Assembly (NCBI GenBank): GCA_017468465.1
Contig: JAFUIN010000018.1
Span: 9,766 to 73,765 of the forward strand
Direction: 5' to 3'
DNA length: 64,000 nucleotides
Source of the DNA: Clostridia bacterium
Lineage (GTDB): Bacteria; Bacillota; Clostridia; UMGS1840
The translations under genes were made by a program, and so were the position numbers. Below are positions 1-64,000 of the stretch, one piece after another. Each line of letters begins with the position of its first letter. Positions within the stretch are counted from its first letter, which is position 1. Under the pieces are notes generated by a model. That model worked only from the letters and a program-made list of their open reading frames with translations. It made no database searches and was not told where the DNA came from.

Positions 1-20
1 AGGCTTCGTATTCTTCGATT

Positions 21-749
21 CTATCCTTTGTGAGTTCGGTTACCATAGTTTAAGATATATCCTTTCGCAAGATTTTCAATTTCATTGGGAAGGGGAGGAA
101 AGTCGGGAAATGTTTTATATTTTCGTTCTGCCGCTTTGGCAATCAGAAGGTCAGAAAGCTCGGGATTGCTTGGCAGAAGAGGACCGGTGAGATAGGTGCC
201 GTAAATATTTTTATACATCACGCCTTCTGTTTTATCTTCACCATTATTGCCGTTGCCGCTTAACACATTGCCTAACGCGGTAACGCCCTTTCCTAAAAAG
301 GTTTGTCCGTTGTGGTTTTCAAAGCCTACCAGCACACCGAAGGAGGTGTTTAAGGAAATGCTTCCTGTCAGCTTCTTTGCTCCCTCCCGGGTGGTCATGT
401 CCACCAGAGAAAGACCGGTATGTTCTTTGCCGCGAATGGAATAGGCGTGTCCCAAAAGAGGATATCCGCTTGCTGTGGCAAGAAGGACGCCGCCGTCATC
501 CCGGTAAGACAGGAGAGTTTCTTTGTGTTGGGACAGCTTTTGTGCTACCCGTGGAAGGTCATGGTCGCTTCCACCGCCTAAGTAAATGATATCAGCAGCT
601 TGAAAGGGAATGGGTTCTTCTATAGAACAGGTAAGAACCTCTGCTTCAATCCCGCGGAGTGCACAGCGCTTTTTCAGCACAGTGATGTTGCCGCGGTCAC
701 CGTATAAATTCAAAAGCTCGGGGAACAACTGTAAGATGGTCAGTTTCAT
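21..749 (-). CDS. gatD: GatD-like subunit of lipid II isoglutaminyl synthase (CobB/CobQ-type GATase_3 fold). Catalytic Cys and His positions are substituted.
   Basis: 242 aa, collinear with S. aureus GatD as I recall it (LGGGSD, VGFENH, GTYLxGP blocks). Its ATGA start overlaps the murT stop. The family motif xICGGYQ reads TASGYP and GTYLHG reads GTYLTG. Confidence 0.8.
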   Translation of the reverse strand: MKLTILQLFPELLNLYGDRGNITVLKKRCALRGIEAEVLTCSIEEPIPFQAADIIYLGGGSDHDLPRVAQKLSQHKETLLSYRDDGGVLLATASGYPLLGHAYSIRGKEHTGLSLVDMTTREGAKKLTGSISLNTSFGVLVGFENHNGQTFLGKGVTALGNVLSGNGNNGEDKTEGVMYKNIYGTYLTGPLLPSNPELSDLLIAKAAERKYKTFPDFPPLPNEIENLAKGYILNYGNRTHKG

Positions 750-2110
750 TTTTGTTCCCCCTTTTTTTGTTGTTTTTGATATAGTTTTACCTCTTTTTCC
801 AACGCATCTTTTGCATCAAAAATCAAGGTGTAGTTTACCAGTACATAGACCACTTCGCAATCGGTTTTCAAAAAATCCATTGCCAAGGGCACAGGGTCCG
901 GATTCATTGCCGGACTGTCACACACTTCTGTATAATAAAGGCGAAGCGCCATATCGTATAAGCGTTTTCCCGACACACCGTATGCAGTGCAGTTGGTCAG
1001 TTCTTCAAAATTTACATCATACAGCCAGGAAATATCGCATCCGTCGGAAGGCATATCGTTGATGCCGATGACCACTGCTTTTTTGCGGGGATCGTTTAAG
1101 AGGGTTGCAATGGCCTGATTAAAGCCTGCCGGATTTTTTGCCAGGTTGAGAACAACCGGCTTGGAAAGGGGAAACACTTCCATTCGTGCAGTTTGCGGAC
1201 GGTAGCTTTGAAAGGCTTCGGTGTAGTTTGCAATGCGCAGCTCCAAAAGCTCTGCCACTGCCATCGCAGCAAGCATATTGTAAATGTTATAAAAGCCAAA
1301 AATTTCTGCAGAAACTGTTTCGGTTTGGTTGAAGGTAAACTGTATTGCAGGCTCACACACTACATCGGTTGCTGAAAAATCCGGAGTGGGACGTTTGAAA
1401 TCGCAGTTGGGACAAGCATAATTGCCCAGCTGATTATAGTGATAATATTCGTAGGAAAGAGGAGCGTTACAAAAGAGACAATTTCTGCCTTCTTTTTCTT
1501 CGGTCAGCGGTTGGTCTACCCTCTGTGATACACCAAAGGTGACACACCGGTTGGAGACAGCTTTGGTGAAATAACTGCTCATGGGGTCGTCTGCATTCAG
1601 GCAAAGAAGCGCCTCCGGTGCTTTCTCAATGGCAATTTCCAGCTGTTTTAAGGTTTGGTCGATTTCTCCGTAGCGGTCCATCTGGTCACGGAATAAATTG
1701 GTTACCACGATGATATCGGGAGAAAGATGGTCAAATACGATTTTCGCAGTGGCTTCGTCAATTTCCAATACGGCATAGTCGGCCTTCAGCGCGCCAAAGA
1801 GCGAGGCTTTTGAAAGGTAGGCAGTTGCTACGCCGTCAAACATATTGGCGCCCACACAGTTGCAAACGGTGGAATACCCGCTTTTCAAAAGCAGTGTGTT
1901 AATCATATTGTTGGTGGTAGTTTTTCCGTTGGTGCCAAGCACACAAATGGTTTCGTATTTTACTTTTTGGGAGAGCATTCTGACAGCTTGCGGGCAGATT
2001 TTCAGCGCAAGTCTGCCGGGAGCAGAGGAGCTTCGTTTTCCCATCAGCTTGCCGACAAAAATCAGAAATTTACAAACCAGAATGCTTGCAATCAGCTGTA
2101 ATTGTTTCAT
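746..2110 (-). CDS. murT: MurT, Mur-ligase-type subunit of lipid II isoglutaminyl synthase
   Basis: 454 aa with a GTNGKTTT P-loop, a four-Cys ribbon (CLFC...CPNC) and the C-terminal DGCDISWLYD block. Translationally coupled to gatD. Confidence 0.85.
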   Translation of the reverse strand: MKQLQLIASILVCKFLIFVGKLMGKRSSSAPGRLALKICPQAVRMLSQKVKYETICVLGTNGKTTTNNMINTLLLKSGYSTVCNCVGANMFDGVATAYLSKASLFGALKADYAVLEIDEATAKIVFDHLSPDIIVVTNLFRDQMDRYGEIDQTLKQLEIAIEKAPEALLCLNADDPMSSYFTKAVSNRCVTFGVSQRVDQPLTEEKEGRNCLFCNAPLSYEYYHYNQLGNYACPNCDFKRPTPDFSATDVVCEPAIQFTFNQTETVSAEIFGFYNIYNMLAAMAVAELLELRIANYTEAFQSYRPQTARMEVFPLSKPVVLNLAKNPAGFNQAIATLLNDPRKKAVVIGINDMPSDGCDISWLYDVNFEELTNCTAYGVSGKRLYDMALRLYYTEVCDSPAMNPDPVPLAMDFLKTDCEVVYVLVNYTLIFDAKDALEKEVKLYQKQQKKGEQK

Positions 2111-2132
2111 CTTTTGTTCCTCTTATATGTTG

Positions 2133-3800
2133 TTACACTTCCATAATAATAGGAAGAATCATGGGCGAACGCTTGATTTTTTTGTAAAGAAAATCTGAAA
2201 CTGCGTTACGCATTTCATTTTTTAAGGTGGACCAGTCAGTAACATTTCGTTGAAGCAGACTTTCTAATGCTTCCGTGGCCACCAGACGGGTTTCTTCCAT
2301 CAGTTCTTCGCTTTCCCGCATATATACAAATCCACGGGAAATAATATCGGGGCCGGACAGCACTTGATTGTTCTGGGAAGACAGCGACACGACAATGACA
2401 ATCAGCCCATCCTGAGACAGGTGCTTTCTGTCACGCAGCACAATGTTGCCCACATCTCCCACCGAAAGACCTGCCACAAACACCTTTCCTGCGGGAACGC
2501 TGCCTGCGGGTTTTGCCTGGCTTTTGGAAACAGTGAGTACATTGCCCAGCTGCAGAATGAAAATTCTGTCTTCTGGAATGCCCACCTCCATCGCCAGATT
2601 TTTGTGGTGGATGAGATGCTTATATTCGCCATGAATGGGCATGAAAAACTTCGGTTTGGTAAGCGCTAAAATAATTTTCAGCTCTTCCCGACAGGCGTGG
2701 CCGGAAACGTGCACGTCTGCAAGATTGTCATACACCACCGAGCAACCCCGCTTAAACAGCTCGTTTACCACGGTGGAAACCAGCTTTTCGTTTCCGGGGA
2801 TGGGGTTGGCGCTTAACACCACCAAATCGTTGGAATTAAGCTCTACCTTGCGGTGTGCCGAAAATGCCATGCGGTGCAGTCCGCTCATGGGTTCGCCCTG
2901 GCTTCCGGTGGTGATAATGGTCAGATGTTCGTTGTTATAATTTTTGATGTTATCAATGTCAATGAGGGTGCCTTTTGGAATTTTCATATAGCCAAGCTCC
3001 TGAGCAACCTGCACGATGTTTTCCATGCTTCTGCCCGAAACGGCAACCTTTCGGTTGTAGCGGACAGAGGCGTCAATAATTTGCTGCACACGGTGCACGT
3101 TGGATGCAAAGGTAGCAATGATAATTCTTTTTTTGGGGTTGGAAATAAAAATGTCGTTTAAGGCTTTCCCAACCGAACGCTCGCTTTGCGTATAGCCGGG
3201 ACGCTCTGCATTGGTAGATTCGGACAACAGCAGTGTAACGCCTTTTTTTCCCAGCTCTCCAAATCTTGCCAGGTCTATCATATTGCCCGAAACGGGAGTG
3301 GTGTCAATTTTGAAGTCACCGGTGTGCAAAATGATGCCCTCAGGGGTATGAATTGCAATGGCAACCGAATCTGCAATGGAGTGGTTGGTGTGGATAAATT
3401 CCACCATGACGTCGCCGAATTTTAAGGTATCGCCTGCGTTGACCTGATTTAAGGCAACCTTTGAGAGCAGATTATGCTCTTTGAGCTTAAATTTTACAAG
3501 ACCAATGGTCAGCTTTGTACCAAACACAGGGATGGCGCATTCCTTCATCAGATAAGGGATGCCGCCGATGTGGTCCTCGTGACCGTGAGTCAGCACCAAA
3601 GCCTTGAATTTGTCTTTGTTTTTCACGATGTAAGAATAGTCGGGAATGACCAGGTCAACCCCCAACATATTTTCATCGGGGAAGGCAATTCCGCAATCAA
3701 TTAAAATTCCGATATCTCCGTACTCAATAGCGGTCAGGTTTTTGCCGATTTCGTGAAGACCGCCCAGGGGAATTACCTTCAGTATTTTCTTTTTTGCCAC
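2133..3800 (-). CDS. rnj: Ribonuclease J
   Basis: Metallo-beta-lactamase/beta-CASP protein with HGHEDHIGG. Start moved to the GTG at 3800, which follows AGGAGG (VAKKKILKVIPLGG); the longer ORF-track start has no RBS. Confidence 0.9.
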   Translation of the reverse strand: MAKKKILKVIPLGGLHEIGKNLTAIEYGDIGILIDCGIAFPDENMLGVDLVIPDYSYIVKNKDKFKALVLTHGHEDHIGGIPYLMKECAIPVFGTKLTIGLVKFKLKEHNLLSKVALNQVNAGDTLKFGDVMVEFIHTNHSIADSVAIAIHTPEGIILHTGDFKIDTTPVSGNMIDLARFGELGKKGVTLLLSESTNAERPGYTQSERSVGKALNDIFISNPKKRIIIATFASNVHRVQQIIDASVRYNRKVAVSGRSMENIVQVAQELGYMKIPKGTLIDIDNIKNYNNEHLTIITTGSQGEPMSGLHRMAFSAHRKVELNSNDLVVLSANPIPGNEKLVSTVVNELFKRGCSVVYDNLADVHVSGHACREELKIILALTKPKFFMPIHGEYKHLIHHKNLAMEVGIPEDRIFILQLGNVLTVSKSQAKPAGSVPAGKVFVAGLSVGDVGNIVLRDRKHLSQDGLIVIVVSLSSQNNQVLSGPDIISRGFVYMRESEELMEETRLVATEALESLLQRNVTDWSTLKNEMRNAVSDFLYKKIKRSPMILPIIMEV

Positions 3801-3976
3801 AATGATCCTCCTATAGTAAATTAGTAATCCGATACTAAAAATTTTTCCGAACAAACTATCTAATTAAGTATAGCACAAATTTTAGCTTCTGTCAATTATA
3901 TAACAGTATTATTTCTCTTCCTTTTTGAAAATAATCAAAATATTGGAAAAACCTTTTCCAAATCCGGAAAAAATAC

Positions 3977-4005
3977 TTTACAAAAACAAAAAACTGTGCT
4001 ATAGT
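3977..4005 (+). promoter_or_regulatory. Predicted sigma-A promoter of nfnAB
   Basis: TTTACA, 17-nt spacer, TGC-TATAGT (extended -10). Confidence 0.5.
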
Positions 4006-4134
4006 AAGATAATATTATAGAAGTTATAAATAGTGTAAAATGAGGAATTTGAAACTTTTTACCGCAATTATCGTCAAATTTGAGCAACATTTGTCAAAAG
4101 GTCTCGTTTTGCATTAGAAAGTGAGGTTAGATAT

Positions 4135-4983
4135 ATGTTTTTGGTAACCAAAAGAAAAGAGCTCAATCCCACCGTCACTCTGATGGAGGTGGAAGCTCCT
4201 CGTATTGCCAAAAAAGCAAAAGCAGGTCAGTTTATCATCTTAAGAGTGGATGAGGATGGAGAGCGGATTCCTCTGACGGTTGCGGATACCAACCCCGAAG
4301 CAGGGACTGTCACCATTATTTTTCAGATTGTGGGCGCTACTACCGAAAAACTCAACCATATTCCCCAAGGCGGATATCTTCATGATTTTGTTGGGCCTCT
4401 TGGTGTTCCTTCAGCGATAGAAGGGCTGAAAAAGGTAGCAGTTGTTGGTGGCGGTGTTGGCTGTGCCATTGCGTATCCCATTGCCAAAGCATTGCATAAT
4501 CAGGGTACCCAGGTGCATTCCATTGTAGGCTTCCGTAATCGGGATTTAGTGATTTTAGAAGACGAGTTTAAGGAAGCAAGCGACATTTTGAAGCTGATGA
4601 CAGATGACGGCTCCTACGGAGAAAAAGGGCTGGTCACAGATGCGTTGAAAGCATTGATTGAAAGCGGAGAAGAATATGACGAGGTAATCGCTATCGGTCC
4701 CCTGGTAATGATGAAGTTTGTGTCAAAGCTGACAAAAGAATATGGCATCAAAACCACTGTCAGCATGAATCCTATTATGATAGACGGCACGGGCATGTGT
4801 GGGGGATGCCGTTTGACAGTTGGCGGAGAAACCAAATTTGCCTGTGTAGACGGACCGGATTTTGACGGTCATTTGGTAGATTTTGATGAAGCAATTCAGC
4901 GTTCCCGTATGTATTTCGGAACAGAACGCCATCAGCATGAAGCAACCTGTAATTTGTTTAAGGGGGTAAAAGAAGATGCCTAA
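4135..4983 (+). CDS. nfnA: NfnA-type ferredoxin-NADP+ oxidoreductase small subunit (PyrK-like FAD/[2Fe-2S])
   Basis: 282 aa, PyrK-like fold with C-terminal CGGCRLTVGG...FACVDGPDF. Overlaps and precedes a GltD-like subunit. Confidence 0.8.
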   Translation: MFLVTKRKELNPTVTLMEVEAPRIAKKAKAGQFIILRVDEDGERIPLTVADTNPEAGTVTIIFQIVGATTEKLNHIPQGGYLHDFVGPLGVPSAIEGLKKVAVVGGGVGCAIAYPIAKALHNQGTQVHSIVGFRNRDLVILEDEFKEASDILKLMTDDGSYGEKGLVTDALKALIESGEEYDEVIAIGPLVMMKFVSKLTKEYGIKTTVSMNPIMIDGTGMCGGCRLTVGGETKFACVDGPDFDGHLVDFDEAIQRSRMYFGTERHQHEATCNLFKGVKEDA

Positions 4984-6361
4984 TATGTCACCCAAAAAGA
5001 ATCCCATGCCTCATCAGGACCCCAATGTGCGCAACAAAAACTTTCAGGAGGTTGCATTGGGTTATACTTTGGAGCAGGCAAAAGACGAAGCGGAAAGATG
5101 CTTGCAGTGTAAGCATAAACCGTGCGTAGGCGGATGCCCTGTTGCCATTGATATTCCTGCCTTTATTCAGAAAATTAAGGAAGAAGATTTAGAAGGAGCG
5201 TATGAAATTATCAATCGTTCCAGCTCTTTGCCTGCTGTTTGCGGCAGAGTGTGTCCCCAGGAAACTCAGTGTGAAGCACGTTGTGTCAGAGGAATCAAAG
5301 GGGAACCGGTTGCTATTGGACGTCTGGAACGTTTTGTTGCAGACTGGCATCGTCTGAATGTAGAAAAAGAGCCCAAGCTTGCAGCGAAAAACGGACATAA
5401 GGTAGCGGTAATCGGTGCCGGTCCGGCAGGGTTAACCTGTGCGGGGGATTTGGCGAAAGCCGGATGCGAGGTTACCATTTTTGAGGCACTTCACGTTGCC
5501 GGAGGGGTTTTGGTATACGGAATTCCGGAATTTCGTTTGCCAAAAGCCATTGTTCATGACGAAATTGAAAAGCTCAAACAAATTGGTGTAACCATTGAAA
5601 CCAACACTGTAGTCGGAAAAGCAGTATCGGTTGATGAGCTGTTTGAAGAAGGTTTTGAAGCCGTGTTTATCGGTTCCGGAGCGGGGCTTCCCAGATTTAT
5701 GAATATCAAGGGTGAAAACTTAAATGGCGTATTTTCCGCCAACGAGTTTTTAACCCGTATCAATCTGATGAAAGCTTACCGTGAGGATTCTTCCACTCCT
5801 GTTCACCACGGGAAAAACGTGGCAGTTGTGGGAGGCGGTAATGTTGCTATGGATGCCGCACGCTGCGCAAAACGGCTGGGTGCAGAAAATGTTTATATTG
5901 TATACCGTCGTTCGCTGGATGAAATGCCTGCCAGAAAAGAAGAAGTGGAGCACGCAATGGAAGAAGGCATTATCTTCAAAGTGCTTTGTAACCCAGTGGA
6001 AATTCTGGGAGATGAAAACAACTTCGTTTCCGGCTTACAATGTGTGGAAATGGAACTTGGAGAGCCGGATGAATCGGGCAGAAGAAAACCGGTTGTAAAA
6101 GAAAACAGCCAGTTTTTGCTGGATGTAGATTGTGTGATTATGTCGATCGGAACTTCTCCCAATCCGCTCATTAAAAGCACCACCAAGGGGTTGGAAACCA
6201 ACAAGCACGGCTGTATTGTTACCGAAGAAAACGGCTTAACCTCTCGCGAGGGTGTCTATGCCGGTGGTGATGCGGTAACGGGGGCTGCAACCGTAATTCT
6301 GGCAATGGGTGCCGGAAAAACCGCAGCACATTCCATTTTGGAATATTTGGAAAATAAATAA
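4976..6361 (+). CDS. nfnB: NfnB / glutamate synthase small-chain-like NADPH oxidoreductase subunit
   Basis: 461 aa with N-terminal Cys clusters (CLQCKHKPCVGGCP), a GAGPAGL dinucleotide fold and a second GGGNVAMD fold. Confidence 0.85.
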   Translation: MPNMSPKKNPMPHQDPNVRNKNFQEVALGYTLEQAKDEAERCLQCKHKPCVGGCPVAIDIPAFIQKIKEEDLEGAYEIINRSSSLPAVCGRVCPQETQCEARCVRGIKGEPVAIGRLERFVADWHRLNVEKEPKLAAKNGHKVAVIGAGPAGLTCAGDLAKAGCEVTIFEALHVAGGVLVYGIPEFRLPKAIVHDEIEKLKQIGVTIETNTVVGKAVSVDELFEEGFEAVFIGSGAGLPRFMNIKGENLNGVFSANEFLTRINLMKAYREDSSTPVHHGKNVAVVGGGNVAMDAARCAKRLGAENVYIVYRRSLDEMPARKEEVEHAMEEGIIFKVLCNPVEILGDENNFVSGLQCVEMELGEPDESGRRKPVVKENSQFLLDVDCVIMSIGTSPNPLIKSTTKGLETNKHGCIVTEENGLTSREGVYAGGDAVTGAATVILAMGAGKTAAHSILEYLENK

Positions 6362-6365
6362 AAAA

Positions 6366-6401
6366 ATGGTTACCTGCAAGAAACAGGTAACCATTTTTTT
6401 T
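6366..6401. terminator. Bidirectional intrinsic terminator (nfnB / patatin gene)
   Basis: Perfect 11-bp stem ATGGTTACCTG/CAGGTAACCAT with an A-run before and a T-run after. Confidence 0.7.
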
Positions 6402-7665
6402 AGGATGGGATTAAATCAAAGGTGGCAAGGTAAAAAGCAGCAACCGATTCTTTTGGAAACAGACCGGCAACCCGAAAAATTGCCTCCGGCGTTTTGGAAA
6501 ACAGCAGTGCTAAAAATATGGTTACAGCTTTTTGGTCCAGTTGTTTTAGAAAATTGCCCTTCAGGGAAAGCTTTTTCTTTTGAAAATTTTCATACACTTC
6601 GTTTATGTTTTTTTCTTCCATAACCGATAGAACCCGATGTTTTAATGTCTCGTGGAAGGAATCAAAGGTGTAGAGGGTAAGAGGAGATAATTCCAAAATG
6701 CTTCCTGCTGTTTCTGCGGCGGTTTCCAGCATGACAGGAAAGGTTAAGGGGCGTGTGGTGCTGCCCTGCAGAAATTTTTCCATGGCGGTATAGGCTGATA
6801 AATCTAAAAGATTGCCTTTCAACCGACGATTTTGGAAAAATTCCTTTTGTTTTTTTAATGTGACGTGCTTGCTTTTTGCCAAACGGGAAAACTCATGCTT
6901 GGCAAAGGTAAAAAGAGTTCCGTCAAAGAAGGAAAAGGCTTTTAAGGTGTCTAAATAGCCCAAACGGATATTTCGTTTTGCGGTGTCCTTTTCAAAAATC
7001 AGAAAATTACCCAAATCGTACCGGGGGCAGATGTAGACTGTGTTTTTATCGTTTGACAGCTCTTTAATGTTTGTTTGCACCAGACCTACCGATTCCAAAT
7101 TGACCACAATCAATCGGTCTGCGCCTCTCTTTTTGGCAAGGGAAACGGGCATATTATCATAATATCCGCCGTCGATGTATTCAGTGCCTCCGATACTGTG
7201 GCTTTTGACTGCCGGATAGCAGGAGGCGCTTGCTAAAAGATAGTCGTTGAGTTTTCCGTGAGGGATTTCGTCTGTGTATAGCTGACAAGGTTCGAGCCCT
7301 TTCTTTTTTACGGTTACCAATCCAAATTCGACAGGGGAAAGGCGAATTGTGTTTTCGTCAAGACAGGTTTCCAAAAGGTTTTTCAATCCGTCGGCAGTAG
7401 CTCCGCCACGTCGGAAGAATTCTTTGGCATATTCAGACAAGGTAGCTTTTTCTTTCAAGTCAAAGACCATTTTGGTGTCGATGGTTTCCCAGACCTTCAA
7501 AGCAGTATCAAAAGAATTTTGCGCAATGAGCGCACCGTTTAAGGCACCGACGGAGGTTCCTGTCACAATATGGATGGGAATATCCATTTCACGCAGTGCC
7601 TGCCAGACACCGATTTGGTATGCACCACGGGAGCCGCCCCCTGCTAAAACCAATGCGGTTTTCAC
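6400..7665 (-). CDS. Patatin-like phospholipase
   Basis: GGGSRGAYQIG oxyanion motif, GTSVGA (GxSxG) and DGGYYDN Asp motif. Start placed at the GTG at 7665 after AAAGAGGTG. Confidence 0.85.
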   Translation of the reverse strand: MKTALVLAGGGSRGAYQIGVWQALREMDIPIHIVTGTSVGALNGALIAQNSFDTALKVWETIDTKMVFDLKEKATLSEYAKEFFRRGGATADGLKNLLETCLDENTIRLSPVEFGLVTVKKKGLEPCQLYTDEIPHGKLNDYLLASASCYPAVKSHSIGGTEYIDGGYYDNMPVSLAKKRGADRLIVVNLESVGLVQTNIKELSNDKNTVYICPRYDLGNFLIFEKDTAKRNIRLGYLDTLKAFSFFDGTLFTFAKHEFSRLAKSKHVTLKKQKEFFQNRRLKGNLLDLSAYTAMEKFLQGSTTRPLTFPVMLETAAETAGSILELSPLTLYTFDSFHETLKHRVLSVMEEKNINEVYENFQKKKLSLKGNFLKQLDQKAVTIFLALLFSKTPEAIFRVAGLFPKESVAAFYLATFDLIPS

Positions 7666-7856
7666 GAAAATCACCTCTTTTTCTGCACGATGATGCGATA
7701 TGTAATATAGAAGAAACGCTTGCTTTTTTATTAGTATATCGCATTTATTGCAAAATATCAACTAAAAAATGGATAAAGTTGTGACGAATTATTTGACAGG
7801 GTGGGGCTTTTATGATATGATACAAGTAAGAAAATTTTGGAAAGGAAACAAATGCT

Positions 7857-8660
7857 ATGGCAAAAATTGTAGCAAAAAAATCTTTGGGACAAAACTTTTT
7901 GCAGGATACTTCGGTTATTGAAAACATAGTGATGCAGTCAGGAGTCAACAAAGATACCGACGTGCTGGAAATCGGTCCCGGTCTTGGTGCAGTAACCGAC
8001 TTGCTGGTAGAACGGGCGCGAAAGGTAGTGGCAGTGGAAATTGATGACCGCCTATATCATAATCTTGTGAAAAAACATGGAGACAGAGACAATTTTTCCA
8101 TTCTCAATCAGGATATTCTGGAAACCGACCTTTCCAAAATTGTGACGGATAATATGATTGTTGTGGCAAATTTGCCCTATTATATTACAACTCCCATCAT
8201 CACCATGCTGGTAGAGAATCCCTGTGGGCTGAAGTCGCTGACGGTGATGGTACAGTTAGAGGTGGCAAAGCGTATCTGTGCCGACCACACGCAAAAAGAT
8301 TACGGTGCTATTTCGGTGTTTTCCAATTATCATTGTGATACCGAGCTATTGTTTACCGTGCCGCCGGAAGCCTTTGACCCTGTTCCGAAAGTTACCTCTG
8401 CAGTTATGAAATTAACCTTCCGGAAAGAAAAAGCGGTATCACCCCGGGATGAAAAGCACTTTTTCTCGGTGGTAAAAGCGGCGTTTTCCAACAGAAGAAA
8501 AACTTTGGCAAACTGCCTGATGCAGAATTTCAAGCTGGGGCGTGAAGAGGTCAATGCGCTGCTTTCGTCCTGCGGACTTTCGGAAACTGTCCGCGGTGAA
8601 AAGCTCAGCCTGGAGGAGTTCAGGACATTAAGTGATAAAATGCTGTCTTGTAAAAAATAA
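7857..8660 (+). CDS. rsmA: 16S rRNA (adenine1518/1519-N6)-dimethyltransferase
   Basis: 267 aa with KKSLGQNFL, EIGPGLG and NLPYYI motifs. TTGACA-17-TATGAT promoter at 7793-7821. Confidence 0.9.
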   Translation: MAKIVAKKSLGQNFLQDTSVIENIVMQSGVNKDTDVLEIGPGLGAVTDLLVERARKVVAVEIDDRLYHNLVKKHGDRDNFSILNQDILETDLSKIVTDNMIVVANLPYYITTPIITMLVENPCGLKSLTVMVQLEVAKRICADHTQKDYGAISVFSNYHCDTELLFTVPPEAFDPVPKVTSAVMKLTFRKEKAVSPRDEKHFFSVVKAAFSNRRKTLANCLMQNFKLGREEVNALLSSCGLSETVRGEKLSLEEFRTLSDKMLSCKK

Positions 8661-8696
8661 AGAATCAATTTTTTTGAGAAAAATTAGAAAAAACAC

Positions 8697-8725
8697 TTGC
8701 AAAATAAAATAGGATGTGTTATAGT
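8697..8725 (+). promoter_or_regulatory. Predicted promoter of the PEPCK gene
   Basis: TTGCAA, 17-nt spacer, TGT-TATAGT. Confidence 0.5.
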
Positions 8726-8824
8726 AATGGTATAATGGCTGAGAATAGGATTTTTTCAAAAACCATTATGTTGAAAATTGATTAAAAATTTATTCTATAA
8801 ATAAGAAAAAAGGAGTTTTTGACA

Positions 8825-10576
8825 ATGACAGACAACAAATTTGTGTTAAGCTGGGTTGAAGAAATGAAAGCCCTTGTAAAGCCCGCTAACGTAGTATGGA
8901 TTGACGGTTCCGAAGAACAGCTGGAAAGCTTAAGAGAACAGTCTTGCAAATCCGGCGAAATGATCAGACTGGATCAGGAAAAACTGCCGGGATGCTTTTA
9001 TCATAGAACTGCGCAGAACGACGTTGCTCGTGTAGAAGACAGAACCTTTATCTGTGCAGAAAGCGCAGAAGAAGCCGGCCCCACCAACAACTGGATGGAC
9101 CCCAAAGCTGCTTACGAAAAATTAGGCAAGCTGTTTGATGGCTCCATGGCTGGAAAAACCATGTATGTAATTCCCTTCATTATGGGTGTGTTAGGCTCTC
9201 CCTTCTCTAAAGTTGGTATCGAGCTGACCGACAGCATCTATGTTGTGCTGAACATGGCAATTATGACCCGTGTTGGCATTCAGGCAGAAAAACAGCTGGG
9301 CGACAGCGCAGACTTCACCAAATGCTTACACGCTTGTAAAGATGTAAACCCCGATGAAAGATGGATTATGCACTTCCCCCAGGACAACACCATCTGGAGC
9401 ATCAACTCCGCATACGGCGGAAACGTATTGCTGGGTAAAAAATGTCTGGCTCTCAGAATTGCAAGCTATTTAGGTAAAAAAGAAGGCTGGATGGCTGAAC
9501 ACATGCTCATCTTAGGTCTGGAAAATCCGAAAGGCGAAGTAAAATACATTGCTGCAGCATTCCCGTCTGCTTGTGGTAAAACCAACCTGGCAATGTTAAT
9601 TCCGCCCGCTATCTTAAAAGGCTATAAAGTATACACCGTAGGTGATGATATCGCTTGGATTCGTGTTGGTAAAGACGGCAGACTCTGGGCTATGAACCCC
9701 GAAGCAGGCTTCTTCGGTGTTGCGCCGGGTACCTCTAACAAAACCAACCCCAACGCATTGGCTACTACCATGAAAAACACCATCTTCACCAACGTATTCT
9801 TAAAAGACGATAACACTGTTTGGTGGGAAGGTATGGACGGTGATGCTCCGGCATCCGGTATCGACTGGCTGGGCAATCCCTGGACTCCCGAAAGCGGTGT
9901 AAAAGGTGCACATCCCAACTCCAGATTTACCGCTCCGGCTGCACAGTGCCCCTGCATTTCTCCCGAATTTGAATCTACCGAAGGTGTTCCGCTGTCTGCA
10001 ATCGTATTTGGCGGCAGACGTGCAAAAACTGCTCCGCTGGTATACCAGTCCTTCAACTGGAACCACGGTGTATTCATGGGTGCTACCATGGCTTCCGAAA
10101 CCACCGCTGCTGCTGCAGGTCAGGTTGGTGTGGTTCGCCGTGACCCCATGGCTATGATTCCCTTCTGCGGATACAACATGGGTGACTACTTCCAGCACTG
10201 GCTGGATATGGGCACCAAAACCGATAAACTGCCCTTAATCTTCCACGTAAACTGGTTCAGAACCAATGCAGACGGCAAATTCATCTGGCCCGGCTTTGGT
10301 GACAACATTCGTGTACTGAACTGGATTTTGGCAAGATGTGCAGGCGAAGTTGACGCTGTAGAAACTGCAATCGGTTACCTGCCCAAGAAAGAAGATTTAG
10401 ACTTAACCGGTTTAGACATTTCTGATGAAGTGTTAGACGAACTGTTAAGCGTTGATAAAGAAGTTTGGCTGGAAGAAACCAAAGGCATCGGCGAATTCTT
10501 TGCAAAATTTGGCGACAGATTACCCAAAGAATTGGCTGCTGAACTGGAAAACTTAAAAGCAAGACTTTCTAAATAA
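8825..10576 (+). CDS. pckG: Phosphoenolpyruvate carboxykinase (GTP)
   Basis: About 583 aa with the FPSACGKTN kinase-1a motif and GTP-PEPCK length. Start set at ATG 8825, 9 nt after AAGGAG. Confidence 0.9.
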   Translation: MTDNKFVLSWVEEMKALVKPANVVWIDGSEEQLESLREQSCKSGEMIRLDQEKLPGCFYHRTAQNDVARVEDRTFICAESAEEAGPTNNWMDPKAAYEKLGKLFDGSMAGKTMYVIPFIMGVLGSPFSKVGIELTDSIYVVLNMAIMTRVGIQAEKQLGDSADFTKCLHACKDVNPDERWIMHFPQDNTIWSINSAYGGNVLLGKKCLALRIASYLGKKEGWMAEHMLILGLENPKGEVKYIAAAFPSACGKTNLAMLIPPAILKGYKVYTVGDDIAWIRVGKDGRLWAMNPEAGFFGVAPGTSNKTNPNALATTMKNTIFTNVFLKDDNTVWWEGMDGDAPASGIDWLGNPWTPESGVKGAHPNSRFTAPAAQCPCISPEFESTEGVPLSAIVFGGRRAKTAPLVYQSFNWNHGVFMGATMASETTAAAAGQVGVVRRDPMAMIPFCGYNMGDYFQHWLDMGTKTDKLPLIFHVNWFRTNADGKFIWPGFGDNIRVLNWILARCAGEVDAVETAIGYLPKKEDLDLTGLDISDEVLDELLSVDKEVWLEETKGIGEFFAKFGDRLPKELAAELENLKARLSK

Positions 10577-10596
10577 TAAGAAAATTGCATGAAAAA

Positions 10597-10627
10597 ACTC
10601 TGCTCAAGCTCTGAGCAGAGTTTTTTG
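10597..10627 (+). terminator. Intrinsic terminator after the PEPCK gene
   Basis: 10-bp stem ACTCTGCTCA/TGAGCAGAGT followed by TTTTTT. Confidence 0.75.
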
Positions 10628-10847
10628 TTATAAAGCATTTGTACGATTGGAAACCTGTGTGCTTTTTTTGGAGTGAAGGAGAGATCACGAACAACAGCAG
10701 TTTTCTCTCCTTCCGTCTATTGCTGTGGGGATAGCCAAAACATATCACACCAAAGGAAAAATGTCCATATTTTTCAAAAAAAAGATTGTAATTTTTCCCC
10801 ATTTAAGATATACTATAGAAAGACTGATATAAAAAAGGAGTTTTTTT

Positions 10848-12101
10848 ATGAAGTGTGCAATTATAGCCGTTGGAACCGAAGTGGTTTCCGGCGACATCGT
10901 AAATACAAATGCCCCTTATATTGCCAATGTGTTGAAGCCCTACGGTATTCGTACAGTGCTTCAAATGGCAGTGGAAGATACCGAAAAGGATATTATAAAG
11001 GCGGTAAAGAGAGGCTTAAAAAAGGCAGAGCTGGTGATTACTACCGGCGGGCTTGGTCCTACCTATGACGATATTACCAAAAAAGCGGTGGCGCGCGTGT
11101 TGGAACGGGAATTGGTGCGGGACGAATATTCGGTGGAAATGCTCAATTTATATTTTCGCCGTGCGGAAAAAAAGATGACTGAAAGTAATCTCAGCCAATG
11201 TTATTTTCCAAAAGGTTCTCGTGTGATTCAAAACCCCAACGGTACTGCGCCGGCAAGCATTACTCACACCAAAAAAGGAACGGTGATGATGCTGCCCGGG
11301 CCTCCGGTGGAGGTTTCGGCACTCTTAAAAACCGAGGACATTCAAAACTATCTGGAAAGCTTAAAAACCGAAGAAATTATGGAAACTACCATAAAATTTT
11401 TTGGCATTGGAGAGTCGCATCTGGAAGAGCTTTTGTCCGATTATATGAAAAAAGAGGACAATCTGATTTTAGCACCCTATGCCAAAACCGGTGAAGTGCA
11501 GCTGAAGATTACTGCAAAGGGCAAAACTCACGAGCAAGCGAAGGAATTGACCGATTCCTTAAAAGAAAAGCTTTATGAAATTGTAGGAGAATATATCTAT
11601 GCCGAGGGAAATCAATCCTTGGAAGAGGTTCTTCTTGCCTCTCTTTTGGAAAACAGACAAACGCTGGTGACGGCAGAGTCTTGCACCGGGGGACTCATTG
11701 GTGAAATGATGACTGCAATCCCCGGTTCTTCAGAAGTGTATGCCGGTGGGGTGGTAACCTATTCCAATCAGCTAAAAATGCGCCTGGTGAGCGTTTCCGA
11801 GGAAACCCTGGCAGAATATGGTGCAGTGTCAAAGGGCACAGCCTGTGAAATGGCAGAGGGCGCCAGAAAGAACCTGGGTGGCGACATCGGTATTTCGGTC
11901 ACAGGGATTGCAGGTCCCGGTGGCGGAACCGATGAAAAACCGGTAGGGCTGGTGTATATCGGTGTTTCTACCCGAGAGAAAACCGACGCTTACCGATTCC
12001 ATTTTGTTGGAAATCGGGAGAAGGTGCGCACCCTTTCCGCAAAAAATGCACTCCACCTGGCACTTCAGGCATCCAAACAACTGGGCAAAATCGAAAAATA
12101 G
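10848..12101 (+). CDS. cinA: CinA family competence/damage-inducible protein (MoCF-binding domain plus PncC-type NMN amidohydrolase domain)
   Basis: 417 aa with the typical two-domain layout and the conserved cinA-recA gene order. TTGTAA-17-TATACT promoter at 10786-10814. Confidence 0.85.
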   Translation: MKCAIIAVGTEVVSGDIVNTNAPYIANVLKPYGIRTVLQMAVEDTEKDIIKAVKRGLKKAELVITTGGLGPTYDDITKKAVARVLERELVRDEYSVEMLNLYFRRAEKKMTESNLSQCYFPKGSRVIQNPNGTAPASITHTKKGTVMMLPGPPVEVSALLKTEDIQNYLESLKTEEIMETTIKFFGIGESHLEELLSDYMKKEDNLILAPYAKTGEVQLKITAKGKTHEQAKELTDSLKEKLYEIVGEYIYAEGNQSLEEVLLASLLENRQTLVTAESCTGGLIGEMMTAIPGSSEVYAGGVVTYSNQLKMRLVSVSEETLAEYGAVSKGTACEMAEGARKNLGGDIGISVTGIAGPGGGTDEKPVGLVYIGVSTREKTDAYRFHFVGNREKVRTLSAKNALHLALQASKQLGKIEK

Positions 12102-12132
12102 AACATTTGTTCGATTTTTTTGTCAAAATCTA

Positions 12133-12160
12133 TTGACATTTGTAAAAATTTTGCTATAAT
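12133..12160 (+). promoter_or_regulatory. Predicted recA promoter
   Basis: TTGACA, 16-nt spacer, TGC-TATAAT. Confidence 0.6.
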
Positions 12161-12209
12161 GGGGATAAGAAATGAAGATTGCCCGAGTGGGGAAAGGAAT
12201 ATAGAAACC

Positions 12210-13217
12210 ATGGATTTAGAATTGGAAAAACGCAAAGATGACCGTAAAAAAGCACTGGAAGCTGCAATGGCACAACTGGATAAACAGTTTGGAAAAGGCA
12301 CAGTAATGCGCCTTGGTGAAAATCTTTCAATGGACGTGGATGTGATCCCCACCGGGATTATGACGTTAGACCGTGCTACCGGTGTAGGCGGTGTCCCCAG
12401 AGGCAGAGTCATTGAAATTTACGGTCCGGAAAGCTCCGGGAAAACCACCGTTGCCCTTACCATCATTGCAGAGGCACAAAAAAACGGTGGGGAAGCCGCT
12501 TTTATTGATGCAGAGCATGCGCTGGACCCCATTTATGCAAAACGATTGGGCGTGGATATTGATTCTTTGCTCATTTCTCAGCCCGATACCGGTGAGCAGG
12601 CGCTGGAAATCTGCGAAGCATTGGTTCGCAGTAATGCACTGGATGTTATCGTTATCGACTCGGTTGCAGCTTTGGTGCCCCGTCAGGAAATCGAAGGGGA
12701 TATGGGTGATTCTCATGTTGGTCTTCAGGCAAGGCTGATGTCTCAGGCACTCCGGAAGCTGACCAGCGTGATCAACAAAACCAAAACCACTACCATTTTT
12801 ATCAATCAGCTTCGTGAAAAGGTGGGTGTAATGTTTGGAAATCCCGAAACTACCACCGGTGGACGTGCGCTAAAATTCTATTCCTCCATGCGTCTGGATG
12901 TGCGCCGCTCCGAAGCCATCAAAAACGGCACCGAAATTATCGGCAACAAGGTCAAGGTAAAAGTGGTGAAAAATAAGGTTGCACCGCCTTTTAAGGATGC
13001 AGAGTTTGACATTTTGTACGGAGAAGGCGTTTCCAAAAACGGAATGCTTCTGGATTTAGGCGTGGAAGCTGACATTGTGGAAAAAAGCGGTGCCTGGTAT
13101 AACTATGGCGAAATCCGCCTTGGACAGGGCAGAGAAAACGCCCGCATTTACTTAAATGAAAATCCACAGCTTGCGAAAGAGATTGAAGAAAAAATCCGTG
13201 ACAACTGGGACGACTAA
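12210..13217 (+). CDS. recA: Recombinase RecA
   Basis: GPESSGKTT Walker A and the canonical RecA sequence throughout. Start moved to ATG 12210 ([11 protein letters not shown]...) because the ORF-track start lies upstream of the promoter. Confidence 0.95.
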
Positions 13218-13234
13218 ATAATATGGCATAAAAA

Positions 13235-13266
13235 AGGTTACTGCATTTTTGCAGTAACCTTTTTTG
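13235..13266. terminator. Bidirectional terminator (recA / ribU)
   Basis: 11-bp stem AGGTTACTGCA/TGCAGTAACCT flanked by A- and T-runs. Confidence 0.75.
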
Positions 13267-13271
13267 TATGT

Positions 13272-13847
13272 TTATTTGTAGCCGTGTAACACGGGGGATA
13301 ATCGTTTGTAGATTAAAAAGGCGATGGCCACGTTCAAAAGTCCTTTTACGAGGGTAAAGGGAAAATTCATGTAAATGAGAGCTGTCCACAAATCAGTCAC
13401 ATAGGGGTTAATTGCCTGATACATTTTAATGATGGTTTCCATAGGTAAAAAGGCAGTATAAATTGGATACACAATGTAATAGTTGGTAAAAATTCCAATC
13501 ACAGCCATAGAAAATGCTCCGATCAGAGAGCCAATCAGTGCGCCGGAACGGTTTTTCTTACGCTGATACAGCCACCCTGCAGGGGTTACAAACAGCACCC
13601 CCAACAAGAAGTTGGAAAGTGCACCGCCCAAGCCGCCGGAGGACATAAACAGATTGAAAATGTTTTTGACCAGACACACTGCAATGCCGCTTAGCGGACC
13701 AAAGGCAAAGGCTGCCAGAAGTGCAGGTAAATCGGAAAAATCCATCTTGATAAAGGACGGCATAATAGGAATGCTGAAATTAAGCAGAGTCAGCACGGTG
13801 GAAACGGCAGCAAGAAGTGCCGTTACAGTTAATTTTCTTGTTTTCAT
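13272..13847 (-). CDS. ribU: ECF transporter S component, riboflavin-specific (RibU-like)
   Basis: 191-aa multi-TM protein of S-component type, directly downstream of an FMN riboswitch. Confidence 0.75.
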   Translation of the reverse strand: MKTRKLTVTALLAAVSTVLTLLNFSIPIMPSFIKMDFSDLPALLAAFAFGPLSGIAVCLVKNIFNLFMSSGGLGGALSNFLLGVLFVTPAGWLYQRKKNRSGALIGSLIGAFSMAVIGIFTNYYIVYPIYTAFLPMETIIKMYQAINPYVTDLWTALIYMNFPFTLVKGLLNVAIAFLIYKRLSPVLHGYK

Positions 13848-13857
13848 TTTTGGTTCC

Positions 13858-13990
13858 TTTCTTTCATCCTGACTGTAACGGTCGGTATTGGAATTTCACC
13901 AATTCAGCTCAGATTTTTGAGCGCGTGGACTGTCTGCCAAGTGCGGCACTTACCACCGGTCGGGAATTTCACCCTGTCCTGAAAGTATAT
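13858..13990 (-). promoter_or_regulatory. FMN riboswitch (RFN element)
   Basis: The minus strand reads AGGACAGGGTGAAATTCCCGACCGGTGGTA...GGTGAAATTCCAATACCGACCGTTACAGTCAGGATGAAAGAAAGG, which matches the conserved RFN core blocks. The P1 3' strand abuts the ribU RBS, suggesting translational control. Confidence 0.85.
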
Positions 13991-14002
13991 TGTTTTTATT
14001 TT

Positions 14003-14935
14003 TTAGTCAAGCACATACAGCTTCACGGTTTTTTCTTCGGTGAAGGTGGTGTTTTGGGGTAGTTTTAAGGTAACAGTGTAAGAGGTGTTTTCCTCTTGCG
14101 GATTGTAGTCGTTGAGGTAGCCGTCAATTTGGGTGACAGCCTCAATTTCTGCTTCCTTACCCGCAATTTCTACTTGTTCGATATTTAGGTTGTAACGAAG
14201 CTTATCGGGCAGATTTTTAATCACAATGGGAACGGTTTTGCGTTTCAAAATGGGCACCTGCACCGTAATGCTTTCGTTGGTGATTTTTAAGAATTTATCG
14301 GTGACCTCTTCGCCACGGCTATCCACGGGAATTCCCTGGAATTCATTGTGGATTTCTGCTTTGGCGTTGGTCATATCCAGATGCACCACAACTTCGCTGA
14401 TTTTCGGTGCCACCAGTTCTGGCACCTTCACAGTTGCCTGTTTGGGAGAGATCACAATGTTTTCTTTGTCAATGTAATAATCCGGATTCAAAGTGCCGTC
14501 ATAAGAGAGCTTGATGGGCTTTTGTGTGGTGATAATCCGGTCAACATATAAGGAAATATTAGCCGGGCTTTTGGACACTACAGAAACATTTCCGTCTTCT
14601 GATTTCACCCGGACAGAGCACGAGAAATCTCCTGCGTTTTTGGCGGTGGAGACATCCACATAGGCAGATAGTGCAGAGGGGTCGAAGGTGCTTAAATAAG
14701 AGCGCTTTCCGGAAACGGTCAGAGTGGTGGTTAAGTTTTTGGGAATCGAACTGATAACATAACCTTCGCTGTTGATATCTGCTTCCCCGGTGATGGTAAT
14801 GGGGATGTCAAAGGATTCATAGCTGATTTCGGGATTCAGATTCAGTTGCACAAATGCCCATAAGAGAATTGCAATCAATAAGGAAAACACTTTCAAAACG
14901 GTGTTTCGTTTGAATGCGTCTACAAATTTTTTCAT
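14003..14935 (-). CDS. cdaR: YbbR-domain protein, CdaR-type regulator of diadenylate cyclase
   Basis: 310 aa with an N-terminal TM helix and repeated beta-rich YbbR-like segments, immediately downstream of cdaA. Confidence 0.75.
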   Translation of the reverse strand: MKKFVDAFKRNTVLKVFSLLIAILLWAFVQLNLNPEISYESFDIPITITGEADINSEGYVISSIPKNLTTTLTVSGKRSYLSTFDPSALSAYVDVSTAKNAGDFSCSVRVKSEDGNVSVVSKSPANISLYVDRIITTQKPIKLSYDGTLNPDYYIDKENIVISPKQATVKVPELVAPKISEVVVHLDMTNAKAEIHNEFQGIPVDSRGEEVTDKFLKITNESITVQVPILKRKTVPIVIKNLPDKLRYNLNIEQVEIAGKEAEIEAVTQIDGYLNDYNPQEENTSYTVTLKLPQNTTFTEEKTVKLYVLD

Positions 14936-14956
14936 TTGGAATCCCTCCTCGCTTTT

Positions 14957-15808
14957 TTATTTTTTCATCTTGTTCACAATTTTTTTGAGATTTACTTTCT
15001 TTTGATTTTGGTCTTCTTTCAAAAGCAGTTTTTTCAGTGCATCTTTCAGCACGTTCGGGCTGATGTTTCGGGTTAAGCCACCGTTACAAGCCAAGGAAAT
15101 TTTTCCTGTTTCCTCCGAAACAATAATGGAAATGCAGTCGCTTCCCTCTGTAACGCCCAAGCCGGCTCTGTGACGGGTGCCCAGTTCCGATTCCAGACTG
15201 TCATTTTGCGACAGGGGAAGCACACAAGCGGCAGCTTTGATTTTGCCGTTGCCGATGATAATGGCACCGTCGTGCAGAGGAGCTTTCGGAAAGAAAATAT
15301 TATTGATCAGCTCGGTGGACACTGCAGAGTCCAGCATGACACCGGTTCGGATAATATCCATAATTTTTGTGTTTTGCTCCAGCACAATGAGAGCACCGAT
15401 TTTTTTCTCCGACAGGGATTTTGCCGAAGCGGTTACTGCATTGATGACATTCAAGGTAGGGTCAGAATTTTCTTCTGTGTCAAAGGTCAAAAAAGAAAAT
15501 CTGCTTTTCCCCATATTGGCAAGTGCGGAACGAATTTCCGGCTGAAACAGGATAAACACAGCCAAAACACCCACTTGCATGGTGTTTTGCAAAATGTAGT
15601 TGATGGTGTTGAGCTTAAACATTTCAGAAAGCTGAACACAAACCATCAGGATGATAATGCCTTTTAATACCTGAACTGCTCTGGTATCTTTGAAAAATTT
15701 TGCAATTTTATAGATTAAAATTGCAACAATAATAATGTCCACAATATCTGCAAAGCGAATGGCAGAAAGCTGAGATATTCCGGATGTAAAATTCAATGGG
15801 AATGGCAT
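14957..15808 (-). CDS. cdaA: Diadenylate cyclase CdaA
   Basis: Three N-terminal TM helices plus a DAC domain with DGAIII and RHRAGLG motifs. Confidence 0.9.
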   Translation of the reverse strand: MPFPLNFTSGISQLSAIRFADIVDIIIVAILIYKIAKFFKDTRAVQVLKGIIILMVCVQLSEMFKLNTINYILQNTMQVGVLAVFILFQPEIRSALANMGKSRFSFLTFDTEENSDPTLNVINAVTASAKSLSEKKIGALIVLEQNTKIMDIIRTGVMLDSAVSTELINNIFFPKAPLHDGAIIIGNGKIKAAACVLPLSQNDSLESELGTRHRAGLGVTEGSDCISIIVSEETGKISLACNGGLTRNISPNVLKDALKKLLLKEDQNQKKVNLKKIVNKMKK

Positions 15809-15995
15809 ATTATCACCTCCAACCTGTTTTTATGTAAGTTTTATATAAACTTCTTCCTTTCTATTATACTACGCTTTTTATGAAATGTCACGAAAAATTT
15901 TTTTACATTTTTGTTACAAGAATCCGGAGTATGTTTATAGGGGAAACGGTAATACTAAAAATTGATGAAATAAAGAAAAATAAGGAGAATGAAAT

Positions 15996-17243
15996 GTGTC
16001 GAATATTAAGATTACGGGCAAAATTCCGTTGGTGGGAGAAGTAAGGGTAAACGGGTCAAAAAACGCAGCATTGCCGATTTTAGCTGCTACCATTTTATGC
16101 GAAAATCCGTGCTGTATTCAGAATGTGCCCAATATTTCGGACATTTTTAATATGCAGATTTTGCTGCAGTCAACCGGCAGAAAAGGGGAATTTTCAAAAA
16201 ATTGCTACTTGTGTGAGGCAGCTGCAGAAATTTCTCCCTTTGCCTCTTACGATTTGGCAAGCAGATTGCGGGCATCCTTTTTGGTTGCCGGACCATTGGT
16301 GGCAAAAACAGGCTATGCAGAGGTTGCCTACCCGGGTGGCTGTCAAATCGGAGAACGGCCGGTGGATTTACATTTGAAGGGATTTTCCAAGCTTGGTATT
16401 ACGGTGGATATTCAGAATGGATATGTAAGCCTGAAATCAAAAAAACTACGAGGAAATAGAATCTATCTTGATTTTCCCAGTGTAGGGGCAACAGAAAATC
16501 TGATGATGACCGCAACGCTGGCAAGCGGGACAACTGTTTTGGAAAATGCTGCTGCCGAGCCTGAAATTACAGACCTTGCCAATTTTTTGAATCAAATGGG
16601 GGCAAATATTACCGGGGCGGGAACCGATACTATCACCATTGAAGGGGTGAAAAACCTTTCCGGTGGAACATATGCGGTAATTCCGGATCGAATAGAAGCC
16701 GGCACCTATATGCTGGCAGCCGCAGCAACAGGTGGAAAGGTGAAGGTGTCCAATGTTTTGACGGAGCACTTGAATCCGGTCATTGCAAAGCTCCGGGAAA
16801 CGGGAACACAGGTAGCAGTTGGGGAAAACGAGGTGTTGGTAGAGGGAAAATCCAACTACAAGGCGGTGGATATCAAAACAATGCCGCATCCCGGCTTTCC
16901 CACCGATTTACAGGCACAATTTTGCGCGATGCTTGCGGGGGCGAAGGGGACTTCTATTATCACTGAAACCATTTTCGAAAATCGGTTTCATCACCTGCCG
17001 GAGCTGAAACGACTGGGTGCAAAAATCACTACAGAGGGAAGAACGGCTGTCATTGAGGGAACCGGCAAATTGAATGGTGCACAAGTCAGAGCGGGTGATT
17101 TAAGAGCTGCGGCATCTTTAGTAATTGGAGGTCTGATGGCAGAGGGCACCACCATTGTGGAGGATAACGGATATCTGTTTCGCGGATATGAACGATTGGT
17201 GGAAAATCTCAAAAATTTAGGTGCAGATATTGAAATATTATAA
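15996..17243 (+). CDS. murA: UDP-N-acetylglucosamine 1-carboxyvinyltransferase
   Basis: 415 aa, EPSP-synthase-like fold sequence (GSKNAALPILAA, catalytic-loop Cys in YPGGCQIG). GTG start after AAGGAGA. Confidence 0.9.
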   Translation: MSNIKITGKIPLVGEVRVNGSKNAALPILAATILCENPCCIQNVPNISDIFNMQILLQSTGRKGEFSKNCYLCEAAAEISPFASYDLASRLRASFLVAGPLVAKTGYAEVAYPGGCQIGERPVDLHLKGFSKLGITVDIQNGYVSLKSKKLRGNRIYLDFPSVGATENLMMTATLASGTTVLENAAAEPEITDLANFLNQMGANITGAGTDTITIEGVKNLSGGTYAVIPDRIEAGTYMLAAAATGGKVKVSNVLTEHLNPVIAKLRETGTQVAVGENEVLVEGKSNYKAVDIKTMPHPGFPTDLQAQFCAMLAGAKGTSIITETIFENRFHHLPELKRLGAKITTEGRTAVIEGTGKLNGAQVRAGDLRAAASLVIGGLMAEGTTIVEDNGYLFRGYERLVENLKNLGADIEIL

Positions 17244-17246
17244 AAA

Positions 17247-17279
17247 ACAAGCGATAGCAGAAACGCTATCGCTTGTTTT
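17247..17279. terminator. Bidirectional terminator (murA / stalk-domain protein)
   Basis: 12-bp stem ACAAGCGATAGC/GCTATCGCTTGT with flanking A- and T-runs. Confidence 0.75.
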
Positions 17280-17291
17280 GGCTGGCGCATA

Positions 17292-18371
17292 TTAACGGGC
17301 AATTTCTGCAAGCTGGAGCTGCAGAGTAACAAAGCCTTCCATATCAAATGTCACGGTTTCGCCTAAGGAAGAAGTTAAGTCAGACAAGGTGGCAGTGACT
17401 TCATTCACGAGAATTTCACCGTTACATAATATAGAAAAGATTCCCTCAATTTGCTTATCGGTGATACTGATAAGCTTGTTTAGTTTCAGGGTGTATTGCT
17501 TGCCATCAACGGTAAAATTGCCGGAGACGGTTAAAGCTGATTGGTCGGGAGAAATTTCAAAGCCTAACAAGCCGGTTGCCTGTTCTCCGTTGTAATTTTT
17601 TGCATTCAATCCGTAAAAAACAGGGGATTGCTTTTGGGTATTTGGTTCGGTGTTTTTCAATGCGGCAAGCAGACGATAATCATATTCTTCGGTATGTAGA
17701 CTGAGCTGATTGTTTTCAACGGTTACAGTTCCTTTGATTGTTTCATATTTTACGGCTTCGTTCATAATAACCTTAAACGCTCCCGTAAATCCGTTTTGTT
17801 GGGTAGAAGTTGTTTCCACAAGCGTGATTTCGCAATCTATGTAATCTCCCAATCCGCCGTTATTGCAACGCATTTTTGCAGAAAAAGAGGCATTTTTTTG
17901 AGTGGCATCCCAAGCTAATGCTACTTCTCCTTTGATTGCTTCTTTTTGGTAGCCCGAAATTTGCAGAATTTCATTGGTGGTGTAAGAAAACTCCGAAGGC
18001 ATTGCTACAGGAGCTTGTGTCGGGTTTGGAGCTTCTGTAGGGGTTGGTGCGGGCGTTGCAACGAGGGGATTGTCGGGGAGTGTGACGTCGGTTAAGAAAA
18101 CGGTATTGGTTGTGCCGTCCCATCTGACTTCTTTTTGCAGAGCTTCTCCGATGGCACGGACCGGAAGGTAGGTTGTGCCATTTACGATAAAAGGTTCTAC
18201 GCGGTTTCCGTTGGCATCTTTTGGTTGAATTTCTGTCCCGTTGATCATAATTTTGATGTCAGAAAACCACGCTTCCAGTGTTTCACTTTCTGTTTTTGCC
18301 AGCGTGATGCCACCGGTCAGCATAGAACCGATCAGCATTCCTGATACCATGCTTCTAATGTTTTGTTTCAT
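17292..18371 (-). CDS. Secreted protein with a copper-amine-oxidase N-terminal-like (stalk) domain
   Basis: Signal-like N-terminus MKQNIRSMVSGMLIGSMLTGG after AAAGGAGG, then the NGTTYLPVRAIGEAL stalk-domain motif and a Pro/Thr/Ala linker. The ORF-track start at 18488 was rejected for lack of an RBS. Confidence 0.7.
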   Translation of the reverse strand: MKQNIRSMVSGMLIGSMLTGGITLAKTESETLEAWFSDIKIMINGTEIQPKDANGNRVEPFIVNGTTYLPVRAIGEALQKEVRWDGTTNTVFLTDVTLPDNPLVATPAPTPTEAPNPTQAPVAMPSEFSYTTNEILQISGYQKEAIKGEVALAWDATQKNASFSAKMRCNNGGLGDYIDCEITLVETTSTQQNGFTGAFKVIMNEAVKYETIKGTVTVENNQLSLHTEEYDYRLLAALKNTEPNTQKQSPVFYGLNAKNYNGEQATGLLGFEISPDQSALTVSGNFTVDGKQYTLKLNKLISITDKQIEGIFSILCNGEILVNEVTATLSDLTSSLGETVTFDMEGFVTLQLQLAEIAR

Positions 18372-18624
18372 GTTTGTTTCCTCCTTTGGAACATCTGTTT
18401 TTCGCGCGGTTGTGCGTAAAAAATGCGCAGTGCTCTGGACACTACGCATGAAAAATGCACAGCTCCTTTTGCTGCGACACAAATTCATTCATCCTATTAA
18501 AGCATGTTGAAACAGAGCCTGCATTTTTACACAAAAAAAGGTATAAAAATACACACTTTAACAGGAAGCTTTATTTGAATTTATGTCGCAAATATATTGT
18601 AACACAGTTTTAGATATTATGCAA
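18372..18624 (-). promoter_or_regulatory. Promoter plus about 218-nt structured leader with a leader terminator (cassette B)
   Basis: TTGCAT(18619-24)-17-TGT-TACAAT(18596-601). Long-range helix GCGAC(18585-90)/GUCGC(18473-78). Terminator GCGUAGUG/CACUGCGC plus AUUUUUUA at 18417-18447. Confidence 0.45.
18585..18615 (-). repeat. 31-bp direct repeat, copy 1 (promoter -10 / leader 5' end)
   Basis: GTCGCAAATATATTGTAACACAGTTTTAGAT matches 19057-19087 at 30 of 31 positions. Confidence 0.9.
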
Positions 18625-18667
18625 GCATTTTTTCCTTTTATGTTTGAAAGTAAACAATCTTTTTTTG

Positions 18668-18892
18668 TTATCGAACGGAACCATTAAACAGTCCACCGTT
18701 ATTTTTCGGGTGTCTGGGACAGCCTTCGCTAAGACAATTATCACAGTCCTGGGGTTTGAAATACTCCAGACAACAGCATAGATAATTGCACTCGTCACAA
18801 CAACATTCATTTCCATTCTCACCGTTCCCGGGGCAGTCTTTCCCATGATTTCCGGGAATCAACTCAATTCCGGTGGGTCCGTCTATAATCAT
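18668..18892 (-). CDS. Small cysteine-rich protein (11 Cys in 74 aa, two CCC triplets), function unknown
   Basis: Strong RBS (GAGGAAGG, 5 nt before the ATG). Sequence MIIDGPTGIELIPGNHGKDCPGNGENGNECCCDECNYLCCCLEYFKPQDCDNCLSEGCPRHPKNNGGLFNGSVR. I do not recognise the family. Confidence 0.6.
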   Translation of the reverse strand: MIIDGPTGIELIPGNHGKDCPGNGENGNECCCDECNYLCCCLEYFKPQDCDNCLSEGCPRHPKNNGGLFNGSVR

Positions 18893-19096
18893 ATACCTTC
18901 CTCTTTTCCAAATAAAAAATGCGCCAACCGAAGTTGACGCATAAAAATGTATAACTTCGGTACTGTTGCGACACAGTCTGTTCTAAAACAGGATGAACTA
19001 CCAAAGCATACATTTTTAACAAAAGTATGCCCTGTTTTAGAACAATATTCAGCTGCGTCGCAAATATATTGTAACACAGTTTCAGATGAAAAACAA
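18893..19096 (-). promoter_or_regulatory. Promoter plus about 170-nt structured leader with terminator/antiterminator (cassette A)
   Basis: TTGTTT(19091-96)-17-TGT-TACAAT(19068-73). About 98-nt compound hairpin 19063-18966, including a perfect 13-bp inverted repeat (18980-92 / 19031-43). Antiterminator 18953-61/18927-35. Terminator GCGUCAAC-UUCG-GUUGGCGC plus AUUUUUUAUUU at 18910-18940. Confidence 0.5.
19057..19087 (-). repeat. 31-bp direct repeat, copy 2
   Basis: GTCGCAAATATATTGTAACACAGTTTCAGAT; see copy 1. Confidence 0.9.
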
Positions 19097-19210
19097 GCTT
19101 TTTTATATTTTTTTCATAAAAATTGGGTAACTGCTTTCCAGTGACATTACCTGTTTTCACAAAATTTGCGGAATTTGTGGAATCTGCCACTACAATTTCC
19201 CTGATTTTGC

Positions 19211-19239
19211 TTGACAAAATTTTCCCCTTATGCTATGAT
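19211..19239 (+). promoter_or_regulatory. Predicted leu operon promoter
   Basis: TTGACA, 17-nt spacer, TGC-TATGAT. Confidence 0.6.
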
Positions 19240-19274
19240 GAAATCAAATATGATACGAATTGGAGATTGTCTCT

Positions 19275-19367
19275 ATGATGCAATTTACGGCAAACTTATT
19301 TTTCCTGTACTGCATTACCTTGTTGTTATGTTTGGGTAATGCTGTTTGCCGTGCAACCGAAAGATAA
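19275..19367 (+). CDS. Candidate leucine-rich leader peptide (30 aa)
   Basis: GGAGA lies 8 nt upstream. Sequence MMQFTANLFFLYCITLLLCLGNAVCRATER has 6 Leu including LLL-C-L. Sits between the promoter and a terminator just upstream of leuA. Confidence 0.45.
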   Translation: MMQFTANLFFLYCITLLLCLGNAVCRATER

Positions 19368-19390
19368 TCTCTTTTTGAAGGCTATAAAAA

Positions 19391-19434
19391 AGAGTCTGCG
19401 GTTGTATCTGATTGCAACAGCAGGCTTTTTCTTT
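19391..19434 (+). terminator. Leader (attenuator) terminator upstream of leuA
   Basis: Stem 19391-19404 / 19415-19428 (about 11 bp plus AU/GU pairs, one mismatch) followed by TTTTTCTTT. CAACCG at 19354-59 can pair with CGGTTG at 19399-404 as an antiterminator. Confidence 0.55.
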
Positions 19435-19465
19435 ATATAATATTTTTTAAGAAGGAGTGAGAACT

Positions 19466-20968
19466 ATGGCAAAATGTGTGAAAATTTTTGACACAACCTT
19501 GCGCGACGGAGAACAGTCTCCCGGCTGCAGTATGAACCTAACCGAAAAAATTGAGGTGGCTCGTCAGTTAGAACTGTTAAAGGTGGACATCATTGAAGCC
19601 GGCTTTGCCATTGCCTCTCCTATGGATTTTGAATCGGTAAAAGCAATTTCCGGCGCAGTAAAGGATGCAACCGTGGCAAGTTTGGCGCGTGCAACCTATA
19701 AAGATATTGATGCGGCATACGAGGCAGTAAAAGATGCAGTAAGCCCCCGTATTCACACCTTTATTGCAACTTCTCCCATTCATATGCAATACAAGTTGAA
19801 AATGAAAGAAGAAGAGGTAATTGAACGGGTAAAAGAAATGGTTTCCTATGCCAAAAAATACTGTTCTGATGTGGAATTTTCTGCAGAAGATGCTTCCCGC
19901 AGTGACAAAGCCTTTTTAGCCAAAGTGATTGAAACTGCCATTTCAGCCGGTGCCACCACTGTGAACATTCCCGACACGGTGGGATATTCTACCCCTGATG
20001 AATTTGCGGCGTATATCACCTACTTAAAAGAACAGGTTCCGAATATAGAAAAAGCAGATATTTCTGTTCATTGCCACAACGATTTGGGAATGGCAGTTGC
20101 CAACTCTTTAGCAGCAGTCAAAGCCGGTGCAACCCAAGTGGAATGTACCGTAAACGGTATTGGAGAACGTGCCGGAAACACCTCTCTGGAAGAAGTGGTA
20201 ATGGGCATTCAAACCCGAAAAGATTACTACGATGCAGCAACCAACATCAATACCCGTCAGATTTACAGAAGTGCGAAGCTGATTTCTGCCATTACCGGTG
20301 TGAGCATCCCCCCCAATAAAGCCATTACCGGTGCCAATGCCTTTGCGCACGAATCGGGCATTCACCAGCATGGAATGCTCCAGAATCGGCAAACCTACGA
20401 AATTATGACGCCGGAATCTATCGGGAAGCCTGCCATTCAGATGGTTTTGGGAAAACATTCGGGCAGACACGCTTTTGAAGAACGTCTCCAGATTTTAGGC
20501 TATCAACTGACCAAAGAAGAACTGGACTGCACCTTTGAGCATTTCAAACTGTTGGCTGATAAGAAAAAATCTATTACCGACCGTGACATCGAAGCTTTGC
20601 TTGCCAACAAAAAGGTGCAGATTCACGAAACCTATACACTGGAGCGGTTTGTTATCAATTCGGGTAACACCATTACCTCCACCGCTATGATTAAAGTAAA
20701 ATGTGGGGATGATTTCATCGAAAAGGTGGCAACCGGTGACGGTCCCATTGATGCGGCATTCAAGACCATCAATCAGATTACCGAAAAGAATTTTATTTTG
20801 AATGACTATGTAATTCACGCTGTTACCGAAGGCGAAGATGCGTTGGGCGAAGCGGTGGTGAAGCTCCATCTTGACGGCAAAAAAGCAACCGGCAGAGCCA
20901 TCAGCACCGACATTGTGGAAGCAAGTATTAAAGCCTACTTAAATGGCGTAAACAAACTGATTGTGTAA
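19466..20968 (+). CDS. leuA: 2-isopropylmalate synthase
   Basis: About 500 aa with [11 protein letters not shown] and HxH motifs and a C-terminal LeuA dimerisation/regulatory domain. ATG 19466 lies 8 nt after AAGGAG. Confidence 0.9.
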
Positions 20969-20987
20969 GAAAGGGTGACTTTCCCCT

Positions 20988-22247
20988 ATGGGTATGACAA
21001 TGACACAAAAAATTCTGGCACATCACGCAGGGTTAGACTCTGTTGTGCCGGGGCAGCTCGTTATGGCAAAGCTGGATCTGGTACTGGCAAACGATATTAC
21101 TGCTCCGGTTGCCATTAAGGAATTTGAAAAAGCAGGATTAACCTCTGTGTTTCATAAAGACAAAATTGTCTTGGTAATGGACCATTTTTGTCCCAATAAA
21201 GATATTAAAGCGGCAGAACAGGCAATGATTAGCCGCAATTTTTCCAAAAAACACGGCATCACCCACTTTTTTGATGTGGGAGAGATGGGCATTGAACACG
21301 CTTTGCTTCCCGAAAAAGGCTTGGTAAAGCCCGGAGATCTGGTCATTGGTGCCGATTCTCACACCTGTACCTACGGCGCCCTGAATGCCTTCTCCACCGG
21401 AGTGGGCTCCACCGATATGGCGGCGGGGATGGCAACAGGAGAGGCTTGGTTCAAAGTACCCGATGCCATCAAGGTAGAGCTTAGCGGCACACTTCCCCCT
21501 TATGTGACAGGAAAAGATGTGATTCTTCACCTGATTGGGAAAATCGGCGTAGACGGAGCATTATATCAGTCGCTGGAATTTATGGGAGAAGGGGTTCGCA
21601 GTCTTTCCATAGATGACCGCCTCACCATTTCCAATATGGCGATTGAAGCAGGGGCAAAAAATGGCATTTTCCCCTTTGACGAAGTGACAAAGGAATACTT
21701 AAAAGATAAAGTCACCTCATACACCACCTATGCCCCCGATGAAGATGCCACCTATTCTCAATGTGTTAGCATCCATTTAAGTGAATTAAAGCCAACGGTT
21801 TCGTTCCCTCATCTTCCTGAAAATACAAAAACTCCGGAAGAATTTGGAGAAATTAAAATTCATCAGGTAGTCATCGGCTCCTGCACCAATGGAAGATTAT
21901 CCGACTTAAGACAGGCATATGAAATCTTAAACGGCAAAAAAGTGCATCCCGATGTTCGTTGCATCATTATTCCTGCAACGCAGAAAATTTACTTAGAAGC
22001 AATGGAACAAGGCTACTTAAAAGCCTTTATTGAAGCGGGTGCGGTGGTGTCTACCCCCACTTGCGGCCCCTGTCTTGGCGGACATATGGGAATTTTAGCA
22101 GCCGGGGAACGCTGTGTTGCCACCACCAACCGAAATTTTGTGGGCAGAATGGGACACACCGACTCCGAAGTCTATCTGGCAAGCCCCTACGTTGCGGCAC
22201 AAAGTGCTGTGGACGGTATCTTAAGCTGTCCGCTTAAATTTGCTTAA
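20988..22247 (+). CDS. leuC: 3-isopropylmalate dehydratase large subunit
   Basis: 419 aa, aconitase family with Cys ligands (GSCTNG, CGPCLG). Start could also be ATG 20994 or 21000. Confidence 0.9.
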
Positions 22248-22259
22248 GGAGATGGTAGC

Positions 22260-22742
22260 ATGATTTTTGGCACAGTACATAAATATGGCGATAATGTTGA
22301 TACCGATGTCATTATCCCTGCAAGATACTTAAACACATCGGACCCGGAAGAACTGAAACAGCACTGTATGGAGGATATCGACAAGGAGTTTGTCCAAAAG
22401 GTGACTCCCGGTGATGTCATAGTTGCCGAGAAAAATTTTGGCTGCGGCTCCTCCAGAGAACATGCTCCCATTGCTATTAAAGCAAGTGGGATTTCACTGG
22501 TAGTTGCCAAAAGCTTTGCCCGCATTTTCTACCGCAACGCCATCAATATCGGGCTTCCCATTGTAGAATGCAGTGAGGCAGTAGATCACATCCAATCTGG
22601 CGACACCGTAAGCTGCGATTTGGAAAAGGGCGTTCTGACCATCGAAAATAAAGGCCTCACCTTTTCCATCCCCCCTTTTCCGAAGGAAATTCAGGCAATC
22701 ATAGAAAAGGGCGGCTTGCTTGCCAGCATCAAAGGAGAATGA
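22260..22742 (+). CDS. leuD: 3-isopropylmalate dehydratase small subunit
   Basis: 160 aa, aconitase swivel domain (GCGSSREHA). Confidence 0.9.
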
Positions 22743-22746
22743 AAAT

Positions 22747-23814
22747 ATGAACTATAATATTGCAGTCATCCGTGGAGACGGCATTGGTCCGGAGGTTGTG
22801 GCAGAAGCGATTAAGGTGCTTCAAAAAATCGGCTCCGTATATGGACACAACTTTACCTTCACTGATGTTTTAATGGGTGGAATTGCATACGATCAAACAG
22901 GCTCTCCACTCCCACAGGAAACCATAGAAATCTGTAAAAGCTCGGATTCCGTTTTGTTGGGTGCGGTAGGCGGTCCGAAATGGGACAGCTTACCTGGTGA
23001 TAAACGTCCTGAAGCGGGGCTCCTGGGCATCCGAAAAGCGTTGAATCTGTACGCCAATATTCGTCCGGCAGTATTATTTCCTGCCTTAAAAGAAGCCTCC
23101 CCCCTTAAGGAAGAGCTGGTGAAAAACGGCATCAATATTTATGTGGTCAGAGAACTGACCGGTGGCATCTATTTTGGGGAACGTGGCAGACGAACCGGAA
23201 CCTTTGGTGAGGAAGCCTACGACACCGATTGCTACGGTGTGGAAGAAATCCGTCGCATTGCAAAAGTTGCTTTTGAAGCAGCAAGAAAACGAAACAAGAA
23301 AGTCACCAGCATCGACAAGGCAAATGTGTTGGAAAATTCCCGTCTTTGGCGTGAGGTTGTGCACGAAGTGGCAAAAGATTATCCGGATGTTACCGTGTCT
23401 GATATGTTAGTAGATAATGCGGCAATGCAGCTGGTGAAAAATCCTGCTCAGTTTGACGTAGTGCTTGCAAATAATATGTTTGGCGACATCTTATCTGATG
23501 AAGCGGCTCAGATTACCGGTTCTATCGGCATTTTGCCCTCTTCCTCACGAGGAGACGGAACACTGGGGCTTTATGAACCGATTCATGGCTCTGCACCCGA
23601 TATTGCCGGAAAAAATATGGCAAATCCCATCGCAACCATTTTGTCTGTTGCCATGATGCTTCGGGATTCCTTCTCTTTAGAGGCAGAGGCAAAAGCAATA
23701 GAAACTGCTGTAGAAACAGTTTTGAATAACGGTCTTCGCACTGCGGATTTGGGCGGAGAAAATCCCATTTCCTGCAGTCAGATGGGAGACGCCATCCGGG
23801 ATGCCATCTTGTAA
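22747..23814 (+). CDS. leuB: 3-isopropylmalate dehydrogenase
   Basis: [17 protein letters not shown] start after AAAGGAGA, plus the [11 protein letters not shown] family motif. Confidence 0.9.
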
Positions 23815-23826
23815 AGGATTTTTGTT

Positions 23827-24882
23827 ATGGAACTAAAATTAAACGGAAAAAACTACAATTCCAATATTTATATTGAAAAGGAACTCTTAAAAACTGCCGG
23901 TCTGTATGCCAAAAAGCTCACAGACGGGAACGTATTTGTTGTAACTGATTCCAACGTGTTTCCTTTGTATTTTGAAACAGTTCGCACTGCTTTGGAAGAA
24001 CAAGGGCTCAGGGTTTCTTACTACGTTATCCCTGCGGGAGAAGCTTCAAAGTCGCTCTCTATGCTTGGGGTATTGTATGAAGAATGTGTCAAAAACCGCA
24101 TTACCAGAACCGACCTGATTGTAGCATTAGGCGGCGGTGTGGTTGGCGATTTGACAGGATTTTTAGCAGCAACCTATCTTCGTGGTGTTCGTCTGATGCA
24201 AATTCCCACAACATTTCTCGCACAGATTGACTCCTCCGTGGGTGGAAAAACTGCCATTGATTTGCCCTCCGGAAAAAACCTTGTGGGTGCATTTTATCAG
24301 CCCAATGTGGTTCTCATAGATCCGGATACACTCTCAACTCTGTCAGACAAAATTTTTGCTGACGGTATGGCAGAAGCCATTAAATACGGCTGCATCAGAG
24401 ACCGGGAGCTTCTGACGCTGTTAGAATCGCCCAAAGAACATCTTACCCAAATCATTACCCGTTGTGTTACCATCAAAAAAAATGTGGTACAGCAAGATGA
24501 ATTTGACACCGGAGAACGGATGATATTAAACTTTGGGCATACCGTAGGCCACACCATCGAAAAAGCGGGAAACTACATCGAATACACCCACGGTCAGGCG
24601 GTAGCTGTTGGGATGGTGTGTATCGTACAAATAGGGCTGATGCTGGGGAAAATTTCAGAAGAAGAAGCATCGCAAGTTATTTCGCTGATCCGGTCAGCCA
24701 ATCTTCCTCTCTCGGTGCCCTATGATAAAGACGAATGTTTGAAAACCGTCTCTACTGACAAAAAAATGATGGGGGCAACACTGAATGTTGTGTTACCCAA
24801 AGGCCTGGGGGATTGCACCGTGGAGCAATGGAATCCCGATGACTTTGTTAATATGGCAAAAGAAACAGATGTTTTCCTATAA
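23827..24882 (+). CDS. aroB: 3-dehydroquinate synthase
   Basis: 351 aa with GGGVVGDLTGF and SSVGGKTAIDL motifs. Confidence 0.9.
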   Translation: MELKLNGKNYNSNIYIEKELLKTAGLYAKKLTDGNVFVVTDSNVFPLYFETVRTALEEQGLRVSYYVIPAGEASKSLSMLGVLYEECVKNRITRTDLIVALGGGVVGDLTGFLAATYLRGVRLMQIPTTFLAQIDSSVGGKTAIDLPSGKNLVGAFYQPNVVLIDPDTLSTLSDKIFADGMAEAIKYGCIRDRELLTLLESPKEHLTQIITRCVTIKKNVVQQDEFDTGERMILNFGHTVGHTIEKAGNYIEYTHGQAVAVGMVCIVQIGLMLGKISEEEASQVISLIRSANLPLSVPYDKDECLKTVSTDKKMMGATLNVVLPKGLGDCTVEQWNPDDFVNMAKETDVFL

Positions 24883-24886
24883 AAAA

Positions 24887-24926
24887 AGAGGAACAGAAAC
24901 GTAACGCTTCTGTTCCTCTTTTTTTA
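24887..24926. terminator. Bidirectional terminator (aroB / phage-like cluster)
   Basis: 12-bp stem AGAGGAACAGAA/TTCTGTTCCTCT with an A7 run before and a T7 run after. Confidence 0.8.
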
Positions 24927-25118
24927 TTCATTGGGATACATTGCTTCCTTAAGACGCTGTTCCATTCTCTTTACCACAAAGCTTTCCCGTGCTTTTGGAG
25001 GAGCTTTTTTGGTAGGCGTTTTCTCCTTTGCTGCAAGTTGCATAGAAATCCGGTGAAGCAGAAAAAGCTTCATCAGCTCTGTCCCTAACATCACTAACAA
25101 AATCAGAAGTTCTATCAT
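24924..25118 (-). CDS. Small single-TM protein (holin-like size), unknown function
   Basis: 64 aa with a hydrophobic N-terminus (MIELLILLVMLG) and a Lys-rich tail. Its start overlaps the upstream stop (ATGA). Confidence 0.4.
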   Translation of the reverse strand: MIELLILLVMLGTELMKLFLLHRISMQLAAKEKTPTKKAPPKARESFVVKRMEQRLKEAMYPNE

Positions 25119-26905
25119 TTTCTACGCTCCTTTTTCATTTCTAAATACACATTCAGCACCGAAAATTTTTCGGTTTGCCCGACATCAGTCTGCCCCTCAA
25201 TTTCCAAACGGAAAAAATTGCCGGATACATTTGGTGTACACCTGGTTTCTGTAAAATCACTATGAAAATATCGGTGGTTCCACTGCGATTTTCCATAGAT
25301 CAGATGGCTTGTGTTCTCCAGCTTTTCTGCTTTACATTCCTGCTCGGAAGAAAGCTTTACCTCGCAGTCCAGATGATTGAAGCATCCCTTCACTTTCACA
25401 ACCATTTGTGTGCAACGGGCAATTTCGTTTTCATTGACAGAGGGAAGCACCCCAAAACAAACACGATATGAAATCGGCTCATCGGTGTCGGTTTCCGGCT
25501 GATAATCAAAGTGACATTCAGCATCAAATCCTACCACATAGTTCCCACGTCCCAGAAGAAGCCGTCCGCTGTAATCTTCTGCGATGCAGCGGCAGGCAAT
25601 TCCCTCATAGCAGGTAAAGGCACCGGAGGAAACGTGATATATCAATATCTTATCATCCAATACCAGATAATATTTTCCCTGTCTGTAATACGCAAACGCA
25701 TTGTTTGGGGACTGCGGAAGTGTCACCTTTCCCTTTGATAAAAACTTATAAAGCGAGCTGGAGGGAGAATATAGCATTTGAACCGTCAGCATGGAGGAAG
25801 AAAACGACATCAGCTCTCCGTTGGAATAAAAGCTGACACTGCCCGGTGTCAGACAAATTGTGCTTCCGAATTTTGTTCCGTTTGGAACACTTAGTAAGGA
25901 CCATTGCCCATCTTCTGTAGGGTCGGAACCGACATAATGGCTCCAGCCGTATTCATAACAAACCACCACCGATTTTTCCACCACCAAAAGCCCGGTAATT
26001 TTTCCAAGATTCAAGTGGGGGTAAAGCACATTCACTTCTGAAAAGCTGCACCAGTTATTCGGTTCGCTGATATAAAGTGCGGTCGGATTTTTTTTGTTTC
26101 CTGCTGCAAAATAACGCATGGAGGGCGGGTGCCACACAAAATGCTTGCAGGAAAATGCCGTCTGTGTCACCCCCGGTAAATCCAACACATCCGGAAATAT
26201 ATCGGAAAGAGAGGTCATCTCGCTGATAGAAAAAAAGGTGTGCTCATAGTAACCTTTTTTCATATCTACCGTAATTTTGCTCCCTGCCGTATATTTCATA
26301 AAAACTGCACCGCCTATTTTCCCCAATCGGATAAACGGCGCTTGTTTTATCAGCTCATGAATGTTTTCCTTCGATGCGTTGGTGCGGTTGTCGCAGTAAT
26401 ACAACACGCCCGTATCACTGTCTATAATATGATGCCCAAACAAATCAGCCGGAAAGTCTCCGTCTGTGGTGTAGTCATCCTCCAGCTGCTCCAGAAACAG
26501 GCACAAATTCTGAGGCTCCTCCAATGTAATTTCTCCGTCGCATCTGCGATATAAGGGAAGCATGGTTTTTCCGATTCCCCCAAACAAAAAGCCGTAACCG
26601 CCGGTGGTGTGAATTACCTGAATGCCGGAGGCGTGCATTGTCAGATTACAGTTTGTTCCTGCTACCACAATTTCTGCTGTCGGTGCGGTATCCACCAGCA
26701 AAATTTCGTGTCCTTTCGGGCTTAACAGCTTGTGAATGCCTTTTACCTCATTGGAAAAAGGCCCGTAAATCTTTTTGGTTCCGTCACGAACCGTCAGTCC
26801 GCCGTTTTCAATTTCAAAATTACTGATATCCTCCACTTCGTCGCTTTTCATCAGATAAGGGGACTTGCAGTTTACCATTCCACCTGAAAAATCGTAATAA
26901 TCCAT
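25115..26905 (-). CDS. Phage structural protein, possibly a T7 gp12-type tail tubular B / nozzle protein
   Basis: 596 aa, beta-rich. The N-terminal pattern DFSGGM...(N)...GGLTVRDG resembles my recollection of nozzle-protein N-termini (LKGGIS...GLQKRP). Position follows an adaptor-like gene. RBS GGAGGT. Confidence 0.4.
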   Translation of the reverse strand: MDYYDFSGGMVNCKSPYLMKSDEVEDISNFEIENGGLTVRDGTKKIYGPFSNEVKGIHKLLSPKGHEILLVDTAPTAEIVVAGTNCNLTMHASGIQVIHTTGGYGFLFGGIGKTMLPLYRRCDGEITLEEPQNLCLFLEQLEDDYTTDGDFPADLFGHHIIDSDTGVLYYCDNRTNASKENIHELIKQAPFIRLGKIGGAVFMKYTAGSKITVDMKKGYYEHTFFSISEMTSLSDIFPDVLDLPGVTQTAFSCKHFVWHPPSMRYFAAGNKKNPTALYISEPNNWCSFSEVNVLYPHLNLGKITGLLVVEKSVVVCYEYGWSHYVGSDPTEDGQWSLLSVPNGTKFGSTICLTPGSVSFYSNGELMSFSSSMLTVQMLYSPSSSLYKFLSKGKVTLPQSPNNAFAYYRQGKYYLVLDDKILIYHVSSGAFTCYEGIACRCIAEDYSGRLLLGRGNYVVGFDAECHFDYQPETDTDEPISYRVCFGVLPSVNENEIARCTQMVVKVKGCFNHLDCEVKLSSEQECKAEKLENTSHLIYGKSQWNHRYFHSDFTETRCTPNVSGNFFRLEIEGQTDVGQTEKFSVLNVYLEMKKERRK

Positions 26906-26911
26906 AGTGTG

Positions 26912-27442
26912 CTACCTCCACTTCGGTGCTTGAATCGACGCCGGCTTTCTTCTTGCTTTTTTTGTCATACTGCTATGGATTGCCGCACAGTTGTCATAGA
27001 ATTCTTCTACCAGCTTGTCTGCCAGCCGATTGGACGGGTCATCGCTTCGCAACACAGAAAACGCTACATATTTGCATAGCTCTCCTTCATATTCGGGTGC
27101 AACCGGAATATTTTCGTTTTCCGACAAGCGCCCCGAAAACCCTTGATAATAATACACAAGATACTCTCCCTGGTGGGAAACAAACAATCCGATTTCGTCC
27201 AAATGGTATTCCAAATATCGGCTTTTCTCCCGATATATTTTATAAATTCCTTTATTTTGCGGAATAGAGACAGGTGTTTCGGGGTCGCTTACAATCACTC
27301 GCACACACTTTACTGGGCAAGCAGTGGGATACTGTGCAGTTAACAGCAAAAGCCCTTCTGTCAGATAAATATTTGCCAGTGACGTATCAATTTGTTTCCC
27401 AATTAAAACTGATGCCACATCTGCGATTTCTTTTAAGGTCAT
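26912..27442 (-). CDS. Phage structural protein, possibly a gp11-type head-tail adaptor
   Basis: 176 aa. Size, position and loose N-terminal and C-terminal pattern similarity to T7 gp11 as I recall it. RBS AAGGAGG. Confidence 0.35.
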   Translation of the reverse strand: MTLKEIADVASVLIGKQIDTSLANIYLTEGLLLLTAQYPTACPVKCVRVIVSDPETPVSIPQNKGIYKIYREKSRYLEYHLDEIGLFVSHQGEYLVYYYQGFSGRLSENENIPVAPEYEGELCKYVAFSVLRSDDPSNRLADKLVEEFYDNCAAIHSSMTKKARRKPASIQAPKWR

Positions 27443-27466
27443 AGTTTGTCCTCCTTTTTTATAATG

Positions 27467-27859
27467 TTACAGAAAACGGGTGGAAAAAGCTTTATCATCT
27501 ACCCATTCTCTGGATTCGTGAGTGTTCAGATAAGAAAGTACTTCCTTGGTTTTTTCGGAAGATTCCTCTCCGAAGTTTCCCATTGTTTTTTCTAATTTTT
27601 GGTTGTGTTCATCCATTTCCCGAATCAGTCTGTTCATATTGGAAACGGCAGTTTTTCGCACAAGTTCCACGGTTCTTGCATCCAGCTCGGCATAAGGAAC
27701 AGTCAAACAAAAGGTTGTGTGCGGTTGGTCCTTGTGATGCACCTCGAAGGTTTTCTTATGATGATTTCGCACCACAAAATACCCCGCATCAATTTCCAAA
27801 AGCCGTTCCGGAATCTGATACACATTGGTGTTTAATTTGGTTAAATGCGGTTGTAACAT
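27467..27859 (-). CDS. Hypothetical protein of the phage-like cluster
   Basis: 130 aa, RBS AAAGAGGTG, no recognised motif. Confidence 0.5.
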   Translation of the reverse strand: MLQPHLTKLNTNVYQIPERLLEIDAGYFVVRNHHKKTFEVHHKDQPHTTFCLTVPYAELDARTVELVRKTAVSNMNRLIREMDEHNQKLEKTMGNFGEESSEKTKEVLSYLNTHESREWVDDKAFSTRFL

Positions 27860-27874
27860 GTTGCACCTCTTTAT

Positions 27875-27905
27875 AAAAAAAGAAGCTGCGACATTTCGTC
27901 ACAGC
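27875..27905 (-). terminator. Intrinsic terminator immediately after the capsid gene
   Basis: Minus-strand RNA GCUGUGAC-GAAAU-GUCGCAGC (8 bp, one GU pair) followed by UUCUUUUUUU. Confidence 0.6.
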
Positions 27906-27954
27906 CTCTCTCGTTTGGCATTTTTGTTTGCCGCTTGTTTCAAAAATGTCCTGA

Positions 27955-29103
27955 TTACGCGGTAATTCCCTTTAATCTTGCCTGTCCGCCCGGATGGTCG
28001 CACAGCAGCTCGCCGTATTTTGCCAAAACGGCTGTCCATGCAGGTTTGCCGGCAATCTGTTTTAAGATTTTTCCGTCATCATCCAGCCAGTCCCAATCGG
28101 ACAGGGTGTGCATTGCGAAGGATTTGGAGTTTAACAAATCCATGGTACCATCAGGACAATGACGGTCAGCAACCAACGGAATTCCGCTGAAGGAAATTGC
28201 CTGGAATCCGCCTTCTAAAGTCATGGGGTCAATATTTCTTCTGGTTAATTCCAGGTAAGAAAGATAGTTTCTTCTCACGTCATAAGAGCAAGAAATATAG
28301 TCTACAGTGCTTCCGGCATTTTCTTCTAAGTAATCAATCGCAGTCTGAATTTTCAAGTCAGAAATTGCACCGGTGTTTTCGGAAATATACGGCATCATCC
28401 AGTAGTTTTCGCTACGGTCTACACCGTATAAAGGTTGAGTAGTATCGGAAGTTAAAATAGCTCCTAACCCGGTAATTTCTTTCTGGTAAGAATTCTGAAC
28501 TGTGATTTTATCGCCCACAGAAGCTGTCACATTGCTGTCTAACACAACAATCTTTTCAGGACGGTTAATGGCAACAATTCTTTTTGCTTTTTCGGTGGAG
28601 GAGGGGCCAATGATGTCAATAATCATCCCCTCCATCAGATATTTCACCGAATCCACCTGTACACTGTTGTCGTTACTGTCTTCCACGGTTGCAATGACTC
28701 CGGTACCGTCGGTGAACAGTGCTCTGGAATAGTTGAATTTGGCTGCTTCTAAAATGCCTTTCATTTCCTGTGTGAGTAAATCCACAAAGGAGTTGGTGTT
28801 GAGACGAGACGCTTTCATCGCCTTATCGGAAATTTCAATTACTCCGTACATATCTTTGGTGGTAGTCTCAAAGTGAGTATATTTGTTGGAACCTGCCTGC
28901 GGAAGATTGCCGGAATCGGAAGAAAAACCGAAACCGCCGTTTAACGCGTAGGGGGCAAGTCTTACCACCTTATGCCCGATAATGTTTTTGGAGGTTGTAA
29001 CAATTTTGTTGTAAAAAGGGTTGGTATTTGTGTTTAACTGGTTTCTTAAAACGTCCAGATAAAAGCTTTTCAGCGCCGCATCTGCTGTGTTGGTAGTAAT
29101 CAT
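27955..29103 (-). CDS. HK97-fold phage major capsid protein
   Basis: 382 aa. The central block KYTHFETTTKDMYGVIEISDKAMKASR...LTQEMKGILEAAKFNYSRALFTDGTG parallels the HK97 gp5 pattern (...VQASRQVMDD...LLNGDGTG). Follows a scaffold-like gene. Confidence 0.75.
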   Translation of the reverse strand: MITTNTADAALKSFYLDVLRNQLNTNTNPFYNKIVTTSKNIIGHKVVRLAPYALNGGFGFSSDSGNLPQAGSNKYTHFETTTKDMYGVIEISDKAMKASRLNTNSFVDLLTQEMKGILEAAKFNYSRALFTDGTGVIATVEDSNDNSVQVDSVKYLMEGMIIDIIGPSSTEKAKRIVAINRPEKIVVLDSNVTASVGDKITVQNSYQKEITGLGAILTSDTTQPLYGVDRSENYWMMPYISENTGAISDLKIQTAIDYLEENAGSTVDYISCSYDVRRNYLSYLELTRRNIDPMTLEGGFQAISFSGIPLVADRHCPDGTMDLLNSKSFAMHTLSDWDWLDDDGKILKQIAGKPAWTAVLAKYGELLCDHPGGQARLKGITA

Positions 29104-29158
29104 AATAAAAAGTCCTTTCCTGTCTGCCAGGGGGTGAACAATTTCACTCCCCCGACAG

Positions 29159-29689
29159 TTATTTTTTCACCATCTGAAGAAATAAATCGCCCGCTTCTTC
29201 AAAGGTTTTGGGTTTCGTACCCGGAGTGGTGTAAAACTCACCGCCTTGTCCGGAAATCAGTGCCGGGGGCGTTTGAGACAAGCGCTCCATATACTCACGG
29301 TAGGGCGCAGGAGGAGTTGTGAGCGCTCGTTTTGCAAGGGTAAAGGCAGAAGACAAATCCAAAGACAAAAGCTCCGGATTTTCTGTCAGATAAGAGATAA
29401 ATTCGTAAGCCCGATGGGTTAAGGCGTTCTCTTCCAAGAAGGCGTCAAGGTCATTTTGAAACTGTGTCATCTCATCCGGGATAGTTGCCTCCTCCAGAAG
29501 TTCTCTTGCCTCTTTCAGTTCTTCTCTGGTCTGAGAAATATATCGTTCACTTTCCCGATAAGCCTTTTCCAGCTCACCATAGTCTTTGAACTTGCCGAGA
29601 ATTAAAGGGGTGTCCCCATTCTCTCCCTGATCGGTCTCACTTGCCGGCGGAATTGCTTCCAACGCAGCGTCGGTCAGATTGTCAATCAT
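29159..29689 (-). CDS. Phage scaffolding-like protein
   Basis: 176 aa, acidic and helical. The ILGKFKDYGELEKAYRESE motif is common in phage scaffold/head-assembly proteins. Lies directly upstream of the capsid gene. Confidence 0.6.
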   Translation of the reverse strand: MIDNLTDAALEAIPPASETDQGENGDTPLILGKFKDYGELEKAYRESERYISQTREELKEARELLEEATIPDEMTQFQNDLDAFLEENALTHRAYEFISYLTENPELLSLDLSSAFTLAKRALTTPPAPYREYMERLSQTPPALISGQGGEFYTTPGTKPKTFEEAGDLFLQMVKK

Positions 29690-29895
29690 TGGTATTCATT
29701 CCTTTCTGTGTTTGTTTCTAAAAAAGCCGAACACGGTCGGCAAAGAAAAGCGGGAAAACCGATATGATTACCACTCCGGGGACTTTCTTCGGCTTCCGCA
29801 CCAACAGTATGCCAAAAATGTTGCTTCTTTACAAGTTCAACATTTTTTCAGCTTTTTTCAAACAATTTTTCTCCCAAAAAATACGTCTGTTTTTA

Positions 29896-29924
29896 TTGAC
29901 AATTACAAAAAAAGGTAGTATAAT
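29896..29924 (+). promoter_or_regulatory. Predicted serCA promoter
   Basis: Consensus TTGACA, 17-nt spacer, TATAAT. Confidence 0.65.
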
Positions 29925-30025
29925 TATTTTAATATTTGGAAAGCACATTGTTAAAAAACAGACAAAGTGCTTCAAATATAAAAATTTGACCGAAAAACAA
30001 AGAAAACAGAATGGGGAATCACATC

Positions 30026-31108
30026 ATGGAAAGAGTATACAATTTCAGCGCAGGGCCGTCTGCGTTACCGGTAGAGGTATTAAAAAAAGCGGCAGATGAA
30101 ATGTTAAATATGGGTGGTACAGGCATGTCCGTTATGGAAATGAGCCACCGTTCCAAAGATTATCAGGCAATTATTGACCGTGCAGAAGAGCTGTTTCGCG
30201 AGCTGATGGAAATTCCGGATGATTATGCCGTGTTATTCCTGCAGGGCGGTGCATCCTCTCAGTTTGCCATGATTCCTCTGAACCTGATGAACAACAGCGG
30301 AAAAGGGGATTATGTTATCACCGGTCAGTGGGCAAAAAAAGCCTACCAGGAAGGGGCGCACTATGGCGATGCTTATCAGGTAGCCTCCAGTGCTGATAAA
30401 ACCTTCTCCTACATTCCCAAATTAGATAAATCCATGTTCCGTCCCGATGCAGACTTTGTACATATCACCTTAAATAACACCATCTACGGAACCAAATTCA
30501 ACGAGCTGCCCGACGTGGGAGACGTTCCGCTGATTGCGGATATTTCTTCTTGCATTTTGTCCGAAAAGCTGGATGTTTCCAAATTTGGCATGCTTTATGC
30601 AGGTGCACAGAAAAACATTGGCCCGGCAGGTCTTACCGTGGTGATTATCCGTAAAGATTTAATCGGCAACGCCCGGGATATTACACCCATTATGTTCAAC
30701 TATCAGACTCACCTGGATTCCGGTTCTATGTATAACACTCCTCCCACCTACGGCATCTACATCTGCAAATTGGTGCTGGAATGGTTGAAAGATTTAGGCG
30801 GTGTGGAAAAAATTCAGGAATTAAACTACAAAAAAGCAAAAATTTTATATGATTATTTAGATTCTTCCGAGTTCTTTACCGGAACCGTGGTAAAAGAAGA
30901 CCGTTCCATTATGAACGTTCCCTTCCTTTCACCCTCTGATGAACTGAATAAAAAATTCATTCAGGAAGCAAAAGAAGCCGGCCTTGTAAACTTAGCAGGT
31001 CACCGCAGTGTTGGCGGTATGCGTGCAAGTATTTACAATGCAATGCCCGTGGAAGGCGTGCAGGCGCTGGTGGACTTTATGAAAAAATTTGAAGCAGAAA
31101 ACAAGTAG
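30026..31108 (+). CDS. serC: Phosphoserine aminotransferase
   Basis: MERVYNFSAGPSALP N-terminus typical of SerC, class V aminotransferase. Confidence 0.9.
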   Translation: MERVYNFSAGPSALPVEVLKKAADEMLNMGGTGMSVMEMSHRSKDYQAIIDRAEELFRELMEIPDDYAVLFLQGGASSQFAMIPLNLMNNSGKGDYVITGQWAKKAYQEGAHYGDAYQVASSADKTFSYIPKLDKSMFRPDADFVHITLNNTIYGTKFNELPDVGDVPLIADISSCILSEKLDVSKFGMLYAGAQKNIGPAGLTVVIIRKDLIGNARDITPIMFNYQTHLDSGSMYNTPPTYGIYICKLVLEWLKDLGGVEKIQELNYKKAKILYDYLDSSEFFTGTVVKEDRSIMNVPFLSPSDELNKKFIQEAKEAGLVNLAGHRSVGGMRASIYNAMPVEGVQALVDFMKKFEAENK

Positions 31109-31125
31109 AAAGGTGGCTGAAATTT

Positions 31126-32280
31126 ATGAAAATTGCTACTTTGAATAAAATCTCTGAAATTGGCTTGAAAGAGCTGAAGCCTGCCTATGAAATTACCGAC
31201 GAATTAGCCGGAGCAGCCGGGGTGTTGGTTCGCAGTGCCGCAATGCACGATATGGACCTTCCTAAAGAGCTTCACGCTATTGCAAGAGCTGGTGCAGGGG
31301 TTAATAATATTCCCATCGACAAATGTTCCGAAGAAGGAATTGTGGTATTTAATACGCCCGGTGCCAATGCCAATGCGGTAAAAGAATTGGTGATCGCAGG
31401 TCTGCTTCTTTCCTCCCGTGATATTATCGGTGGAAATGCCTGGGCAAAAACATTAACCGAAGATGTTGCAAAGGCTGTGGAAAAAGGCAAAGGCATGTTT
31501 GCCGGTGTCGAAATTTTCGGCAAAACCTTGGGCGTCATCGGCTTGGGTGCCATTGGTGCAAAGGTGGCAAACATTGCTTTGGATTTGGGTATGAAGGTTA
31601 TCGGCTATGACCCCTTCATTTCCATTGACGGTGCCTGGAGAATTTCCAAAAATGTTGTTCATGCAACCGACTTAAAACAAATCTACGAAAATTGCGATTA
31701 TATTTCTATTCACGTTCCGTTAACGCCCGATACCAAGGGCTTCATCAACAATGAAACCATCAGCCAAATGAAGCAGGGCGTTGTAATCTTAAACTATGCA
31801 AGAGCAGCTTTGGTTGCTGATGATGACATCAAAGCAGCCCTCTCCAGCGGAAAGGTTCGCCGCTATGTAACCGACTTCCCGGATGGTGACATTGCAAGCT
31901 ACCCCGGTGTCATTGCATTCCCCCATTTGGGTGCATCTACCGAAGAATCGGAAGAAAACTGTGCTTATATGGCAGCAATGCAGCTGAAAGATTATTTGGA
32001 AAACGGAAACATCAAAAACTCTGTAAACTTCCCGGAAGTGAATTTCCCCAGAGGCATGGGTCAGAAACGTGTGGTTGTGTTGCATAAAAACATTCCTTCC
32101 ATGCTGGCACAGATTTCCGGCGAATTTTCTAAACTGTCTATGAATATTGACAATATGCAGAACCGTTCCAAAAAGGAATATGCTTGCACAGTGCTGGATG
32201 TATCTGGCGATATCCCTGCAGAAACAGAAAACAGCTTAAAAGCGATTGAAGGAGTTATTCGTGTAAGAATTTTAGATTAA
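31126..32280 (+). CDS. serA: D-3-phosphoglycerate dehydrogenase
   Basis: 384 aa, 2-hydroxyacid dehydrogenase with a GLGAIG NAD fold and a C-terminal ACT-like domain. Follows serC. Confidence 0.85.
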   Translation: MKIATLNKISEIGLKELKPAYEITDELAGAAGVLVRSAAMHDMDLPKELHAIARAGAGVNNIPIDKCSEEGIVVFNTPGANANAVKELVIAGLLLSSRDIIGGNAWAKTLTEDVAKAVEKGKGMFAGVEIFGKTLGVIGLGAIGAKVANIALDLGMKVIGYDPFISIDGAWRISKNVVHATDLKQIYENCDYISIHVPLTPDTKGFINNETISQMKQGVVILNYARAALVADDDIKAALSSGKVRRYVTDFPDGDIASYPGVIAFPHLGASTEESEENCAYMAAMQLKDYLENGNIKNSVNFPEVNFPRGMGQKRVVVLHKNIPSMLAQISGEFSKLSMNIDNMQNRSKKEYACTVLDVSGDIPAETENSLKAIEGVIRVRILD

Positions 32281-32292
32281 GCTTTCTGTTAT

Positions 32293-32432
32293 GGCTTGAT
32301 AAAAGAACATAGACCGCAAAAGGCATAGGATTTCCTATGCTTTTTGTTTTTATAAGGTGAAAATTTATGTGCCACAAATTTTTAGATTATAATGCCTTTT
32401 GCTGTAAACCGATCTCACCGCTCGGCGTAGCA
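32293..32432 (+). repeat. About 140-bp structured repeat, left copy (begins GGCTTGATAAA, contains the serA terminator hairpin)
   Basis: Roughly 85-90% identical by eye to the reverse complement of 34442-34582. Confidence 0.85.
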
Positions 32433-32548
32433 TTGCATGCAGCATAAGTACGCCTTCGGGATCATGCCGTACGCAGTACCCCCTGCGGGGTTAGTTGCTT
32501 CATTCTATGTCCGTTTCGCTGCCCTTGATATAACGTCATATAAAACTA

Positions 32549-32582
32549 TAAAAGGCATAGGGAAAAGCCCTATGCCTTTTTT
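32549..32582. terminator. Terminator downstream of putP (bidirectional hairpin)
   Basis: GGCATAGGG-AAAAG-CCCTATGCC flanked by A- and T-runs. Confidence 0.7.
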
Positions 32583-32609
32583 GTTTATTATTCTTTTTAC
32601 CAAGTGGTT

Positions 32610-34121
32610 TTAGTCGTCTATGGATTTGTCAGTTGCTTTTTCATAAATTGCCAATACCTGCGGAGAGGGCATCTTGTCGCACAAAGAAACTACAACAGCA
32701 ACGATCAGACAAGCGATGAATCCGGGCAGAATTTCGTAGATACCGGTAGAAGCCAACCATACCAGCCAGCCGATATCAACAATCGCACCTACAACAATTC
32801 CGGCAACAGCACCTTTATAGGTAAACCGTTTCCAGAACAAGGATAAGAGGATAACCGGGCCGAATGCAGCACCGAATAAGCCCCAGGCGTTCGATACCAG
32901 ATTCATAATTGCTGCAGCACCTTCACCCTTGGAGCTTGCAATAAAGAAAGCAATAACAGCAACAATTACAACCACGATTCTTCCAACCCACAACAGTTCT
33001 TTATCAGAAGCACTCTTACGGATTAAGGGCTTGTAAATATCGCTGGTGAAGGAAGAAGATGCCACGAGCAGCTGAGAGTCTGCAGTAGACATAGAAGCTG
33101 CAATAATGGCTGCCAGTAAAATGCCGGCTATAAATGCAGGGAATAACATTCTGGTCAGTTCCACAAAAATCATTTCCTGTGCATTTTTACCCAACAGCAT
33201 TTGGGCAAAGCTTACGCCATCTGCAGTTACAAACATTCTGCCAAAATATGCAATAAAGATTGCAGCAGTCAAGGTGATAACTACCCAGATGGTTGCAACG
33301 GTAGCGGATTTTTTCACCATGCTGGGTTTTTTGATGGACATAAAGCGAACAATAATGTGAGGCATACCAAAGTAGCCGAGACCCCATGCCAAGCCGGAAA
33401 CAATATCCTTCCAGCTTGCAGAGAAAAAGTTTGGAACAAAGTCATACGAAGTGCCGTCTGCAGTCACTACAGCCTGACCCAAAAGGTCAGTGTTTAAGTT
33501 GCCGGCTACCGCTAACATAATCGGAACAGCAAGCAGTGCAACCAGCATCAGAAGACCCTGGAAAAAGTCAGTCCAGCAAACTGCCTTAAAACCGCCTAAA
33601 AAGGTGTAAACCAAAATAATCACTGCAAAAATTACCATTGCCAAGGTGGGGTCTAAGGTGGGGAACAGCTGAGTGAATACTTTTGCACCGGCAGAAAATG
33701 CAGATGCAACATAAATGGTGAAGCTTACTAAAAATACAACTGCACAAACAATTTTCAGTGCAGAGCTTTTTGCCATAAAACGGTTGGTTAAGTATTGGGG
33801 AACGGTGATGGCATCACCGGCTGCAGCAGAAAATTTCCGCAGTCTTTTTGCCACGATAATCCAGTTTAAGGCAGTACCGATTGCAAGACCGATGCCAATC
33901 CAAGCCTGACCGAAACCAAATGCTAAAATACTGCCGGGAAGCCCCATCAAAAGCCAGGCACTCATATCAGACGCCTGAGCACTCATCGCGGTAACCCAGG
34001 GGCCCATTTGTCTGCCGCCTAAGAAATAATCTTTTTCGTTTGCGCTTTTACTTTTGAAGAAAAACCATACACCGATGGTAAGCATACAAACAAAGTAAAG
34101 AACAAATGCTAATACTTCCAT
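32610..34121 (-). CDS. putP: Sodium/proline symporter (SSS family)
   Basis: 503 aa, about 13 TM helices, with a PutP-like N-terminus and SSS family blocks (YFLGGRQMGPW, GLPG). Confidence 0.85.
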   Translation of the reverse strand: MEVLAFVLYFVCMLTIGVWFFFKSKSANEKDYFLGGRQMGPWVTAMSAQASDMSAWLLMGLPGSILAFGFGQAWIGIGLAIGTALNWIIVAKRLRKFSAAAGDAITVPQYLTNRFMAKSSALKIVCAVVFLVSFTIYVASAFSAGAKVFTQLFPTLDPTLAMVIFAVIILVYTFLGGFKAVCWTDFFQGLLMLVALLAVPIMLAVAGNLNTDLLGQAVVTADGTSYDFVPNFFSASWKDIVSGLAWGLGYFGMPHIIVRFMSIKKPSMVKKSATVATIWVVITLTAAIFIAYFGRMFVTADGVSFAQMLLGKNAQEMIFVELTRMLFPAFIAGILLAAIIAASMSTADSQLLVASSSFTSDIYKPLIRKSASDKELLWVGRIVVVIVAVIAFFIASSKGEGAAAIMNLVSNAWGLFGAAFGPVILLSLFWKRFTYKGAVAGIVVGAIVDIGWLVWLASTGIYEILPGFIACLIVAVVVSLCDKMPSPQVLAIYEKATDKSIDD

Positions 34122-34177
34122 GTCTATAATCTCCTTTTTCTGAATTTCTGCCAGCAGAAATTCACAATTTGTATTCT

Positions 34178-34206
34178 ATTATAATATAAAAAACGCAATA
34201 AGTCAA
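34178..34206 (-). promoter_or_regulatory. Predicted putP promoter
   Basis: Minus strand reads TTGACT, 17-nt spacer, TATAAT. Confidence 0.65.
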
Positions 34207-34441
34207 GAAAATGGGGAAATATTTTACAAAAAGTGGATAAAGCTTGCATAATATGCAAAATTATGCAAGTCCGAAGGTTTGGAAAAATTTGTTCAAGGGA
34301 GGTTGTCTGTCAATTTTGAGAAGCCGCTACAGCCACTGAGAATCTTTTTTGAAGTTTGCACTAACTTTGCGTTGAGATTCCTCGACTCCACTCGGAATGA
34401 CAGCTAATGACCGCTTTAGTCCGAATGGTGTCTGAAACATG

Positions 34442-34582
34442 TGCTACGCCGAGAGGTGAGGTTAGTTGATAGCAAAAGGCATTATAATTAAAATTTGTGG
34501 GACACAAATTTTCACCTTATAAAAACAAAAGACATAAGGAAAATCCCTATGCCTTTTGCGGTCTGTATTCTTTTATCAAGCC
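34442..34582 (-). repeat. About 140-bp structured repeat, right copy (inverted relative to the left copy; begins 2 nt after the acpP stop)
   Basis: See 32293-32432. Contains a terminator hairpin and a perfect 10-bp hairpin AAAATTTGTG-GGA-CACAAATTTT. Confidence 0.85.
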
Positions 34583-34584
34583 TT

Positions 34585-34809
34585 TTATGCGTTTTCTTTT
34601 AAGTATGCGACAACATCGCCAACGGTGCTGATTCTTTCCGCGGCGTCATCGGGGATGTCGATTCCAAATTCGTCTGAAAAAGCCATAATCAGTTCTACAA
34701 CGTCCAAAGAGTCTGCACCCAGGTCATCTACCAGGGTAGATGCAGGGGTAACCTTATCCTCGTCGATGCCTAACTGTTCTACGATAATGTCTTTTACCTT
34801 GTCGAACAT
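34585..34809 (-). CDS. acpP: Acyl carrier protein
   Basis: 74 aa with the DLGADSLD phosphopantetheine attachment motif. Confidence 0.9.
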
Positions 34810-34854
34810 AACTTTGCGATAGCCTCCTTATATGTATGAGTATTTTTAATCGTG

Positions 34855-35847
34855 TTAAGAAAGATGACTACGGATTTTTCCGCATACATCCTTATCTGCC
34901 AGTTTTGCGGCAAATAAAATTGCATTTTTGAATGCCACGCGGTCAGAATTCCCGTGTGCTTTAATAACCGGTGCATTGAGACCCAAAAGGGGAGCACCGC
35001 CAACTTCTTTGGCATCCATCATTTTTTTAATTGCTTTCATACCGGGTTTTAAGATGGCAGCGGCAAGCTTGGTAAGGATGTTTTTATAAAATGCATGTTT
35101 TAAGAAATAAAAGAGGGTAGCCGCTGTTCCTTCCAATGTTTTTAAGGCAATATTTCCTGACCATCCGTCTGACACTAAAACTTCAGCATTTCCTTCCAGA
35201 ATGTCTCTTGCTTCAATGTTGCCGACAAAATCAATGTTGGCAGCTTCTTTTAAGAGACTGTGTGCTTCCACAACGGTGGAGGTGCCTTTGTGGTGTTCTA
35301 CCCCGATGTTGATCAGCCCGGATTTAGGATGCTCAATGCCCAGAATTTCTTTGGCATAGATTGTGCCCATCATGGCAAACTGAGGATAAAACTCCGGCTT
35401 GCATTCTGCATTGGCACCCACGTCGATAATGACGGCTTTCCCTTTTTTTGTGGGAAGTGTGGGGCACAACGCTGCCCGTTTAATGCCATGAATCCGTTTG
35501 ATGATGAGGGTTGCTCCGGTAAGGACTGCACCGGTGTTTCCGGCACTGACAAAACCGTCTCCCTTTCCTTCGCTGACCAGCTTCAAAGCTACGACCAAAG
35601 AAGAATCTTTCTTCTGTCGGATTGCGGCAATCGGTTCGTCTTCGTTTTCAACCACTTCGGTGGTGTTGATGATTTCCAATCGCTTCGGAACAGCCTGTCC
35701 CGCATCACGGAAAAGTTTCAGGAAGGTTTCTTGGTTGCCGGTGATAGTGATTTCGAGGTCTTCTCTTGCTTTGAGTGCTTCCACACAGCCAAAGAGCGTT
35801 TCTTTTGGTGCATAATCGCCTCCAAAGCCGTCAACGACAATTCTCAT
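34855..35847 (-). CDS. plsX: Phosphate acyltransferase PlsX
   Basis: 330 aa starting MRIVVDGFGGDYAP, the canonical PlsX N-terminus. Confidence 0.9.
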   Translation of the reverse strand: MRIVVDGFGGDYAPKETLFGCVEALKAREDLEITITGNQETFLKLFRDAGQAVPKRLEIINTTEVVENEDEPIAAIRQKKDSSLVVALKLVSEGKGDGFVSAGNTGAVLTGATLIIKRIHGIKRAALCPTLPTKKGKAVIIDVGANAECKPEFYPQFAMMGTIYAKEILGIEHPKSGLINIGVEHHKGTSTVVEAHSLLKEAANIDFVGNIEARDILEGNAEVLVSDGWSGNIALKTLEGTAATLFYFLKHAFYKNILTKLAAAILKPGMKAIKKMMDAKEVGGAPLLGLNAPVIKAHGNSDRVAFKNAILFAAKLADKDVCGKIRSHLS

Positions 35848-35885
35848 AACAACCTCCTCGTTTTGAAAACATATGTAATCTTAAC

Positions 35886-36836
35886 TTATACAAACAGTGT
35901 ACTTACAGACAAATCTTCATAAATTCTGTCGATTGCTTCTGCAAATACATTTGCAGAAGATAATACTGTAATTTTATCCAGCATTTTTTCCGGCGGCAGG
36001 GGAATGGTGTCCAAAATTACCATTTCTTCAATGGGTGATTCCTTGATTCGCTGAATTGCCGGGCCGGAGAATACAGCGTGAGAGCAGCCCACGGTGATTT
36101 TCTTTGCACCTCTATCCTTCAGTGCCATTGCAGCATGAACGATGGTGCCTGCGGTGTCAATCATATCGTCAATCATCACGACGTTTTTGTCCTTAACGTC
36201 ACCGATGATGTTCATAACTTCGGAAACATTTGCTTTGGGACGGCGCTTATCAATAATTGCAAGGGGGATATCCAGACGTTCTGCATAATATCTTGCACGG
36301 GTAACGCTGCCTAAATCGGGAGATACCATTACGGTATCTTCTGTGTTAATATGTTCTGCAAAATAGGGGCATAAAATCGCGGAGCCTAACAGATGATCCA
36401 CAGGAATATTAAAGAAGCCCTGAATCTGGGATGCGTGCAGGTCCATGGTCAGCACTCTGTCTGCACCGGCAGAGGTGATCAGGTCTGCAACCAGTTTTGC
36501 GGAAATCGGGTCTCTGGCTTTTGCTTTTCTGTCCTGACGGGCATATCCGAAATACGGAATTACCGCGGTGATTCTGCCTGCTGATGCACGTTTGAACGCG
36601 TCAATCATAATCAGCAGCTCCATTAAGTTGTCATTGACAGGATTGCAAGTGGACTGCACCACAAAAACGTCGGAACCTCTGACAGTTTCAAAAATATTCA
36701 CCGAAATTTCTCCGTCGGAGAAGTGGTTCACTGCAGACTGCCCAACTGTTAACCCTAAGTTGGAGGCAATGTCTGCTGCTAATTTCGGGTTGGAATTTGC
36801 AGTAAAAATTTTAATGTCTTTCCCGTGTGTAATCAT
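35886..36836 (-). CDS. prs: Ribose-phosphate pyrophosphokinase
   Basis: Canonical Prs sequence (YFGYARQDRK, DLHA, PRPP-binding loop). The start ATG overlaps the upstream stop (ATGA). Confidence 0.9.
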   Translation of the reverse strand: MITHGKDIKIFTANSNPKLAADIASNLGLTVGQSAVNHFSDGEISVNIFETVRGSDVFVVQSTCNPVNDNLMELLIMIDAFKRASAGRITAVIPYFGYARQDRKAKARDPISAKLVADLITSAGADRVLTMDLHASQIQGFFNIPVDHLLGSAILCPYFAEHINTEDTVMVSPDLGSVTRARYYAERLDIPLAIIDKRRPKANVSEVMNIIGDVKDKNVVMIDDMIDTAGTIVHAAMALKDRGAKKITVGCSHAVFSGPAIQRIKESPIEEMVILDTIPLPPEKMLDKITVLSSANVFAEAIDRIYEDLSVSTLFV

Positions 36837-37528
36837 TTGTTTAAGTACCCCTTTCTGTCTACCCATCCTACTATATTCTTTTGCTGTGCTCTGGCAATCG
36901 CCAAAGCGCCCTCCGGAACATCGTTTGTTACGGTGCTGCCGGCGGCAGTATATCCACGGTTTCCAACCTCTACCGGTGATACCAGATTGGTATTACAGCC
37001 GATAAAAGCGTTGTCGCCGATTCTGGAACGAAATTTTTCTTTTCCGTTGTAGTTTACCACAACGGTGCCACAGCCAAAATTGCAGAATCTTCCAACATCA
37101 CAATCACCAATATAAGTGAGGTGAGAGGCTTTTGTCCCCTCGCCGATGGTTGCATTTTTGATTTCAACAAAATCTCCGATTTTTACCCGGTCTGAAAGCA
37201 CAGTGCCGGGACGAAGGTAAGAAAACGGCCCCACTGATACTTCATTGCCGATATTTGCACCCATAAGATAGGAGCACATAATGGTGCAACCGTTGCGGAT
37301 GCGACAATCTGTAATGACCGTGTTTGGCCCGATGACACAATTTTCTCCAATTACCGTAGCTCCGGAAATGGTGGTGTTGGGAAGAATTACCGTACCGGGT
37401 GCGATGAATACAGATTCATCAATATAGCAAGCAGAAGGATCTTCCAGTTTCACACCGGATTCCATCAGCCGCATATTTGTGGCTTCTCTTTGCGATTTTT
37501 TTTCGCTGGCATAGCTTGCATAGTTCAT
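36833..37528 (-). CDS. glmU: Stand-alone GlmU C-terminal domain (left-handed beta-helix GlcN-1-P acetyltransferase). The N-terminal uridyltransferase domain is absent.
   Basis: About 231 aa aligning with roughly residues 215-456 of B. subtilis GlmU as I recall it (hexapeptide repeats, GDFVEIKNATIGEGTKASHLTYIGD, NYNGKEKFRSRIGDNAFIG). Only about 200 bp separates it from spoVG. Confidence 0.7.
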   Translation of the reverse strand: MNYASYASEKKSQREATNMRLMESGVKLEDPSACYIDESVFIAPGTVILPNTTISGATVIGENCVIGPNTVITDCRIRNGCTIMCSYLMGANIGNEVSVGPFSYLRPGTVLSDRVKIGDFVEIKNATIGEGTKASHLTYIGDCDVGRFCNFGCGTVVVNYNGKEKFRSRIGDNAFIGCNTNLVSPVEVGNRGYTAAGSTVTNDVPEGALAIARAQQKNIVGWVDRKGYLNK

Positions 37529-37636
37529 AAAAACACGCTCCAAACACAAATTTCTGTGGGCTTTTTCCATAGAAGAGAGTGTGTTTTCAAGATTGTATCT
37601 ATGCCAAAAAACCAAAAATTTCACAGATACATATAT

Positions 37637-37665
37637 AGTATACAACTTTCGTGAATAAAATTCAA
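37637..37665 (-). promoter_or_regulatory. Predicted promoter of the truncated glmU-prs unit
   Basis: Minus strand reads TTGAAT, 17-nt spacer, TATACT, just downstream of the spoVG terminator. Confidence 0.5.
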
Positions 37666-37684
37666 GAGATTTCCGAAGAAAAAT

Positions 37685-37718
37685 GAAAAAAGTGGATAAT
37701 TTTTTTCATTATCCACTC
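37685..37718 (-). terminator. spoVG intrinsic terminator
   Basis: 9-bp stem GTGGATAAT/ATTATCCAC followed by T6. Confidence 0.8.
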
Positions 37719-37728
37719 TTTATCATCC

Positions 37729-38010
37729 TTATTCTTCTGTTTCTGCAGGCATTTCAGCCAGCGCTTCTTCATATTTTGCCAGAATCAAGGTTTGAAGTTC
37801 ATCCCGAAGTGCAGTGTTGATCGGATGAGCGATGTCTTTGAATTCGCCTTCTGCCGTTTTGCGAGACGGCATTGCGATGAACAGTCTTTCTTTGCCTTCG
37901 ATCACTTTGATGTCATGCACTACGAAGCATTCGTCTAAGGTAACGGATACAACTGCTTTCATCTTGCCCACAGTGTTCACTTTGCGGACTCTGATGTCTG
38001 TGATTTGCAT
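37729..38010 (-). CDS. spoVG: Septation/regulatory protein SpoVG
   Basis: [11 protein letters not shown]...FIAMPSRK canonical SpoVG sequence. Start follows AGGGAGAAAAC. TTTACA-17-TATAAT promoter upstream. Confidence 0.9.
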
Positions 38011-38284
38011 AAGTTTTCTCCCTTTAGCATACAAACAAAGGCTGCCAAAAGCTGCCCAATGTTCCTATGCCCCTTTTCTTTTTTATCGAAGTCATTATAC
38101 AATATTTTGTTCCGTTTGTAAACCCTTTTTTGCATTTTCAGCGTTTTGCCTTAACTTCGCCGAATGAAACTGTTTCTTTTCCACAAAAAAGACGTTTTTT
38201 CAATGTTTTTTGAGGTATTTTTGCACTAAAAAATTACCAAAACCGTTCACGATAGCAAGACAGGCGACACTTTTTGTTCGCTTG

Positions 38285-38935
38285 CTACGGACTGATTCCG
38301 GGGTAAGAATTGAAGGTGTCCACCGCATTTTTCCATGCCTGTTTTTCGGCTTCTGTCCACTTTTCATCTGTGTAGCGGTAATCGCTTTTTCGTTTGATTT
38401 CCGAAAGGTGCTTGTTCAAAGCTTCATATTTTTCCATTGTGGTATCGACGATTTGTTTTACGGTTTTTTTGTTTGCAAACCGGATTTTTTGAATTTTTAT
38501 GAGGTGGGGCACACAAAGCATCCCCGTTTCTTCGTATTGTTTTTGAAACTCCGGCACCTTATAGAACTCCAAAAATGCTTTGGTATAGGCTTCGTCGTTG
38601 GATTTCTGAAGGTTGCAGAAAAAACATTCCTTGTGGGAGGAATGGTCGGTTTTAGAATGCTTATCCGGCACGTTTTTCATGACATTGTTCATAAAATCGT
38701 GATATAAAATTGCATGGGAAAGAGGGTCTCCCAATTCTGCAAGGCGGTGAGCATGAAAGTTGCAAAACCCATTGGTCCATTCAATTTTTGCACGGGTGTG
38801 CGGGGTGTTGATGCCTTCCTCTAAAAAACGCACTAGCCCTTCCGCCAGGCGGAATTCTACAAAATCACAGATGGGACAGCATCCCTTTTTCATGCGGTTG
38901 GTAAGCTCTTCGTATACGATTTCTTTTGTTTCCAA
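38285..38935 (-). CDS. Cysteine-motif protein of unknown function (possibly the DUF6062 family)
   Basis: 216 aa with CCPIC, FCNFHAH, CFFC and CVPH motifs. The family name is from memory only. Confidence 0.6.
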   Translation of the reverse strand: METKEIVYEELTNRMKKGCCPICDFVEFRLAEGLVRFLEEGINTPHTRAKIEWTNGFCNFHAHRLAELGDPLSHAILYHDFMNNVMKNVPDKHSKTDHSSHKECFFCNLQKSNDEAYTKAFLEFYKVPEFQKQYEETGMLCVPHLIKIQKIRFANKKTVKQIVDTTMEKYEALNKHLSEIKRKSDYRYTDEKWTEAEKQAWKNAVDTFNSYPGISP

Positions 38936-38953
38936 AATGATTGACGCCCTTTC

Positions 38954-39748
38954 TTATTTTTTCAGTTCCAGTGCCCGTTTGGTGCAAGCTTCCATTGCGT
39001 TGTCTATCAGCTTGTAAAAATCATTTTGTTTCAAGTGGTTTACTGCTTCGATGGTGGTGCCGCCTTTGGAGCAAACACGGTCAATTAACACCTCTGCGGA
39101 ATCGGGAGAAGAAAGGAGAAGTTTTGCAGCTCCCAACACTGTTTTTGCAGCCATGCGCAGTGCAGTTTTGTAGGGAATTCCCTGTCGTTCACCGGATTTT
39201 GCCATTGCATCAATCATCATATACACATATGCAGGAGAGGACCCTGAAACTGAAATGATGGCATCCATCAGGGATTCTTCCAGCTCGTGAATTTCAGAAA
39301 AAGCAGAAATCAGCTGTTTTACAGTTTCATATTCATCATCGGTGACAGAATCACTGCGGCAAATGGCAGTTACTCCTTCACCAACCAATGCCGGTGTGTT
39401 GGGCATAGTGCGGATGACTTTTGTGGTGGAAGACAGCTTTTCACGCAGGAATCTCGTAGTGATACCCGGTGCAACCGTGATATAAATTTTGTCGGAAAAT
39501 TCCTTCAATTCTTTTAGAATTTCTTCGTAAAACTGGGGTTTTACAGTTAAAAAAATGATGTCTGCAGATTGTGCGGTGCGGCGGTTTTCGGTGGAGGTGT
39601 TCAGCCCCGCTTCCTGAAATTTTTTCAATGGTTCTTCCGAAATGTCGCTAACATAAATTTGAGAGGGGGAAACAATGCCTGATGCTAAAATTCCGTGAAT
39701 CATAGCACCACCCATATTCCCCGTTCCGATAAAGCCGAGTTTCATCAT
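38954..39748 (-). CDS. proC: Pyrroline-5-carboxylate reductase
   Basis: 264 aa with a GFIGTGNMG NADP fold and the ProC C-terminal dimerisation domain. Confidence 0.9.
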   Translation of the reverse strand: MMKLGFIGTGNMGGAMIHGILASGIVSPSQIYVSDISEEPLKKFQEAGLNTSTENRRTAQSADIIFLTVKPQFYEEILKELKEFSDKIYITVAPGITTRFLREKLSSTTKVIRTMPNTPALVGEGVTAICRSDSVTDDEYETVKQLISAFSEIHELEESLMDAIISVSGSSPAYVYMMIDAMAKSGERQGIPYKTALRMAAKTVLGAAKLLLSSPDSAEVLIDRVCSKGGTTIEAVNHLKQNDFYKLIDNAMEACTKRALELKK

Positions 39749-39751
39749 AAA

Positions 39752-40948
39752 TTATCCTTTCTCGTTGAAATATGGCGTGTAGTTAAGCGGTGATTTTTTA
39801 CTGGGAAACAAATATTCGTAAAGCTCAATAAAGTAGTTATCCGTCATGCTGGCAATATAGTCGATAACGGTCTGGTCCGGTGATGTTTCTTCCCGATAGT
39901 TGTTTTGCCGGTAATATTTGCCGTGTTCCAAAACAAAATCAAGATGGTGTGTAAAAATGGGAGAGCTTTCCCGGTTGCTTTTCAAGTCATCACGAAGCTT
40001 TTCGTATACTTCGCGGAACATTGGGCGGAGCTTGGCTTCGATTTCCTTTACCCGCTTGCTGCCGTAAATGAAACGATAGTTTTCCTCTTTGATTTTGGCA
40101 AGTGCATCAAAATATTGCTCATCCATCCGGATGCAGTCTTTTTGATAGCTGTTTTCGATAATGTTGACACACAAATTGTTGATAATCACTGCGTTGTGCT
40201 TGCCAATCGGGGTTTCAGAAAACAGCTCCTCTGAAGGGAGAACATCGGTTTTCAAAGCGTCCTGACGGTCTTTTCCGAGATAGGCAATCAAATCACAGAT
40301 TTTCACCACACAGCCTTCCTTGGTGGAGGGGGTAAGTTTTTTTACAGCACCTTGCTCGGTGTAGCATTTTTCTACCTTCCGGTCAAACTCCAAAAAGCTG
40401 TTTAACGGCTCGGTGCGATATTCTTTTTGCTCCGATTCGCCATTGTGGCAAAGGATGCCATCTAAGGTCTGAAGAGAGAGGTTGTGACGGAAAATACCGT
40501 CCAACACCCTGACGCTGTGCACGTTGTGGTGAAACTGCCGTCCGGAATATTCCACAGAAAGCTCGTTTAAGAAGCTTTCGCCGGCATGGCCAAAGGGCGT
40601 GTGACCGATGTCATGCCCCAAGGCAATGGCTTCAATTAAATCTAAATTCAACCCTAAAATTCTGCCGATATTCCGCGCAATGCGGGACACCAGCTGCACG
40701 TGAAAGCCACGGCGGGTAATATCGTCATTTTTATAAAAAGCAAACACCTGTGTTTTGTCGGTGTAGCGGTTATAATAGGGGCTGTGCATAATTTTTTCCA
40801 CGTCCCGCAGGTAGCAGGAGCGCCAAAGCGACGGGCTGTCGTGAGCCATATCTCTGCGGATGGCGTTGTTTTCCAAAATGTAGCTGCCCCGAAAATCTTC
40901 CCTGATTTTTTCTGACAGAGCATCAGATAAAGATTGATAGAAATTCAT
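39752..40948 (-). CDS. HD-domain dNTP triphosphohydrolase-like protein (dGTPase family)
   Basis: 398 aa with the HDIGHTPFGHAGE motif. Confidence 0.8.
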   Translation of the reverse strand: MNFYQSLSDALSEKIREDFRGSYILENNAIRRDMAHDSPSLWRSCYLRDVEKIMHSPYYNRYTDKTQVFAFYKNDDITRRGFHVQLVSRIARNIGRILGLNLDLIEAIALGHDIGHTPFGHAGESFLNELSVEYSGRQFHHNVHSVRVLDGIFRHNLSLQTLDGILCHNGESEQKEYRTEPLNSFLEFDRKVEKCYTEQGAVKKLTPSTKEGCVVKICDLIAYLGKDRQDALKTDVLPSEELFSETPIGKHNAVIINNLCVNIIENSYQKDCIRMDEQYFDALAKIKEENYRFIYGSKRVKEIEAKLRPMFREVYEKLRDDLKSNRESSPIFTHHLDFVLEHGKYYRQNNYREETSPDQTVIDYIASMTDNYFIELYEYLFPSKKSPLNYTPYFNEKG

Positions 40949-41074
40949 AGAAAATCCCCTCTGTTGTATAAGGATTTTTTCATTTTATCATATCCGGATG
41001 GATTTGTCAAATTTATCCCCTTAAAAAGTCGGCGAAAAAGGGACGAAAATCGCGAAAAAATTCGGGAAAAACTA

Positions 41075-41103
41075 TAGACAAACAAAAAACAATGTGCTAT
41101 ACT
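41075..41103 (+). promoter_or_regulatory. Predicted pyr operon promoter
   Basis: TAGACA, 17-nt spacer, TGC-TATACT. Confidence 0.5.
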
Positions 41104-41194
41104 ATATAAGTATAAATTTATGGATTTTTACCCTTTGGGTAACAAATCCGGTGAAAAGCCTATGGAATTCGGGAAGGAGTCGAAAACAAACATT

Positions 41195-42115
41195 ATGAAG
41201 TTTCAAAAAGATTTGTTGGGCATCAAACAGCTGGATGCCGACCAGATTCAATATATCTTAAAAACAGCGGAGAGCATGAAAAAAATCATTTTCTCCGAAA
41301 GCACAAAAGCACCCCAGCTTGCGGGCAAATCGGTGATGACCATGTTCTACGAAAACAGCACCCGAACCCGAACTTCTTTTGAGCTTGCGGCAAAATATTT
41401 AAGTGCGACTGCTTCCAATATGGCGGTTTCTTCCAGCTCGGTAAAAAAAGGAGAAACCCTGATTGATACCACCCGCACCATCAATATGATGGGAACAGAC
41501 TGCATCGTCATTCGTCACGAGAATGCAGGGGCGCCGCATTTGGTGGCACAAAACGTGGATGCCACCGTTATCAATGCCGGTGACGGCATGAATGAGCATC
41601 CTACTCAGGCGCTTCTGGACTTTTTCACCATGCAGGAGCAAATGGGCTCGGTGGAAGGGAAAAAAGTTGCCATTATTGGTGACGTTTATCACAGCCGTGT
41701 TGCAAGAAGTGATGCCTACGGCCTTTTGAAACTGGGTGCCGAAGTAGTTATGGCAGGTCCCAGAACCTTGCTTCCCAACGATTTGGAAAGTCTGGGCGTA
41801 AAGATGTACACCGATGTGGACAAGGCGATCAAAGATGCCGACGTGGTAATGCCCTTAAGATTGCAGCTGGAACGTCAGAAAAATTGCTTTTTCCCGTCCG
41901 GATATGAATATGCAAAATATTTCGGCGTCAATGAAGAGCGGATGAAGCTGGCAAAAAAAGATGCGCTCATTATGCACCCCGGTCCGGTCAATCGTGGGCT
42001 GGAGCTGCAGTCCTCGCTCTATGCGCCGGACAAGTCGGTCATTGACCGTCAGGTAACAAACGGGGTTGCTGTCAGAATGGCAGTGCTGCATTTGTTTATC
42101 AACCGCAATCTGTAA
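41195..42115 (+). CDS. pyrB: Aspartate carbamoyltransferase catalytic subunit
   Basis: STRTR and HPTQ motifs. The start is uncertain: ATG 41195 is preferred (typical PyrB N-terminus) and ATG 41162 is the alternative. Confidence 0.85.
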   Translation: MKFQKDLLGIKQLDADQIQYILKTAESMKKIIFSESTKAPQLAGKSVMTMFYENSTRTRTSFELAAKYLSATASNMAVSSSSVKKGETLIDTTRTINMMGTDCIVIRHENAGAPHLVAQNVDATVINAGDGMNEHPTQALLDFFTMQEQMGSVEGKKVAIIGDVYHSRVARSDAYGLLKLGAEVVMAGPRTLLPNDLESLGVKMYTDVDKAIKDADVVMPLRLQLERQKNCFFPSGYEYAKYFGVNEERMKLAKKDALIMHPGPVNRGLELQSSLYAPDKSVIDRQVTNGVAVRMAVLHLFINRNL

Positions 42116-42139
42116 GAAAGGGAAGAAGGAGAGACGAAT

Positions 42140-43408
42140 ATGACCATATTACTGAAAAATCTTACCATTGTGTCCACAACCGAAGTAACAACCGGTCAGG
42201 ACATTTTCATAAAAGATGGCATCATTGAAAAAATCGGGACAGGGCTTAAAGAAACCTGTGATACCGTTCTTGATTTAAGCGGAAAAATTGCATTCCCTGC
42301 CTTTTTCGATATGCACACTCATATGAGAGACCCGGGCTTTACCTACAAAGAAGACATCGAAACCGGCACCAAAGCGGCACTTCACGGCGGTTTCTGGGGA
42401 GTTGCGGCAATGCCCAACACCAGTCCGGTAACCGATAATGTGCCTGTGGTGGAATATATTATTAATAAAGCAAATAAATTTGGCTATGCCAAGGTGTTTC
42501 CTGTTGCGGCAATTACCAAGGGGCTGGAAGGCAAAGAGCTCACCGAGATGATAGAATTAAAAGCACACGGTGCAATAGCTGTTTCCGATGACGGAAAGCC
42601 CGTTTCCGATTCCAACACCATGCGGCAGGCACTTCGCTATGCCCATATGGCAGGGATGCCCGTTGTTTGCCATTCGGAGGACTTATCTCTGGTAAACGGC
42701 GGTGTCATGAATGAGGGGGCAACGGCAGACCGGTTGGGTCTTCGTGGAATTACCCGTGCAGCAGAAGAAGCGGCAATCGCCAGAGAAATTATTTTGGCAA
42801 AAAGCTACAATCTGCCCGTTCATATCACCCACATCAGCACCAAGGGCAGTGTGGAATTGATTCGCAATGCAAAAAAAGAAGGGGTACAAGTTACCTGTGA
42901 CACTTGCCCCCATTACTTCTCTTTAACCGACGAAGCCTGCGAGGGCTACGATACCCATGCAAAAATGAACCCGCCCTTAAGAGAAGCCTTTGATGTGGAT
43001 GCCATTATTGAAGGGCTACAGGACGGCACCATTGATGCCATCGCAACCGACCACGCTCCCCATCACTTTGATGAAAAGAAGGTGGAGTTTGACCATGCCT
43101 TAAACGGCATCATCGGGCTGGAAACCAGCTTTGCGGTTGCCTGCACTTATCTTTACCACACCAAAAAACTGTCTCTTTCAAAAATTGCAGAACTGATGGC
43201 AGACACCCCTTGTAAAATCCTGAATCTTACTCCTGCAGAAATTAAGGTGGGCAATGTGGCAAACATTACCGTTTGCGATTTGAACGAAATCTGGATGCCC
43301 ACGCCGGAAAACACTGTTTCCAAAAGTAAAAACTCTCCCTATTACGGCAGAGAGCTTTGCGGCAAGGTCACAACGGTTATTACAGACGGTGTACTGAAAT
43401 TATCATAA
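42140..43408 (+). CDS. pyrC: Dihydroorotase
   Basis: 422 aa amidohydrolase with DMHTHMR and TDHAPH motifs. Confidence 0.9.
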   Translation: MTILLKNLTIVSTTEVTTGQDIFIKDGIIEKIGTGLKETCDTVLDLSGKIAFPAFFDMHTHMRDPGFTYKEDIETGTKAALHGGFWGVAAMPNTSPVTDNVPVVEYIINKANKFGYAKVFPVAAITKGLEGKELTEMIELKAHGAIAVSDDGKPVSDSNTMRQALRYAHMAGMPVVCHSEDLSLVNGGVMNEGATADRLGLRGITRAAEEAAIAREIILAKSYNLPVHITHISTKGSVELIRNAKKEGVQVTCDTCPHYFSLTDEACEGYDTHAKMNPPLREAFDVDAIIEGLQDGTIDAIATDHAPHHFDEKKVEFDHALNGIIGLETSFAVACTYLYHTKKLSLSKIAELMADTPCKILNLTPAEIKVGNVANITVCDLNEIWMPTPENTVSKSKNSPYYGRELCGKVTTVITDGVLKLS

Positions 43409-43458
43409 AAAAACTGCAAGAGAAAAGAAGTGTGTTTTGATAGAAAGGAACCAATCCA

Positions 43459-44367
43459 ATGAAAGAATTACTCAATAAAATAAAACAGATGAACAATCCC
43501 ACCGTGGCAGGGTTAGACCCGGTGTTATCCTATATTCCGTCTTACATTCTGGAAAAAGCAGAAAAGGAATACGGAAAAACCTTCAAAGCAGCGGCAGAAG
43601 CAATTTTAGAATTTAACAAAGGGCTTATGGATGCTCTTTCAGACATTGTGCCGGCAGTCAAACCCCAGTCCGCATATTACGAAATGTACGGTCTGGAGGG
43701 TGTAAGAGCCTACTACGAAACCATAAAATATGCAAAAGAAAAAGGATTTTATGTAATTGCAGACGGTAAGCGTAACGACATTGGCTCCACATCGGATGCG
43801 TATGCAACGGCATATTTAGGCAAAACACAGTTATTTGGAGACCAAGGCCGTGCTTTTGAACCCGATTCTTTAACGGTGAACCCCTATTTGGGAAGCGATG
43901 GGATTTTGCCCTTTGTAAAACGCTGTGAAGAATTTGATAAGGGAATTTTTGTTTTGGTAAAAACCTCCAATCCCTCCAGCGGTGAACTGCAGGATTTGGT
44001 GGTAGACGGCGAAGAAATTTATGTAAAAGTTGCAAAACTGGTCAACCAATGGGGCGAAAGCACAGTAAACGAAACCGGTTATTCTGCGGTTGGCGCTGTG
44101 GTAGGTGCAACCTATCCGGAACAGTCCAAAAAGCTTCGTGCCATTATGCCAAAAACCGTGTTCCTGGTTCCCGGCTATGGTGCACAGGGCGGAACTGCCA
44201 AAGATATCGCTCATCTGTTTGACAAAGACGGTATGGGTGCTGTGGTAAATTCCAGCCGCGGTATTATGTGTGCTTATCAAAAAGCAGGCGCACCCGGTGA
44301 AGCATTCTGTGAATTTGCAAGAAAAGAAGCAATCCGTATGAAAGAAGATATTACCTCTGCCATTTAA
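43459..44367 (+). CDS. pyrF: Orotidine-5'-phosphate decarboxylase (long, type 2)
   Basis: 302 aa with DGKRNDIGST and PGYGAQGG motifs. Confidence 0.85.
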   Translation: MKELLNKIKQMNNPTVAGLDPVLSYIPSYILEKAEKEYGKTFKAAAEAILEFNKGLMDALSDIVPAVKPQSAYYEMYGLEGVRAYYETIKYAKEKGFYVIADGKRNDIGSTSDAYATAYLGKTQLFGDQGRAFEPDSLTVNPYLGSDGILPFVKRCEEFDKGIFVLVKTSNPSSGELQDLVVDGEEIYVKVAKLVNQWGESTVNETGYSAVGAVVGATYPEQSKKLRAIMPKTVFLVPGYGAQGGTAKDIAHLFDKDGMGAVVNSSRGIMCAYQKAGAPGEAFCEFARKEAIRMKEDITSAI

Positions 44368-44397
44368 GATTGCGGCAGAAGACAGAGAGGATTCTAC

Positions 44398-45165
44398 ATG
44401 GAAAAATATCAGGTTACAACAGCTAAAATTACAAAAATGACAAACCTTTGCGGCACTATTTTTGATGTAACAGTAGAAAATGAATATCTGGCAAAGGCAT
44501 CCCGATGCGGTCAGTTTGTTCACATTGATTGCGGAGACGAGTTTGTGCTTCGTCGTCCCATCAGCATTTGTGAGGTGCTGCCAAACGGTATCCGGTTTAT
44601 CTTTGATGTTCGCGGAAAAGGAACCAAACGCCTTTCTGAAAAACAGGTGGGAGACACACTGGATATTTTAGGGCCATTGGGCAACGGCTTTGCCATCCGT
44701 AAGGAAAAAGCGTTGATTTTAGGCGGCGGCATTGGTGTGTATCCCTTATATGAGCTTGCAAAACAGGTTGCAGTGTGTGATGTGGCATTGGGCTTTCGCA
44801 CCAAAGAATTGGTCACGCTGGAAGACGAGTTCAAAGCCCATTGCAACAATCTGTATATTGCAACCGATGACGGAAGCTACGGCTTCCACGGCAATGCCTT
44901 GCAGGCAGTGAAAGACAAGCTGGAGAACGGTGCCTATGAGGCAGTTTACGCTTGCGGACCGCTTCCCATGTTGAAAGCGTTGAAGCAAATTACCGATAAA
45001 TATAACATTTTCTGCCAGATTTCCATGGAAGAACGTATGGGCTGCGGCATTGGCGCTTGCCTGTGCTGCAACATCAAGGTAGAGGATGAGGGGGAAGAAG
45101 GATTCAAGCACCTTCACGTTTGTAAAGACGGCCCCGTGTTTAATGCAAAGGAGGTTATACTCTAA
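44398..45165 (+). CDS. pyrK: Dihydroorotate dehydrogenase electron-transfer subunit
   Basis: 255 aa with RRPISI and a C-terminal [2Fe-2S] cluster motif CGIGACLCC...CKDGPVF. Confidence 0.85.
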   Translation: MEKYQVTTAKITKMTNLCGTIFDVTVENEYLAKASRCGQFVHIDCGDEFVLRRPISICEVLPNGIRFIFDVRGKGTKRLSEKQVGDTLDILGPLGNGFAIRKEKALILGGGIGVYPLYELAKQVAVCDVALGFRTKELVTLEDEFKAHCNNLYIATDDGSYGFHGNALQAVKDKLENGAYEAVYACGPLPMLKALKQITDKYNIFCQISMEERMGCGIGACLCCNIKVEDEGEEGFKHLHVCKDGPVFNAKEVIL

Positions 45166-46089
45166 ATGGCAAACTTAACAGTGAACTATCTGGGAGTGGA
45201 ATTTAAGAATCCCGTGGTAACCGCCTCCGGCACTTTTGGGTTCGGCATGGAATATAACGAGCTGTATCCAATCGAAAAATTGGGAGGCATTACCGTAAAG
45301 GGATTGACTCTGAATGAACGTCAGGGCAACCCTGCTCCCCGAATTTATGAAACCCCTTCGGGGGTATTGAATAGTGTAGGACTCCAAAACCCCGGTGTAA
45401 GATATTTTGCAAAAAATATAATGCCCCAGCTTAAAAAGTTAGATTTGAAAATTATCGCCAATGTATCCGGCAGCACGTTTTCCGATTATGTGGAAGCTTG
45501 TAAAATTGTGGATGCTTCGGGTGCCGATATTATCGAGCTGAATGTATCCTGCCCCAATGTAAAACAGGGGGGAGCGGCGTTTGGCACCAATCCCGATACC
45601 GTGTATGAAATTACCAAAATGGTGAAAGAAGCCATTTCCACACCTCTTTGCATCAAGCTTTCGCCCAATGTAACAGATATTTCTGCCATTGGACAAGCTG
45701 CAATGGATGCCGGTGCAGACGGGCTTTCCCTAATTAACACCGTTACCGGTATGGCGATTGACCTAAAAAACAGAAAACCCGTGTTCCACAATGTTGTGGC
45801 AGGGCTTTCCGGACCTTGTGTGAAGCCCATTGCAGTGCGCATGGTTTACCAGACCTACGGCAAAACCAAAGCACCCATCATCGGAATGGGCGGCATCGCA
45901 AACGGAAACGACGCGGTAGAATTTATGGCAGCCGGTGCTACCTTGGTTTCGGTGGGCACTATGAATTTCAAAGACCCCTTTACTCCTTTGAAAGTCATTG
46001 ATGGCTTAAACAGCTATTTAGACCATGCCGGAATTTCCGACGTAAACGAAATTATCGGCTGTGCACACCCCGCGGGCAAGAAAATATAG
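45166..46089 (+). CDS. pyrD: Dihydroorotate dehydrogenase (class 1B) catalytic subunit
   Basis: 307 aa with NVSCPN and GGI...G family blocks. Follows pyrK. Confidence 0.9.
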   Translation: MANLTVNYLGVEFKNPVVTASGTFGFGMEYNELYPIEKLGGITVKGLTLNERQGNPAPRIYETPSGVLNSVGLQNPGVRYFAKNIMPQLKKLDLKIIANVSGSTFSDYVEACKIVDASGADIIELNVSCPNVKQGGAAFGTNPDTVYEITKMVKEAISTPLCIKLSPNVTDISAIGQAAMDAGADGLSLINTVTGMAIDLKNRKPVFHNVVAGLSGPCVKPIAVRMVYQTYGKTKAPIIGMGGIANGNDAVEFMAAGATLVSVGTMNFKDPFTPLKVIDGLNSYLDHAGISDVNEIIGCAHPAGKKI

Positions 46090-46139
46090 TGACTAAAAAG
46101 ACAGAAACGACAAAATTTTAAGAAAAGAGATGTGTTAAT

Positions 46140-48056
46140 ATGATAAAAGTAAATTTACAAAACGTGTCTGCACCCGTATCCGTTTTTGAAGCGGTAAAAG
46201 CAGAAAATCCTGAAGTGTTAAAAGGCGCACTTTGCGCAGAAGTAAACGGCAGCATCGTTGGCTTGTCTGAAGAAGTCAACGAAAACGGAGAAATTACGTT
46301 GTTTGATTTTTCCGACCCGGAAGGTAAAAAAACTTACTGGCACACCACCTCTCACGTGTTGGCAGAAGCCGTAAAAATCTTGTTCCCCGAAGCAAAACTG
46401 GCAATCGGGCCTGCAACTGATACCGGCTTCTATTATGATTTTGACTACGAACCGGGCTTCACCAATGAAGATTTGGCAAAAATCGAAAGCCAGATGAAAA
46501 AAATTATCAAAAAGAATACCCGCTTGAACCGTTACACCCTATCCCGAGCAGAAGCCCTGGAAAAAGTAAAAGACGAGCCCTATAAAGTAGAGCTCATCAA
46601 CGACCTGCCGGAAGACAGCGAGCTTTCCTTCTACGAACAAGGCAATTTTACCGACCTTTGTGCAGGTCCGCACCTTACCTTCACCGGTGGAATTAAGGCG
46701 TATAAGCTTCTTTCCATCACCGGTGCTTACTGGCGAGGAGACGAGCATAACAAAATGCTCCGCAGAATCTACGGCATTTCTTTCCCCACCAGAGAAGAAT
46801 TGGATGCGCATATTACCCAGCTGGAAGAAGCAAAAAAACGTGACCATAACAAGCTGGGCAGAGAATTAGAACTCTTTACCACTGCAGATGTTATTGGTCA
46901 GGGGTTACCCATTATGCTTCCCAAGGGTGCAAGAGTGATTCAGCTGTTACAGCGTTGGGTAGAAGACGAAGAACAAAAACGGGGTTGGCTGCTCACCAAA
47001 ACTCCCTTGATGGCAAAAAGCGATTTGTATAAAATTTCCGGACATTGGGACCATTACAAAGACGGCATGTTCGTTATGGGTGATGAAGAAACCGATGACG
47101 AAGTGTTTGCGCTTCGTCCCATGACCTGTCCGTTCCAGTATCAGGCTTTCTTAAACCGTGGCCGTTCCTACAGAGACCTGCCCATGAGACTGGCAGAAAC
47201 CTCCACTCTGTTCCGTAACGAAGCCTCTGGTGAAATGCACGGCTTAATCCGTGTCCGTCAGTTTACCATTTCCGAAGGTCACTTAATGTGTACGCCTGAC
47301 CAGCTGGCAGACGAATTCAGAAATTGTCTGGATTTAACCAACTATATGCTGAAAACCTTGGGCTTATATGAAGATGTATCCTACCGTTTCTCTCAATGGG
47401 ATCCCAACAACCGTGAAAAATATATCGGCACCGATGAACAGTGGGACGAAGCCCAGGGCATCATGAAAGAAATTTTAGACGACATTGGTCTGGATTATAA
47501 AATCGGTATCGGTGAAGCTGCATTTTACGGTCCCAAGCTGGATATCCAGATTAAAAACGTACACGGAAAAGAAGATACTCTTATTACCATTCAGATTGAC
47601 CAGATGCTTGCAGAAAAATTCGGCATGGAATATGTAGCGGCAGATGGCACCAAGAAAAACCCCTATATCATTCACAGAACCTCCATTGGTTGCTACGAAA
47701 GAACGCTGGCATTGTTAATCGAAAAATATGCAGGAGCTTTCCCCTTGTGGTTAGCACCCGTTCAGCTGAAGGTTCTGCCCATTTCCGAACGCTTTGAAGA
47801 GTATGCAAAGAAGGTAACCGACCAGCTTACCATGGCGGGCTTCCGTGTGGAACTGGATAACAGAAGCGAAAAAATCGGTTACAAAATCCGTGAAGCACAG
47901 CTTCATAAACTGCCCTACATGGTAATTGTGGGTGAAAAAGAAATGGAAGAAGGAACCGTTTCCGTTCGTTCCAGAAAAGACGGCGACAAAGGCAGCCTGA
48001 AACTGGACGAATTTATCAAGGAGCTGAAAGTAGAAGCAGAAACCAAAGCAAGATAA
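46140..48056 (+). CDS. thrS: Threonine--tRNA ligase
   Basis: 638 aa with TGS, editing, class II core and anticodon domains (FRNEASGEMHGLIRVRQF). Confidence 0.95.
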   Translation: MIKVNLQNVSAPVSVFEAVKAENPEVLKGALCAEVNGSIVGLSEEVNENGEITLFDFSDPEGKKTYWHTTSHVLAEAVKILFPEAKLAIGPATDTGFYYDFDYEPGFTNEDLAKIESQMKKIIKKNTRLNRYTLSRAEALEKVKDEPYKVELINDLPEDSELSFYEQGNFTDLCAGPHLTFTGGIKAYKLLSITGAYWRGDEHNKMLRRIYGISFPTREELDAHITQLEEAKKRDHNKLGRELELFTTADVIGQGLPIMLPKGARVIQLLQRWVEDEEQKRGWLLTKTPLMAKSDLYKISGHWDHYKDGMFVMGDEETDDEVFALRPMTCPFQYQAFLNRGRSYRDLPMRLAETSTLFRNEASGEMHGLIRVRQFTISEGHLMCTPDQLADEFRNCLDLTNYMLKTLGLYEDVSYRFSQWDPNNREKYIGTDEQWDEAQGIMKEILDDIGLDYKIGIGEAAFYGPKLDIQIKNVHGKEDTLITIQIDQMLAEKFGMEYVAADGTKKNPYIIHRTSIGCYERTLALLIEKYAGAFPLWLAPVQLKVLPISERFEEYAKKVTDQLTMAGFRVELDNRSEKIGYKIREAQLHKLPYMVIVGEKEMEEGTVSVRSRKDGDKGSLKLDEFIKELKVEAETKAR

Positions 48057-48087
48057 GCTGTTTTGGGATACAGAAAGGAAGATTTTT

Positions 48088-48573
48088 ATGGAATTTACCC
48101 GTAAAATTTTAAGTCTTTTGGAACGGAATGCCACCTATTCTCCCAAGGACATTGCAGAGCTTTTGGGAGCAGAGGAAAGCCGTGTTGAAGAAGAAATCGA
48201 ACGGTTGAAAGACACCGGCGTTATTTTGGGTACCAAAACCTTAATCAACTGGGATAAAATTGCACCGGAGCTCACCGTTGCTATTATCGAGCTGAAGGTG
48301 ACACCCCAAAAAGGGGAGGGCTTTGATAAAATTGCCAGAGAAATTTATTACTTTCCCGAAGTACGAAGCGTCACTTTGATGAGCGGTGGATTCGATTTGT
48401 CGGTCACTGTTGTGGGCAATTCTATGAAGGATGTTGCCATGTTTGTGGGCGAAAAGCTGTCCACCCTGGATACCGTTGTATCCACTGCTACGCACTTCGT
48501 TTTGAAAAACTATAAAGTAGACGGTGTATTCTATACCGACGAACCCGAAGATGAAAGGGTGATTACGCTCTGA
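48088..48573 (+). CDS. Lrp/AsnC family transcriptional regulator
   Basis: 161 aa, HTH plus RAM domain layout. Paired with an aminotransferase gene. Confidence 0.8.
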   Translation: MEFTRKILSLLERNATYSPKDIAELLGAEESRVEEEIERLKDTGVILGTKTLINWDKIAPELTVAIIELKVTPQKGEGFDKIAREIYYFPEVRSVTLMSGGFDLSVTVVGNSMKDVAMFVGEKLSTLDTVVSTATHFVLKNYKVDGVFYTDEPEDERVITL

Positions 48574-49754
48574 TGAAACAAAAGAACCCTTTTTCTCCGC
48601 TTGAGTTTGTCAATAAACAGGTAAGGGAAATTCCGCCCTCCGGCATTCGTCGCTTTTTTGATATTGCGGCAACAATGGAGGATGTTATTTCCCTGGGGGT
48701 TGGCGAGCCAGACTTTGTCACCCCCTGGCACATCCGTTCCGAAGCAGTGCGCTCTCTGGAAAAGGGGCGTACTTATTATACTGCCAATGCAGGCCTTATG
48801 GAGCTTCGGCAGGAAATTGCCCGTTATCAGGAAAAAAACATTCACGTTTCTTACGACCCGAAAACCGAAATTGTGGTAACCGTAGGTGCTTCTGAGGCGT
48901 TGGACGGTGCACTTCGTGCTCTGGTTGAACCGGGAGACGAGGTGCTGATTCCGGAACCAAGCTTTGTGTGTTATAAGCCTTGCACCGTTCTTGCGGGTGG
49001 GATTCCCGTTCCCATTGAAACCAAGGCAGAAAACGGCTTCAAACTCACACCGGAGTTACTTAGAAACGCCATTACCGAGAAAACCAAGCTGTTGGTATTG
49101 CCCTACCCAAACAATCCTACCGGTGGCATTATGACTGAGGAGGATTTGTCGCTGATTGTGCCGATTATAAAGGAAGCCAACATTATGGTGATATCTGACG
49201 AAATTTATTCGGAGCTTACCTATACCGGCAAGCATGTTTCCATTGCCACCTTTGACGGCATGAAAGAACGCACCGTCGTGATTAACGGCTTTTCCAAAGC
49301 CTTCGCCATGACCGGCTGGCGTCTTGGTTATGCCTGTGCCCATCCTGATGTGCTTTCTGCCATCTTGAAAATTCATCAGTACGGCATTATGTCGGCATCT
49401 ACCTTTTCGCAATATGCGGCAATCGAAGCCTTAAAACACGGCAGAGCCGACATTGAGCGAATGAAAGAGGAATACAACATCCGTCGGAAATTTTTGGTGG
49501 ATGCCCTGAACGAAATGGGGATGACTTGCTTTAATCCCTACGGAGCGTTTTATGTGTTTCCCTCTATTCAGAAATTTCATATGACCTCCGAAGAATTCTG
49601 CCAGAAGCTTTTGGAAGAACAGCGGCTTGCGGTGGTTCCCGGAACAGCATTTGGCGACTCGGGCGAGGGTTATGTAAGAATTTCTTATGCTTATTCCAAA
49701 GAAAGCATCGCCAAAGCATTAAAACGGTTAGAGGCATTTGCCAAAGACCATTAG
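48573..49754 (+). CDS. Class I/II PLP-dependent aminotransferase (AspB/AlaT-like)
   Basis: 393 aa with NPTG and SKAFAMTGWRLGY (PLP Lys). Confidence 0.8.
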   Translation: MKQKNPFSPLEFVNKQVREIPPSGIRRFFDIAATMEDVISLGVGEPDFVTPWHIRSEAVRSLEKGRTYYTANAGLMELRQEIARYQEKNIHVSYDPKTEIVVTVGASEALDGALRALVEPGDEVLIPEPSFVCYKPCTVLAGGIPVPIETKAENGFKLTPELLRNAITEKTKLLVLPYPNNPTGGIMTEEDLSLIVPIIKEANIMVISDEIYSELTYTGKHVSIATFDGMKERTVVINGFSKAFAMTGWRLGYACAHPDVLSAILKIHQYGIMSASTFSQYAAIEALKHGRADIERMKEEYNIRRKFLVDALNEMGMTCFNPYGAFYVFPSIQKFHMTSEEFCQKLLEEQRLAVVPGTAFGDSGEGYVRISYAYSKESIAKALKRLEAFAKDH

Positions 49755-49767
49755 AAAAGAGGAAATT

Positions 49768-50262
49768 ATGACATTAAATATTGTGTTATTTGAGCCGGAA
49801 ATTCCGCAAAACACAGGCAATATTGCCCGTACCTGTGCTGCAACAGGTGCCAAGCTTCATTTGGTTGGTCCCATGGGCTTTACCATTGACGATAAAAAGC
49901 TCAAGCGCGCAGGGCTGGACTACTGGCACGATGTGGATATCACTTATTACAACAGCATCCGCGAGTTTTACGAAAAAAATCAAGGGGTGATGTATTACTT
50001 AACCACCAAAGCCCCGAAAGATTATTCCGAAGCAACCTTTGAAGACGGATGCTACCTCATTTTCGGGAAAGAAACCGCTGGTATTCCCGAAGAAATTTTA
50101 CTGGAAAATCAAGAAACCTGTCTTCGGATTCCCATGATTGGAGAAATCCGCAGCTTAAACCTTTCCAATTCGGTTGCCATTGTGGCATACGAGGCATTCC
50201 GTCAGGACGGATTTTCTCATTTTCGCCTTGAGGGTAAGCTCACCAAATATGATTGGAAATAA
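49768..50262 (+). CDS. trmL: tRNA (cytidine/uridine(34)-2'-O)-methyltransferase TrmL
   Basis: SPOUT fold with MTLNIVLFEPEIPQNTGNIARTC and a C-terminal LNLSNSVAI knot. Confidence 0.85.
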   Translation: MTLNIVLFEPEIPQNTGNIARTCAATGAKLHLVGPMGFTIDDKKLKRAGLDYWHDVDITYYNSIREFYEKNQGVMYYLTTKAPKDYSEATFEDGCYLIFGKETAGIPEEILLENQETCLRIPMIGEIRSLNLSNSVAIVAYEAFRQDGFSHFRLEGKLTKYDWK

Positions 50263-50281
50263 AACAGATTGGAGAAAAAAG

Positions 50282-51625
50282 ATGATACATAAATATCAGT
50301 TATTCGGGAATAATATTGTACTGGATATTTATTCCGGTTCCGTACACGTGGTTTCCGATGCAGTATATGATTTACTCGGAGAATATGAGTTTGACGAAAG
50401 CAAAATTTCCGAGGAGATTACACAAAAATATTCCGAAGAAGTTCTTTCGGAAGCAAAGGAAGAAATCAAAGAGCTTATCAAGGAAGGAACCTTGTATTCC
50501 CACGATATTTATAAGCCGTTTCGGGACGCAAAAACCAAAACTCCTCCCGTGAAGGCACTTTGTCTCCACATGGCACACGATTGTGACTTAAGATGCCGAT
50601 ACTGCTTTGCCGGCACCGGTGCATTCCATGGGGTAAGAAGCATTATGCCACTGGAGGTTGCAAAAAAAGCCATTGATTTTGTCATTGCACATTCCCAGAA
50701 CCGAAAAAACATCGAAATCGACTTTTTCGGCGGAGAACCCATGCTCAACTTTGATGTGGTAAAAGAAACCGTTTCCTACGCTCGTGAACAGGGATTAAAG
50801 CATGGAAAACACTTCCGTTTTACCATCACCACAAACGGTCTTTTAATCAACGAAGAGCAGATGGAATATGTGAATAAAAATATGGATAACATAGTGCTTT
50901 CCTGCGATGGCAGAAAAGAAGTACACGATAAAAACAGAAAAACCATTTCGGGAGAAGGCACATACGATAAAGTCATCGGCAAATTTATGAAAATTGCCAA
51001 TGACAGAAAACAAATGGACTATTATATCCGCGGCACCTTTACCAAGGACAATAAGGATTTCACCAAAGATGTACTCCATTTGGCAGATTTAGGTTTCAAA
51101 CAGATTTCTGTGGAACCTGTTACCTTAGACGAAAAATCGCCCATGGCAATCGGCTATGAAGATTTGCCTGAAATTTTCAAAGAATATGAAAAATTGGCAG
51201 AAGAAATCATCAAACGGGAAAAATCCGGAAAAGACCGCTTCAACTTCTTCCATTTTATGATAGATTTAGACAACGGCCCCTGTGCATTACGACGGATCTC
51301 CGGATGCGGTGCCGGCTGCGAATATGCGGCGGTTACTCCCTCCGGTGACATTTTCCCTTGTCACCAGTTTGCCGATGAACCGGAATATAAAATCGGAAAT
51401 GTGTTGGACGGCACCTATGAAATGCCCGAACAGTTCCGTGACCGTGACATCTACACCGTAAAAGGCTGCGACAGCTGTTTTGCAAAATTCTATTGCAGTG
51501 CCGGCTGCAGCGCCAGCTCCTTAAAATATGAAAAAGATTTATATAAACCTTATGACATTGCTTGTCAGATGCAGAAAAAACGTGTAGAATGTGCCATTGC
51601 TATCAAAGCTGCATTGGCAGAATGA
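50282..51625 (+). CDS. scfB: Radical SAM/SPASM peptide maturase of the SCIFF-associated (ScfB) type
   Basis: N-terminus MIHKYQLFGNNIVLDIYSGSVHVVSD is typical of ScfB. CDLRCRYC radical SAM motif and a Cys-rich SPASM C-terminus. Confidence 0.8.
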   Translation: MIHKYQLFGNNIVLDIYSGSVHVVSDAVYDLLGEYEFDESKISEEITQKYSEEVLSEAKEEIKELIKEGTLYSHDIYKPFRDAKTKTPPVKALCLHMAHDCDLRCRYCFAGTGAFHGVRSIMPLEVAKKAIDFVIAHSQNRKNIEIDFFGGEPMLNFDVVKETVSYAREQGLKHGKHFRFTITTNGLLINEEQMEYVNKNMDNIVLSCDGRKEVHDKNRKTISGEGTYDKVIGKFMKIANDRKQMDYYIRGTFTKDNKDFTKDVLHLADLGFKQISVEPVTLDEKSPMAIGYEDLPEIFKEYEKLAEEIIKREKSGKDRFNFFHFMIDLDNGPCALRRISGCGAGCEYAAVTPSGDIFPCHQFADEPEYKIGNVLDGTYEMPEQFRDRDIYTVKGCDSCFAKFYCSAGCSASSLKYEKDLYKPYDIACQMQKKRVECAIAIKAALAE

Positions 51626-51639
51626 GGTGATTGTTTCTT

Positions 51640-52200
51640 ATGATTATCGGTCTCTACGGCAGAATCGGCAGCGGAAAAACCACGCTTTGCAATTACCTTC
51701 GCACCAAAGGCTTTTTTGTGATAGACGGAGATAAAATCAGCCGTGAAATTTTGATGCCGGGAAAAGTAGGCTTCAAAGAAGTGGTTGCTTCTTTCGGAGC
51801 AGAATACTTAAATTCTGACGGCACTTTAAACCGAAAAAAACTGGGCGATTATGTGTTTTCCCACAAAGAAGCACTCCATCGGTTGAATGAGATTACACAT
51901 CCGCTGATTTGTGAAGAAGTGCAAGCGCTCATTCAAAAAAATCCCACCCGTCATATTGTGATTGAGGGGGCTGTTCTTTATGCCACCAAAATCATTGATT
52001 TTTGCGATAAAACCGTGGTGGTGACCAGCGATGCAACCCTGTCTCGCATTATGAAGCGGGATTTTCTTACAGAAGGGGAAGCAAAGAAACGCATCAACGC
52101 TCAGGAACTATATGATAAAGCAGACATTGTGATAGAAAACAGCGGAACTCTTTCAGAGTTTTATGAAAAAATTGACCAAATGCTCCAAAGCATTTTGTAA
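51640..52200 (+). CDS. coaE: Dephospho-CoA kinase
   Basis: GRIGSGKTT P-loop, about 186 aa. Confidence 0.85.
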   Translation: MIIGLYGRIGSGKTTLCNYLRTKGFFVIDGDKISREILMPGKVGFKEVVASFGAEYLNSDGTLNRKKLGDYVFSHKEALHRLNEITHPLICEEVQALIQKNPTRHIVIEGAVLYATKIIDFCDKTVVVTSDATLSRIMKRDFLTEGEAKKRINAQELYDKADIVIENSGTLSEFYEKIDQMLQSIL

Positions 52201-52215
52201 GAAAGGAAGATTTTT

Positions 52216-53568
52216 ATGGCAAAAGAACATTTACTGAAAAAACATAAAGATACTGACTATAAGAAAAAAGCAGATGCTTTTTGTGAAGACTATAAAGCCT
52301 TTCTCACCACTGCAAAAACGGAACGTCTTTGTGTGGAATATTTCACCGAAAAGGCAAAAGCAAACGGCTTTACCGATGTTTTAGCTTCACAGGGTGTAAA
52401 AGCAGGAGATAAGGTTTACTATGTCAATAAAAACCGCTCTCTTGTGCTGGCAGTTATCGGAGAAGAGGACATCGAAAACGGCATCAATCTGGTTGCCGCA
52501 CACATTGACTCACCCCGTCTGGACTTAAAACCTGCACCGGTAACCGAGGAAGGCGGATTTTCCTATCTTCGCACCCATTACTATGGTGGCATCAAAAAAT
52601 ATCAGTGGGTGGCAACACCCCTGGCACTTTACGGTGTTGTAGTGAAGAAAAATGGCGAAACTGTAAAAATTGCCATTGGTGATGGGGAAAATGACCCCAT
52701 TTTCATGATTACCGATTTGCTTCCTCATTTAGCCTCCAAGCAGATGGGGCAGAAAATGACCGAAGGAATCCCCGGTGAAAAGCTGATGGTATTATCCGGC
52801 TCCAATCCCGATTTGGATGCAGAAAGCGAAGAAGTTAAGGGTGCGCTCCTGAAAATTTTAGAAGAAAAATACAGCATTTCGGAGGAAGATTTTTATTCTG
52901 CCGAAATTGAAGTGGTTCCCCAAGGTGCTGCCCGTGATGTAGGGTTTGACCGCAGCATGGTGGCTTCCTACGGTCACGATGACAGAGTCTGTGCCTATAC
53001 AGCATTCCAGGCGCTTTTAGAAACCGGCATTCCTAAGAAAACTGCAGTGGTTCTGCTTGCCGACAGAGAAGAAGTGGGCAGTATGGGAAATTCCGGCATG
53101 CAATCCAGATTTTTGGAATACTTTTTAGAAGAAGTAAATCCTTCTGCCCGTATCAATAAAGTGATGGCAAACACCGTTTGCCTGTCCTCTGACGTTGCGG
53201 CAGCCTTTGACCCCATGTATGCAGACGTGTACGAAAAGCAGAATTCTCCCATCTTCGGATGCGGACTCACCCTGCTTCGTTACACCGGCTCCCGCGGAAA
53301 AGGCGGCTCCTCCGAGGCGAGCGCAGAGCTGGTTGCCTATATCCGTAACATTTTTGATGCCAACAATATTTCTTACCAGTTTGCAGAACTGGGGAAAGTA
53401 GATGAAGGTGGCGGCGGAACCGTAGCCCAGTATATCGCCAACTTAGGAGCCGACGTCATTGATGCCGGCGTTGCGCTGCTTTCCATGCACGCACCCTATG
53501 AAATTGCTCACAAGATGGATGTATATGAAGCATATCGCGCATATATTGCGTTTATGACGGCTCGATAA
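52216..53568 (+). CDS. M18-family aminopeptidase
   Basis: 450 aa with HIDSPRLDLKP, GHDDRVC, DREEVGS and SMHAPYE blocks. Confidence 0.8.
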   Translation: MAKEHLLKKHKDTDYKKKADAFCEDYKAFLTTAKTERLCVEYFTEKAKANGFTDVLASQGVKAGDKVYYVNKNRSLVLAVIGEEDIENGINLVAAHIDSPRLDLKPAPVTEEGGFSYLRTHYYGGIKKYQWVATPLALYGVVVKKNGETVKIAIGDGENDPIFMITDLLPHLASKQMGQKMTEGIPGEKLMVLSGSNPDLDAESEEVKGALLKILEEKYSISEEDFYSAEIEVVPQGAARDVGFDRSMVASYGHDDRVCAYTAFQALLETGIPKKTAVVLLADREEVGSMGNSGMQSRFLEYFLEEVNPSARINKVMANTVCLSSDVAAAFDPMYADVYEKQNSPIFGCGLTLLRYTGSRGKGGSSEASAELVAYIRNIFDANNISYQFAELGKVDEGGGGTVAQYIANLGADVIDAGVALLSMHAPYEIAHKMDVYEAYRAYIAFMTAR

Positions 53569-53961
53569 ACAGCGCATAATGGATGCTATGCCGTGCACAG
53601 TACTTCTGCATCCGTTTCTCATCGCCTTATCTATATGGTGACGGCTTGATAAACAGTGTGCATAATGGATGCTATGCCGTACGCAGTACTTCTGCATCCG
53701 TTTCTCATCGCCTTATCTATATGCTGACGGCTTGATAAACAGTGTGCATAATGGATGCTATGCCGTACGCAGTACTTCTGCATCCGTTTCTCATAGCCTT
53801 ATCTATATGGTGACGGCTTGATAAACAGTGTGCATAATGGATGCTATGCCGTACGCAGTACGCAGTACTTCTGCATCCGTTTCTCGTCACCTTATCTATA
53901 TGGTGACAGCTCGATAAACAGCGCGCATAACGGATGCTATGCCGTACGCAGTACTTCTGCC
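53557..53961 (+). repeat. Tandem repeat, about 4.6 copies of an 84-93 bp unit
   Basis: Units start at 53557, 53641, 53727, 53813 and 53906 (partial). The consensus is ACGGCTTGATAAACAGTGTGCATAATGGATGCTATGCCGTACGCAGTACTTCTGCATCCGTTTCTCATCGCCTTATCTATATGGTG. The first unit contains the stop codon of the aminopeptidase gene. Confidence 0.9.
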
Positions 53962-53993
53962 TGAAAGGTGGGCAGGGAAGGGATAAATTTACT

Positions 53994-54878
53994 ATGACAA
54001 GATCAGGCTTTGTTGCCTTGGTGGGGCGTCCCAATACGGGAAAATCCACCTTACTTAACAGCATCATCGGAGAAAAGGTGGCCATAGTGTCCTACCGCTC
54101 TCAGACGACCCGTAATCGGATTGTGGGCATTTTAACCCAAGGGGACGACCAGATTGTATTTACGGATACCCCGGGCATTCACAAACCCAAAACAAGACTC
54201 GGGGAAGAAATGATGGCAGCGGCAAACGGTGCCATTACCGATTGCGACGTTACTGTTTTAGTGGCAGAACCGCGTCTCCCGGGAGAGATTGAGAAAAAAA
54301 TCATTCAAGGCTTTCAGAAGAATCACATTCCTGCCATATTGGTGCTCAATAAAATTGATACAGTTCCCAAGGAAAATCTGCTTCCTGTGATTTTAGAATA
54401 TTCCAAGCTGTATGATTTTATTGAAATTATTCCCGTATCTGCCTTAAAACGTGACGGCATTGACCTATTGATTTCTGCTCTGAAAAAACATTTGGTTGAA
54501 GGACCGTTCTTTTATCCGGAGGATATGAAAACCGATATGGATGAGCGCACCGCTGTGTGTGAAATTGTCCGTGAAAAGCTCCTGAAGCTCTTAAATGAGG
54601 AAATTCCTCACGGCTTGGCGTTGGAAACGGTTGTGATGGAGCAGTCGGCAAAACTTTTGAAATGCGGTGTCAATATTTACTGTGAAAAAGACGGTCACAA
54701 GCGCATTATTATCGGAAAAGACGGTGCTTTTATCAAAAAAATCGGAATGCTTGCAAGGGAAGAGCTGGAGAAAAAATACGGCAAAAAAGTGCATCTGGAG
54801 TTATGGGTAAAAGTCAACCGTGACTGGAGAAATAACATTTATAAAATCCGTAGTTTTGGTCTTGGTGATGTAGAATAA
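53994..54878 (+). CDS. era: GTPase Era
   Basis: MTRSGFVALVGRPNTGKST, DTPG and NKID G-motifs plus a KH domain. The ORF-track N-terminal extension runs into the repeat array and was rejected. Confidence 0.9.
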   Translation: MTRSGFVALVGRPNTGKSTLLNSIIGEKVAIVSYRSQTTRNRIVGILTQGDDQIVFTDTPGIHKPKTRLGEEMMAAANGAITDCDVTVLVAEPRLPGEIEKKIIQGFQKNHIPAILVLNKIDTVPKENLLPVILEYSKLYDFIEIIPVSALKRDGIDLLISALKKHLVEGPFFYPEDMKTDMDERTAVCEIVREKLLKLLNEEIPHGLALETVVMEQSAKLLKCGVNIYCEKDGHKRIIIGKDGAFIKKIGMLAREELEKKYGKKVHLELWVKVNRDWRNNIYKIRSFGLGDVE

Positions 54879-54883
54879 AAATA

Positions 54884-54912
54884 AAAAGCCGTATGAAAAA
54901 TACGGCTTTTTT
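54884..54912 (+). terminator. era terminator
   Basis: AAGCCGTA/TACGGCTT hairpin followed by TTTTTT. Confidence 0.8.
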
Positions 54913-54934
54913 CCACAGAAAGAGGTTCCTTACG

Positions 54935-55486
54935 ATGAACTTGATGGATATTATTTTAACCGGCATCGGCTTAAGTATGGATGCGGCAGCTGTTTCCATA
55001 ACCAATGGAATGGCGTATCACATGAATCGTGATAAAAAGCTTATGATGCCGGTATTTTTCGGAGTGTTTCAAGGCTTGATGCCGATGTTGGGTTTCTATG
55101 CAGGGGGCGTGTTCTCTCAGTGGCTCACCAAATACTCAGGTGTTGTTATTTTTGTGATTTTGGGCTTTTTGGGCATCCAGATGGTTCGGGAAGGGCTGTC
55201 GCACAATTTGCATGAAAAAAAAGAACCCGTTTTCATGACCTATCGGATTCTTTTTGTGCAGGCGATTGCCACCAGTATTGATGCGTTTGCAGTGGGGGTT
55301 GCATTTTGTGCAACAGGAGTTTCTACGGTTTGGTTTCCCGCCTCGGTGATTTGTGTCACCACCTTAATCATTAGCTTTTTTGCTGTATTCTTAGGGAAAA
55401 AATTCGGAGAAATGCTTGGGAAAAAAGCAGAAGTTTTCGGTGGTTCAATCCTTTTGCTTCTGGCGCTTAAGGCTCTTTTGTTTTGA
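54935..55486 (+). CDS. mntP: Manganese efflux pump MntP
   Basis: About 183 aa, six TM helices, with the duplicated SMDAAAVS / SIDAFAVG motifs. Confidence 0.8.
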   Translation: MNLMDIILTGIGLSMDAAAVSITNGMAYHMNRDKKLMMPVFFGVFQGLMPMLGFYAGGVFSQWLTKYSGVVIFVILGFLGIQMVREGLSHNLHEKKEPVFMTYRILFVQAIATSIDAFAVGVAFCATGVSTVWFPASVICVTTLIISFFAVFLGKKFGEMLGKKAEVFGGSILLLLALKALLF

Positions 55487-56044
55487 CAAAGAAGCTTCTT
55501 CAGACGCACACAGCCAACGTGCCGGTGTGCATAGAATTGCTACAAAAGCAGTCAGCACACTTTGCAGGCTGGTGAGCAGCACAACCGGAAGCGCGGCAAG
55601 ACAGGCGGAAAATACTTCATCAACGCCCATTTCATAGAAAAACATAAAAATCCGCTGTCCTGCATAATCGTAAGGGATGCTGTCGTTTTTCCACAGCACG
55701 ATAAAGATATAGAAAAACAAATCCAATAAGAACACTTCGCCCGCAGCCACCAACCAGTTGGTGATGCGGGTTTCTTTTTTCAGCTGTTCCCCGACAATGA
55801 CGGAAATTATAATTCCGGAAAGGCCCATCCACAAAAAATCTTGTCCATAACAAAACAGACTGATGGCAAGAAAGGTAACAGCAGCGGTTAAAATGCCGGC
55901 ACCGCTTCCTAACAGTGTTGCAACATACAATGTCCCAGTGTGATAGGGCAAAAGCGGCATCTTAAAATAATGCGCCACAAAGAACAGCACAAGATTCAGG
56001 CAAATACCTATGTATAAGAGTAAAATCGGTTTATTGTCCCGCAT
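55445..56044 (-). CDS. Hypothetical integral membrane protein
   Basis: 199 aa, about 5-6 TM segments, no recognised motif. Its 3' end overlaps mntP by 42 nt (convergent). Confidence 0.5.
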   Translation of the reverse strand: MRDNKPILLLYIGICLNLVLFFVAHYFKMPLLPYHTGTLYVATLLGSGAGILTAAVTFLAISLFCYGQDFLWMGLSGIIISVIVGEQLKKETRITNWLVAAGEVFLLDLFFYIFIVLWKNDSIPYDYAGQRIFMFFYEMGVDEVFSACLAALPVVLLTSLQSVLTAFVAILCTPARWLCASEEASLSKQKSLKRQKQKD

Positions 56045-56098
56045 AAAAACACCTTTGTTTCTTCGATTTATCGTTTGTGATCAAGCAGTTTTTTCCAA

Positions 56099-58162
56099 TC
56101 AGTTTACCTGAAATAAAGAGTTGGATACAATTTCATAAGTCATCTGGCTGTCGTTATAATGAATTTTTAAGTATTCGGTGGGTTGCTTCAAAAAGCTGGT
56201 AACAGAGGCAGTATCAAAGGCTACCGAAATCACTCGCACCCCATCTTTTAAGGTAACAAGCTCGGTTTTTTCGCCACGGTGTATTACCAGGATATTTTTG
56301 CCTTCCATTCTGGTTTTGGAAATTGCCTCAAAAAACAGCTTTTCCTCTTGTGGACGGCTGAAGCTGAGGGGTTGCGTCATCACCAGAATAATGTTTTGCT
56401 TTTCGGTATTCAAAGCTTCTTCTAAGCGGTTCCATTCTTCCATGCCTTTATTCAGAATGCGATTTTTTGCATTGTCTATGGTCACAATTTCAATTTTGTC
56501 ATTCTCAATGTTTTTGTCTGTAAAAGGATAGATGGAGGGGTTAATTTTTTCCAGTACGGTGCTGGTGAGCAACCGGGTGAAAAAGGTGTCATAGCTTCTG
56601 CTTCCGCCATAGATGGATAAGGAGTTGGAGAGTCCCAGATTTTCGGTCATCACATCATTTTTTGGCAAAGAATCTTTTAAGATGATTCCGGTTGCTTTAT
56701 CATATTCTTCTTTAGAAATTTCACGGGTATATCCGTCCGGATTGGTTACCCGATAAGTTTCATTTTTTGTTTTTTCGGCGTAAGTTGCAGGTGCAACTGT
56801 GGTAAGTGTAAAGGTTCCGACAGCTCCCTGATATTCCATCAGAATGGTTGCGGTTGACAGGGCTTCGCCGTAAAAATAGCCGTTTTTTATGGTGCCGTTT
56901 CCTTCTTTTAGGGAGAATTTTATCTGCTTGCTGTCCACTTCCATGGGCATTCCCGTCTGGTCATAAACAGTGGCAGTCAGCTGTTTTGGCACGTTGGAAT
57001 AGCAAATAGCATCAGTTGCCTTGATTCCGTATGGCTTTTTCTCTTCTGCTTCGGCAATGATCCCGATGGCATTGGCAACCGGACGTTCATAGCCGCCGGA
57101 TAACTCGTGAATATATTTCAGCTCCCCTGATGTGTTGTCAATCACCGCACATTGAGTGGAACCGCCGCCGTCTAAGTTGATGGCATAGTAAGCTCCTTCT
57201 TTGAGGCATAGCTCTGCCATTTTCTTTTGGGTGATACCGGATTGATTGACTACCGTAATCATCCAGAGGGTTTTGCCGTCTTTGGAAATCCCTAAAGCAG
57301 GGAAGGCTGTGGTTCCGGAAATGGGATAAGACATTTCTTGCACCAATTCTCCTTTGTCGACCAGCAGCGAGCCTCCTCCTATGGTAAAATCAGGCAAAAA
57401 TTCCAGCGTGGGTGTGGTGATAACCTCCAAGGTCACCTTGTCGCCCACCTGAATCTGTTCAAAAAGGGTGGTCAAATCGGACAGTCCTGCCACAACAAAG
57501 CCATTTTCAGGAATGGCTACCGGGGGCATATCCCGACGGATTTCGGTAAGAATTCCGTTTTCTACCACCAATTCTACCAAGGTGCCTTCAGATCCGAGAG
57601 ATTCCTTGCCCCAGTGCTGATCGAAAATGGCGATTCCATCCAATGGAGAATATTTATTGTAGGTTTTTACAAATTCAAACACCTCATCCCGAAAACCCAG
57701 CTTGATTTGATTGGAAAACACATCAAAAGAATATTGGTGGTCATCGCTGTAGGAAAAAGAATATACCTTTTCTTCCAAAGCATTGGAAAGCATCTTTCCG
57801 TCTTTGGCATTATAGCCCACAGCAGAGCCTTTTGACGCTTCCGATGAGCGGTTGAAATAGTCAGCATTCATCACTACGGCAGCACCATTATCGGTTCCGA
57901 TATTCCGGCTGGATTTCAAGGTGGAGGCGCCTTCTTGGGGATAAAGAATATCCAGTTGCAGATTGGGGTTGTTAAGGTCACACTCCACTACCTGATAACG
58001 AAAAAATTCTCCGTCTGAAATGGATTCTGTGATGCGCACTTCAACACCGGAGAGCGGGTTGGTAACTGTGGTTTTAGTGTGGGGGGTATGATATGCCAAT
58101 GCAATAGAGCTTATTTGAAGTCCAATTAAACACCAGGCAGAAATTTTGGTAAAAAGTTTCAT
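56099..58162 (-). CDS. Secreted phosphodiester glycosidase (NAGPA/DUF2233) family protein
   Basis: VVMNADYFN and AINLDGGGST motifs. Signal-peptide start MKLFTKISAWCLIG follows AGGAGTG. Confidence 0.7.
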   Translation of the reverse strand: MKLFTKISAWCLIGLQISSIALAYHTPHTKTTVTNPLSGVEVRITESISDGEFFRYQVVECDLNNPNLQLDILYPQEGASTLKSSRNIGTDNGAAVVMNADYFNRSSEASKGSAVGYNAKDGKMLSNALEEKVYSFSYSDDHQYSFDVFSNQIKLGFRDEVFEFVKTYNKYSPLDGIAIFDQHWGKESLGSEGTLVELVVENGILTEIRRDMPPVAIPENGFVVAGLSDLTTLFEQIQVGDKVTLEVITTPTLEFLPDFTIGGGSLLVDKGELVQEMSYPISGTTAFPALGISKDGKTLWMITVVNQSGITQKKMAELCLKEGAYYAINLDGGGSTQCAVIDNTSGELKYIHELSGGYERPVANAIGIIAEAEEKKPYGIKATDAICYSNVPKQLTATVYDQTGMPMEVDSKQIKFSLKEGNGTIKNGYFYGEALSTATILMEYQGAVGTFTLTTVAPATYAEKTKNETYRVTNPDGYTREISKEEYDKATGIILKDSLPKNDVMTENLGLSNSLSIYGGSRSYDTFFTRLLTSTVLEKINPSIYPFTDKNIENDKIEIVTIDNAKNRILNKGMEEWNRLEEALNTEKQNIILVMTQPLSFSRPQEEKLFFEAISKTRMEGKNILVIHRGEKTELVTLKDGVRVISVAFDTASVTSFLKQPTEYLKIHYNDSQMTYEIVSNSLFQVN

Positions 58163-58433
58163 AAAGCAAGTCACTCCTGTTATGTAAATTTCTCTATTTT
58201 GACGGAATAATTTCCGGAAAAGTTCGGCTTTATCCGTAAATGGATAGTACATATCATTATAATAAAAAAAAGGGAGTTCGTCAATCTTTTTTTCAAACAA
58301 TTACTCCAAAATTATAAAGAATTCGGAATTTTTCCGTATTATTTGTGAAAATAACTTGACGAAACTGCAAAAATACAGTAAAATAATAAGGTAGTAAAAT
58401 GGTACAAGTTTATGTCAAAGGAGGAAACAGAGC

Positions 58434-59486
58434 TTGAAAAAAATAACTGCTTTTGTATTGATTCTTGCAAGGCTTTTGATGTCTTGCTCTGTTTGCCTTG
58501 CGCGCGATGTGTCCACCTTTGATGTGCTTTCCAATATGGACAATGCGCTTTTGGAACGGTTTCGTGCCGGCGGCTTATCTGATGAAATGATTAAGAGCTT
58601 TATGGACGTTTTGGATGATGAAGCAGATAAGCTTCAAAAACCGGAAGACCGTCAAACATTAGAGCAGTATTTTTTGAGTCTGCTGCTTTTGTATGTGTTT
58701 CAGCAGGAACGGTTTTTACCGGTTATGGTGGCGTTTGACCAGCAGTTTCAGGAAGAAGTGGTGTATATTGCCGAAACGGGGAAAATTCCGGAGAGTTTGG
58801 AAATCTTTTTCCTTTCTGTGATGGGAAATAACATTGCCTATATCCCTCCCGTTACAGAGGAATATTACGATGACGTAGTCGAAGAAACACCGGCCCCCAC
58901 CGAAGAACCCACCCCGACTCCTACTCCCACGCCGACTCCGCCGTTTTCCGATTTGGAAGGATATTCCTGGGCGTTGGATGCTATTCGGCTGTTGCACGAC
59001 AGAGGATTTGTGCAAGGCTATCCTGATGGCACGTTCCATCCGGAATCGCCCATCAGCCGTGCAGAGCTTGCTGTTCTGGTCAGCCGTGTGTTTTTAGATC
59101 AGACATACAGCTATTCCAAAAGTGAGTACCCCGACGTTTCTTTGGATGACTGGTATGCAAAAAGTTTACTGAATGCAGAGTATTTTTCCATTTTTCAGTG
59201 GATTTACGAAGGGGAATTTCAACCGGACCTTCCGGTGACCCGTCAAGAGATTTGTGCTGCGGTTTACAGGGCTTTTCGTCGAAGCGGAAGAACCACTCTG
59301 AAAGCAGTTCCCCGATTTGAATTTTTAGATTTTTCCACCATCTCCAGTTATGCCTATGACCCCGTTCAGCAGCTTCAGCAAGCGGGTTGCATCAAAGGCT
59401 ACGATGACGGTTGCTTTTACCCGGATAGAATTGCCACTCGTGCAGAAACGATGCAAATTATAGCATCTGTTTTACAGTTGCCTTAA
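58434..59486 (+). CDS. SLH-domain cell-surface protein
   Basis: TTG start after AAGGAGGA, signal peptide, (TP)n linker and three SLH-like repeats (FSDL...GYPDGTFHP, YPDVS..., FLDFS...GYDDGCFYP). Confidence 0.75.
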   Translation: MKKITAFVLILARLLMSCSVCLARDVSTFDVLSNMDNALLERFRAGGLSDEMIKSFMDVLDDEADKLQKPEDRQTLEQYFLSLLLLYVFQQERFLPVMVAFDQQFQEEVVYIAETGKIPESLEIFFLSVMGNNIAYIPPVTEEYYDDVVEETPAPTEEPTPTPTPTPTPPFSDLEGYSWALDAIRLLHDRGFVQGYPDGTFHPESPISRAELAVLVSRVFLDQTYSYSKSEYPDVSLDDWYAKSLLNAEYFSIFQWIYEGEFQPDLPVTRQEICAAVYRAFRRSGRTTLKAVPRFEFLDFSTISSYAYDPVQQLQQAGCIKGYDDGCFYPDRIATRAETMQIIASVLQLP

Positions 59487-59531
59487 GCCAAAGCTATTTT
59501 TTCATACGGAAATTGAGAAAGGAATCCTTTT

Positions 59532-61220
59532 ATGAAAAAACTTACCTTATTGATGTTAATGTTTTATTTATGCACTTGTACGGTGTTTGCAGAGCCGACG
59601 GCTTCTCCGTCACCCACCCCGTCATCTGCACCGCAGGTTAGTCAACCTTATTCCGGAAGTGCTTATATTACCATATTGCACACCTCGGATATTCACGGAA
59701 ATATTCAACGCAGTAAAGAAAAAGGCACTTTGGGCTATTCCGGCATTGCAGCAATTCAGAAATCCTTGCCGGAAAGCATTTTGGTTGATGGCGGTGATTA
59801 TTTGACATCCAATTTGTTTACGGCGCAAGATACGGCAAATGATGTGTTATCATTGATGAATACAGTTGGTTACCATCTGGCAGCAATCGGCGAAGCGGAT
59901 TTGCGCAATGGCGTTTCTGTTTTGCAGGACATTCAGGCAAAAGCCGCTTTTCATATGCTTTCCAGTAATGTGACTGTAGGAGCCGAACGAAAACCCTTAC
60001 TTGCTTCCACCAAAATCATTGAAACAAAAGGAATTAAATTGGGCTTTTTCAGCATTTTGAATCCGGAGCTTCGCTTGGTTTCAGGCTTGGAGGAAATGAC
60101 AGATATTTATCTGGAGGATGCCAGCAAAACAGCGCAGAATTGTGTCAATTCGCTGAAAGCGGAAGGTGCCGATGTGATTATTGCATTAACTCACATGGGC
60201 ACAACAGGCAGCACCTCTGTTGATCAGCTTGCGGCTTTTGTTACGGGCATTGATTTTATTTTTGACGGACACGACCATCAAGAAGAAAACGGCAGATTTA
60301 TCGGTGATACCTTAATTATGAACCCCGGCGGAAACGGGGAAAAGCTGATGCAGCTGGATTTGAAATTCGGTGCAAATAAACAGCTTCTTTCTTTCTCCAC
60401 TACACAATGGTCTTATGAGGCGACCGAAAGTCTCAACCTGGATGAAACCATTATGAATCTGGAGAACAGCATTGTACAGACACAGGCTGAATTTTTGAAC
60501 GAGGGCGTCGCAGTTTCCAGTGTTGAGCTTTCTTATGGTGATGACATTGGTTATCGTTCTACTGCACTGGGAAATTTTGTGGCAGATGCCTATCGGGAAA
60601 AAACCAAAGCAACGGTTGCTTTGGTAGATGCGGGAAGTATTGGCGCAGGTGTGCGTGGCGGTTCGGTAACCAAGGCAGATATTTTAGCGATATTGCCGAA
60701 AAACCATGGAATTCAGACGAAAAAGATTACTCCCAAAGCGTTAAAAACAGCGTTGGAAAGTGCAGTTTCCGGCATCAAGCTGAAAGAGGACGGAACCATT
60801 GACCCCGAAAGCGCAACTGAGAAATTTCCTCAGATTTCAGGGTTTCAGCTTTCTGTGAACTTGAAAAATGAACCCGGAGACCGTGTTGTTCGTATCAAGC
60901 TGGATAATGGAGTCAGCTTGAATTTGAATGATGACAGAAGCACCTTTACCATTGCCTCCAACAGCGGTGTATTGGCAGGAGGAAATGATTATGACATCTT
61001 TGCCTTATCTCCTCTTTATGAAGAGCATGGAGCAGAGGGACAGGCACTTTTGGAATATTTGAACTATTCCGACGAATATCCGGAGCACAGCGCGGAACGT
61101 GTTGTGATGACCAACCAGCAAAAGAATTATACCGGGTTGATTCTGAACATTCTGATTTCTGTTCTGGCTGTGGTTGTGATGCTGATTGTTGTTATCAAAA
61201 TGATGACAAAGGTAGCGTAA
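59532..61220 (+). CDS. Bifunctional metallophosphatase / 5'-nucleotidase with a C-terminal TM anchor
   Basis: ILHTSDIHGN and GGD motifs, THMG, a 5'-nucleotidase C-terminal domain, and a hydrophobic tail LILNILISVLAVVVMLIVVI. Confidence 0.8.
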   Translation: MKKLTLLMLMFYLCTCTVFAEPTASPSPTPSSAPQVSQPYSGSAYITILHTSDIHGNIQRSKEKGTLGYSGIAAIQKSLPESILVDGGDYLTSNLFTAQDTANDVLSLMNTVGYHLAAIGEADLRNGVSVLQDIQAKAAFHMLSSNVTVGAERKPLLASTKIIETKGIKLGFFSILNPELRLVSGLEEMTDIYLEDASKTAQNCVNSLKAEGADVIIALTHMGTTGSTSVDQLAAFVTGIDFIFDGHDHQEENGRFIGDTLIMNPGGNGEKLMQLDLKFGANKQLLSFSTTQWSYEATESLNLDETIMNLENSIVQTQAEFLNEGVAVSSVELSYGDDIGYRSTALGNFVADAYREKTKATVALVDAGSIGAGVRGGSVTKADILAILPKNHGIQTKKITPKALKTALESAVSGIKLKEDGTIDPESATEKFPQISGFQLSVNLKNEPGDRVVRIKLDNGVSLNLNDDRSTFTIASNSGVLAGGNDYDIFALSPLYEEHGAEGQALLEYLNYSDEYPEHSAERVVMTNQQKNYTGLILNILISVLAVVVMLIVVIKMMTKVA

Positions 61221-61258
61221 AACCAATCAAAGTAAAGAAGTAGAAAGGACTTGTTTGC

Positions 61259-61843
61259 TTGAAAATCGTAAAAAGAATTCTCATTATACTGGTGTGTATC
61301 CTGATAGCAGGATACGCCATCTATAAAATTGCATATCCCTACGTAGCACCCATATTGTTTGACTATATTGTAGAGACCAATCTGGACGCATTTGTCAAAC
61401 TGGAGAAGTCTTTGTCAGAGTCGTTGGAGCCGGAGGAAACACACACTCCTTCTGTACCTGACGAGAAAGAACCCCAAACGGAACAGACAGACGAAGAGAA
61501 TCCGCAACCTATCGATGAACCATCGGAGCCGAATACTCCGTCAGCCAAACCGGCTCCCACCAAAAAGCCGGAGATGGAAATTCAGTCGGTAAAAACCACG
61601 ATGGGTGTTTTTACGGGAGAACATCTGGCAAGAGCGCTGAAAAACATTTCCCCGAAAGATAAGACAAGGATTATATCTCTTTGTCAAAGCGCTGTTTCTG
61701 CTTCGGACATCTTAAAAGTCAGCAAAATGATGCTTCAGGATGGATTAAGCAAGGAACAACAAAAATATATTGAAAACTATTTAAGAGATAATTTGTCGGT
61801 TCCCTCCAAGCGTGAGATTCTGGAAATTCTGAAACAATATTAA
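61259..61843 (+). CDS. Hypothetical membrane-anchored protein with an acidic Pro-rich linker
   Basis: 194 aa, TTG start, N-terminal TM helix, no recognised domain. Confidence 0.5.
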   Translation: MKIVKRILIILVCILIAGYAIYKIAYPYVAPILFDYIVETNLDAFVKLEKSLSESLEPEETHTPSVPDEKEPQTEQTDEENPQPIDEPSEPNTPSAKPAPTKKPEMEIQSVKTTMGVFTGEHLARALKNISPKDKTRIISLCQSAVSASDILKVSKMMLQDGLSKEQQKYIENYLRDNLSVPSKREILEILKQY

Positions 61844-61856
61844 GGAGATTACTCTT

Positions 61857-62570
61857 TTGGAAACAGTTGCACAAATTGGAAACCGTTTTGAAATTTTTCA
61901 GCGGGAAGATTGCTTCAAATTCGGCACCGATGCGGTGCTGCTGGCACGATTCTCCAGAATCCGGAGAAAAGATGTGTTGTATGATTTTTGCGCGGGGACG
62001 GGAGCGGTAGGCTTTTTTTGTCACTTGCTCTATCAACCCAAAGAAATTGGATTTGTGGAAATTGATTCTGTAATGAGTGAGCTGTCTCATAAAACAGCAA
62101 TACATAACAACATAGCAGAAAAGTGTAGGTTTTTCTGTACCGATTTGGCAGACTTCAATGAGGATAAATCATTGCCCTATGCCGATTGTGTAACTGTGAA
62201 TCCGCCTTATTTTCTCAATCAAAGCGGAAAAACCAATCAAAATGAGAATCTGAAAATCGCCCGCCATACAGGAGATTTTTCCCATGAAACACTGTTTCAG
62301 AAAGCATACGATTTACTGAAGGATGGGGGCAAGCTGTTTCTCATTCAACGGGTACAGAATTTAGCAGAAATTTTATATTTGATGCGAAACCATCGGCTTG
62401 AGCCAAAGCGGCTTCGGATGGTGCATAGCTATCGGGACAAAGAAGCAACGCTTTTTTTGGTAGAGGGTGTCAAAAACGGCGGCACATGGTTGGACTGTTT
62501 GCCACCCCTTGTGTTATATGAAGAAAACGGCGAAATGACAGAAGAATTTCGTCAAATGCAGGAGTTTTAG
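61857..62570 (+). CDS. SAM-dependent methyltransferase, TrmN6/YfiC-like (tRNA m6A37)
   Basis: 237 aa with the DFCAGTG SAM motif and the NPPYF N6-adenine motif. Confidence 0.65.
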   Translation: METVAQIGNRFEIFQREDCFKFGTDAVLLARFSRIRRKDVLYDFCAGTGAVGFFCHLLYQPKEIGFVEIDSVMSELSHKTAIHNNIAEKCRFFCTDLADFNEDKSLPYADCVTVNPPYFLNQSGKTNQNENLKIARHTGDFSHETLFQKAYDLLKDGGKLFLIQRVQNLAEILYLMRNHRLEPKRLRMVHSYRDKEATLFLVEGVKNGGTWLDCLPPLVLYEENGEMTEEFRQMQEF

Positions 62571-62572
62571 AT

Positions 62573-63400
62573 ATGATGGGAACTCTATATCTGGTTGCCA
62601 CGCCAATCGGCAATATGGGAGATTTGTCTCCTCGCGCCTTGGAAGTGCTGGAGCATGCCGATTTGATTGCGGCGGAAGACACCCGGGTAACCGGGTCGCT
62701 ACTCAAAAAACTAGAGCTGGATAAAAAACTGATTAGCTATTATGAACATAATGCCAGCATGCGAAGCGGGGCACTATTAAGCCGCTTGGAACAGGGCGAA
62801 ACAGTCGCATTGGTGTCTGATGCAGGCACTCCGGCAATTTCCGACCCGGGGGAAGACATTGTGGCAAGATGTATTGAAAAAGGAATCGAAGTGATTCCTG
62901 TTCCCGGTGCCTGTGCCTTTGTCTGTGCATTGACGGTTTCCGGCTTTTCCACCAAACGCTTTACCTTTGTGGGCTTTTTATCTGCAAAGCAAAATGAACG
63001 AAAAAAAGAGTTGGAAGAGTACGCACACGCAACCGAAACTTTGATTTTCTATGAAGCGCCTCATCGACTTTTGAAAACCCTTTCGGATATGAAAGAAATC
63101 TTCGGAGCAGAGCGTAGAGTATCGGTCTCCCGTGAAATTACCAAGAAATTTGAAGAACACATTCGCGGCACATTGTCAGAGGTGCTTTCTCATTTTGAAA
63201 CCCATCCCATCAAGGGCGAGTTTGTCATTGTGGCAGAGGGCGGAACGAAAGCAGAATCTGCCTTGAATCAGCTTTCTTTAGAAGCGCATCTGGAGCATTA
63301 TATTTCCTTGGGGCACTCCAAAAAAGACAGCATCAAGCTGGTTGCGCAGGACCGTAATCTTCCCAAGCGGGATGTCTATACATATTTTCACAAAGAATAG
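62573..63400 (+). CDS. rsmI: 16S rRNA (cytidine1402-2'-O)-methyltransferase
   Basis: GTLYLVATPIGNMGDLSPRA N-terminus, tetrapyrrole-methylase fold. Confidence 0.9.
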   Translation: MMGTLYLVATPIGNMGDLSPRALEVLEHADLIAAEDTRVTGSLLKKLELDKKLISYYEHNASMRSGALLSRLEQGETVALVSDAGTPAISDPGEDIVARCIEKGIEVIPVPGACAFVCALTVSGFSTKRFTFVGFLSAKQNERKKELEEYAHATETLIFYEAPHRLLKTLSDMKEIFGAERRVSVSREITKKFEEHIRGTLSEVLSHFETHPIKGEFVIVAEGGTKAESALNQLSLEAHLEHYISLGHSKKDSIKLVAQDRNLPKRDVYTYFHKE

Positions 63401-63404
63401 CATC

Positions 63405-63440
63405 AAAAAAAGCAGGTAACAAAGCGTTACCTGCTTTTTG
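63405..63440 (+). terminator. rsmI terminator
   Basis: 10-bp stem AGCAGGTAAC/GTTACCTGCT followed by TTTT. Confidence 0.75.
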
Positions 63441-63566
63441 AAATTCACTATCCTGTAAAATTTATGACGAGAACCGCACAACAAGACCATTTGCGAGGAA
63501 TGAATGCTTGGAGAGGCTAACCTCTCAAGGCATAGTGGAATTTAAGGAACATAAGCAAAAAATTTA

Positions 63567-63743
63567 TTATTTGAATTTTCTTTTTCTTGCTTCTTCGGAT
63601 TTTTTCTTTCTTTTAACGCTGGGTTTTACATAGTGCTCTCTTTTTCTGATTTCAGAAAGAACACCTGCTTTTGCACACTGTCTTTTGAATCTTTTTAATG
63701 CGTTATCTAAAGATTCGTTATCTTTTAATCTGATTTCTGCCAT
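63567..63743 (-). CDS. rpsU: 30S ribosomal protein S21
   Basis: 58-aa ORF not in the supplied track (below the length cutoff): [70 protein letters not shown]. Confidence 0.9.
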
Positions 63744-63816
63744 CTCGGTTTGTCCCTCCTCCCATAAACGCAGTCAACGCTGCCGGACAAATTTCAATCA
63801 TAAATCTACGAATGAT

Positions 63817-63845
63817 ATTATAATATATAATTTCTGGTCTGTCAA
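63817..63845 (-). promoter_or_regulatory. Predicted rpsU promoter
   Basis: Minus strand reads consensus TTGACA, 17-nt spacer, TATAAT. Confidence 0.65.
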
Positions 63846-63982
63846 CAATTTTTTTTAATTTTTTCTAATTTTTTTGAAAAAAATAATAATTGAAATTTTT
63901 TTGTCGGATAGGGGAGGGGAAGCGGATTGCACAAGAGGGATTGACAGAATCACCTCCGGCTGATAAAATAAAAAGAAGGTGG

Positions 63983-64000
63983 ATGCAGTTGCACCGTTTC
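63983..64000 (+). CDS. Start of an unidentified gene, truncated by the window end
   Basis: TTGACA-17-TAAAAT promoter (63941-69), RBS GAAGGTGG and an ATG at 63983. Only 6 codons are visible. Confidence 0.3.

Follow-up and report, generated by a model that had tools for sequence, protein, structure and literature searches.

The window, by which we mean the whole 64-kb stretch of DNA that was analysed, contains the following genes and repeat tract around the sequences described here (genes assigned by Pfam, the repeat tract by TRF):

31126-32280, + strand: serA, with a TAA stop codon at 32278-32280
32610-34121, - strand: SSF symporter gene, called PutP by the sources (putP)
34585-34809, - strand: acpP, with the stop codon at 34585-34587
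34855-35847, - strand: plsX
52216-53568, + strand: M18 aminopeptidase gene, with a TAA stop codon at 53566-53568
53555-53960, + strand: tandem array of 4.7 units of 86 nt, with 90% matches
53934-54878, + strand: era

The motif GGCTYGATAAA has six exact matches in the window (at 32293 on the + strand, at 34572 on the - strand, and at 53559, 53643, 53729 and 53815 on the + strand), compared to an expectation of 0.10, and none of 100 shuffled sequences reached six. The sharing of this motif, which had been pointed out in a first-pass annotation, is thus far above chance level. Its placement was also found to be as described there, 12 nt past the serA stop codon, 2 nt past that of acpP and overlapping that of the M18 aminopeptidase gene. 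The motif had further been said to open every unit of the array; this is exactly so in four units, whereas a single mismatch is found in the partial fifth unit (AGCTCGATAAA). The copies at serA and acpP belong to a longer inverted repeat (32293-32433 versus 34582-34440) of about 141 nt and about 90% identity, beyond which the sequences diverge abruptly. Moreover, the exact 16-mer ATGCCGTACGCAGTAC (32464-32479) does link the segment downstream of serA with the 86-nt array, four units of which contain it, and a scan allowing up to three mismatches gave 7 matches compared to 0.1 expected. The distance from ATGCCGTACGCAGTAC to TCCGTTTC is 30 nt on the left, as stated earlier, but 7 nt rather than the claimed 8 nt in the array unit. 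Hairpins proposed past the left copy are present as GGCGTA...TACGCC (32424-32454) and CCCC-TGC-GGGG (32480-32490).

The search for further copies covered the window and pieces of 1-13 kb from relatives (28 loci, denoted below by L numbers). Loci with full-length copies are the regions downstream of serA (L021, L028 and the window), acpP (L025, L027 and the window), putP (L027, with a remnant in the window), the M18 aminopeptidase gene (L013, L014, L015 and, as the array, the window) and rplL (L024). The earlier suggestion of one modular, structured repeat family at gene 3' ends is thereby borne out, and the family also includes the putP and rplL sites and extends to at least eight related genomes. 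The full-length copies can be aligned across non-homologous loci, being about 60-90% identical by eye, and all copies are intergenic apart from a 6-nt overlap with the aminopeptidase stop.

The elements share a common order of parts: a head, GG(C/T)TTGA(T/G)AAA(A/T)GG, a 5' stem strand, the conserved CTC(A/C)CCGCTCG (CTCACCGCTCG), P1, CTTCGGG, P2, a 3' stem strand and a tail with the consensus CC(T/A)TTTCTC..GCC, which pairs with the head. The inner strands also pair, so that the unit forms one long branched hairpin with two small arms at its tip. The description of the repeat as lacking obvious terminal inverted repeats could not be upheld, since the head GGCTTGATAAAAG... pairs with the tail ...CCTTTTCTC.(N).GCC in a covarying manner. 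Terminal inverted repeats, one of the features by which MITEs are recognised, are found in all full copies, GGC..GA(T/G)AAA(A/T)GG being paired with CC(T/A)TTTCTC..GCC, and the head-tail complementarity continues beyond the termini to span the entire element. Being an imperfect palindrome outside coding regions, the unit also resembles ERIC/REP-type repeats, which measure about 30-130 nt. When 7 copies from 5 loci were compared, 94.2% of the cells were paired as opposed to 84.4% in shuffles, and compensatory (both-side) changes were seen in 12 of the 33 pairs, compared to 4.8 ± 1.5 after shuffling, with none of 500 shuffles reaching 12. Controls with a slid register gave 1-3 pairs changed on both sides. 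The folding z values of intact copies relative to shuffles were -6.3 (L021) and -7.0 (the composite of L027, see below). A covariance model built from six copies scored the full-length copies at the various loci at 60-139 bits and array units 1-4 of the window at 35.3-24.5 bits; when the 64-kb window was searched with filters off, the model gave no copies beyond four sites.

Two other interpretations of parts of these sequences were tried and discarded. A tRNA-like T-arm (GGTTCGATTTC) has no complementary stem. Small reverse-strand ORFs (122 aa at 53717-54085 and 58 aa at 32437-32613) were rejected on account of indels between copies that are not multiples of 3 and of the 86-nt period; a Pfam scan of the 58-aa ORF gave no match.

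In our main reading, to which we assign a probability of about 0.6, the motif represents the 5' head of an imperfect-palindromic, non-coding, hairpin-forming dispersed repeat of about 120 nt. GGCTTGATAAA is an intrinsic end of this repeat element and no independent signal. As far as searched, the repeat is confined to a small clade of uncultured gut-type Clostridia.

The element is normally followed by an intrinsic terminator, T (GCAAAAGGCATAGGG...CCTTATGTCTTTTTG). The T hairpins fit the intrinsic-terminator pattern, and their G.T wobbles and T-runs are found on the sense strand only, as fits the uniform co-orientation of the copies with the upstream gene. T, too, is repetitive, its copies at serA, acpP and putP in several species sharing about 85-95% identity, and it is tied to the palindromic body. 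Since the element is accompanied by an intrinsic terminator, the terminator cassette that had been considered for it is a reasonable idea. With regard to the body, 209 of 226 cells are Watson-Crick pairs, and G.U pairs number 4 on the + (sense) strand and 6 on the - (antisense) strand. As there are almost no G.U pairs, the body carries no RNA-strand signal and a purely DNA-level palindrome is equally compatible with it. Assignment of the folded strand from G.U counts was therefore rejected, even though the antisense strand had come out ahead in an early RNAalifold run.

Apart from this simple form, the element exists as a composite, in which a nested insert of 85-89 nt breaks the 5' stem strand after the head and X. 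Composites were found downstream of serA and acpP in the window and in L025, L027 and L028, and around X they read GGCTTGATAAAAG and then AACATAGA(A/C)C. The features of the window copies are as follows:

32293-32315, + strand: head (GGCTTGATAAAAG) and X (AACATAGACC) of the composite downstream of serA, 5' strand of the closing stem, complementary to the tail TTCTATGTCC(G/T)TTTC
32316-32402, + strand: 87-nt nested insert downstream of serA, the same insert as the one of 85-89 nt in L025, L027 and L028
32316-32347, + strand: HP1 terminator hairpin in this insert, followed by a T-run
32360-32382, + strand: AT-rich palindrome AAAATTTATGTGCCACAAATTTT, covarying between copies
32388-32393, + strand: TATAAT box in the same insert
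32392-32402, + strand: distal arm ATGCCTTTTGC, complementary to the 5' arm of HP1
32403-32525, + strand: body and tail of the element downstream of serA, from alignments and a covariance-model match (32382-32530, 60.8 bits, E=1.8e-10)
32550-32580, no strand assigned: HP2, a perfect 13-bp palindromic terminator (AAAAGGCATAGGG-AAAAG-CCCTATGCCTTTT) by the intrinsic-terminator pattern
32583-32606, - strand: degenerate head and X (CACTTGGTAAAAAGAATAATAAAC), 3 nt past the putP stop (compare TAA GAAC GGCTTGATAAAAGAACATAGAAC followed by T in L027)
34440-34582, - strand: incomplete composite downstream of acpP, with the head 2 nt past the stop, X and the inner stem strand

The insert is composed of the T hairpin with its T-run, an AT-rich palindrome (AAAATTTGTG-N3-CACAAATTTT), a TATAAT-like box and ATGCCTTTTGC, which is the exact complement of the T 5' arm. 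Despite the insert, the head and X are still complementary to the tail (TTCTATGTCCTTTTCTC), and in the MFE fold of the intact L027 composite the long-range stem between head plus X and tail closes around the nested hairpins. The body downstream of serA consists of the inner stem strand, the conserved CTCACCGCTCGG, P1 (32424-32454) with a 19-nt loop expansion, CTTCGGG, the inserted 16-mer ATGCCGTACGCAGTAC (32464-32479), P2 (32480-32490) and the tail TTCTATGTCCGTTTCGCTGCCC (32504-32525). L028 has an orthologous composite 3 nt past its serA stop. The composite downstream of acpP contains the HP3 terminator (34559-34525), an AT-palindrome (34512-34490) and TATAAT, and its body stops after the 5' arm of P1 (GGCGTAGCA). 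The same truncation is found in L027, whereas the copy in L025 is complete. HP2 is the sole T hairpin with perfectly symmetric arms and is predicted to serve both putP on the - strand and the serA-side element on the + strand. By comparison with L027, in which it is complete, a composite downstream of putP has left its remnant at 32583-32606.

The order of parts in the composite could also be taken to indicate an independent small-RNA gene (at about 32400-32590 on the + strand of the window), in which T would end the mRNA, the AT palindrome and TATAAT would constitute operator and promoter, and the body of about 125 nt would be the sRNA, ended by the next terminator. In the simple form the same RNA would be a 3'-UTR-derived fragment. 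The order T, palindrome, TATAAT, body and terminator is kept in the left window copy, in the second composite of L027 (C2) and in L028, where the downstream terminator is a different one; the body is strongly structured and covarying, and all copies are co-oriented with transcription. However, the TATAAT-like box is accompanied by neither a recognisable -35 hexamer nor a TG-extended -10 sequence, it was not called in a promoter scan, and while present in the window and L027 it decays to TTGTAAT in L025 and TAAAAAT in L028; a promoter function of this -10-like box is unlikely. A terminator was found in 3 of the 4 complete composites. The AT palindrome covaries across copies (TTTGTG/CACAAA, TTTACG/CGTAAA, TTGTTT/AAACAA), even inside one genome (C1 versus C2 of L027), which indicates that it acts as a hairpin and argues against a fixed, sequence-specific operator site. 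The near absence of G.U pairing and of strand asymmetry in the body, the lack of any Rfam family match and the truncation of the body at acpP in two species, with no replacement, also speak against an sRNA gene, and we consider this explanation distinctly unlikely.

In the reading that we prefer, a dispersed repeat, the position of the copies relative to stop codons is of particular interest. The distance from the stop to the head is 12, 13, 3 and 5 nt at serA, 2, 5 and 4 nt at acpP, 4 and 3 nt at putP and 62 nt at rplL, with an overlap at the aminopeptidase gene. The notion that the element repeatedly lands at stop codons is thus supported by the copies found, most of which lie 2-13 nt past a stop and all of which are co-oriented with the upstream gene, this co-orientation being strict at six loci. 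The serA unit of L021, located 13 nt past the stop, shares about 85% identity with the unit of L013 and precedes a terminator homologous to HP1/HP3. L025 contains a complete copy 4 nt past the acpP stop, and L027 contains one copy 4 nt past the putP stop and a truncated one 5 nt past the acpP stop. In L024, a JGI metagenome contig, the unit follows rplL directly behind the rplL terminator. A weak and diverged extra copy (E=0.085) is located behind another gene in L021 (2594-2717), the window counterpart of which (27860-27955) is empty.

Dispersed copies with presence/absence polymorphism, another mark of MITEs, were also observed, the copies occupying 5-6 distinct loci. The spacer between the aminopeptidase gene and era lacks the element in L017. 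At serA the full element is absent from L022, which has nothing there, and from L018, which has a remnant of head and X and a different terminator, and at putP it is absent from L025 and L026. Sites without the full element, for which a check in related strains had been proposed in the first-pass annotation, thus do exist in relatives, but the species are too diverged to provide a clean empty/filled pair at nucleotide resolution. Comparison of the flanks at five independent insertions revealed no consistently shared direct repeat that could represent a target-site duplication. The sequence examined, about 240 kb, contained no autonomous IS whose ends match, and no transposase gene was found in the window or in the 28 further loci. 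As a separate observation, the head and the sequence after the tail are loosely similar (GGCTTGATAA versus GCCTTGGATAA / CCCTTGATATAA), with no clean target-site duplication.

Searches of wider collections gave few matches. A scan of species-representative genomes with the 20-nt exact pattern ATGCCGTACGCAGTACN{2,3}CTGC, which is too specific to the subtype of the window, returned one real match, the orthologous aminopeptidase-era spacer in L013, another Clostridia MAG, and one chance match within Planctomycete sequence. A 25-mer from P1 matched once in the JGI metagenomes (L024, downstream of rplL), and a 25-mer had no match in viral contigs. Nor did the intact composite of 278 nt match anything in plasmid and phage collections by blastn in distant mode. 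Rfam 15 at gathering thresholds gave only an unrelated FMN riboswitch in the window, and E-value scans of 32200-34700, of 53400-54100 and of the intact copies in L013, L014, L015, L021 and L024 gave nothing credible.

The history of the element can be followed at the aminopeptidase gene. Each array unit in the window consists of a head, a GGATGC...GCATCC stem, the 16-mer core and a tail, and unit 1 overlaps the last codons and the stop of the gene. The double stop GCT-TGA-TAA that had been noticed in one frame of the motif is a real gene end in L013 (...TTT ATG GCT TGA TAA A); in unit 1 of the window array TGA has become CGA, and the aminopeptidase reads one codon on, to TAA. The aminopeptidase homologues whose contigs were compared are 81-87% identical; L013, L014 and L015 have a unit of about 120 nt at the stop, whereas L017 (81%) has a 33-nt spacer between the aminopeptidase gene and era with no unit. 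The C-termini of the protein read FMA, FMAR, FMTAR or FMGA in the unit-bearing clade, as opposed to AFLK(x) in L017, which belongs to a sister lineage, and in all more distant homologues, which indicates that the arrival of the unit remodelled the last codons and supplied the stop.

The full-length element at this same site in L013, L014 and L015 also agrees with the earlier view of the tandem unit as a shortened derivative. In L013, the full unit is followed by a second, partial unit with an exact ATGCCGTACGCAGTACTTCTGCATCCATTTCTC, and the exact ATGCCGTACGCAGTACTTCTGCATCC(A)TTTCTC of the window unit is found about 150 nt past the head. The 86-nt unit of the window corresponds to the head of the first L013 unit joined to ATGCCGTACGCAGTACTTCTGCATCCATTTCTC, and it is therefore an internal deletion derivative that was later amplified. 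Since the repeat register takes in the last aminopeptidase codons (ATG(GT)GACGGCT), amplification took place after insertion, and it may have proceeded by unequal exchange between the similar head and tail motifs. Across assemblies of the same species the array has 2.7-4.7 units, but these apparent differences in copy number are unreliable because of contig breaks and N-runs inside the array. Among the serA copies, that of the window is the only one with ATGCCGTACGCAGTAC as an extra patch between P1 and P2, and the presence of this patch in both the serA copy and the array suggests sequence exchange between the two loci.

Such exchange could also account for the family as a whole if the unit were an immobile 3'-flank module (a stop-proximal stem with a terminator), copied by ectopic recombination or gene conversion and kept as a good transcript end. 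The apparent dispersal would then reflect a few ancient segmental duplications in one rearrangement-prone region. All window copies do lie within 22 kb, the regional gene order differs in every relative examined, and the 16-mer patch is common only to the left copy and the array of the window. The serA subtypes vary in a way that fits conversion, L021 having the simple form, nearly that of the L013 aminopeptidase copy, and the window and L028 the composite; the lack of a target-site duplication or transposase is as expected for such a module. However, there is a copy behind rplL in an unrelated context (L024) and a diverged copy behind another gene in L021 only, the ends of head and tail are sharp and identical at all loci, as is more typical of a discrete element, and an insertion in the last aminopeptidase codons remodelled the C-terminus of the protein. 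An immobile module is therefore possible but, in our view, unlikely.

Sequence comparison also sheds light on the opposed orientation of the copies at serA and acpP. The segment involved is:

19089-32540, no strand assigned: leuA-leuCDB ... serC-serA segment of about 13.4 kb, inverted according to blastn collinearity

L027 positions 1-6582 correspond to window 39084-32538 (- strand) and 6787-11512 to window 19089-23816 (+ strand), while L018 positions 1605-7184 correspond to window 26760-32321 (+ strand) and 8063-13148 to window 18919-13789 (- strand). The gene order is plsX-acpP-putP-leuA-leuC-leuD-leuB in the closest relatives (L027, L025) and serC-serA-82aa-CuAO_N1-aroA-cdaA in L018 and L021, and assembly GCA_054287165.1 (L025 and L028) has plsX, putP and leuA to serC-serA on one 20-kb contig and on one strand. 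This collinearity indicates that the leuA...serA segment was inverted in the window lineage. By the same comparison, the composites at serA and acpP were ancestrally direct repeats and are opposed now only through the inversion, and the inverted copies of the first-pass annotation, about 141 nt long, have to be reinterpreted as two ancestral same-strand copies. Accommodation of putP as the cargo of a composite transposon between these repeats was rejected, because acpP and putP were already neighbours in the ancestral order (L025, L027) and the left arm is that of serA in the uninverted L028.

On its right side the inversion ends no more than about 15 nt from HP2, with the breakpoint at about 32538-32565; on the - strand, the match with L027 extends across putP and HP2 as far as 32538 and resumes at 19089. 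We considered whether HP2 originated as a fusion of two 5' arms joined precisely in its loop, but dismissed this, since the collinearity with L027 crosses the whole hairpin. At the left junction (18919-19089) there is a 55-nt duplicate of the CuAO promoter region and no reciprocal hairpin, which weakens the case for a repeat-mediated inversion; that the palindromic repeat may have caused the inversion is nevertheless plausible.

An inversion endpoint at the palindromic HP2, the tandem amplification and the strand-symmetric, nearly all Watson-Crick pairing of the body could point to a DNA-level site, that is, a REP/BIME-like cruciform or hairpin palindrome to which a nucleoid, recombination or replication protein would bind and for which transcription would be irrelevant. 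Such a site is difficult to reconcile with the strict co-orientation with the upstream gene at the six loci, the orientation-specific terminators associated with the copies (G.T wobbles and T-runs on the sense strand only) and the low copy number observed, and we regard it as highly improbable.

For the dispersed repeat of our main reading, we suggest that transcription of the upstream gene would continue into the unit, which would provide its 3' UTR and terminator, the transcript thereby acquiring a stable 3' stem-loop together with its transcription end. Transposition in trans, or else recombination between 3' flanks, may account for the spread of the unit. It is also conceivable, though quite improbable, that the repeat is not a passive one but a mobile '3'-end cassette', targeted to the first nucleotides past a stop or surviving only there, and serving as a portable, translation-sensing terminator or insulator. 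The head brings stop codons in two reading frames, and in such a cassette a stem starting within reach of the ribosome could couple translation termination to terminator folding or to alternative pairings, given that the tail can pair either with the upstream head and X or with the downstream X beside T.

Although small repeats of the palindromic kind are well documented for Proteobacteria and for a few pathogens, to our knowledge they are hardly catalogued in uncultured gut-type Clostridia. The present family is previously undescribed, MITE/ERIC-like with a built-in terminator, and hence a kind of repeat that is already familiar; only its tight coupling to stop codons is unusual. The ERIC/IRU elements of Enterobacteria are imperfect palindromes of about 120 nt in which the whole unit is one hairpin; they often lie in transcribed 3' flanks and have size variants due to indels. 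The Clostridia repeat resembles them in size, whole-unit hairpin, intergenic place and variants with internal insertions. It differs in having no sequence relationship to them, in belonging to another phylum, in abutting stops within a few nt, in its specific intrinsic terminator and in its so far low copy number. The Correia elements of Neisseria and the pneumococcal RUP/BOX are likewise small (100-150 nt), hairpin-forming dispersed repeats that are co-transcribed with neighbouring genes, can have terminator or promoter activity and promote rearrangements. However, Correia and RUP have clear terminal inverted repeats with a TA duplication and a candidate transposase, and neither the duplication nor the transposase was found at the Clostridia copies examined. 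IS200/IS605-derived elements have no terminal inverted repeats, contain similar subterminal hairpins and abut a fixed 4-5-nt target (e.g. TTGAT) with their left end. A PATE of this type with TTGAT as its target was rejected, because the ends of the present element are complementary, the GGC before TTGAT is conserved and pairs with the tail, and the sequences of P1 and P2 differ. The T module (HP1, HP2, HP3 and the copies of relatives) is, like intrinsic (Rho-independent) terminators in general, a G+C-containing stem with a T-run directly past coding regions. Ordinary intrinsic terminators are no sequence families, whereas T is one and is linked to a palindromic body. QMITE1 and QMITE2 of Coxiella burnetii are long palindromic non-autonomous repeats that overlap functional gene 3' ends by 1-50 bp and can donate C-terminal residues and a stop codon, and some of their copies are transcribed as sRNAs (PMC5896051). 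In both their overlap with gene 3' ends and their donation of stops, these palindromic MITEs are a direct precedent for the present family (PMC5896051).

The repeat has left its traces on both the genome and its assembly. It breaks short-read assemblies, several contigs ending or carrying N-runs in the array, one of its terminator hairpins adjoins one endpoint of the 13-kb inversion, it rewrote the C-terminus and stop codon of a housekeeping peptidase, and it supplies the predicted terminators of serA, acpP and putP. These properties make it a useful marker for strain typing and call for caution when gene ends and 'sRNAs' are annotated in these MAGs. If it is true that the proximity to stops reflects targeting or coupling to translation, the repeat would represent a natural portable 3'-end module.

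The acpP-putP spacer contains, 3' of the truncated acpP element, a separate short repeat of the form GTCATTCCGAG-N(8-12)-GAGGAATCTCAACG, which appears to have taken the place of that element's 3' half. It is present in the window and in L027, a relative's locus:

34290-34440 (window), one copy of the short repeat
4660-4830 (L027), two copies of the short repeat

Two mechanical ORFs cross the element body and the array, respectively:

32437-32613, + strand, ORF of 58 aa, through the element body
53717-54085, - strand, ORF of 122 aa, through the array

From copy to copy the reading frame is not conserved, and the 58-aa ORF, the only one of the two that was scanned, gave no Pfam match. The aminopeptidase-era array itself comprises 2.7, 3.7 or 4.7 units per assembly in L004-L011 (same species, other samples), five of these contigs stopping or carrying N-runs within it. 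These differing lengths reflect either a variable-number repeat or assembly collapse.

A riboswitch was also found in the window:

13852-13990, - strand, FMN riboswitch (RF00050, 101 bits)

It lies immediately upstream of a 191-aa ORF (13272-13847), which is the S component of an ECF riboflavin transporter as judged by synteny with the relative's locus L018.

Between a strong promoter (TTGACA-17-TATGAT) and leuA, the stretch 19276-19450 holds a 31-codon leader ORF (ATGATGCAATTTACGGCAAACTTATTTTTCCTG...), accompanied by a hairpin that resembles a terminator, an arrangement retained in L027 and L025 (also from a relative) and one that looks like a leader-peptide attenuator. The promoter region of the CuAO_N1 gene is duplicated as a 55-nt direct repeat with 82% identity (18585-18639 and 19057-19111), the second copy falling exactly where the 13.4-kb inversion has its left junction.

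Moreover, the serA-downstream spacers of relatives carry one to two copies of a different repeat, ending in GATAGAACAGCCGTGCGGCG...GGGGGTAAG(A/G)GGATTGTTAAGGG...GTTCCCCCTG.TCCCTTAAC:

7230-7870 (L018)
7230-7880 (L019)
7420-7510 (L021)
4660-4770 (L028)

This repeat is a second repeat family within the same rearrangement-prone region.

What the first reader, a model, noticed from the sequence alone, without database searches (positions are those of the whole stretch)
53557..53961. 4.6-copy tandem array of an 86-bp structured unit between the M18 aminopeptidase gene and era
Units of 84, 86, 86, 93 and about 56 bp are nearly identical to one another. The fourth carries a 7-nt internal duplication (ACGCAGT). 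The first and last units have CTCGATAA where the middle units have CTTGATAA.

The first unit supplies the last five codons and the TAA stop of the aminopeptidase gene. Its T-to-C change converts the unit's TGA into CGA.

Each unit can fold into a 9-bp stem (AAUGGAUGC/GCAUCCGUU) around a 21-nt loop that holds the palindromic CGTACG/GTAC-GCA-GTAC core. An outer GAUAA/UUAUC pairing is also possible. The array ends about 30 nt before the era start codon, so it would lie in the era 5' UTR or in a long 3' UTR.

Unit lengths are mostly not multiples of three, so the array is not protein-coding. There are no unique spacers, so it is not a CRISPR array.
Basis: seen in the sequence. Interest (0 to 1): 0.55.

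Follow-up and report, generated by a model that had tools for sequence, protein, structure and literature searches.

The report
Amplified remnant of a gene-end hairpin repeat
The tandem array between the aminopeptidase gene and era is real, but it is a strain-variable amplification of a truncated copy of a small hairpin-forming repeat that sits just after stop codons in this genome and in many gut Clostridia, and probably not a dedicated regulatory RNA.

Summary

The unit is not a self-standing structured RNA. Its fold is no better than shuffled sequence, and Rfam 15 has no match. Sister species carry, at the same place, one or two copies of a longer hairpin of about 105-130 nt with strong covariation.

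That hairpin belongs to an uncatalogued family of small interspersed repeats. The family has paired end arms (P1), often a nested terminator-like hairpin, and a core hairpin (P3) with an invariant CCGCUCG...CUUCGGG loop followed by UCUGCAUC. Members lie 0-100 nt after the stop codons of unrelated genes, on the same strand as those genes. I found them in 35 mostly human-gut metagenome contigs and at three loci in this window (32.3 kb, 34.5 kb and the array).

The 86-nt unit is a truncated derivative that lacks the 3' half of the core. It is arranged as (x-y)n-x, the pattern expected from unequal recombination between direct repeats. Same-species assemblies show 2.7, 3.7 or 4.7 copies, or a different array makeup.

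The closest analogues are pneumococcal BOX and SPRITE elements and mycobacterial MIRU-VNTR loci. The function of the family is unknown.

The parts
52216..53568 (+). M18 aminopeptidase gene. Its last about 4.7 codons and the TAA stop (53555-53568) lie in unit 1, which is the 5' arm of the repeat element.
   Evidence: ORF; Pfam PF02127 E 5e-89. Element-bearing relatives end ...FM(x)A(R)*, whereas element-free relatives end ...FLKD*...FFGN* or ...FLK*.
53555..53638 (+). Unit 1 (84 nt, short form, CTCGATAA, GTGCACAGTAC variant)
   Evidence: model R1 score 44.6 bits
53639..53724 (+). Unit 2 (86 nt)
   Evidence: R1 33 bits. It holds the only two bases that differ from assembly L001.
53725..53810 (+). 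Unit 3 (86 nt)
   Evidence: R1 26.2 bits
53811..53903 (+). Unit 4 (93 nt, with a 7-nt internal duplication within 53851-53868)
   Evidence: R1 32.6 bits. This unit is present in all assemblies that span the array.
53904..53960 (+). Unit 5, partial (57 nt, the 'x' part only, CTCGATAA, AACGGATGC). It is homologous to the single era-proximal short copy in sister species L091.
53957..53993 (+). Unique tail: hairpin CUGCCUGAAAGGUGGGCAG, then a purine-rich ribosome-binding region GGGAAGGGA, before the era ATG. The tail is conserved in L090, L091 and L092.
53994..54878 (+). era GTPase gene (294 aa). An in-frame ATG at 53934 inside unit 5 makes some gene callers report 314 aa.
32281..32535 (+). Copy A of the same repeat family. 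Order: GGCTTGATAAA arm 13 nt after the stop of a 2-hydroxyacid dehydrogenase gene, nested terminator-like hairpin (32316-32347), intact core CTCGGCGTA...TACGCCTTCGGG, the 14-mer GCCGTACGCAGTAC shared with the array units, then the 3' arm ...GTCCGTTTCGCTGCCC.
   Evidence: z -2.4; nhmmer E 4e-6 to the long-form profile
34440..34584 (-). Copy B of the family. It starts 2 nt after the stop of a small ORF that looks ACP-like by eye. It is 86.7% identical to copy A over 143 nt and is truncated in the core hairpin by another repeat.
   Evidence: (E 9e-43)

Best explanation
The array is a tandem amplification, specific to this lineage, of a truncated copy of a small interspersed hairpin repeat.

Shown. 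The ancestral state at this locus is one element of about 105-130 nt. Its 5' arm begins in the last codons and stop codon of the M18 peptidase gene. It folds into a long imperfect hairpin that carries the family core.

Shown. In the window's species the repeating unit is an 86-nt derivative. It keeps the 5' arm (x, 57 nt) and the 3' arm (y, 29 nt). It lacks about 31 nt, including the 3' half of the core hairpin.

Shown. The array has the form (x-y)4-x.

Inferred. Once a direct repeat x...x existed, unequal homologous recombination or replication slippage between the x copies expanded and contracted the array. This gives different copy numbers and makeups in closely related strains.

Inferred. 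The units themselves probably have no dedicated function. If the spacer is transcribed with the peptidase gene or era, they add a string of modest hairpins to it. Those hairpins could affect mRNA processing or stability in a non-specific way.

Inferred. The parent family behaves like a BOX/SPRITE-type repeat associated with terminators, placed directly after stop codons. How it spreads is unknown, as is whether it acts as RNA or as DNA.
For: Array and units.

Evolutionary series at the same syntenic locus (coaE, M18 peptidase, spacer, era, mntP), with flank identity to the window:
- L101 (about 73%): 33-nt spacer, no element.
- L009 and L090 (about 80-83%): one long form, no tandem repeat.
- L099: one copy plus a stub. 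L094-L098: two diverged long forms plus a stub.
- L091 (about 90%): 1.6 long forms, a foreign insert, and one short copy next to era.
- L092 (98.1%): one intact long unit, two short units and a partial unit.
- L003, L006 and the window (99.3% or more): 2.66, 3.66 and 4.66 short units.

The short unit equals the long unit minus 31 nt, with a swapped core segment.

The long forms share one hairpin. Of 34 predicted pairs, 14 have compensatory changes. 95.4% of cells are paired, against 84% in shuffles and about 40% when partners are slid. The covariation score is 0.373 against 0.142, and 0 of 500 shuffles reach it.

Family. A core-pattern scan found 35 metagenome contigs. In 17 distinct cores the loop is invariant and the flanking stem covaries. 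The end arms covary across 11 loci. Full elements fold as three-way junctions with z = -11.7 and -9.05. In at least 17 of 19 assessable loci the element is on the same strand as the gene just upstream (my own tally of that output), and it starts 0-19 nt after the stop codon in the 10 loci read in full. Upstream genes are unrelated.

Three loci lie in this 64-kb window.

Arrays that end in a partial unit recur at other loci: L102, L108, L110/L113, and L109 with period 184. The same permease locus holds 1.4 copies in one sample and at least 2 in others.
Against: The unit still carries a 9-bp stem, and the U in AAUGGAUGC pairs as G-U only on the + strand. A residual RNA role therefore cannot be excluded.

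The copy-number differences rest on short-read metagenome assemblies, which can collapse near-identical units.

The recombination mechanism is inferred from the (x-y)n-x pattern and has not been observed.

No target-site duplication, no transposase and no empty or filled site pair at high identity was found. Mobility of the family is therefore unproven.

Compensatory changes within the orthologous locus suggest that the long form is under selection for structure. It may therefore have a host function that I cannot name.
Confidence: 0.68

Rival explanations
1. The array is a functional RNA device: either a leader or attenuator for era, or a battery of small RNAs processed from the peptidase-era transcript. 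Each unit would contribute one hairpin.
For: Both flanking genes are on the same strand, and no terminator-like site lies between them. Each unit has a 9-bp stem with a G-U pair that works only on the + strand. The whole spacer folds slightly better than shuffles, z = -2.07. The long form at this locus keeps its pairing through compensatory changes.
Against: The unit fold is no better than shuffles. Rfam has no match even at E up to 10. The units lack the family's invariant core. Copy number and unit type differ between strains that share 98-99.9% identical flanks. One related lineage has no element at all, only a 33-nt spacer. Family members also sit before convergent genes, so the family is not a 5' leader.
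Confidence: 0.12
2. The array is an assembly artefact, an expansion or mis-join of short reads.
For: Three Logan contigs stop inside unit 1, and two scaffolds have 100-N gaps in the array. The only differences between the window and L001 are inside unit 2.
Against: Units 1, 4 (with its 7-nt duplication) and 5 are each distinct and appear in the same order in all spanning assemblies from different samples and assemblers. L092, an independent NCBI genome bin, also has a 3.1-copy array. Sister species show related tandem states. Only the number of middle units is in doubt.
Confidence: 0.04
3. The element family acts at the DNA level. It would be a non-autonomous mobile element of the MITE or REP type, whose end arms and core hairpin are recognised by a transposase or nicking enzyme. 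The tandem arrays would then be by-products of that enzyme's copying mechanism, not of host recombination.
For: The end arms are inverted repeats of about 20 bp. Folds are extremely stable (z = -9 to -12), as is typical of palindromic repeats. Copies are dispersed and about 87% identical within one genome. In full-length copies a terminator-like hairpin lies upstream of the core, so the core and the 3' arm may seldom be transcribed. G-U and A-C mismatches are about equally common in the core stem, so neither strand is favoured as RNA. X-Y-X arrays recur independently at many loci.
Against: The flanks of 11 copies show no consistent target-site duplication (by eye). No transposase gene is linked; the one IS200-like gene, in L094, has unrelated ends. 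There are no hits in IMG/VR. The strong orientation bias with the upstream gene and the compensatory changes within an orthologous locus fit an RNA-level constraint better.
Confidence: 0.14

Closest known systems
BOX elements of Streptococcus pneumoniae (boxA-boxB(n)-boxC)
   Same: Both are small interspersed intergenic repeats in Firmicutes. The end modules pair with each other. An internal part occurs as a tandem array whose copy number varies between strains. Both are predicted to fold as stem-loops if transcribed, and neither has a clear function (PMC3049150).
   Different: No sequence relation was tested or seen. Here the repeating block includes one end arm, giving (x-y)n-x, not an internal module between fixed ends. 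The family has an invariant internal-loop core and sits tightly against stop codons.
[quoted passage not shown]
   Same: Both are interspersed repeats enriched close to the 3' ends of coding sequences, follow the orientation of the genes, and have a terminator-like hairpin with a U-rich tract (PMC3049150). Copies A and B and the gut copies carry such a hairpin.
   Different: The present family is larger (about 190-250 nt when complete) and has two further helices and a conserved core. The peptidase-era version and the array units have no terminator-like hairpin.
MIRU-VNTR loci of Mycobacterium tuberculosis (from my own knowledge: Supply et al. 1997, 2000; not read here)
   Same: Both have units of 40-100 bp that are dispersed in the genome and tandemly repeated in spacers between genes on the same strand. 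In both, units overlap the stop codon of the upstream gene and copy number varies between strains.
   Different: MIRU-VNTR loci are in a different phylum, and there is no evidence of sequence relation. MIRU units are not derived from a larger three-helix element.
REP/BIME, ERIC and Correia elements of proteobacteria
   Same: All are palindromic intergenic repeats found in 3' untranslated or intercistronic regions, sometimes clustered. Reported effects are on mRNA stability, attenuation and RNase cleavage (background of PMC3049150; PMC3184786).
   Different: REP units are about 35 nt and alternate in orientation within clusters. Correia and ERIC elements have target duplications or known transposase links. 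None of these features was seen here.

Membership tests
Small interspersed repeat (BOX/RUP/SPRITE/REP kind) | Several dispersed copies within one genome | tested here: met
   Three loci lie in the 64-kb window: 32281-32535, 34440-34584 and 53555-53960. Copies A and B are 86.7% identical over 143 nt, E 9e-43.
Small interspersed repeat (BOX/RUP/SPRITE/REP kind) | Intergenic location, mostly downstream of coding sequences | tested here: met
   All copies lie after stop codons. At least 17 of 19 assessable loci are on the same strand as the upstream gene (my tally), and the element starts 0-19 nt after the stop in the 10 loci read in full.
Small interspersed repeat (BOX/RUP/SPRITE/REP kind) | Self-complementary ends and a stable stem-loop | tested here: met
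   The P1 arms covary in 11 loci. Fold z-scores are -11.7 and -9.05.
Small interspersed repeat (BOX/RUP/SPRITE/REP kind) | Evidence of mobility: target-site duplication, empty and filled sites, or a cognate transposase | tested here: inconclusive
   No consistent duplication flanks 11 copies. L101 lacks the element, but at only about 73% identity, so the boundaries are blurred. No linked transposase was found.
BOX element specifically | Sequence homology to boxA, boxB and boxC | not tested
   No BOX models were available in the tools. The hosts are uncultured Clostridia, not streptococci.
Rfam structured RNA family (any) | Match to a curated covariance model | tested here: not met
   No match over the array at E up to 10. 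No match in the spacers of relatives, in gut copies, or over copies A and B. The only gathering-level hit in the window is an FMN riboswitch elsewhere.
CRISPR array | Short repeats separated by unique spacers of similar length | tested here: not met
   The units abut head to tail, with no unique spacers.
Intrinsic terminator | G+C-rich hairpin followed directly by a run of U | tested here: not met
   No terminator-like site in 53555-53993. By contrast, copies A and B do hold one each, at 32316-32347 and 34559-34525.
Protein-coding repeat | Unit length a multiple of three, or a conserved reading frame | tested here: not met
   Units are 84, 86, 86 and 93 nt. The minus-strand ORF MRNGCR... changes frame and content between L009, L090 and L094 (translated by hand).

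The most novel reading that the evidence does not exclude
The parent family, with its P1 arms, optional nested terminator hairpin, core hairpin with an invariant GCUC/UUCG internal loop and A-A mismatch, and the UCUGCAUC tail, may be more than passive junk. One possibility is a new functional structured RNA of gene 3' ends in gut Clostridia, for example a protein-binding or processing signal whose folding is coupled to the ribosome terminating a few nucleotides upstream. Another is a new class of non-autonomous mobile element that targets stop-codon-proximal sites, brings its own terminator, and generates tandem copies as part of its copying mechanism. In either case the array in this window would be a fossil of that activity.
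Probability: 0.22. Interest if true: 0.65.

Novelty: new member of a known kind. Interest (0 to 1): 0.4.

Why it matters
For this locus the result is modest. The array is a variable-number repeat that could serve as a strain marker for an uncultured ruminant-gut Clostridia species. It misleads gene callers, which report era as 314 aa from an ATG inside the last unit. It also breaks short-read assemblies.

The wider point is that tracing the array uncovered a repeat family with a conserved three-helix structure that is absent from Rfam 15. I found no description of it, though the only literature check for the family was one search for its sequence strings. The family is present after the stop codons of housekeeping genes in many gut Clostridia, including human-gut contigs.

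Such families shape 3' ends of genes (here one supplies the last codons and the stop of a peptidase), carry terminators, and create recombination hot spots. A census of the family would improve the annotation of 3' ends in metagenome-assembled genomes.

Tried and rejected
- **Rfam.** Five searches covered the window, the relatives, the gut copies and copies A and B. Nothing relevant was found.
- **Exact scan with the short-unit core.** Searches of one genome per species (GTDB), metagenomes and IMG/VR gave 0 hits. The short form is therefore confined to this species and its closest relatives.
- **Small ORF on the minus strand (MRNGCR...).** The frame and content are not conserved between L009, L090 and L094 (translated by hand). 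Rejected.
- **Promoter array.** Each unit has a 9-of-12 match (GTGACG, 17 nt, CATAAT), but the number of such sites in the region equals chance, 7 against 6.3.
- **Known motifs.** K-turn, loop E, hammerhead, twister, pistol, group II domain V, integron attC and the pC194-type nick site CTTGATA were compared by eye from memory. None fits. CTTGATA is limited to this sub-family's arm.
- **IS200-like gene in L094.** Considered as a possible mobiliser. Its upstream region shows no similarity to the core.
- **Target-site duplications.** None was seen.
- **Literature search for the core sequence strings.** Only chance hits.
- **Homology between the gene's upstream 29 nt and the unit's 3' part.** Ungapped identity is 8 of 29, which is chance level (by hand).

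Full report
**1. The observation**

The region 53555-53960 is a head-to-tail array of an 86-nt unit. Tandem Repeats Finder gives 4.7 copies, 90% matches and score 644, with a nested 7-nt repeat at 53851-53868. Aligning the units gives lengths of 84, 86, 86, 93 and 57 nt. Units 1 and 5 have CTCGATAA and units 2-4 have CTTGATAA.

The upstream ORF (52216-53568) is an M18 aminopeptidase. The downstream ORF is era, with its likely start at 53994. The peptidase ends ATG ACG GCT CGA TAA inside unit 1. The middle units read GTG ACG GCT TGA at the same position.

**2. Is the unit a structured RNA?**

The minimum-energy fold does contain the 9-bp stem and the outer GAUAA/UUAUC pairing. The energy is ordinary, however: z = -0.5 on the + strand and -1.7 on the - strand. 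Rfam 15 has no match at its curated gathering cutoffs or at E up to 10. No terminator-like site lies in the spacer. The promoter-like matches inside the units are no more frequent than chance.

**3. Other assemblies of the same organism**

The exact peptidase protein occurs on 11 metagenome contigs from ruminant gut studies. The array is there too, but contigs break in unit 1, scaffolds have 100-N gaps, and spanning contigs show 2.66, 3.66 or 4.66 copies.

L001 is 99.98% identical to the window over 8.5 kb, and its two differences both lie in unit 2. L003 and L006 are 99.3-99.7% identical. The distinctive units 1, 4 and 5 are always present and in the same order, so the array is real. The number of near-identical middle units is either polymorphic or collapsed by assembly.

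**4. Relatives show where the unit came from**

The locus is syntenic (coaE, peptidase, spacer, era, mntP) in all relatives. Ordered by flank identity to the window:

- L101 (about 73%) has a 33-nt spacer and no element.
- L009 and L090 (about 80-83%) have one long form of about 105 nt and no tandem repeat.
- L099 has one long form plus a stub.
- L094-L098 have two diverged long forms plus a stub.
- L091 (about 90%) has 1.6 long forms, a 250-nt foreign insert, and a single short copy next to era.
- L092 (98.1%, same species) has one intact long unit, then two short units and a partial one.

The short 86-nt unit equals the long unit minus 31 nt, with a different 20-nt core segment.

The long forms fold into one long imperfect hairpin. 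Its base includes the last codons and the stop of the peptidase. For five of the seven long forms z is -2.5 to -3.2; for L009 and L090 it is -1.3 and -0.4.

On seven long forms, 14 of 34 pairs show compensatory changes. 95.4% of cells are paired, against 84% after shuffling and about 40% when partners are slid. The covariation score is 0.373 against 0.142. For example, the basal helix reads AAAUGGA/UCCAUUU, AAAAGG/CCUUUU, AAACGG/CCGUUU, AAACAG/CUGUUU, AAAAACUG/CAGUUUUU and AAAAAUCA/UGAUUUUU in different lineages.

**5. The long form belongs to a wider family**

A covariance model of the long forms (R1) also hit a different locus in a distant genome, L069. A pattern built from the shared core found 35 metagenome contigs, mostly human gut, and none in IMG/VR.

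Seventeen distinct cores share the invariant CCGCUCG(C/G)AGUA...UAC(A/G)(G/C)CUUCGGG and, downstream, UCUGCAUC. The enclosing stem covaries: 11 of 17 pairs have compensatory changes, 93.4% of cells are paired against 70.9% in shuffles, and the covariation score is 0.534 against 0.147.

A full copy has the following order:

- the stop codon of the upstream gene;
- the P1 5' arm (GGGCUGYCRCAUUCRGCGCAGA);
- an A-rich strand;
- a variable terminator-like hairpin;
- a U-rich strand;
- the core hairpin P3;
- the P1 3' arm (UCUGCAUC...GGCAGCCC).

The arms covary across 11 loci. Whole elements fold as three-way junctions with z = -11.7 and -9.05.

In at least 17 of 19 assessable loci the element is on the same strand as the gene just upstream (my tally of that output), and in the 10 loci read in full it starts 0-19 nt after the stop codon. 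In several loci the next gene is convergent. The upstream genes are unrelated: glycogen phosphorylase, iPGM, a sigma factor, ketopantoate reductase, an HD-domain protein and DUF1508 by Pfam, and a permease, a response regulator and a Na/Pi-type protein by eye. Rfam has no match to any of these copies.

**6. The family is dispersed in this genome**

The window holds two more copies. Copy A (32281-32535, + strand) starts 13 nt after the stop of a 2-hydroxyacid dehydrogenase gene. It has an intact core and shares the exact 14-mer GCCGTACGCAGTAC with the array units.

Copy B (34584-34440, - strand) starts 2 nt after the stop of a small ORF that looks ACP-like by eye. It is 86.7% identical to A over 143 nt and is cut short by another repeat.

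Both begin with GGCTTGATAAA, the motif that begins every array unit. So CTTGATAA is part of the element's 5' arm, and the peptidase ORF runs into that arm. Consistent with this, peptidases with the element end ...FM(x)A(R)*, and those without it end ...FLKD*...FFGN* or ...FLK*. Copies A and B each contain a terminator-like hairpin between the arm and the core.

**7. How the array formed**

The array has the form (x-y)4-x, with x = 57 nt and y = 29 nt. Other family loci show the same architecture, ending in a partial unit: L102 and L108 have 1.4 copies, L110 and L113 have 1.6, and L109 has at least 2.2 copies of a 184-nt period. L103, L120 and L134 each hold two cores.

The same permease locus has different copy numbers in different samples.

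This is the pattern expected when two direct repeats x flank y and unequal homologous recombination or slippage adds or removes x-y blocks. That mechanism is inferred, not observed. Why the first x-y-x state arises so often in this family remains unexplained.

**8. What it does**

The array units lack the 3' half of the core and do not match the core model R2. An intact long unit is present in one strain (L092) and absent in another (the window). The array is therefore most simply a decaying, recombination-prone remnant. If transcribed, it adds modest hairpins between the peptidase gene and era.

For the parent family two readings remain open. The orientation bias, the closeness to stop codons and the compensatory changes within one orthologous locus favour a role as RNA in the 3' untranslated region. 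The terminator nested upstream of the core, the near-perfect inverted arms, the extreme fold stability and the equal numbers of G-U and A-C mismatches favour a DNA-level, MITE-like element. I could not decide between them.

**9. Comparison with known elements**

The nearest analogues are all small interspersed repeats:

- pneumococcal BOX elements, which have paired end modules and a tandem internal module whose number varies between strains;
- SPRITE, a terminator-like repeat enriched at the 3' ends of genes (both PMC3049150);
- mycobacterial MIRU-VNTR loci (from my own knowledge);
- proteobacterial REP/BIME, ERIC and Correia elements (PMC3184786).

No sequence membership in any of these was shown. 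The family is a new member of that general kind.

**10. Verdict**

The interpretation as a structured regulatory array is only partly supported. The array is ordinary in kind: a variable tandem amplification of a repeat remnant. It did lead to an uncatalogued, well-structured repeat family in gut Clostridia.

Noticed in passing
window 32281-32535 (+): Complete-looking second copy of the repeat family after a 2-hydroxyacid dehydrogenase gene. It has a nested terminator-like hairpin (32316-32347) and an intact core. A separate bidirectional terminator-like hairpin follows at 32550-32580.
   Followed up: yes
window 34440-34584 (-): Third copy of the family, starting 2 nt after the stop of a small ORF that looks ACP-like by eye. 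It is 86.7% identical to copy A and is truncated inside the core hairpin. Copies A and B point towards each other around the sodium:solute symporter gene (32610-34121).
   Followed up: partly
window about 34290-34440 (-); L091:4540-4790: A different repeat with paired motifs of the type GCTGTCATTC(C/T)GAG...GA(G/A)GAATCTC. In the window it interrupts copy B. In L091 it is inserted into the peptidase-era spacer right after a truncated long unit. It may be another interspersed or MITE-like family that lands inside the first one.
   Followed up: no
window 53934-53996: An in-frame ATG inside the last array unit makes gene callers extend era to 314-318 aa in several assemblies (L005, L006, L091). 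The 294-aa start at 53994 matches relatives that lack the array.
   Followed up: partly
window 13852-13990 (-): FMN riboswitch, 101 bits, well above the Rfam gathering score. It is the only gathering-level Rfam hit in the window.
   Followed up: no
L094:5405-6002: An IS200-like Y1 transposase gene with a weak STnc490-type hit just upstream, 1.7 kb downstream of the two-unit element. No sequence link to the repeat core was seen.
   Followed up: partly
L109:8358-8771; also L103, L120, L134: Human-gut contigs in which the full 184-nt family unit, terminator hairpin included, is tandemly repeated at least 2.2 times downstream of a uracil/xanthine-type permease. L102 has only 1.4 copies at the same locus.
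   Followed up: partly
L038:5378-5461 (-): In a distant Oscillospiraceae genome bin (peptidase 52% identical), a family copy lies 19 nt after the M18 peptidase stop but on the opposite strand, at the contig end. This could be a coincidence or a shared insertion hot spot.
   Followed up: no
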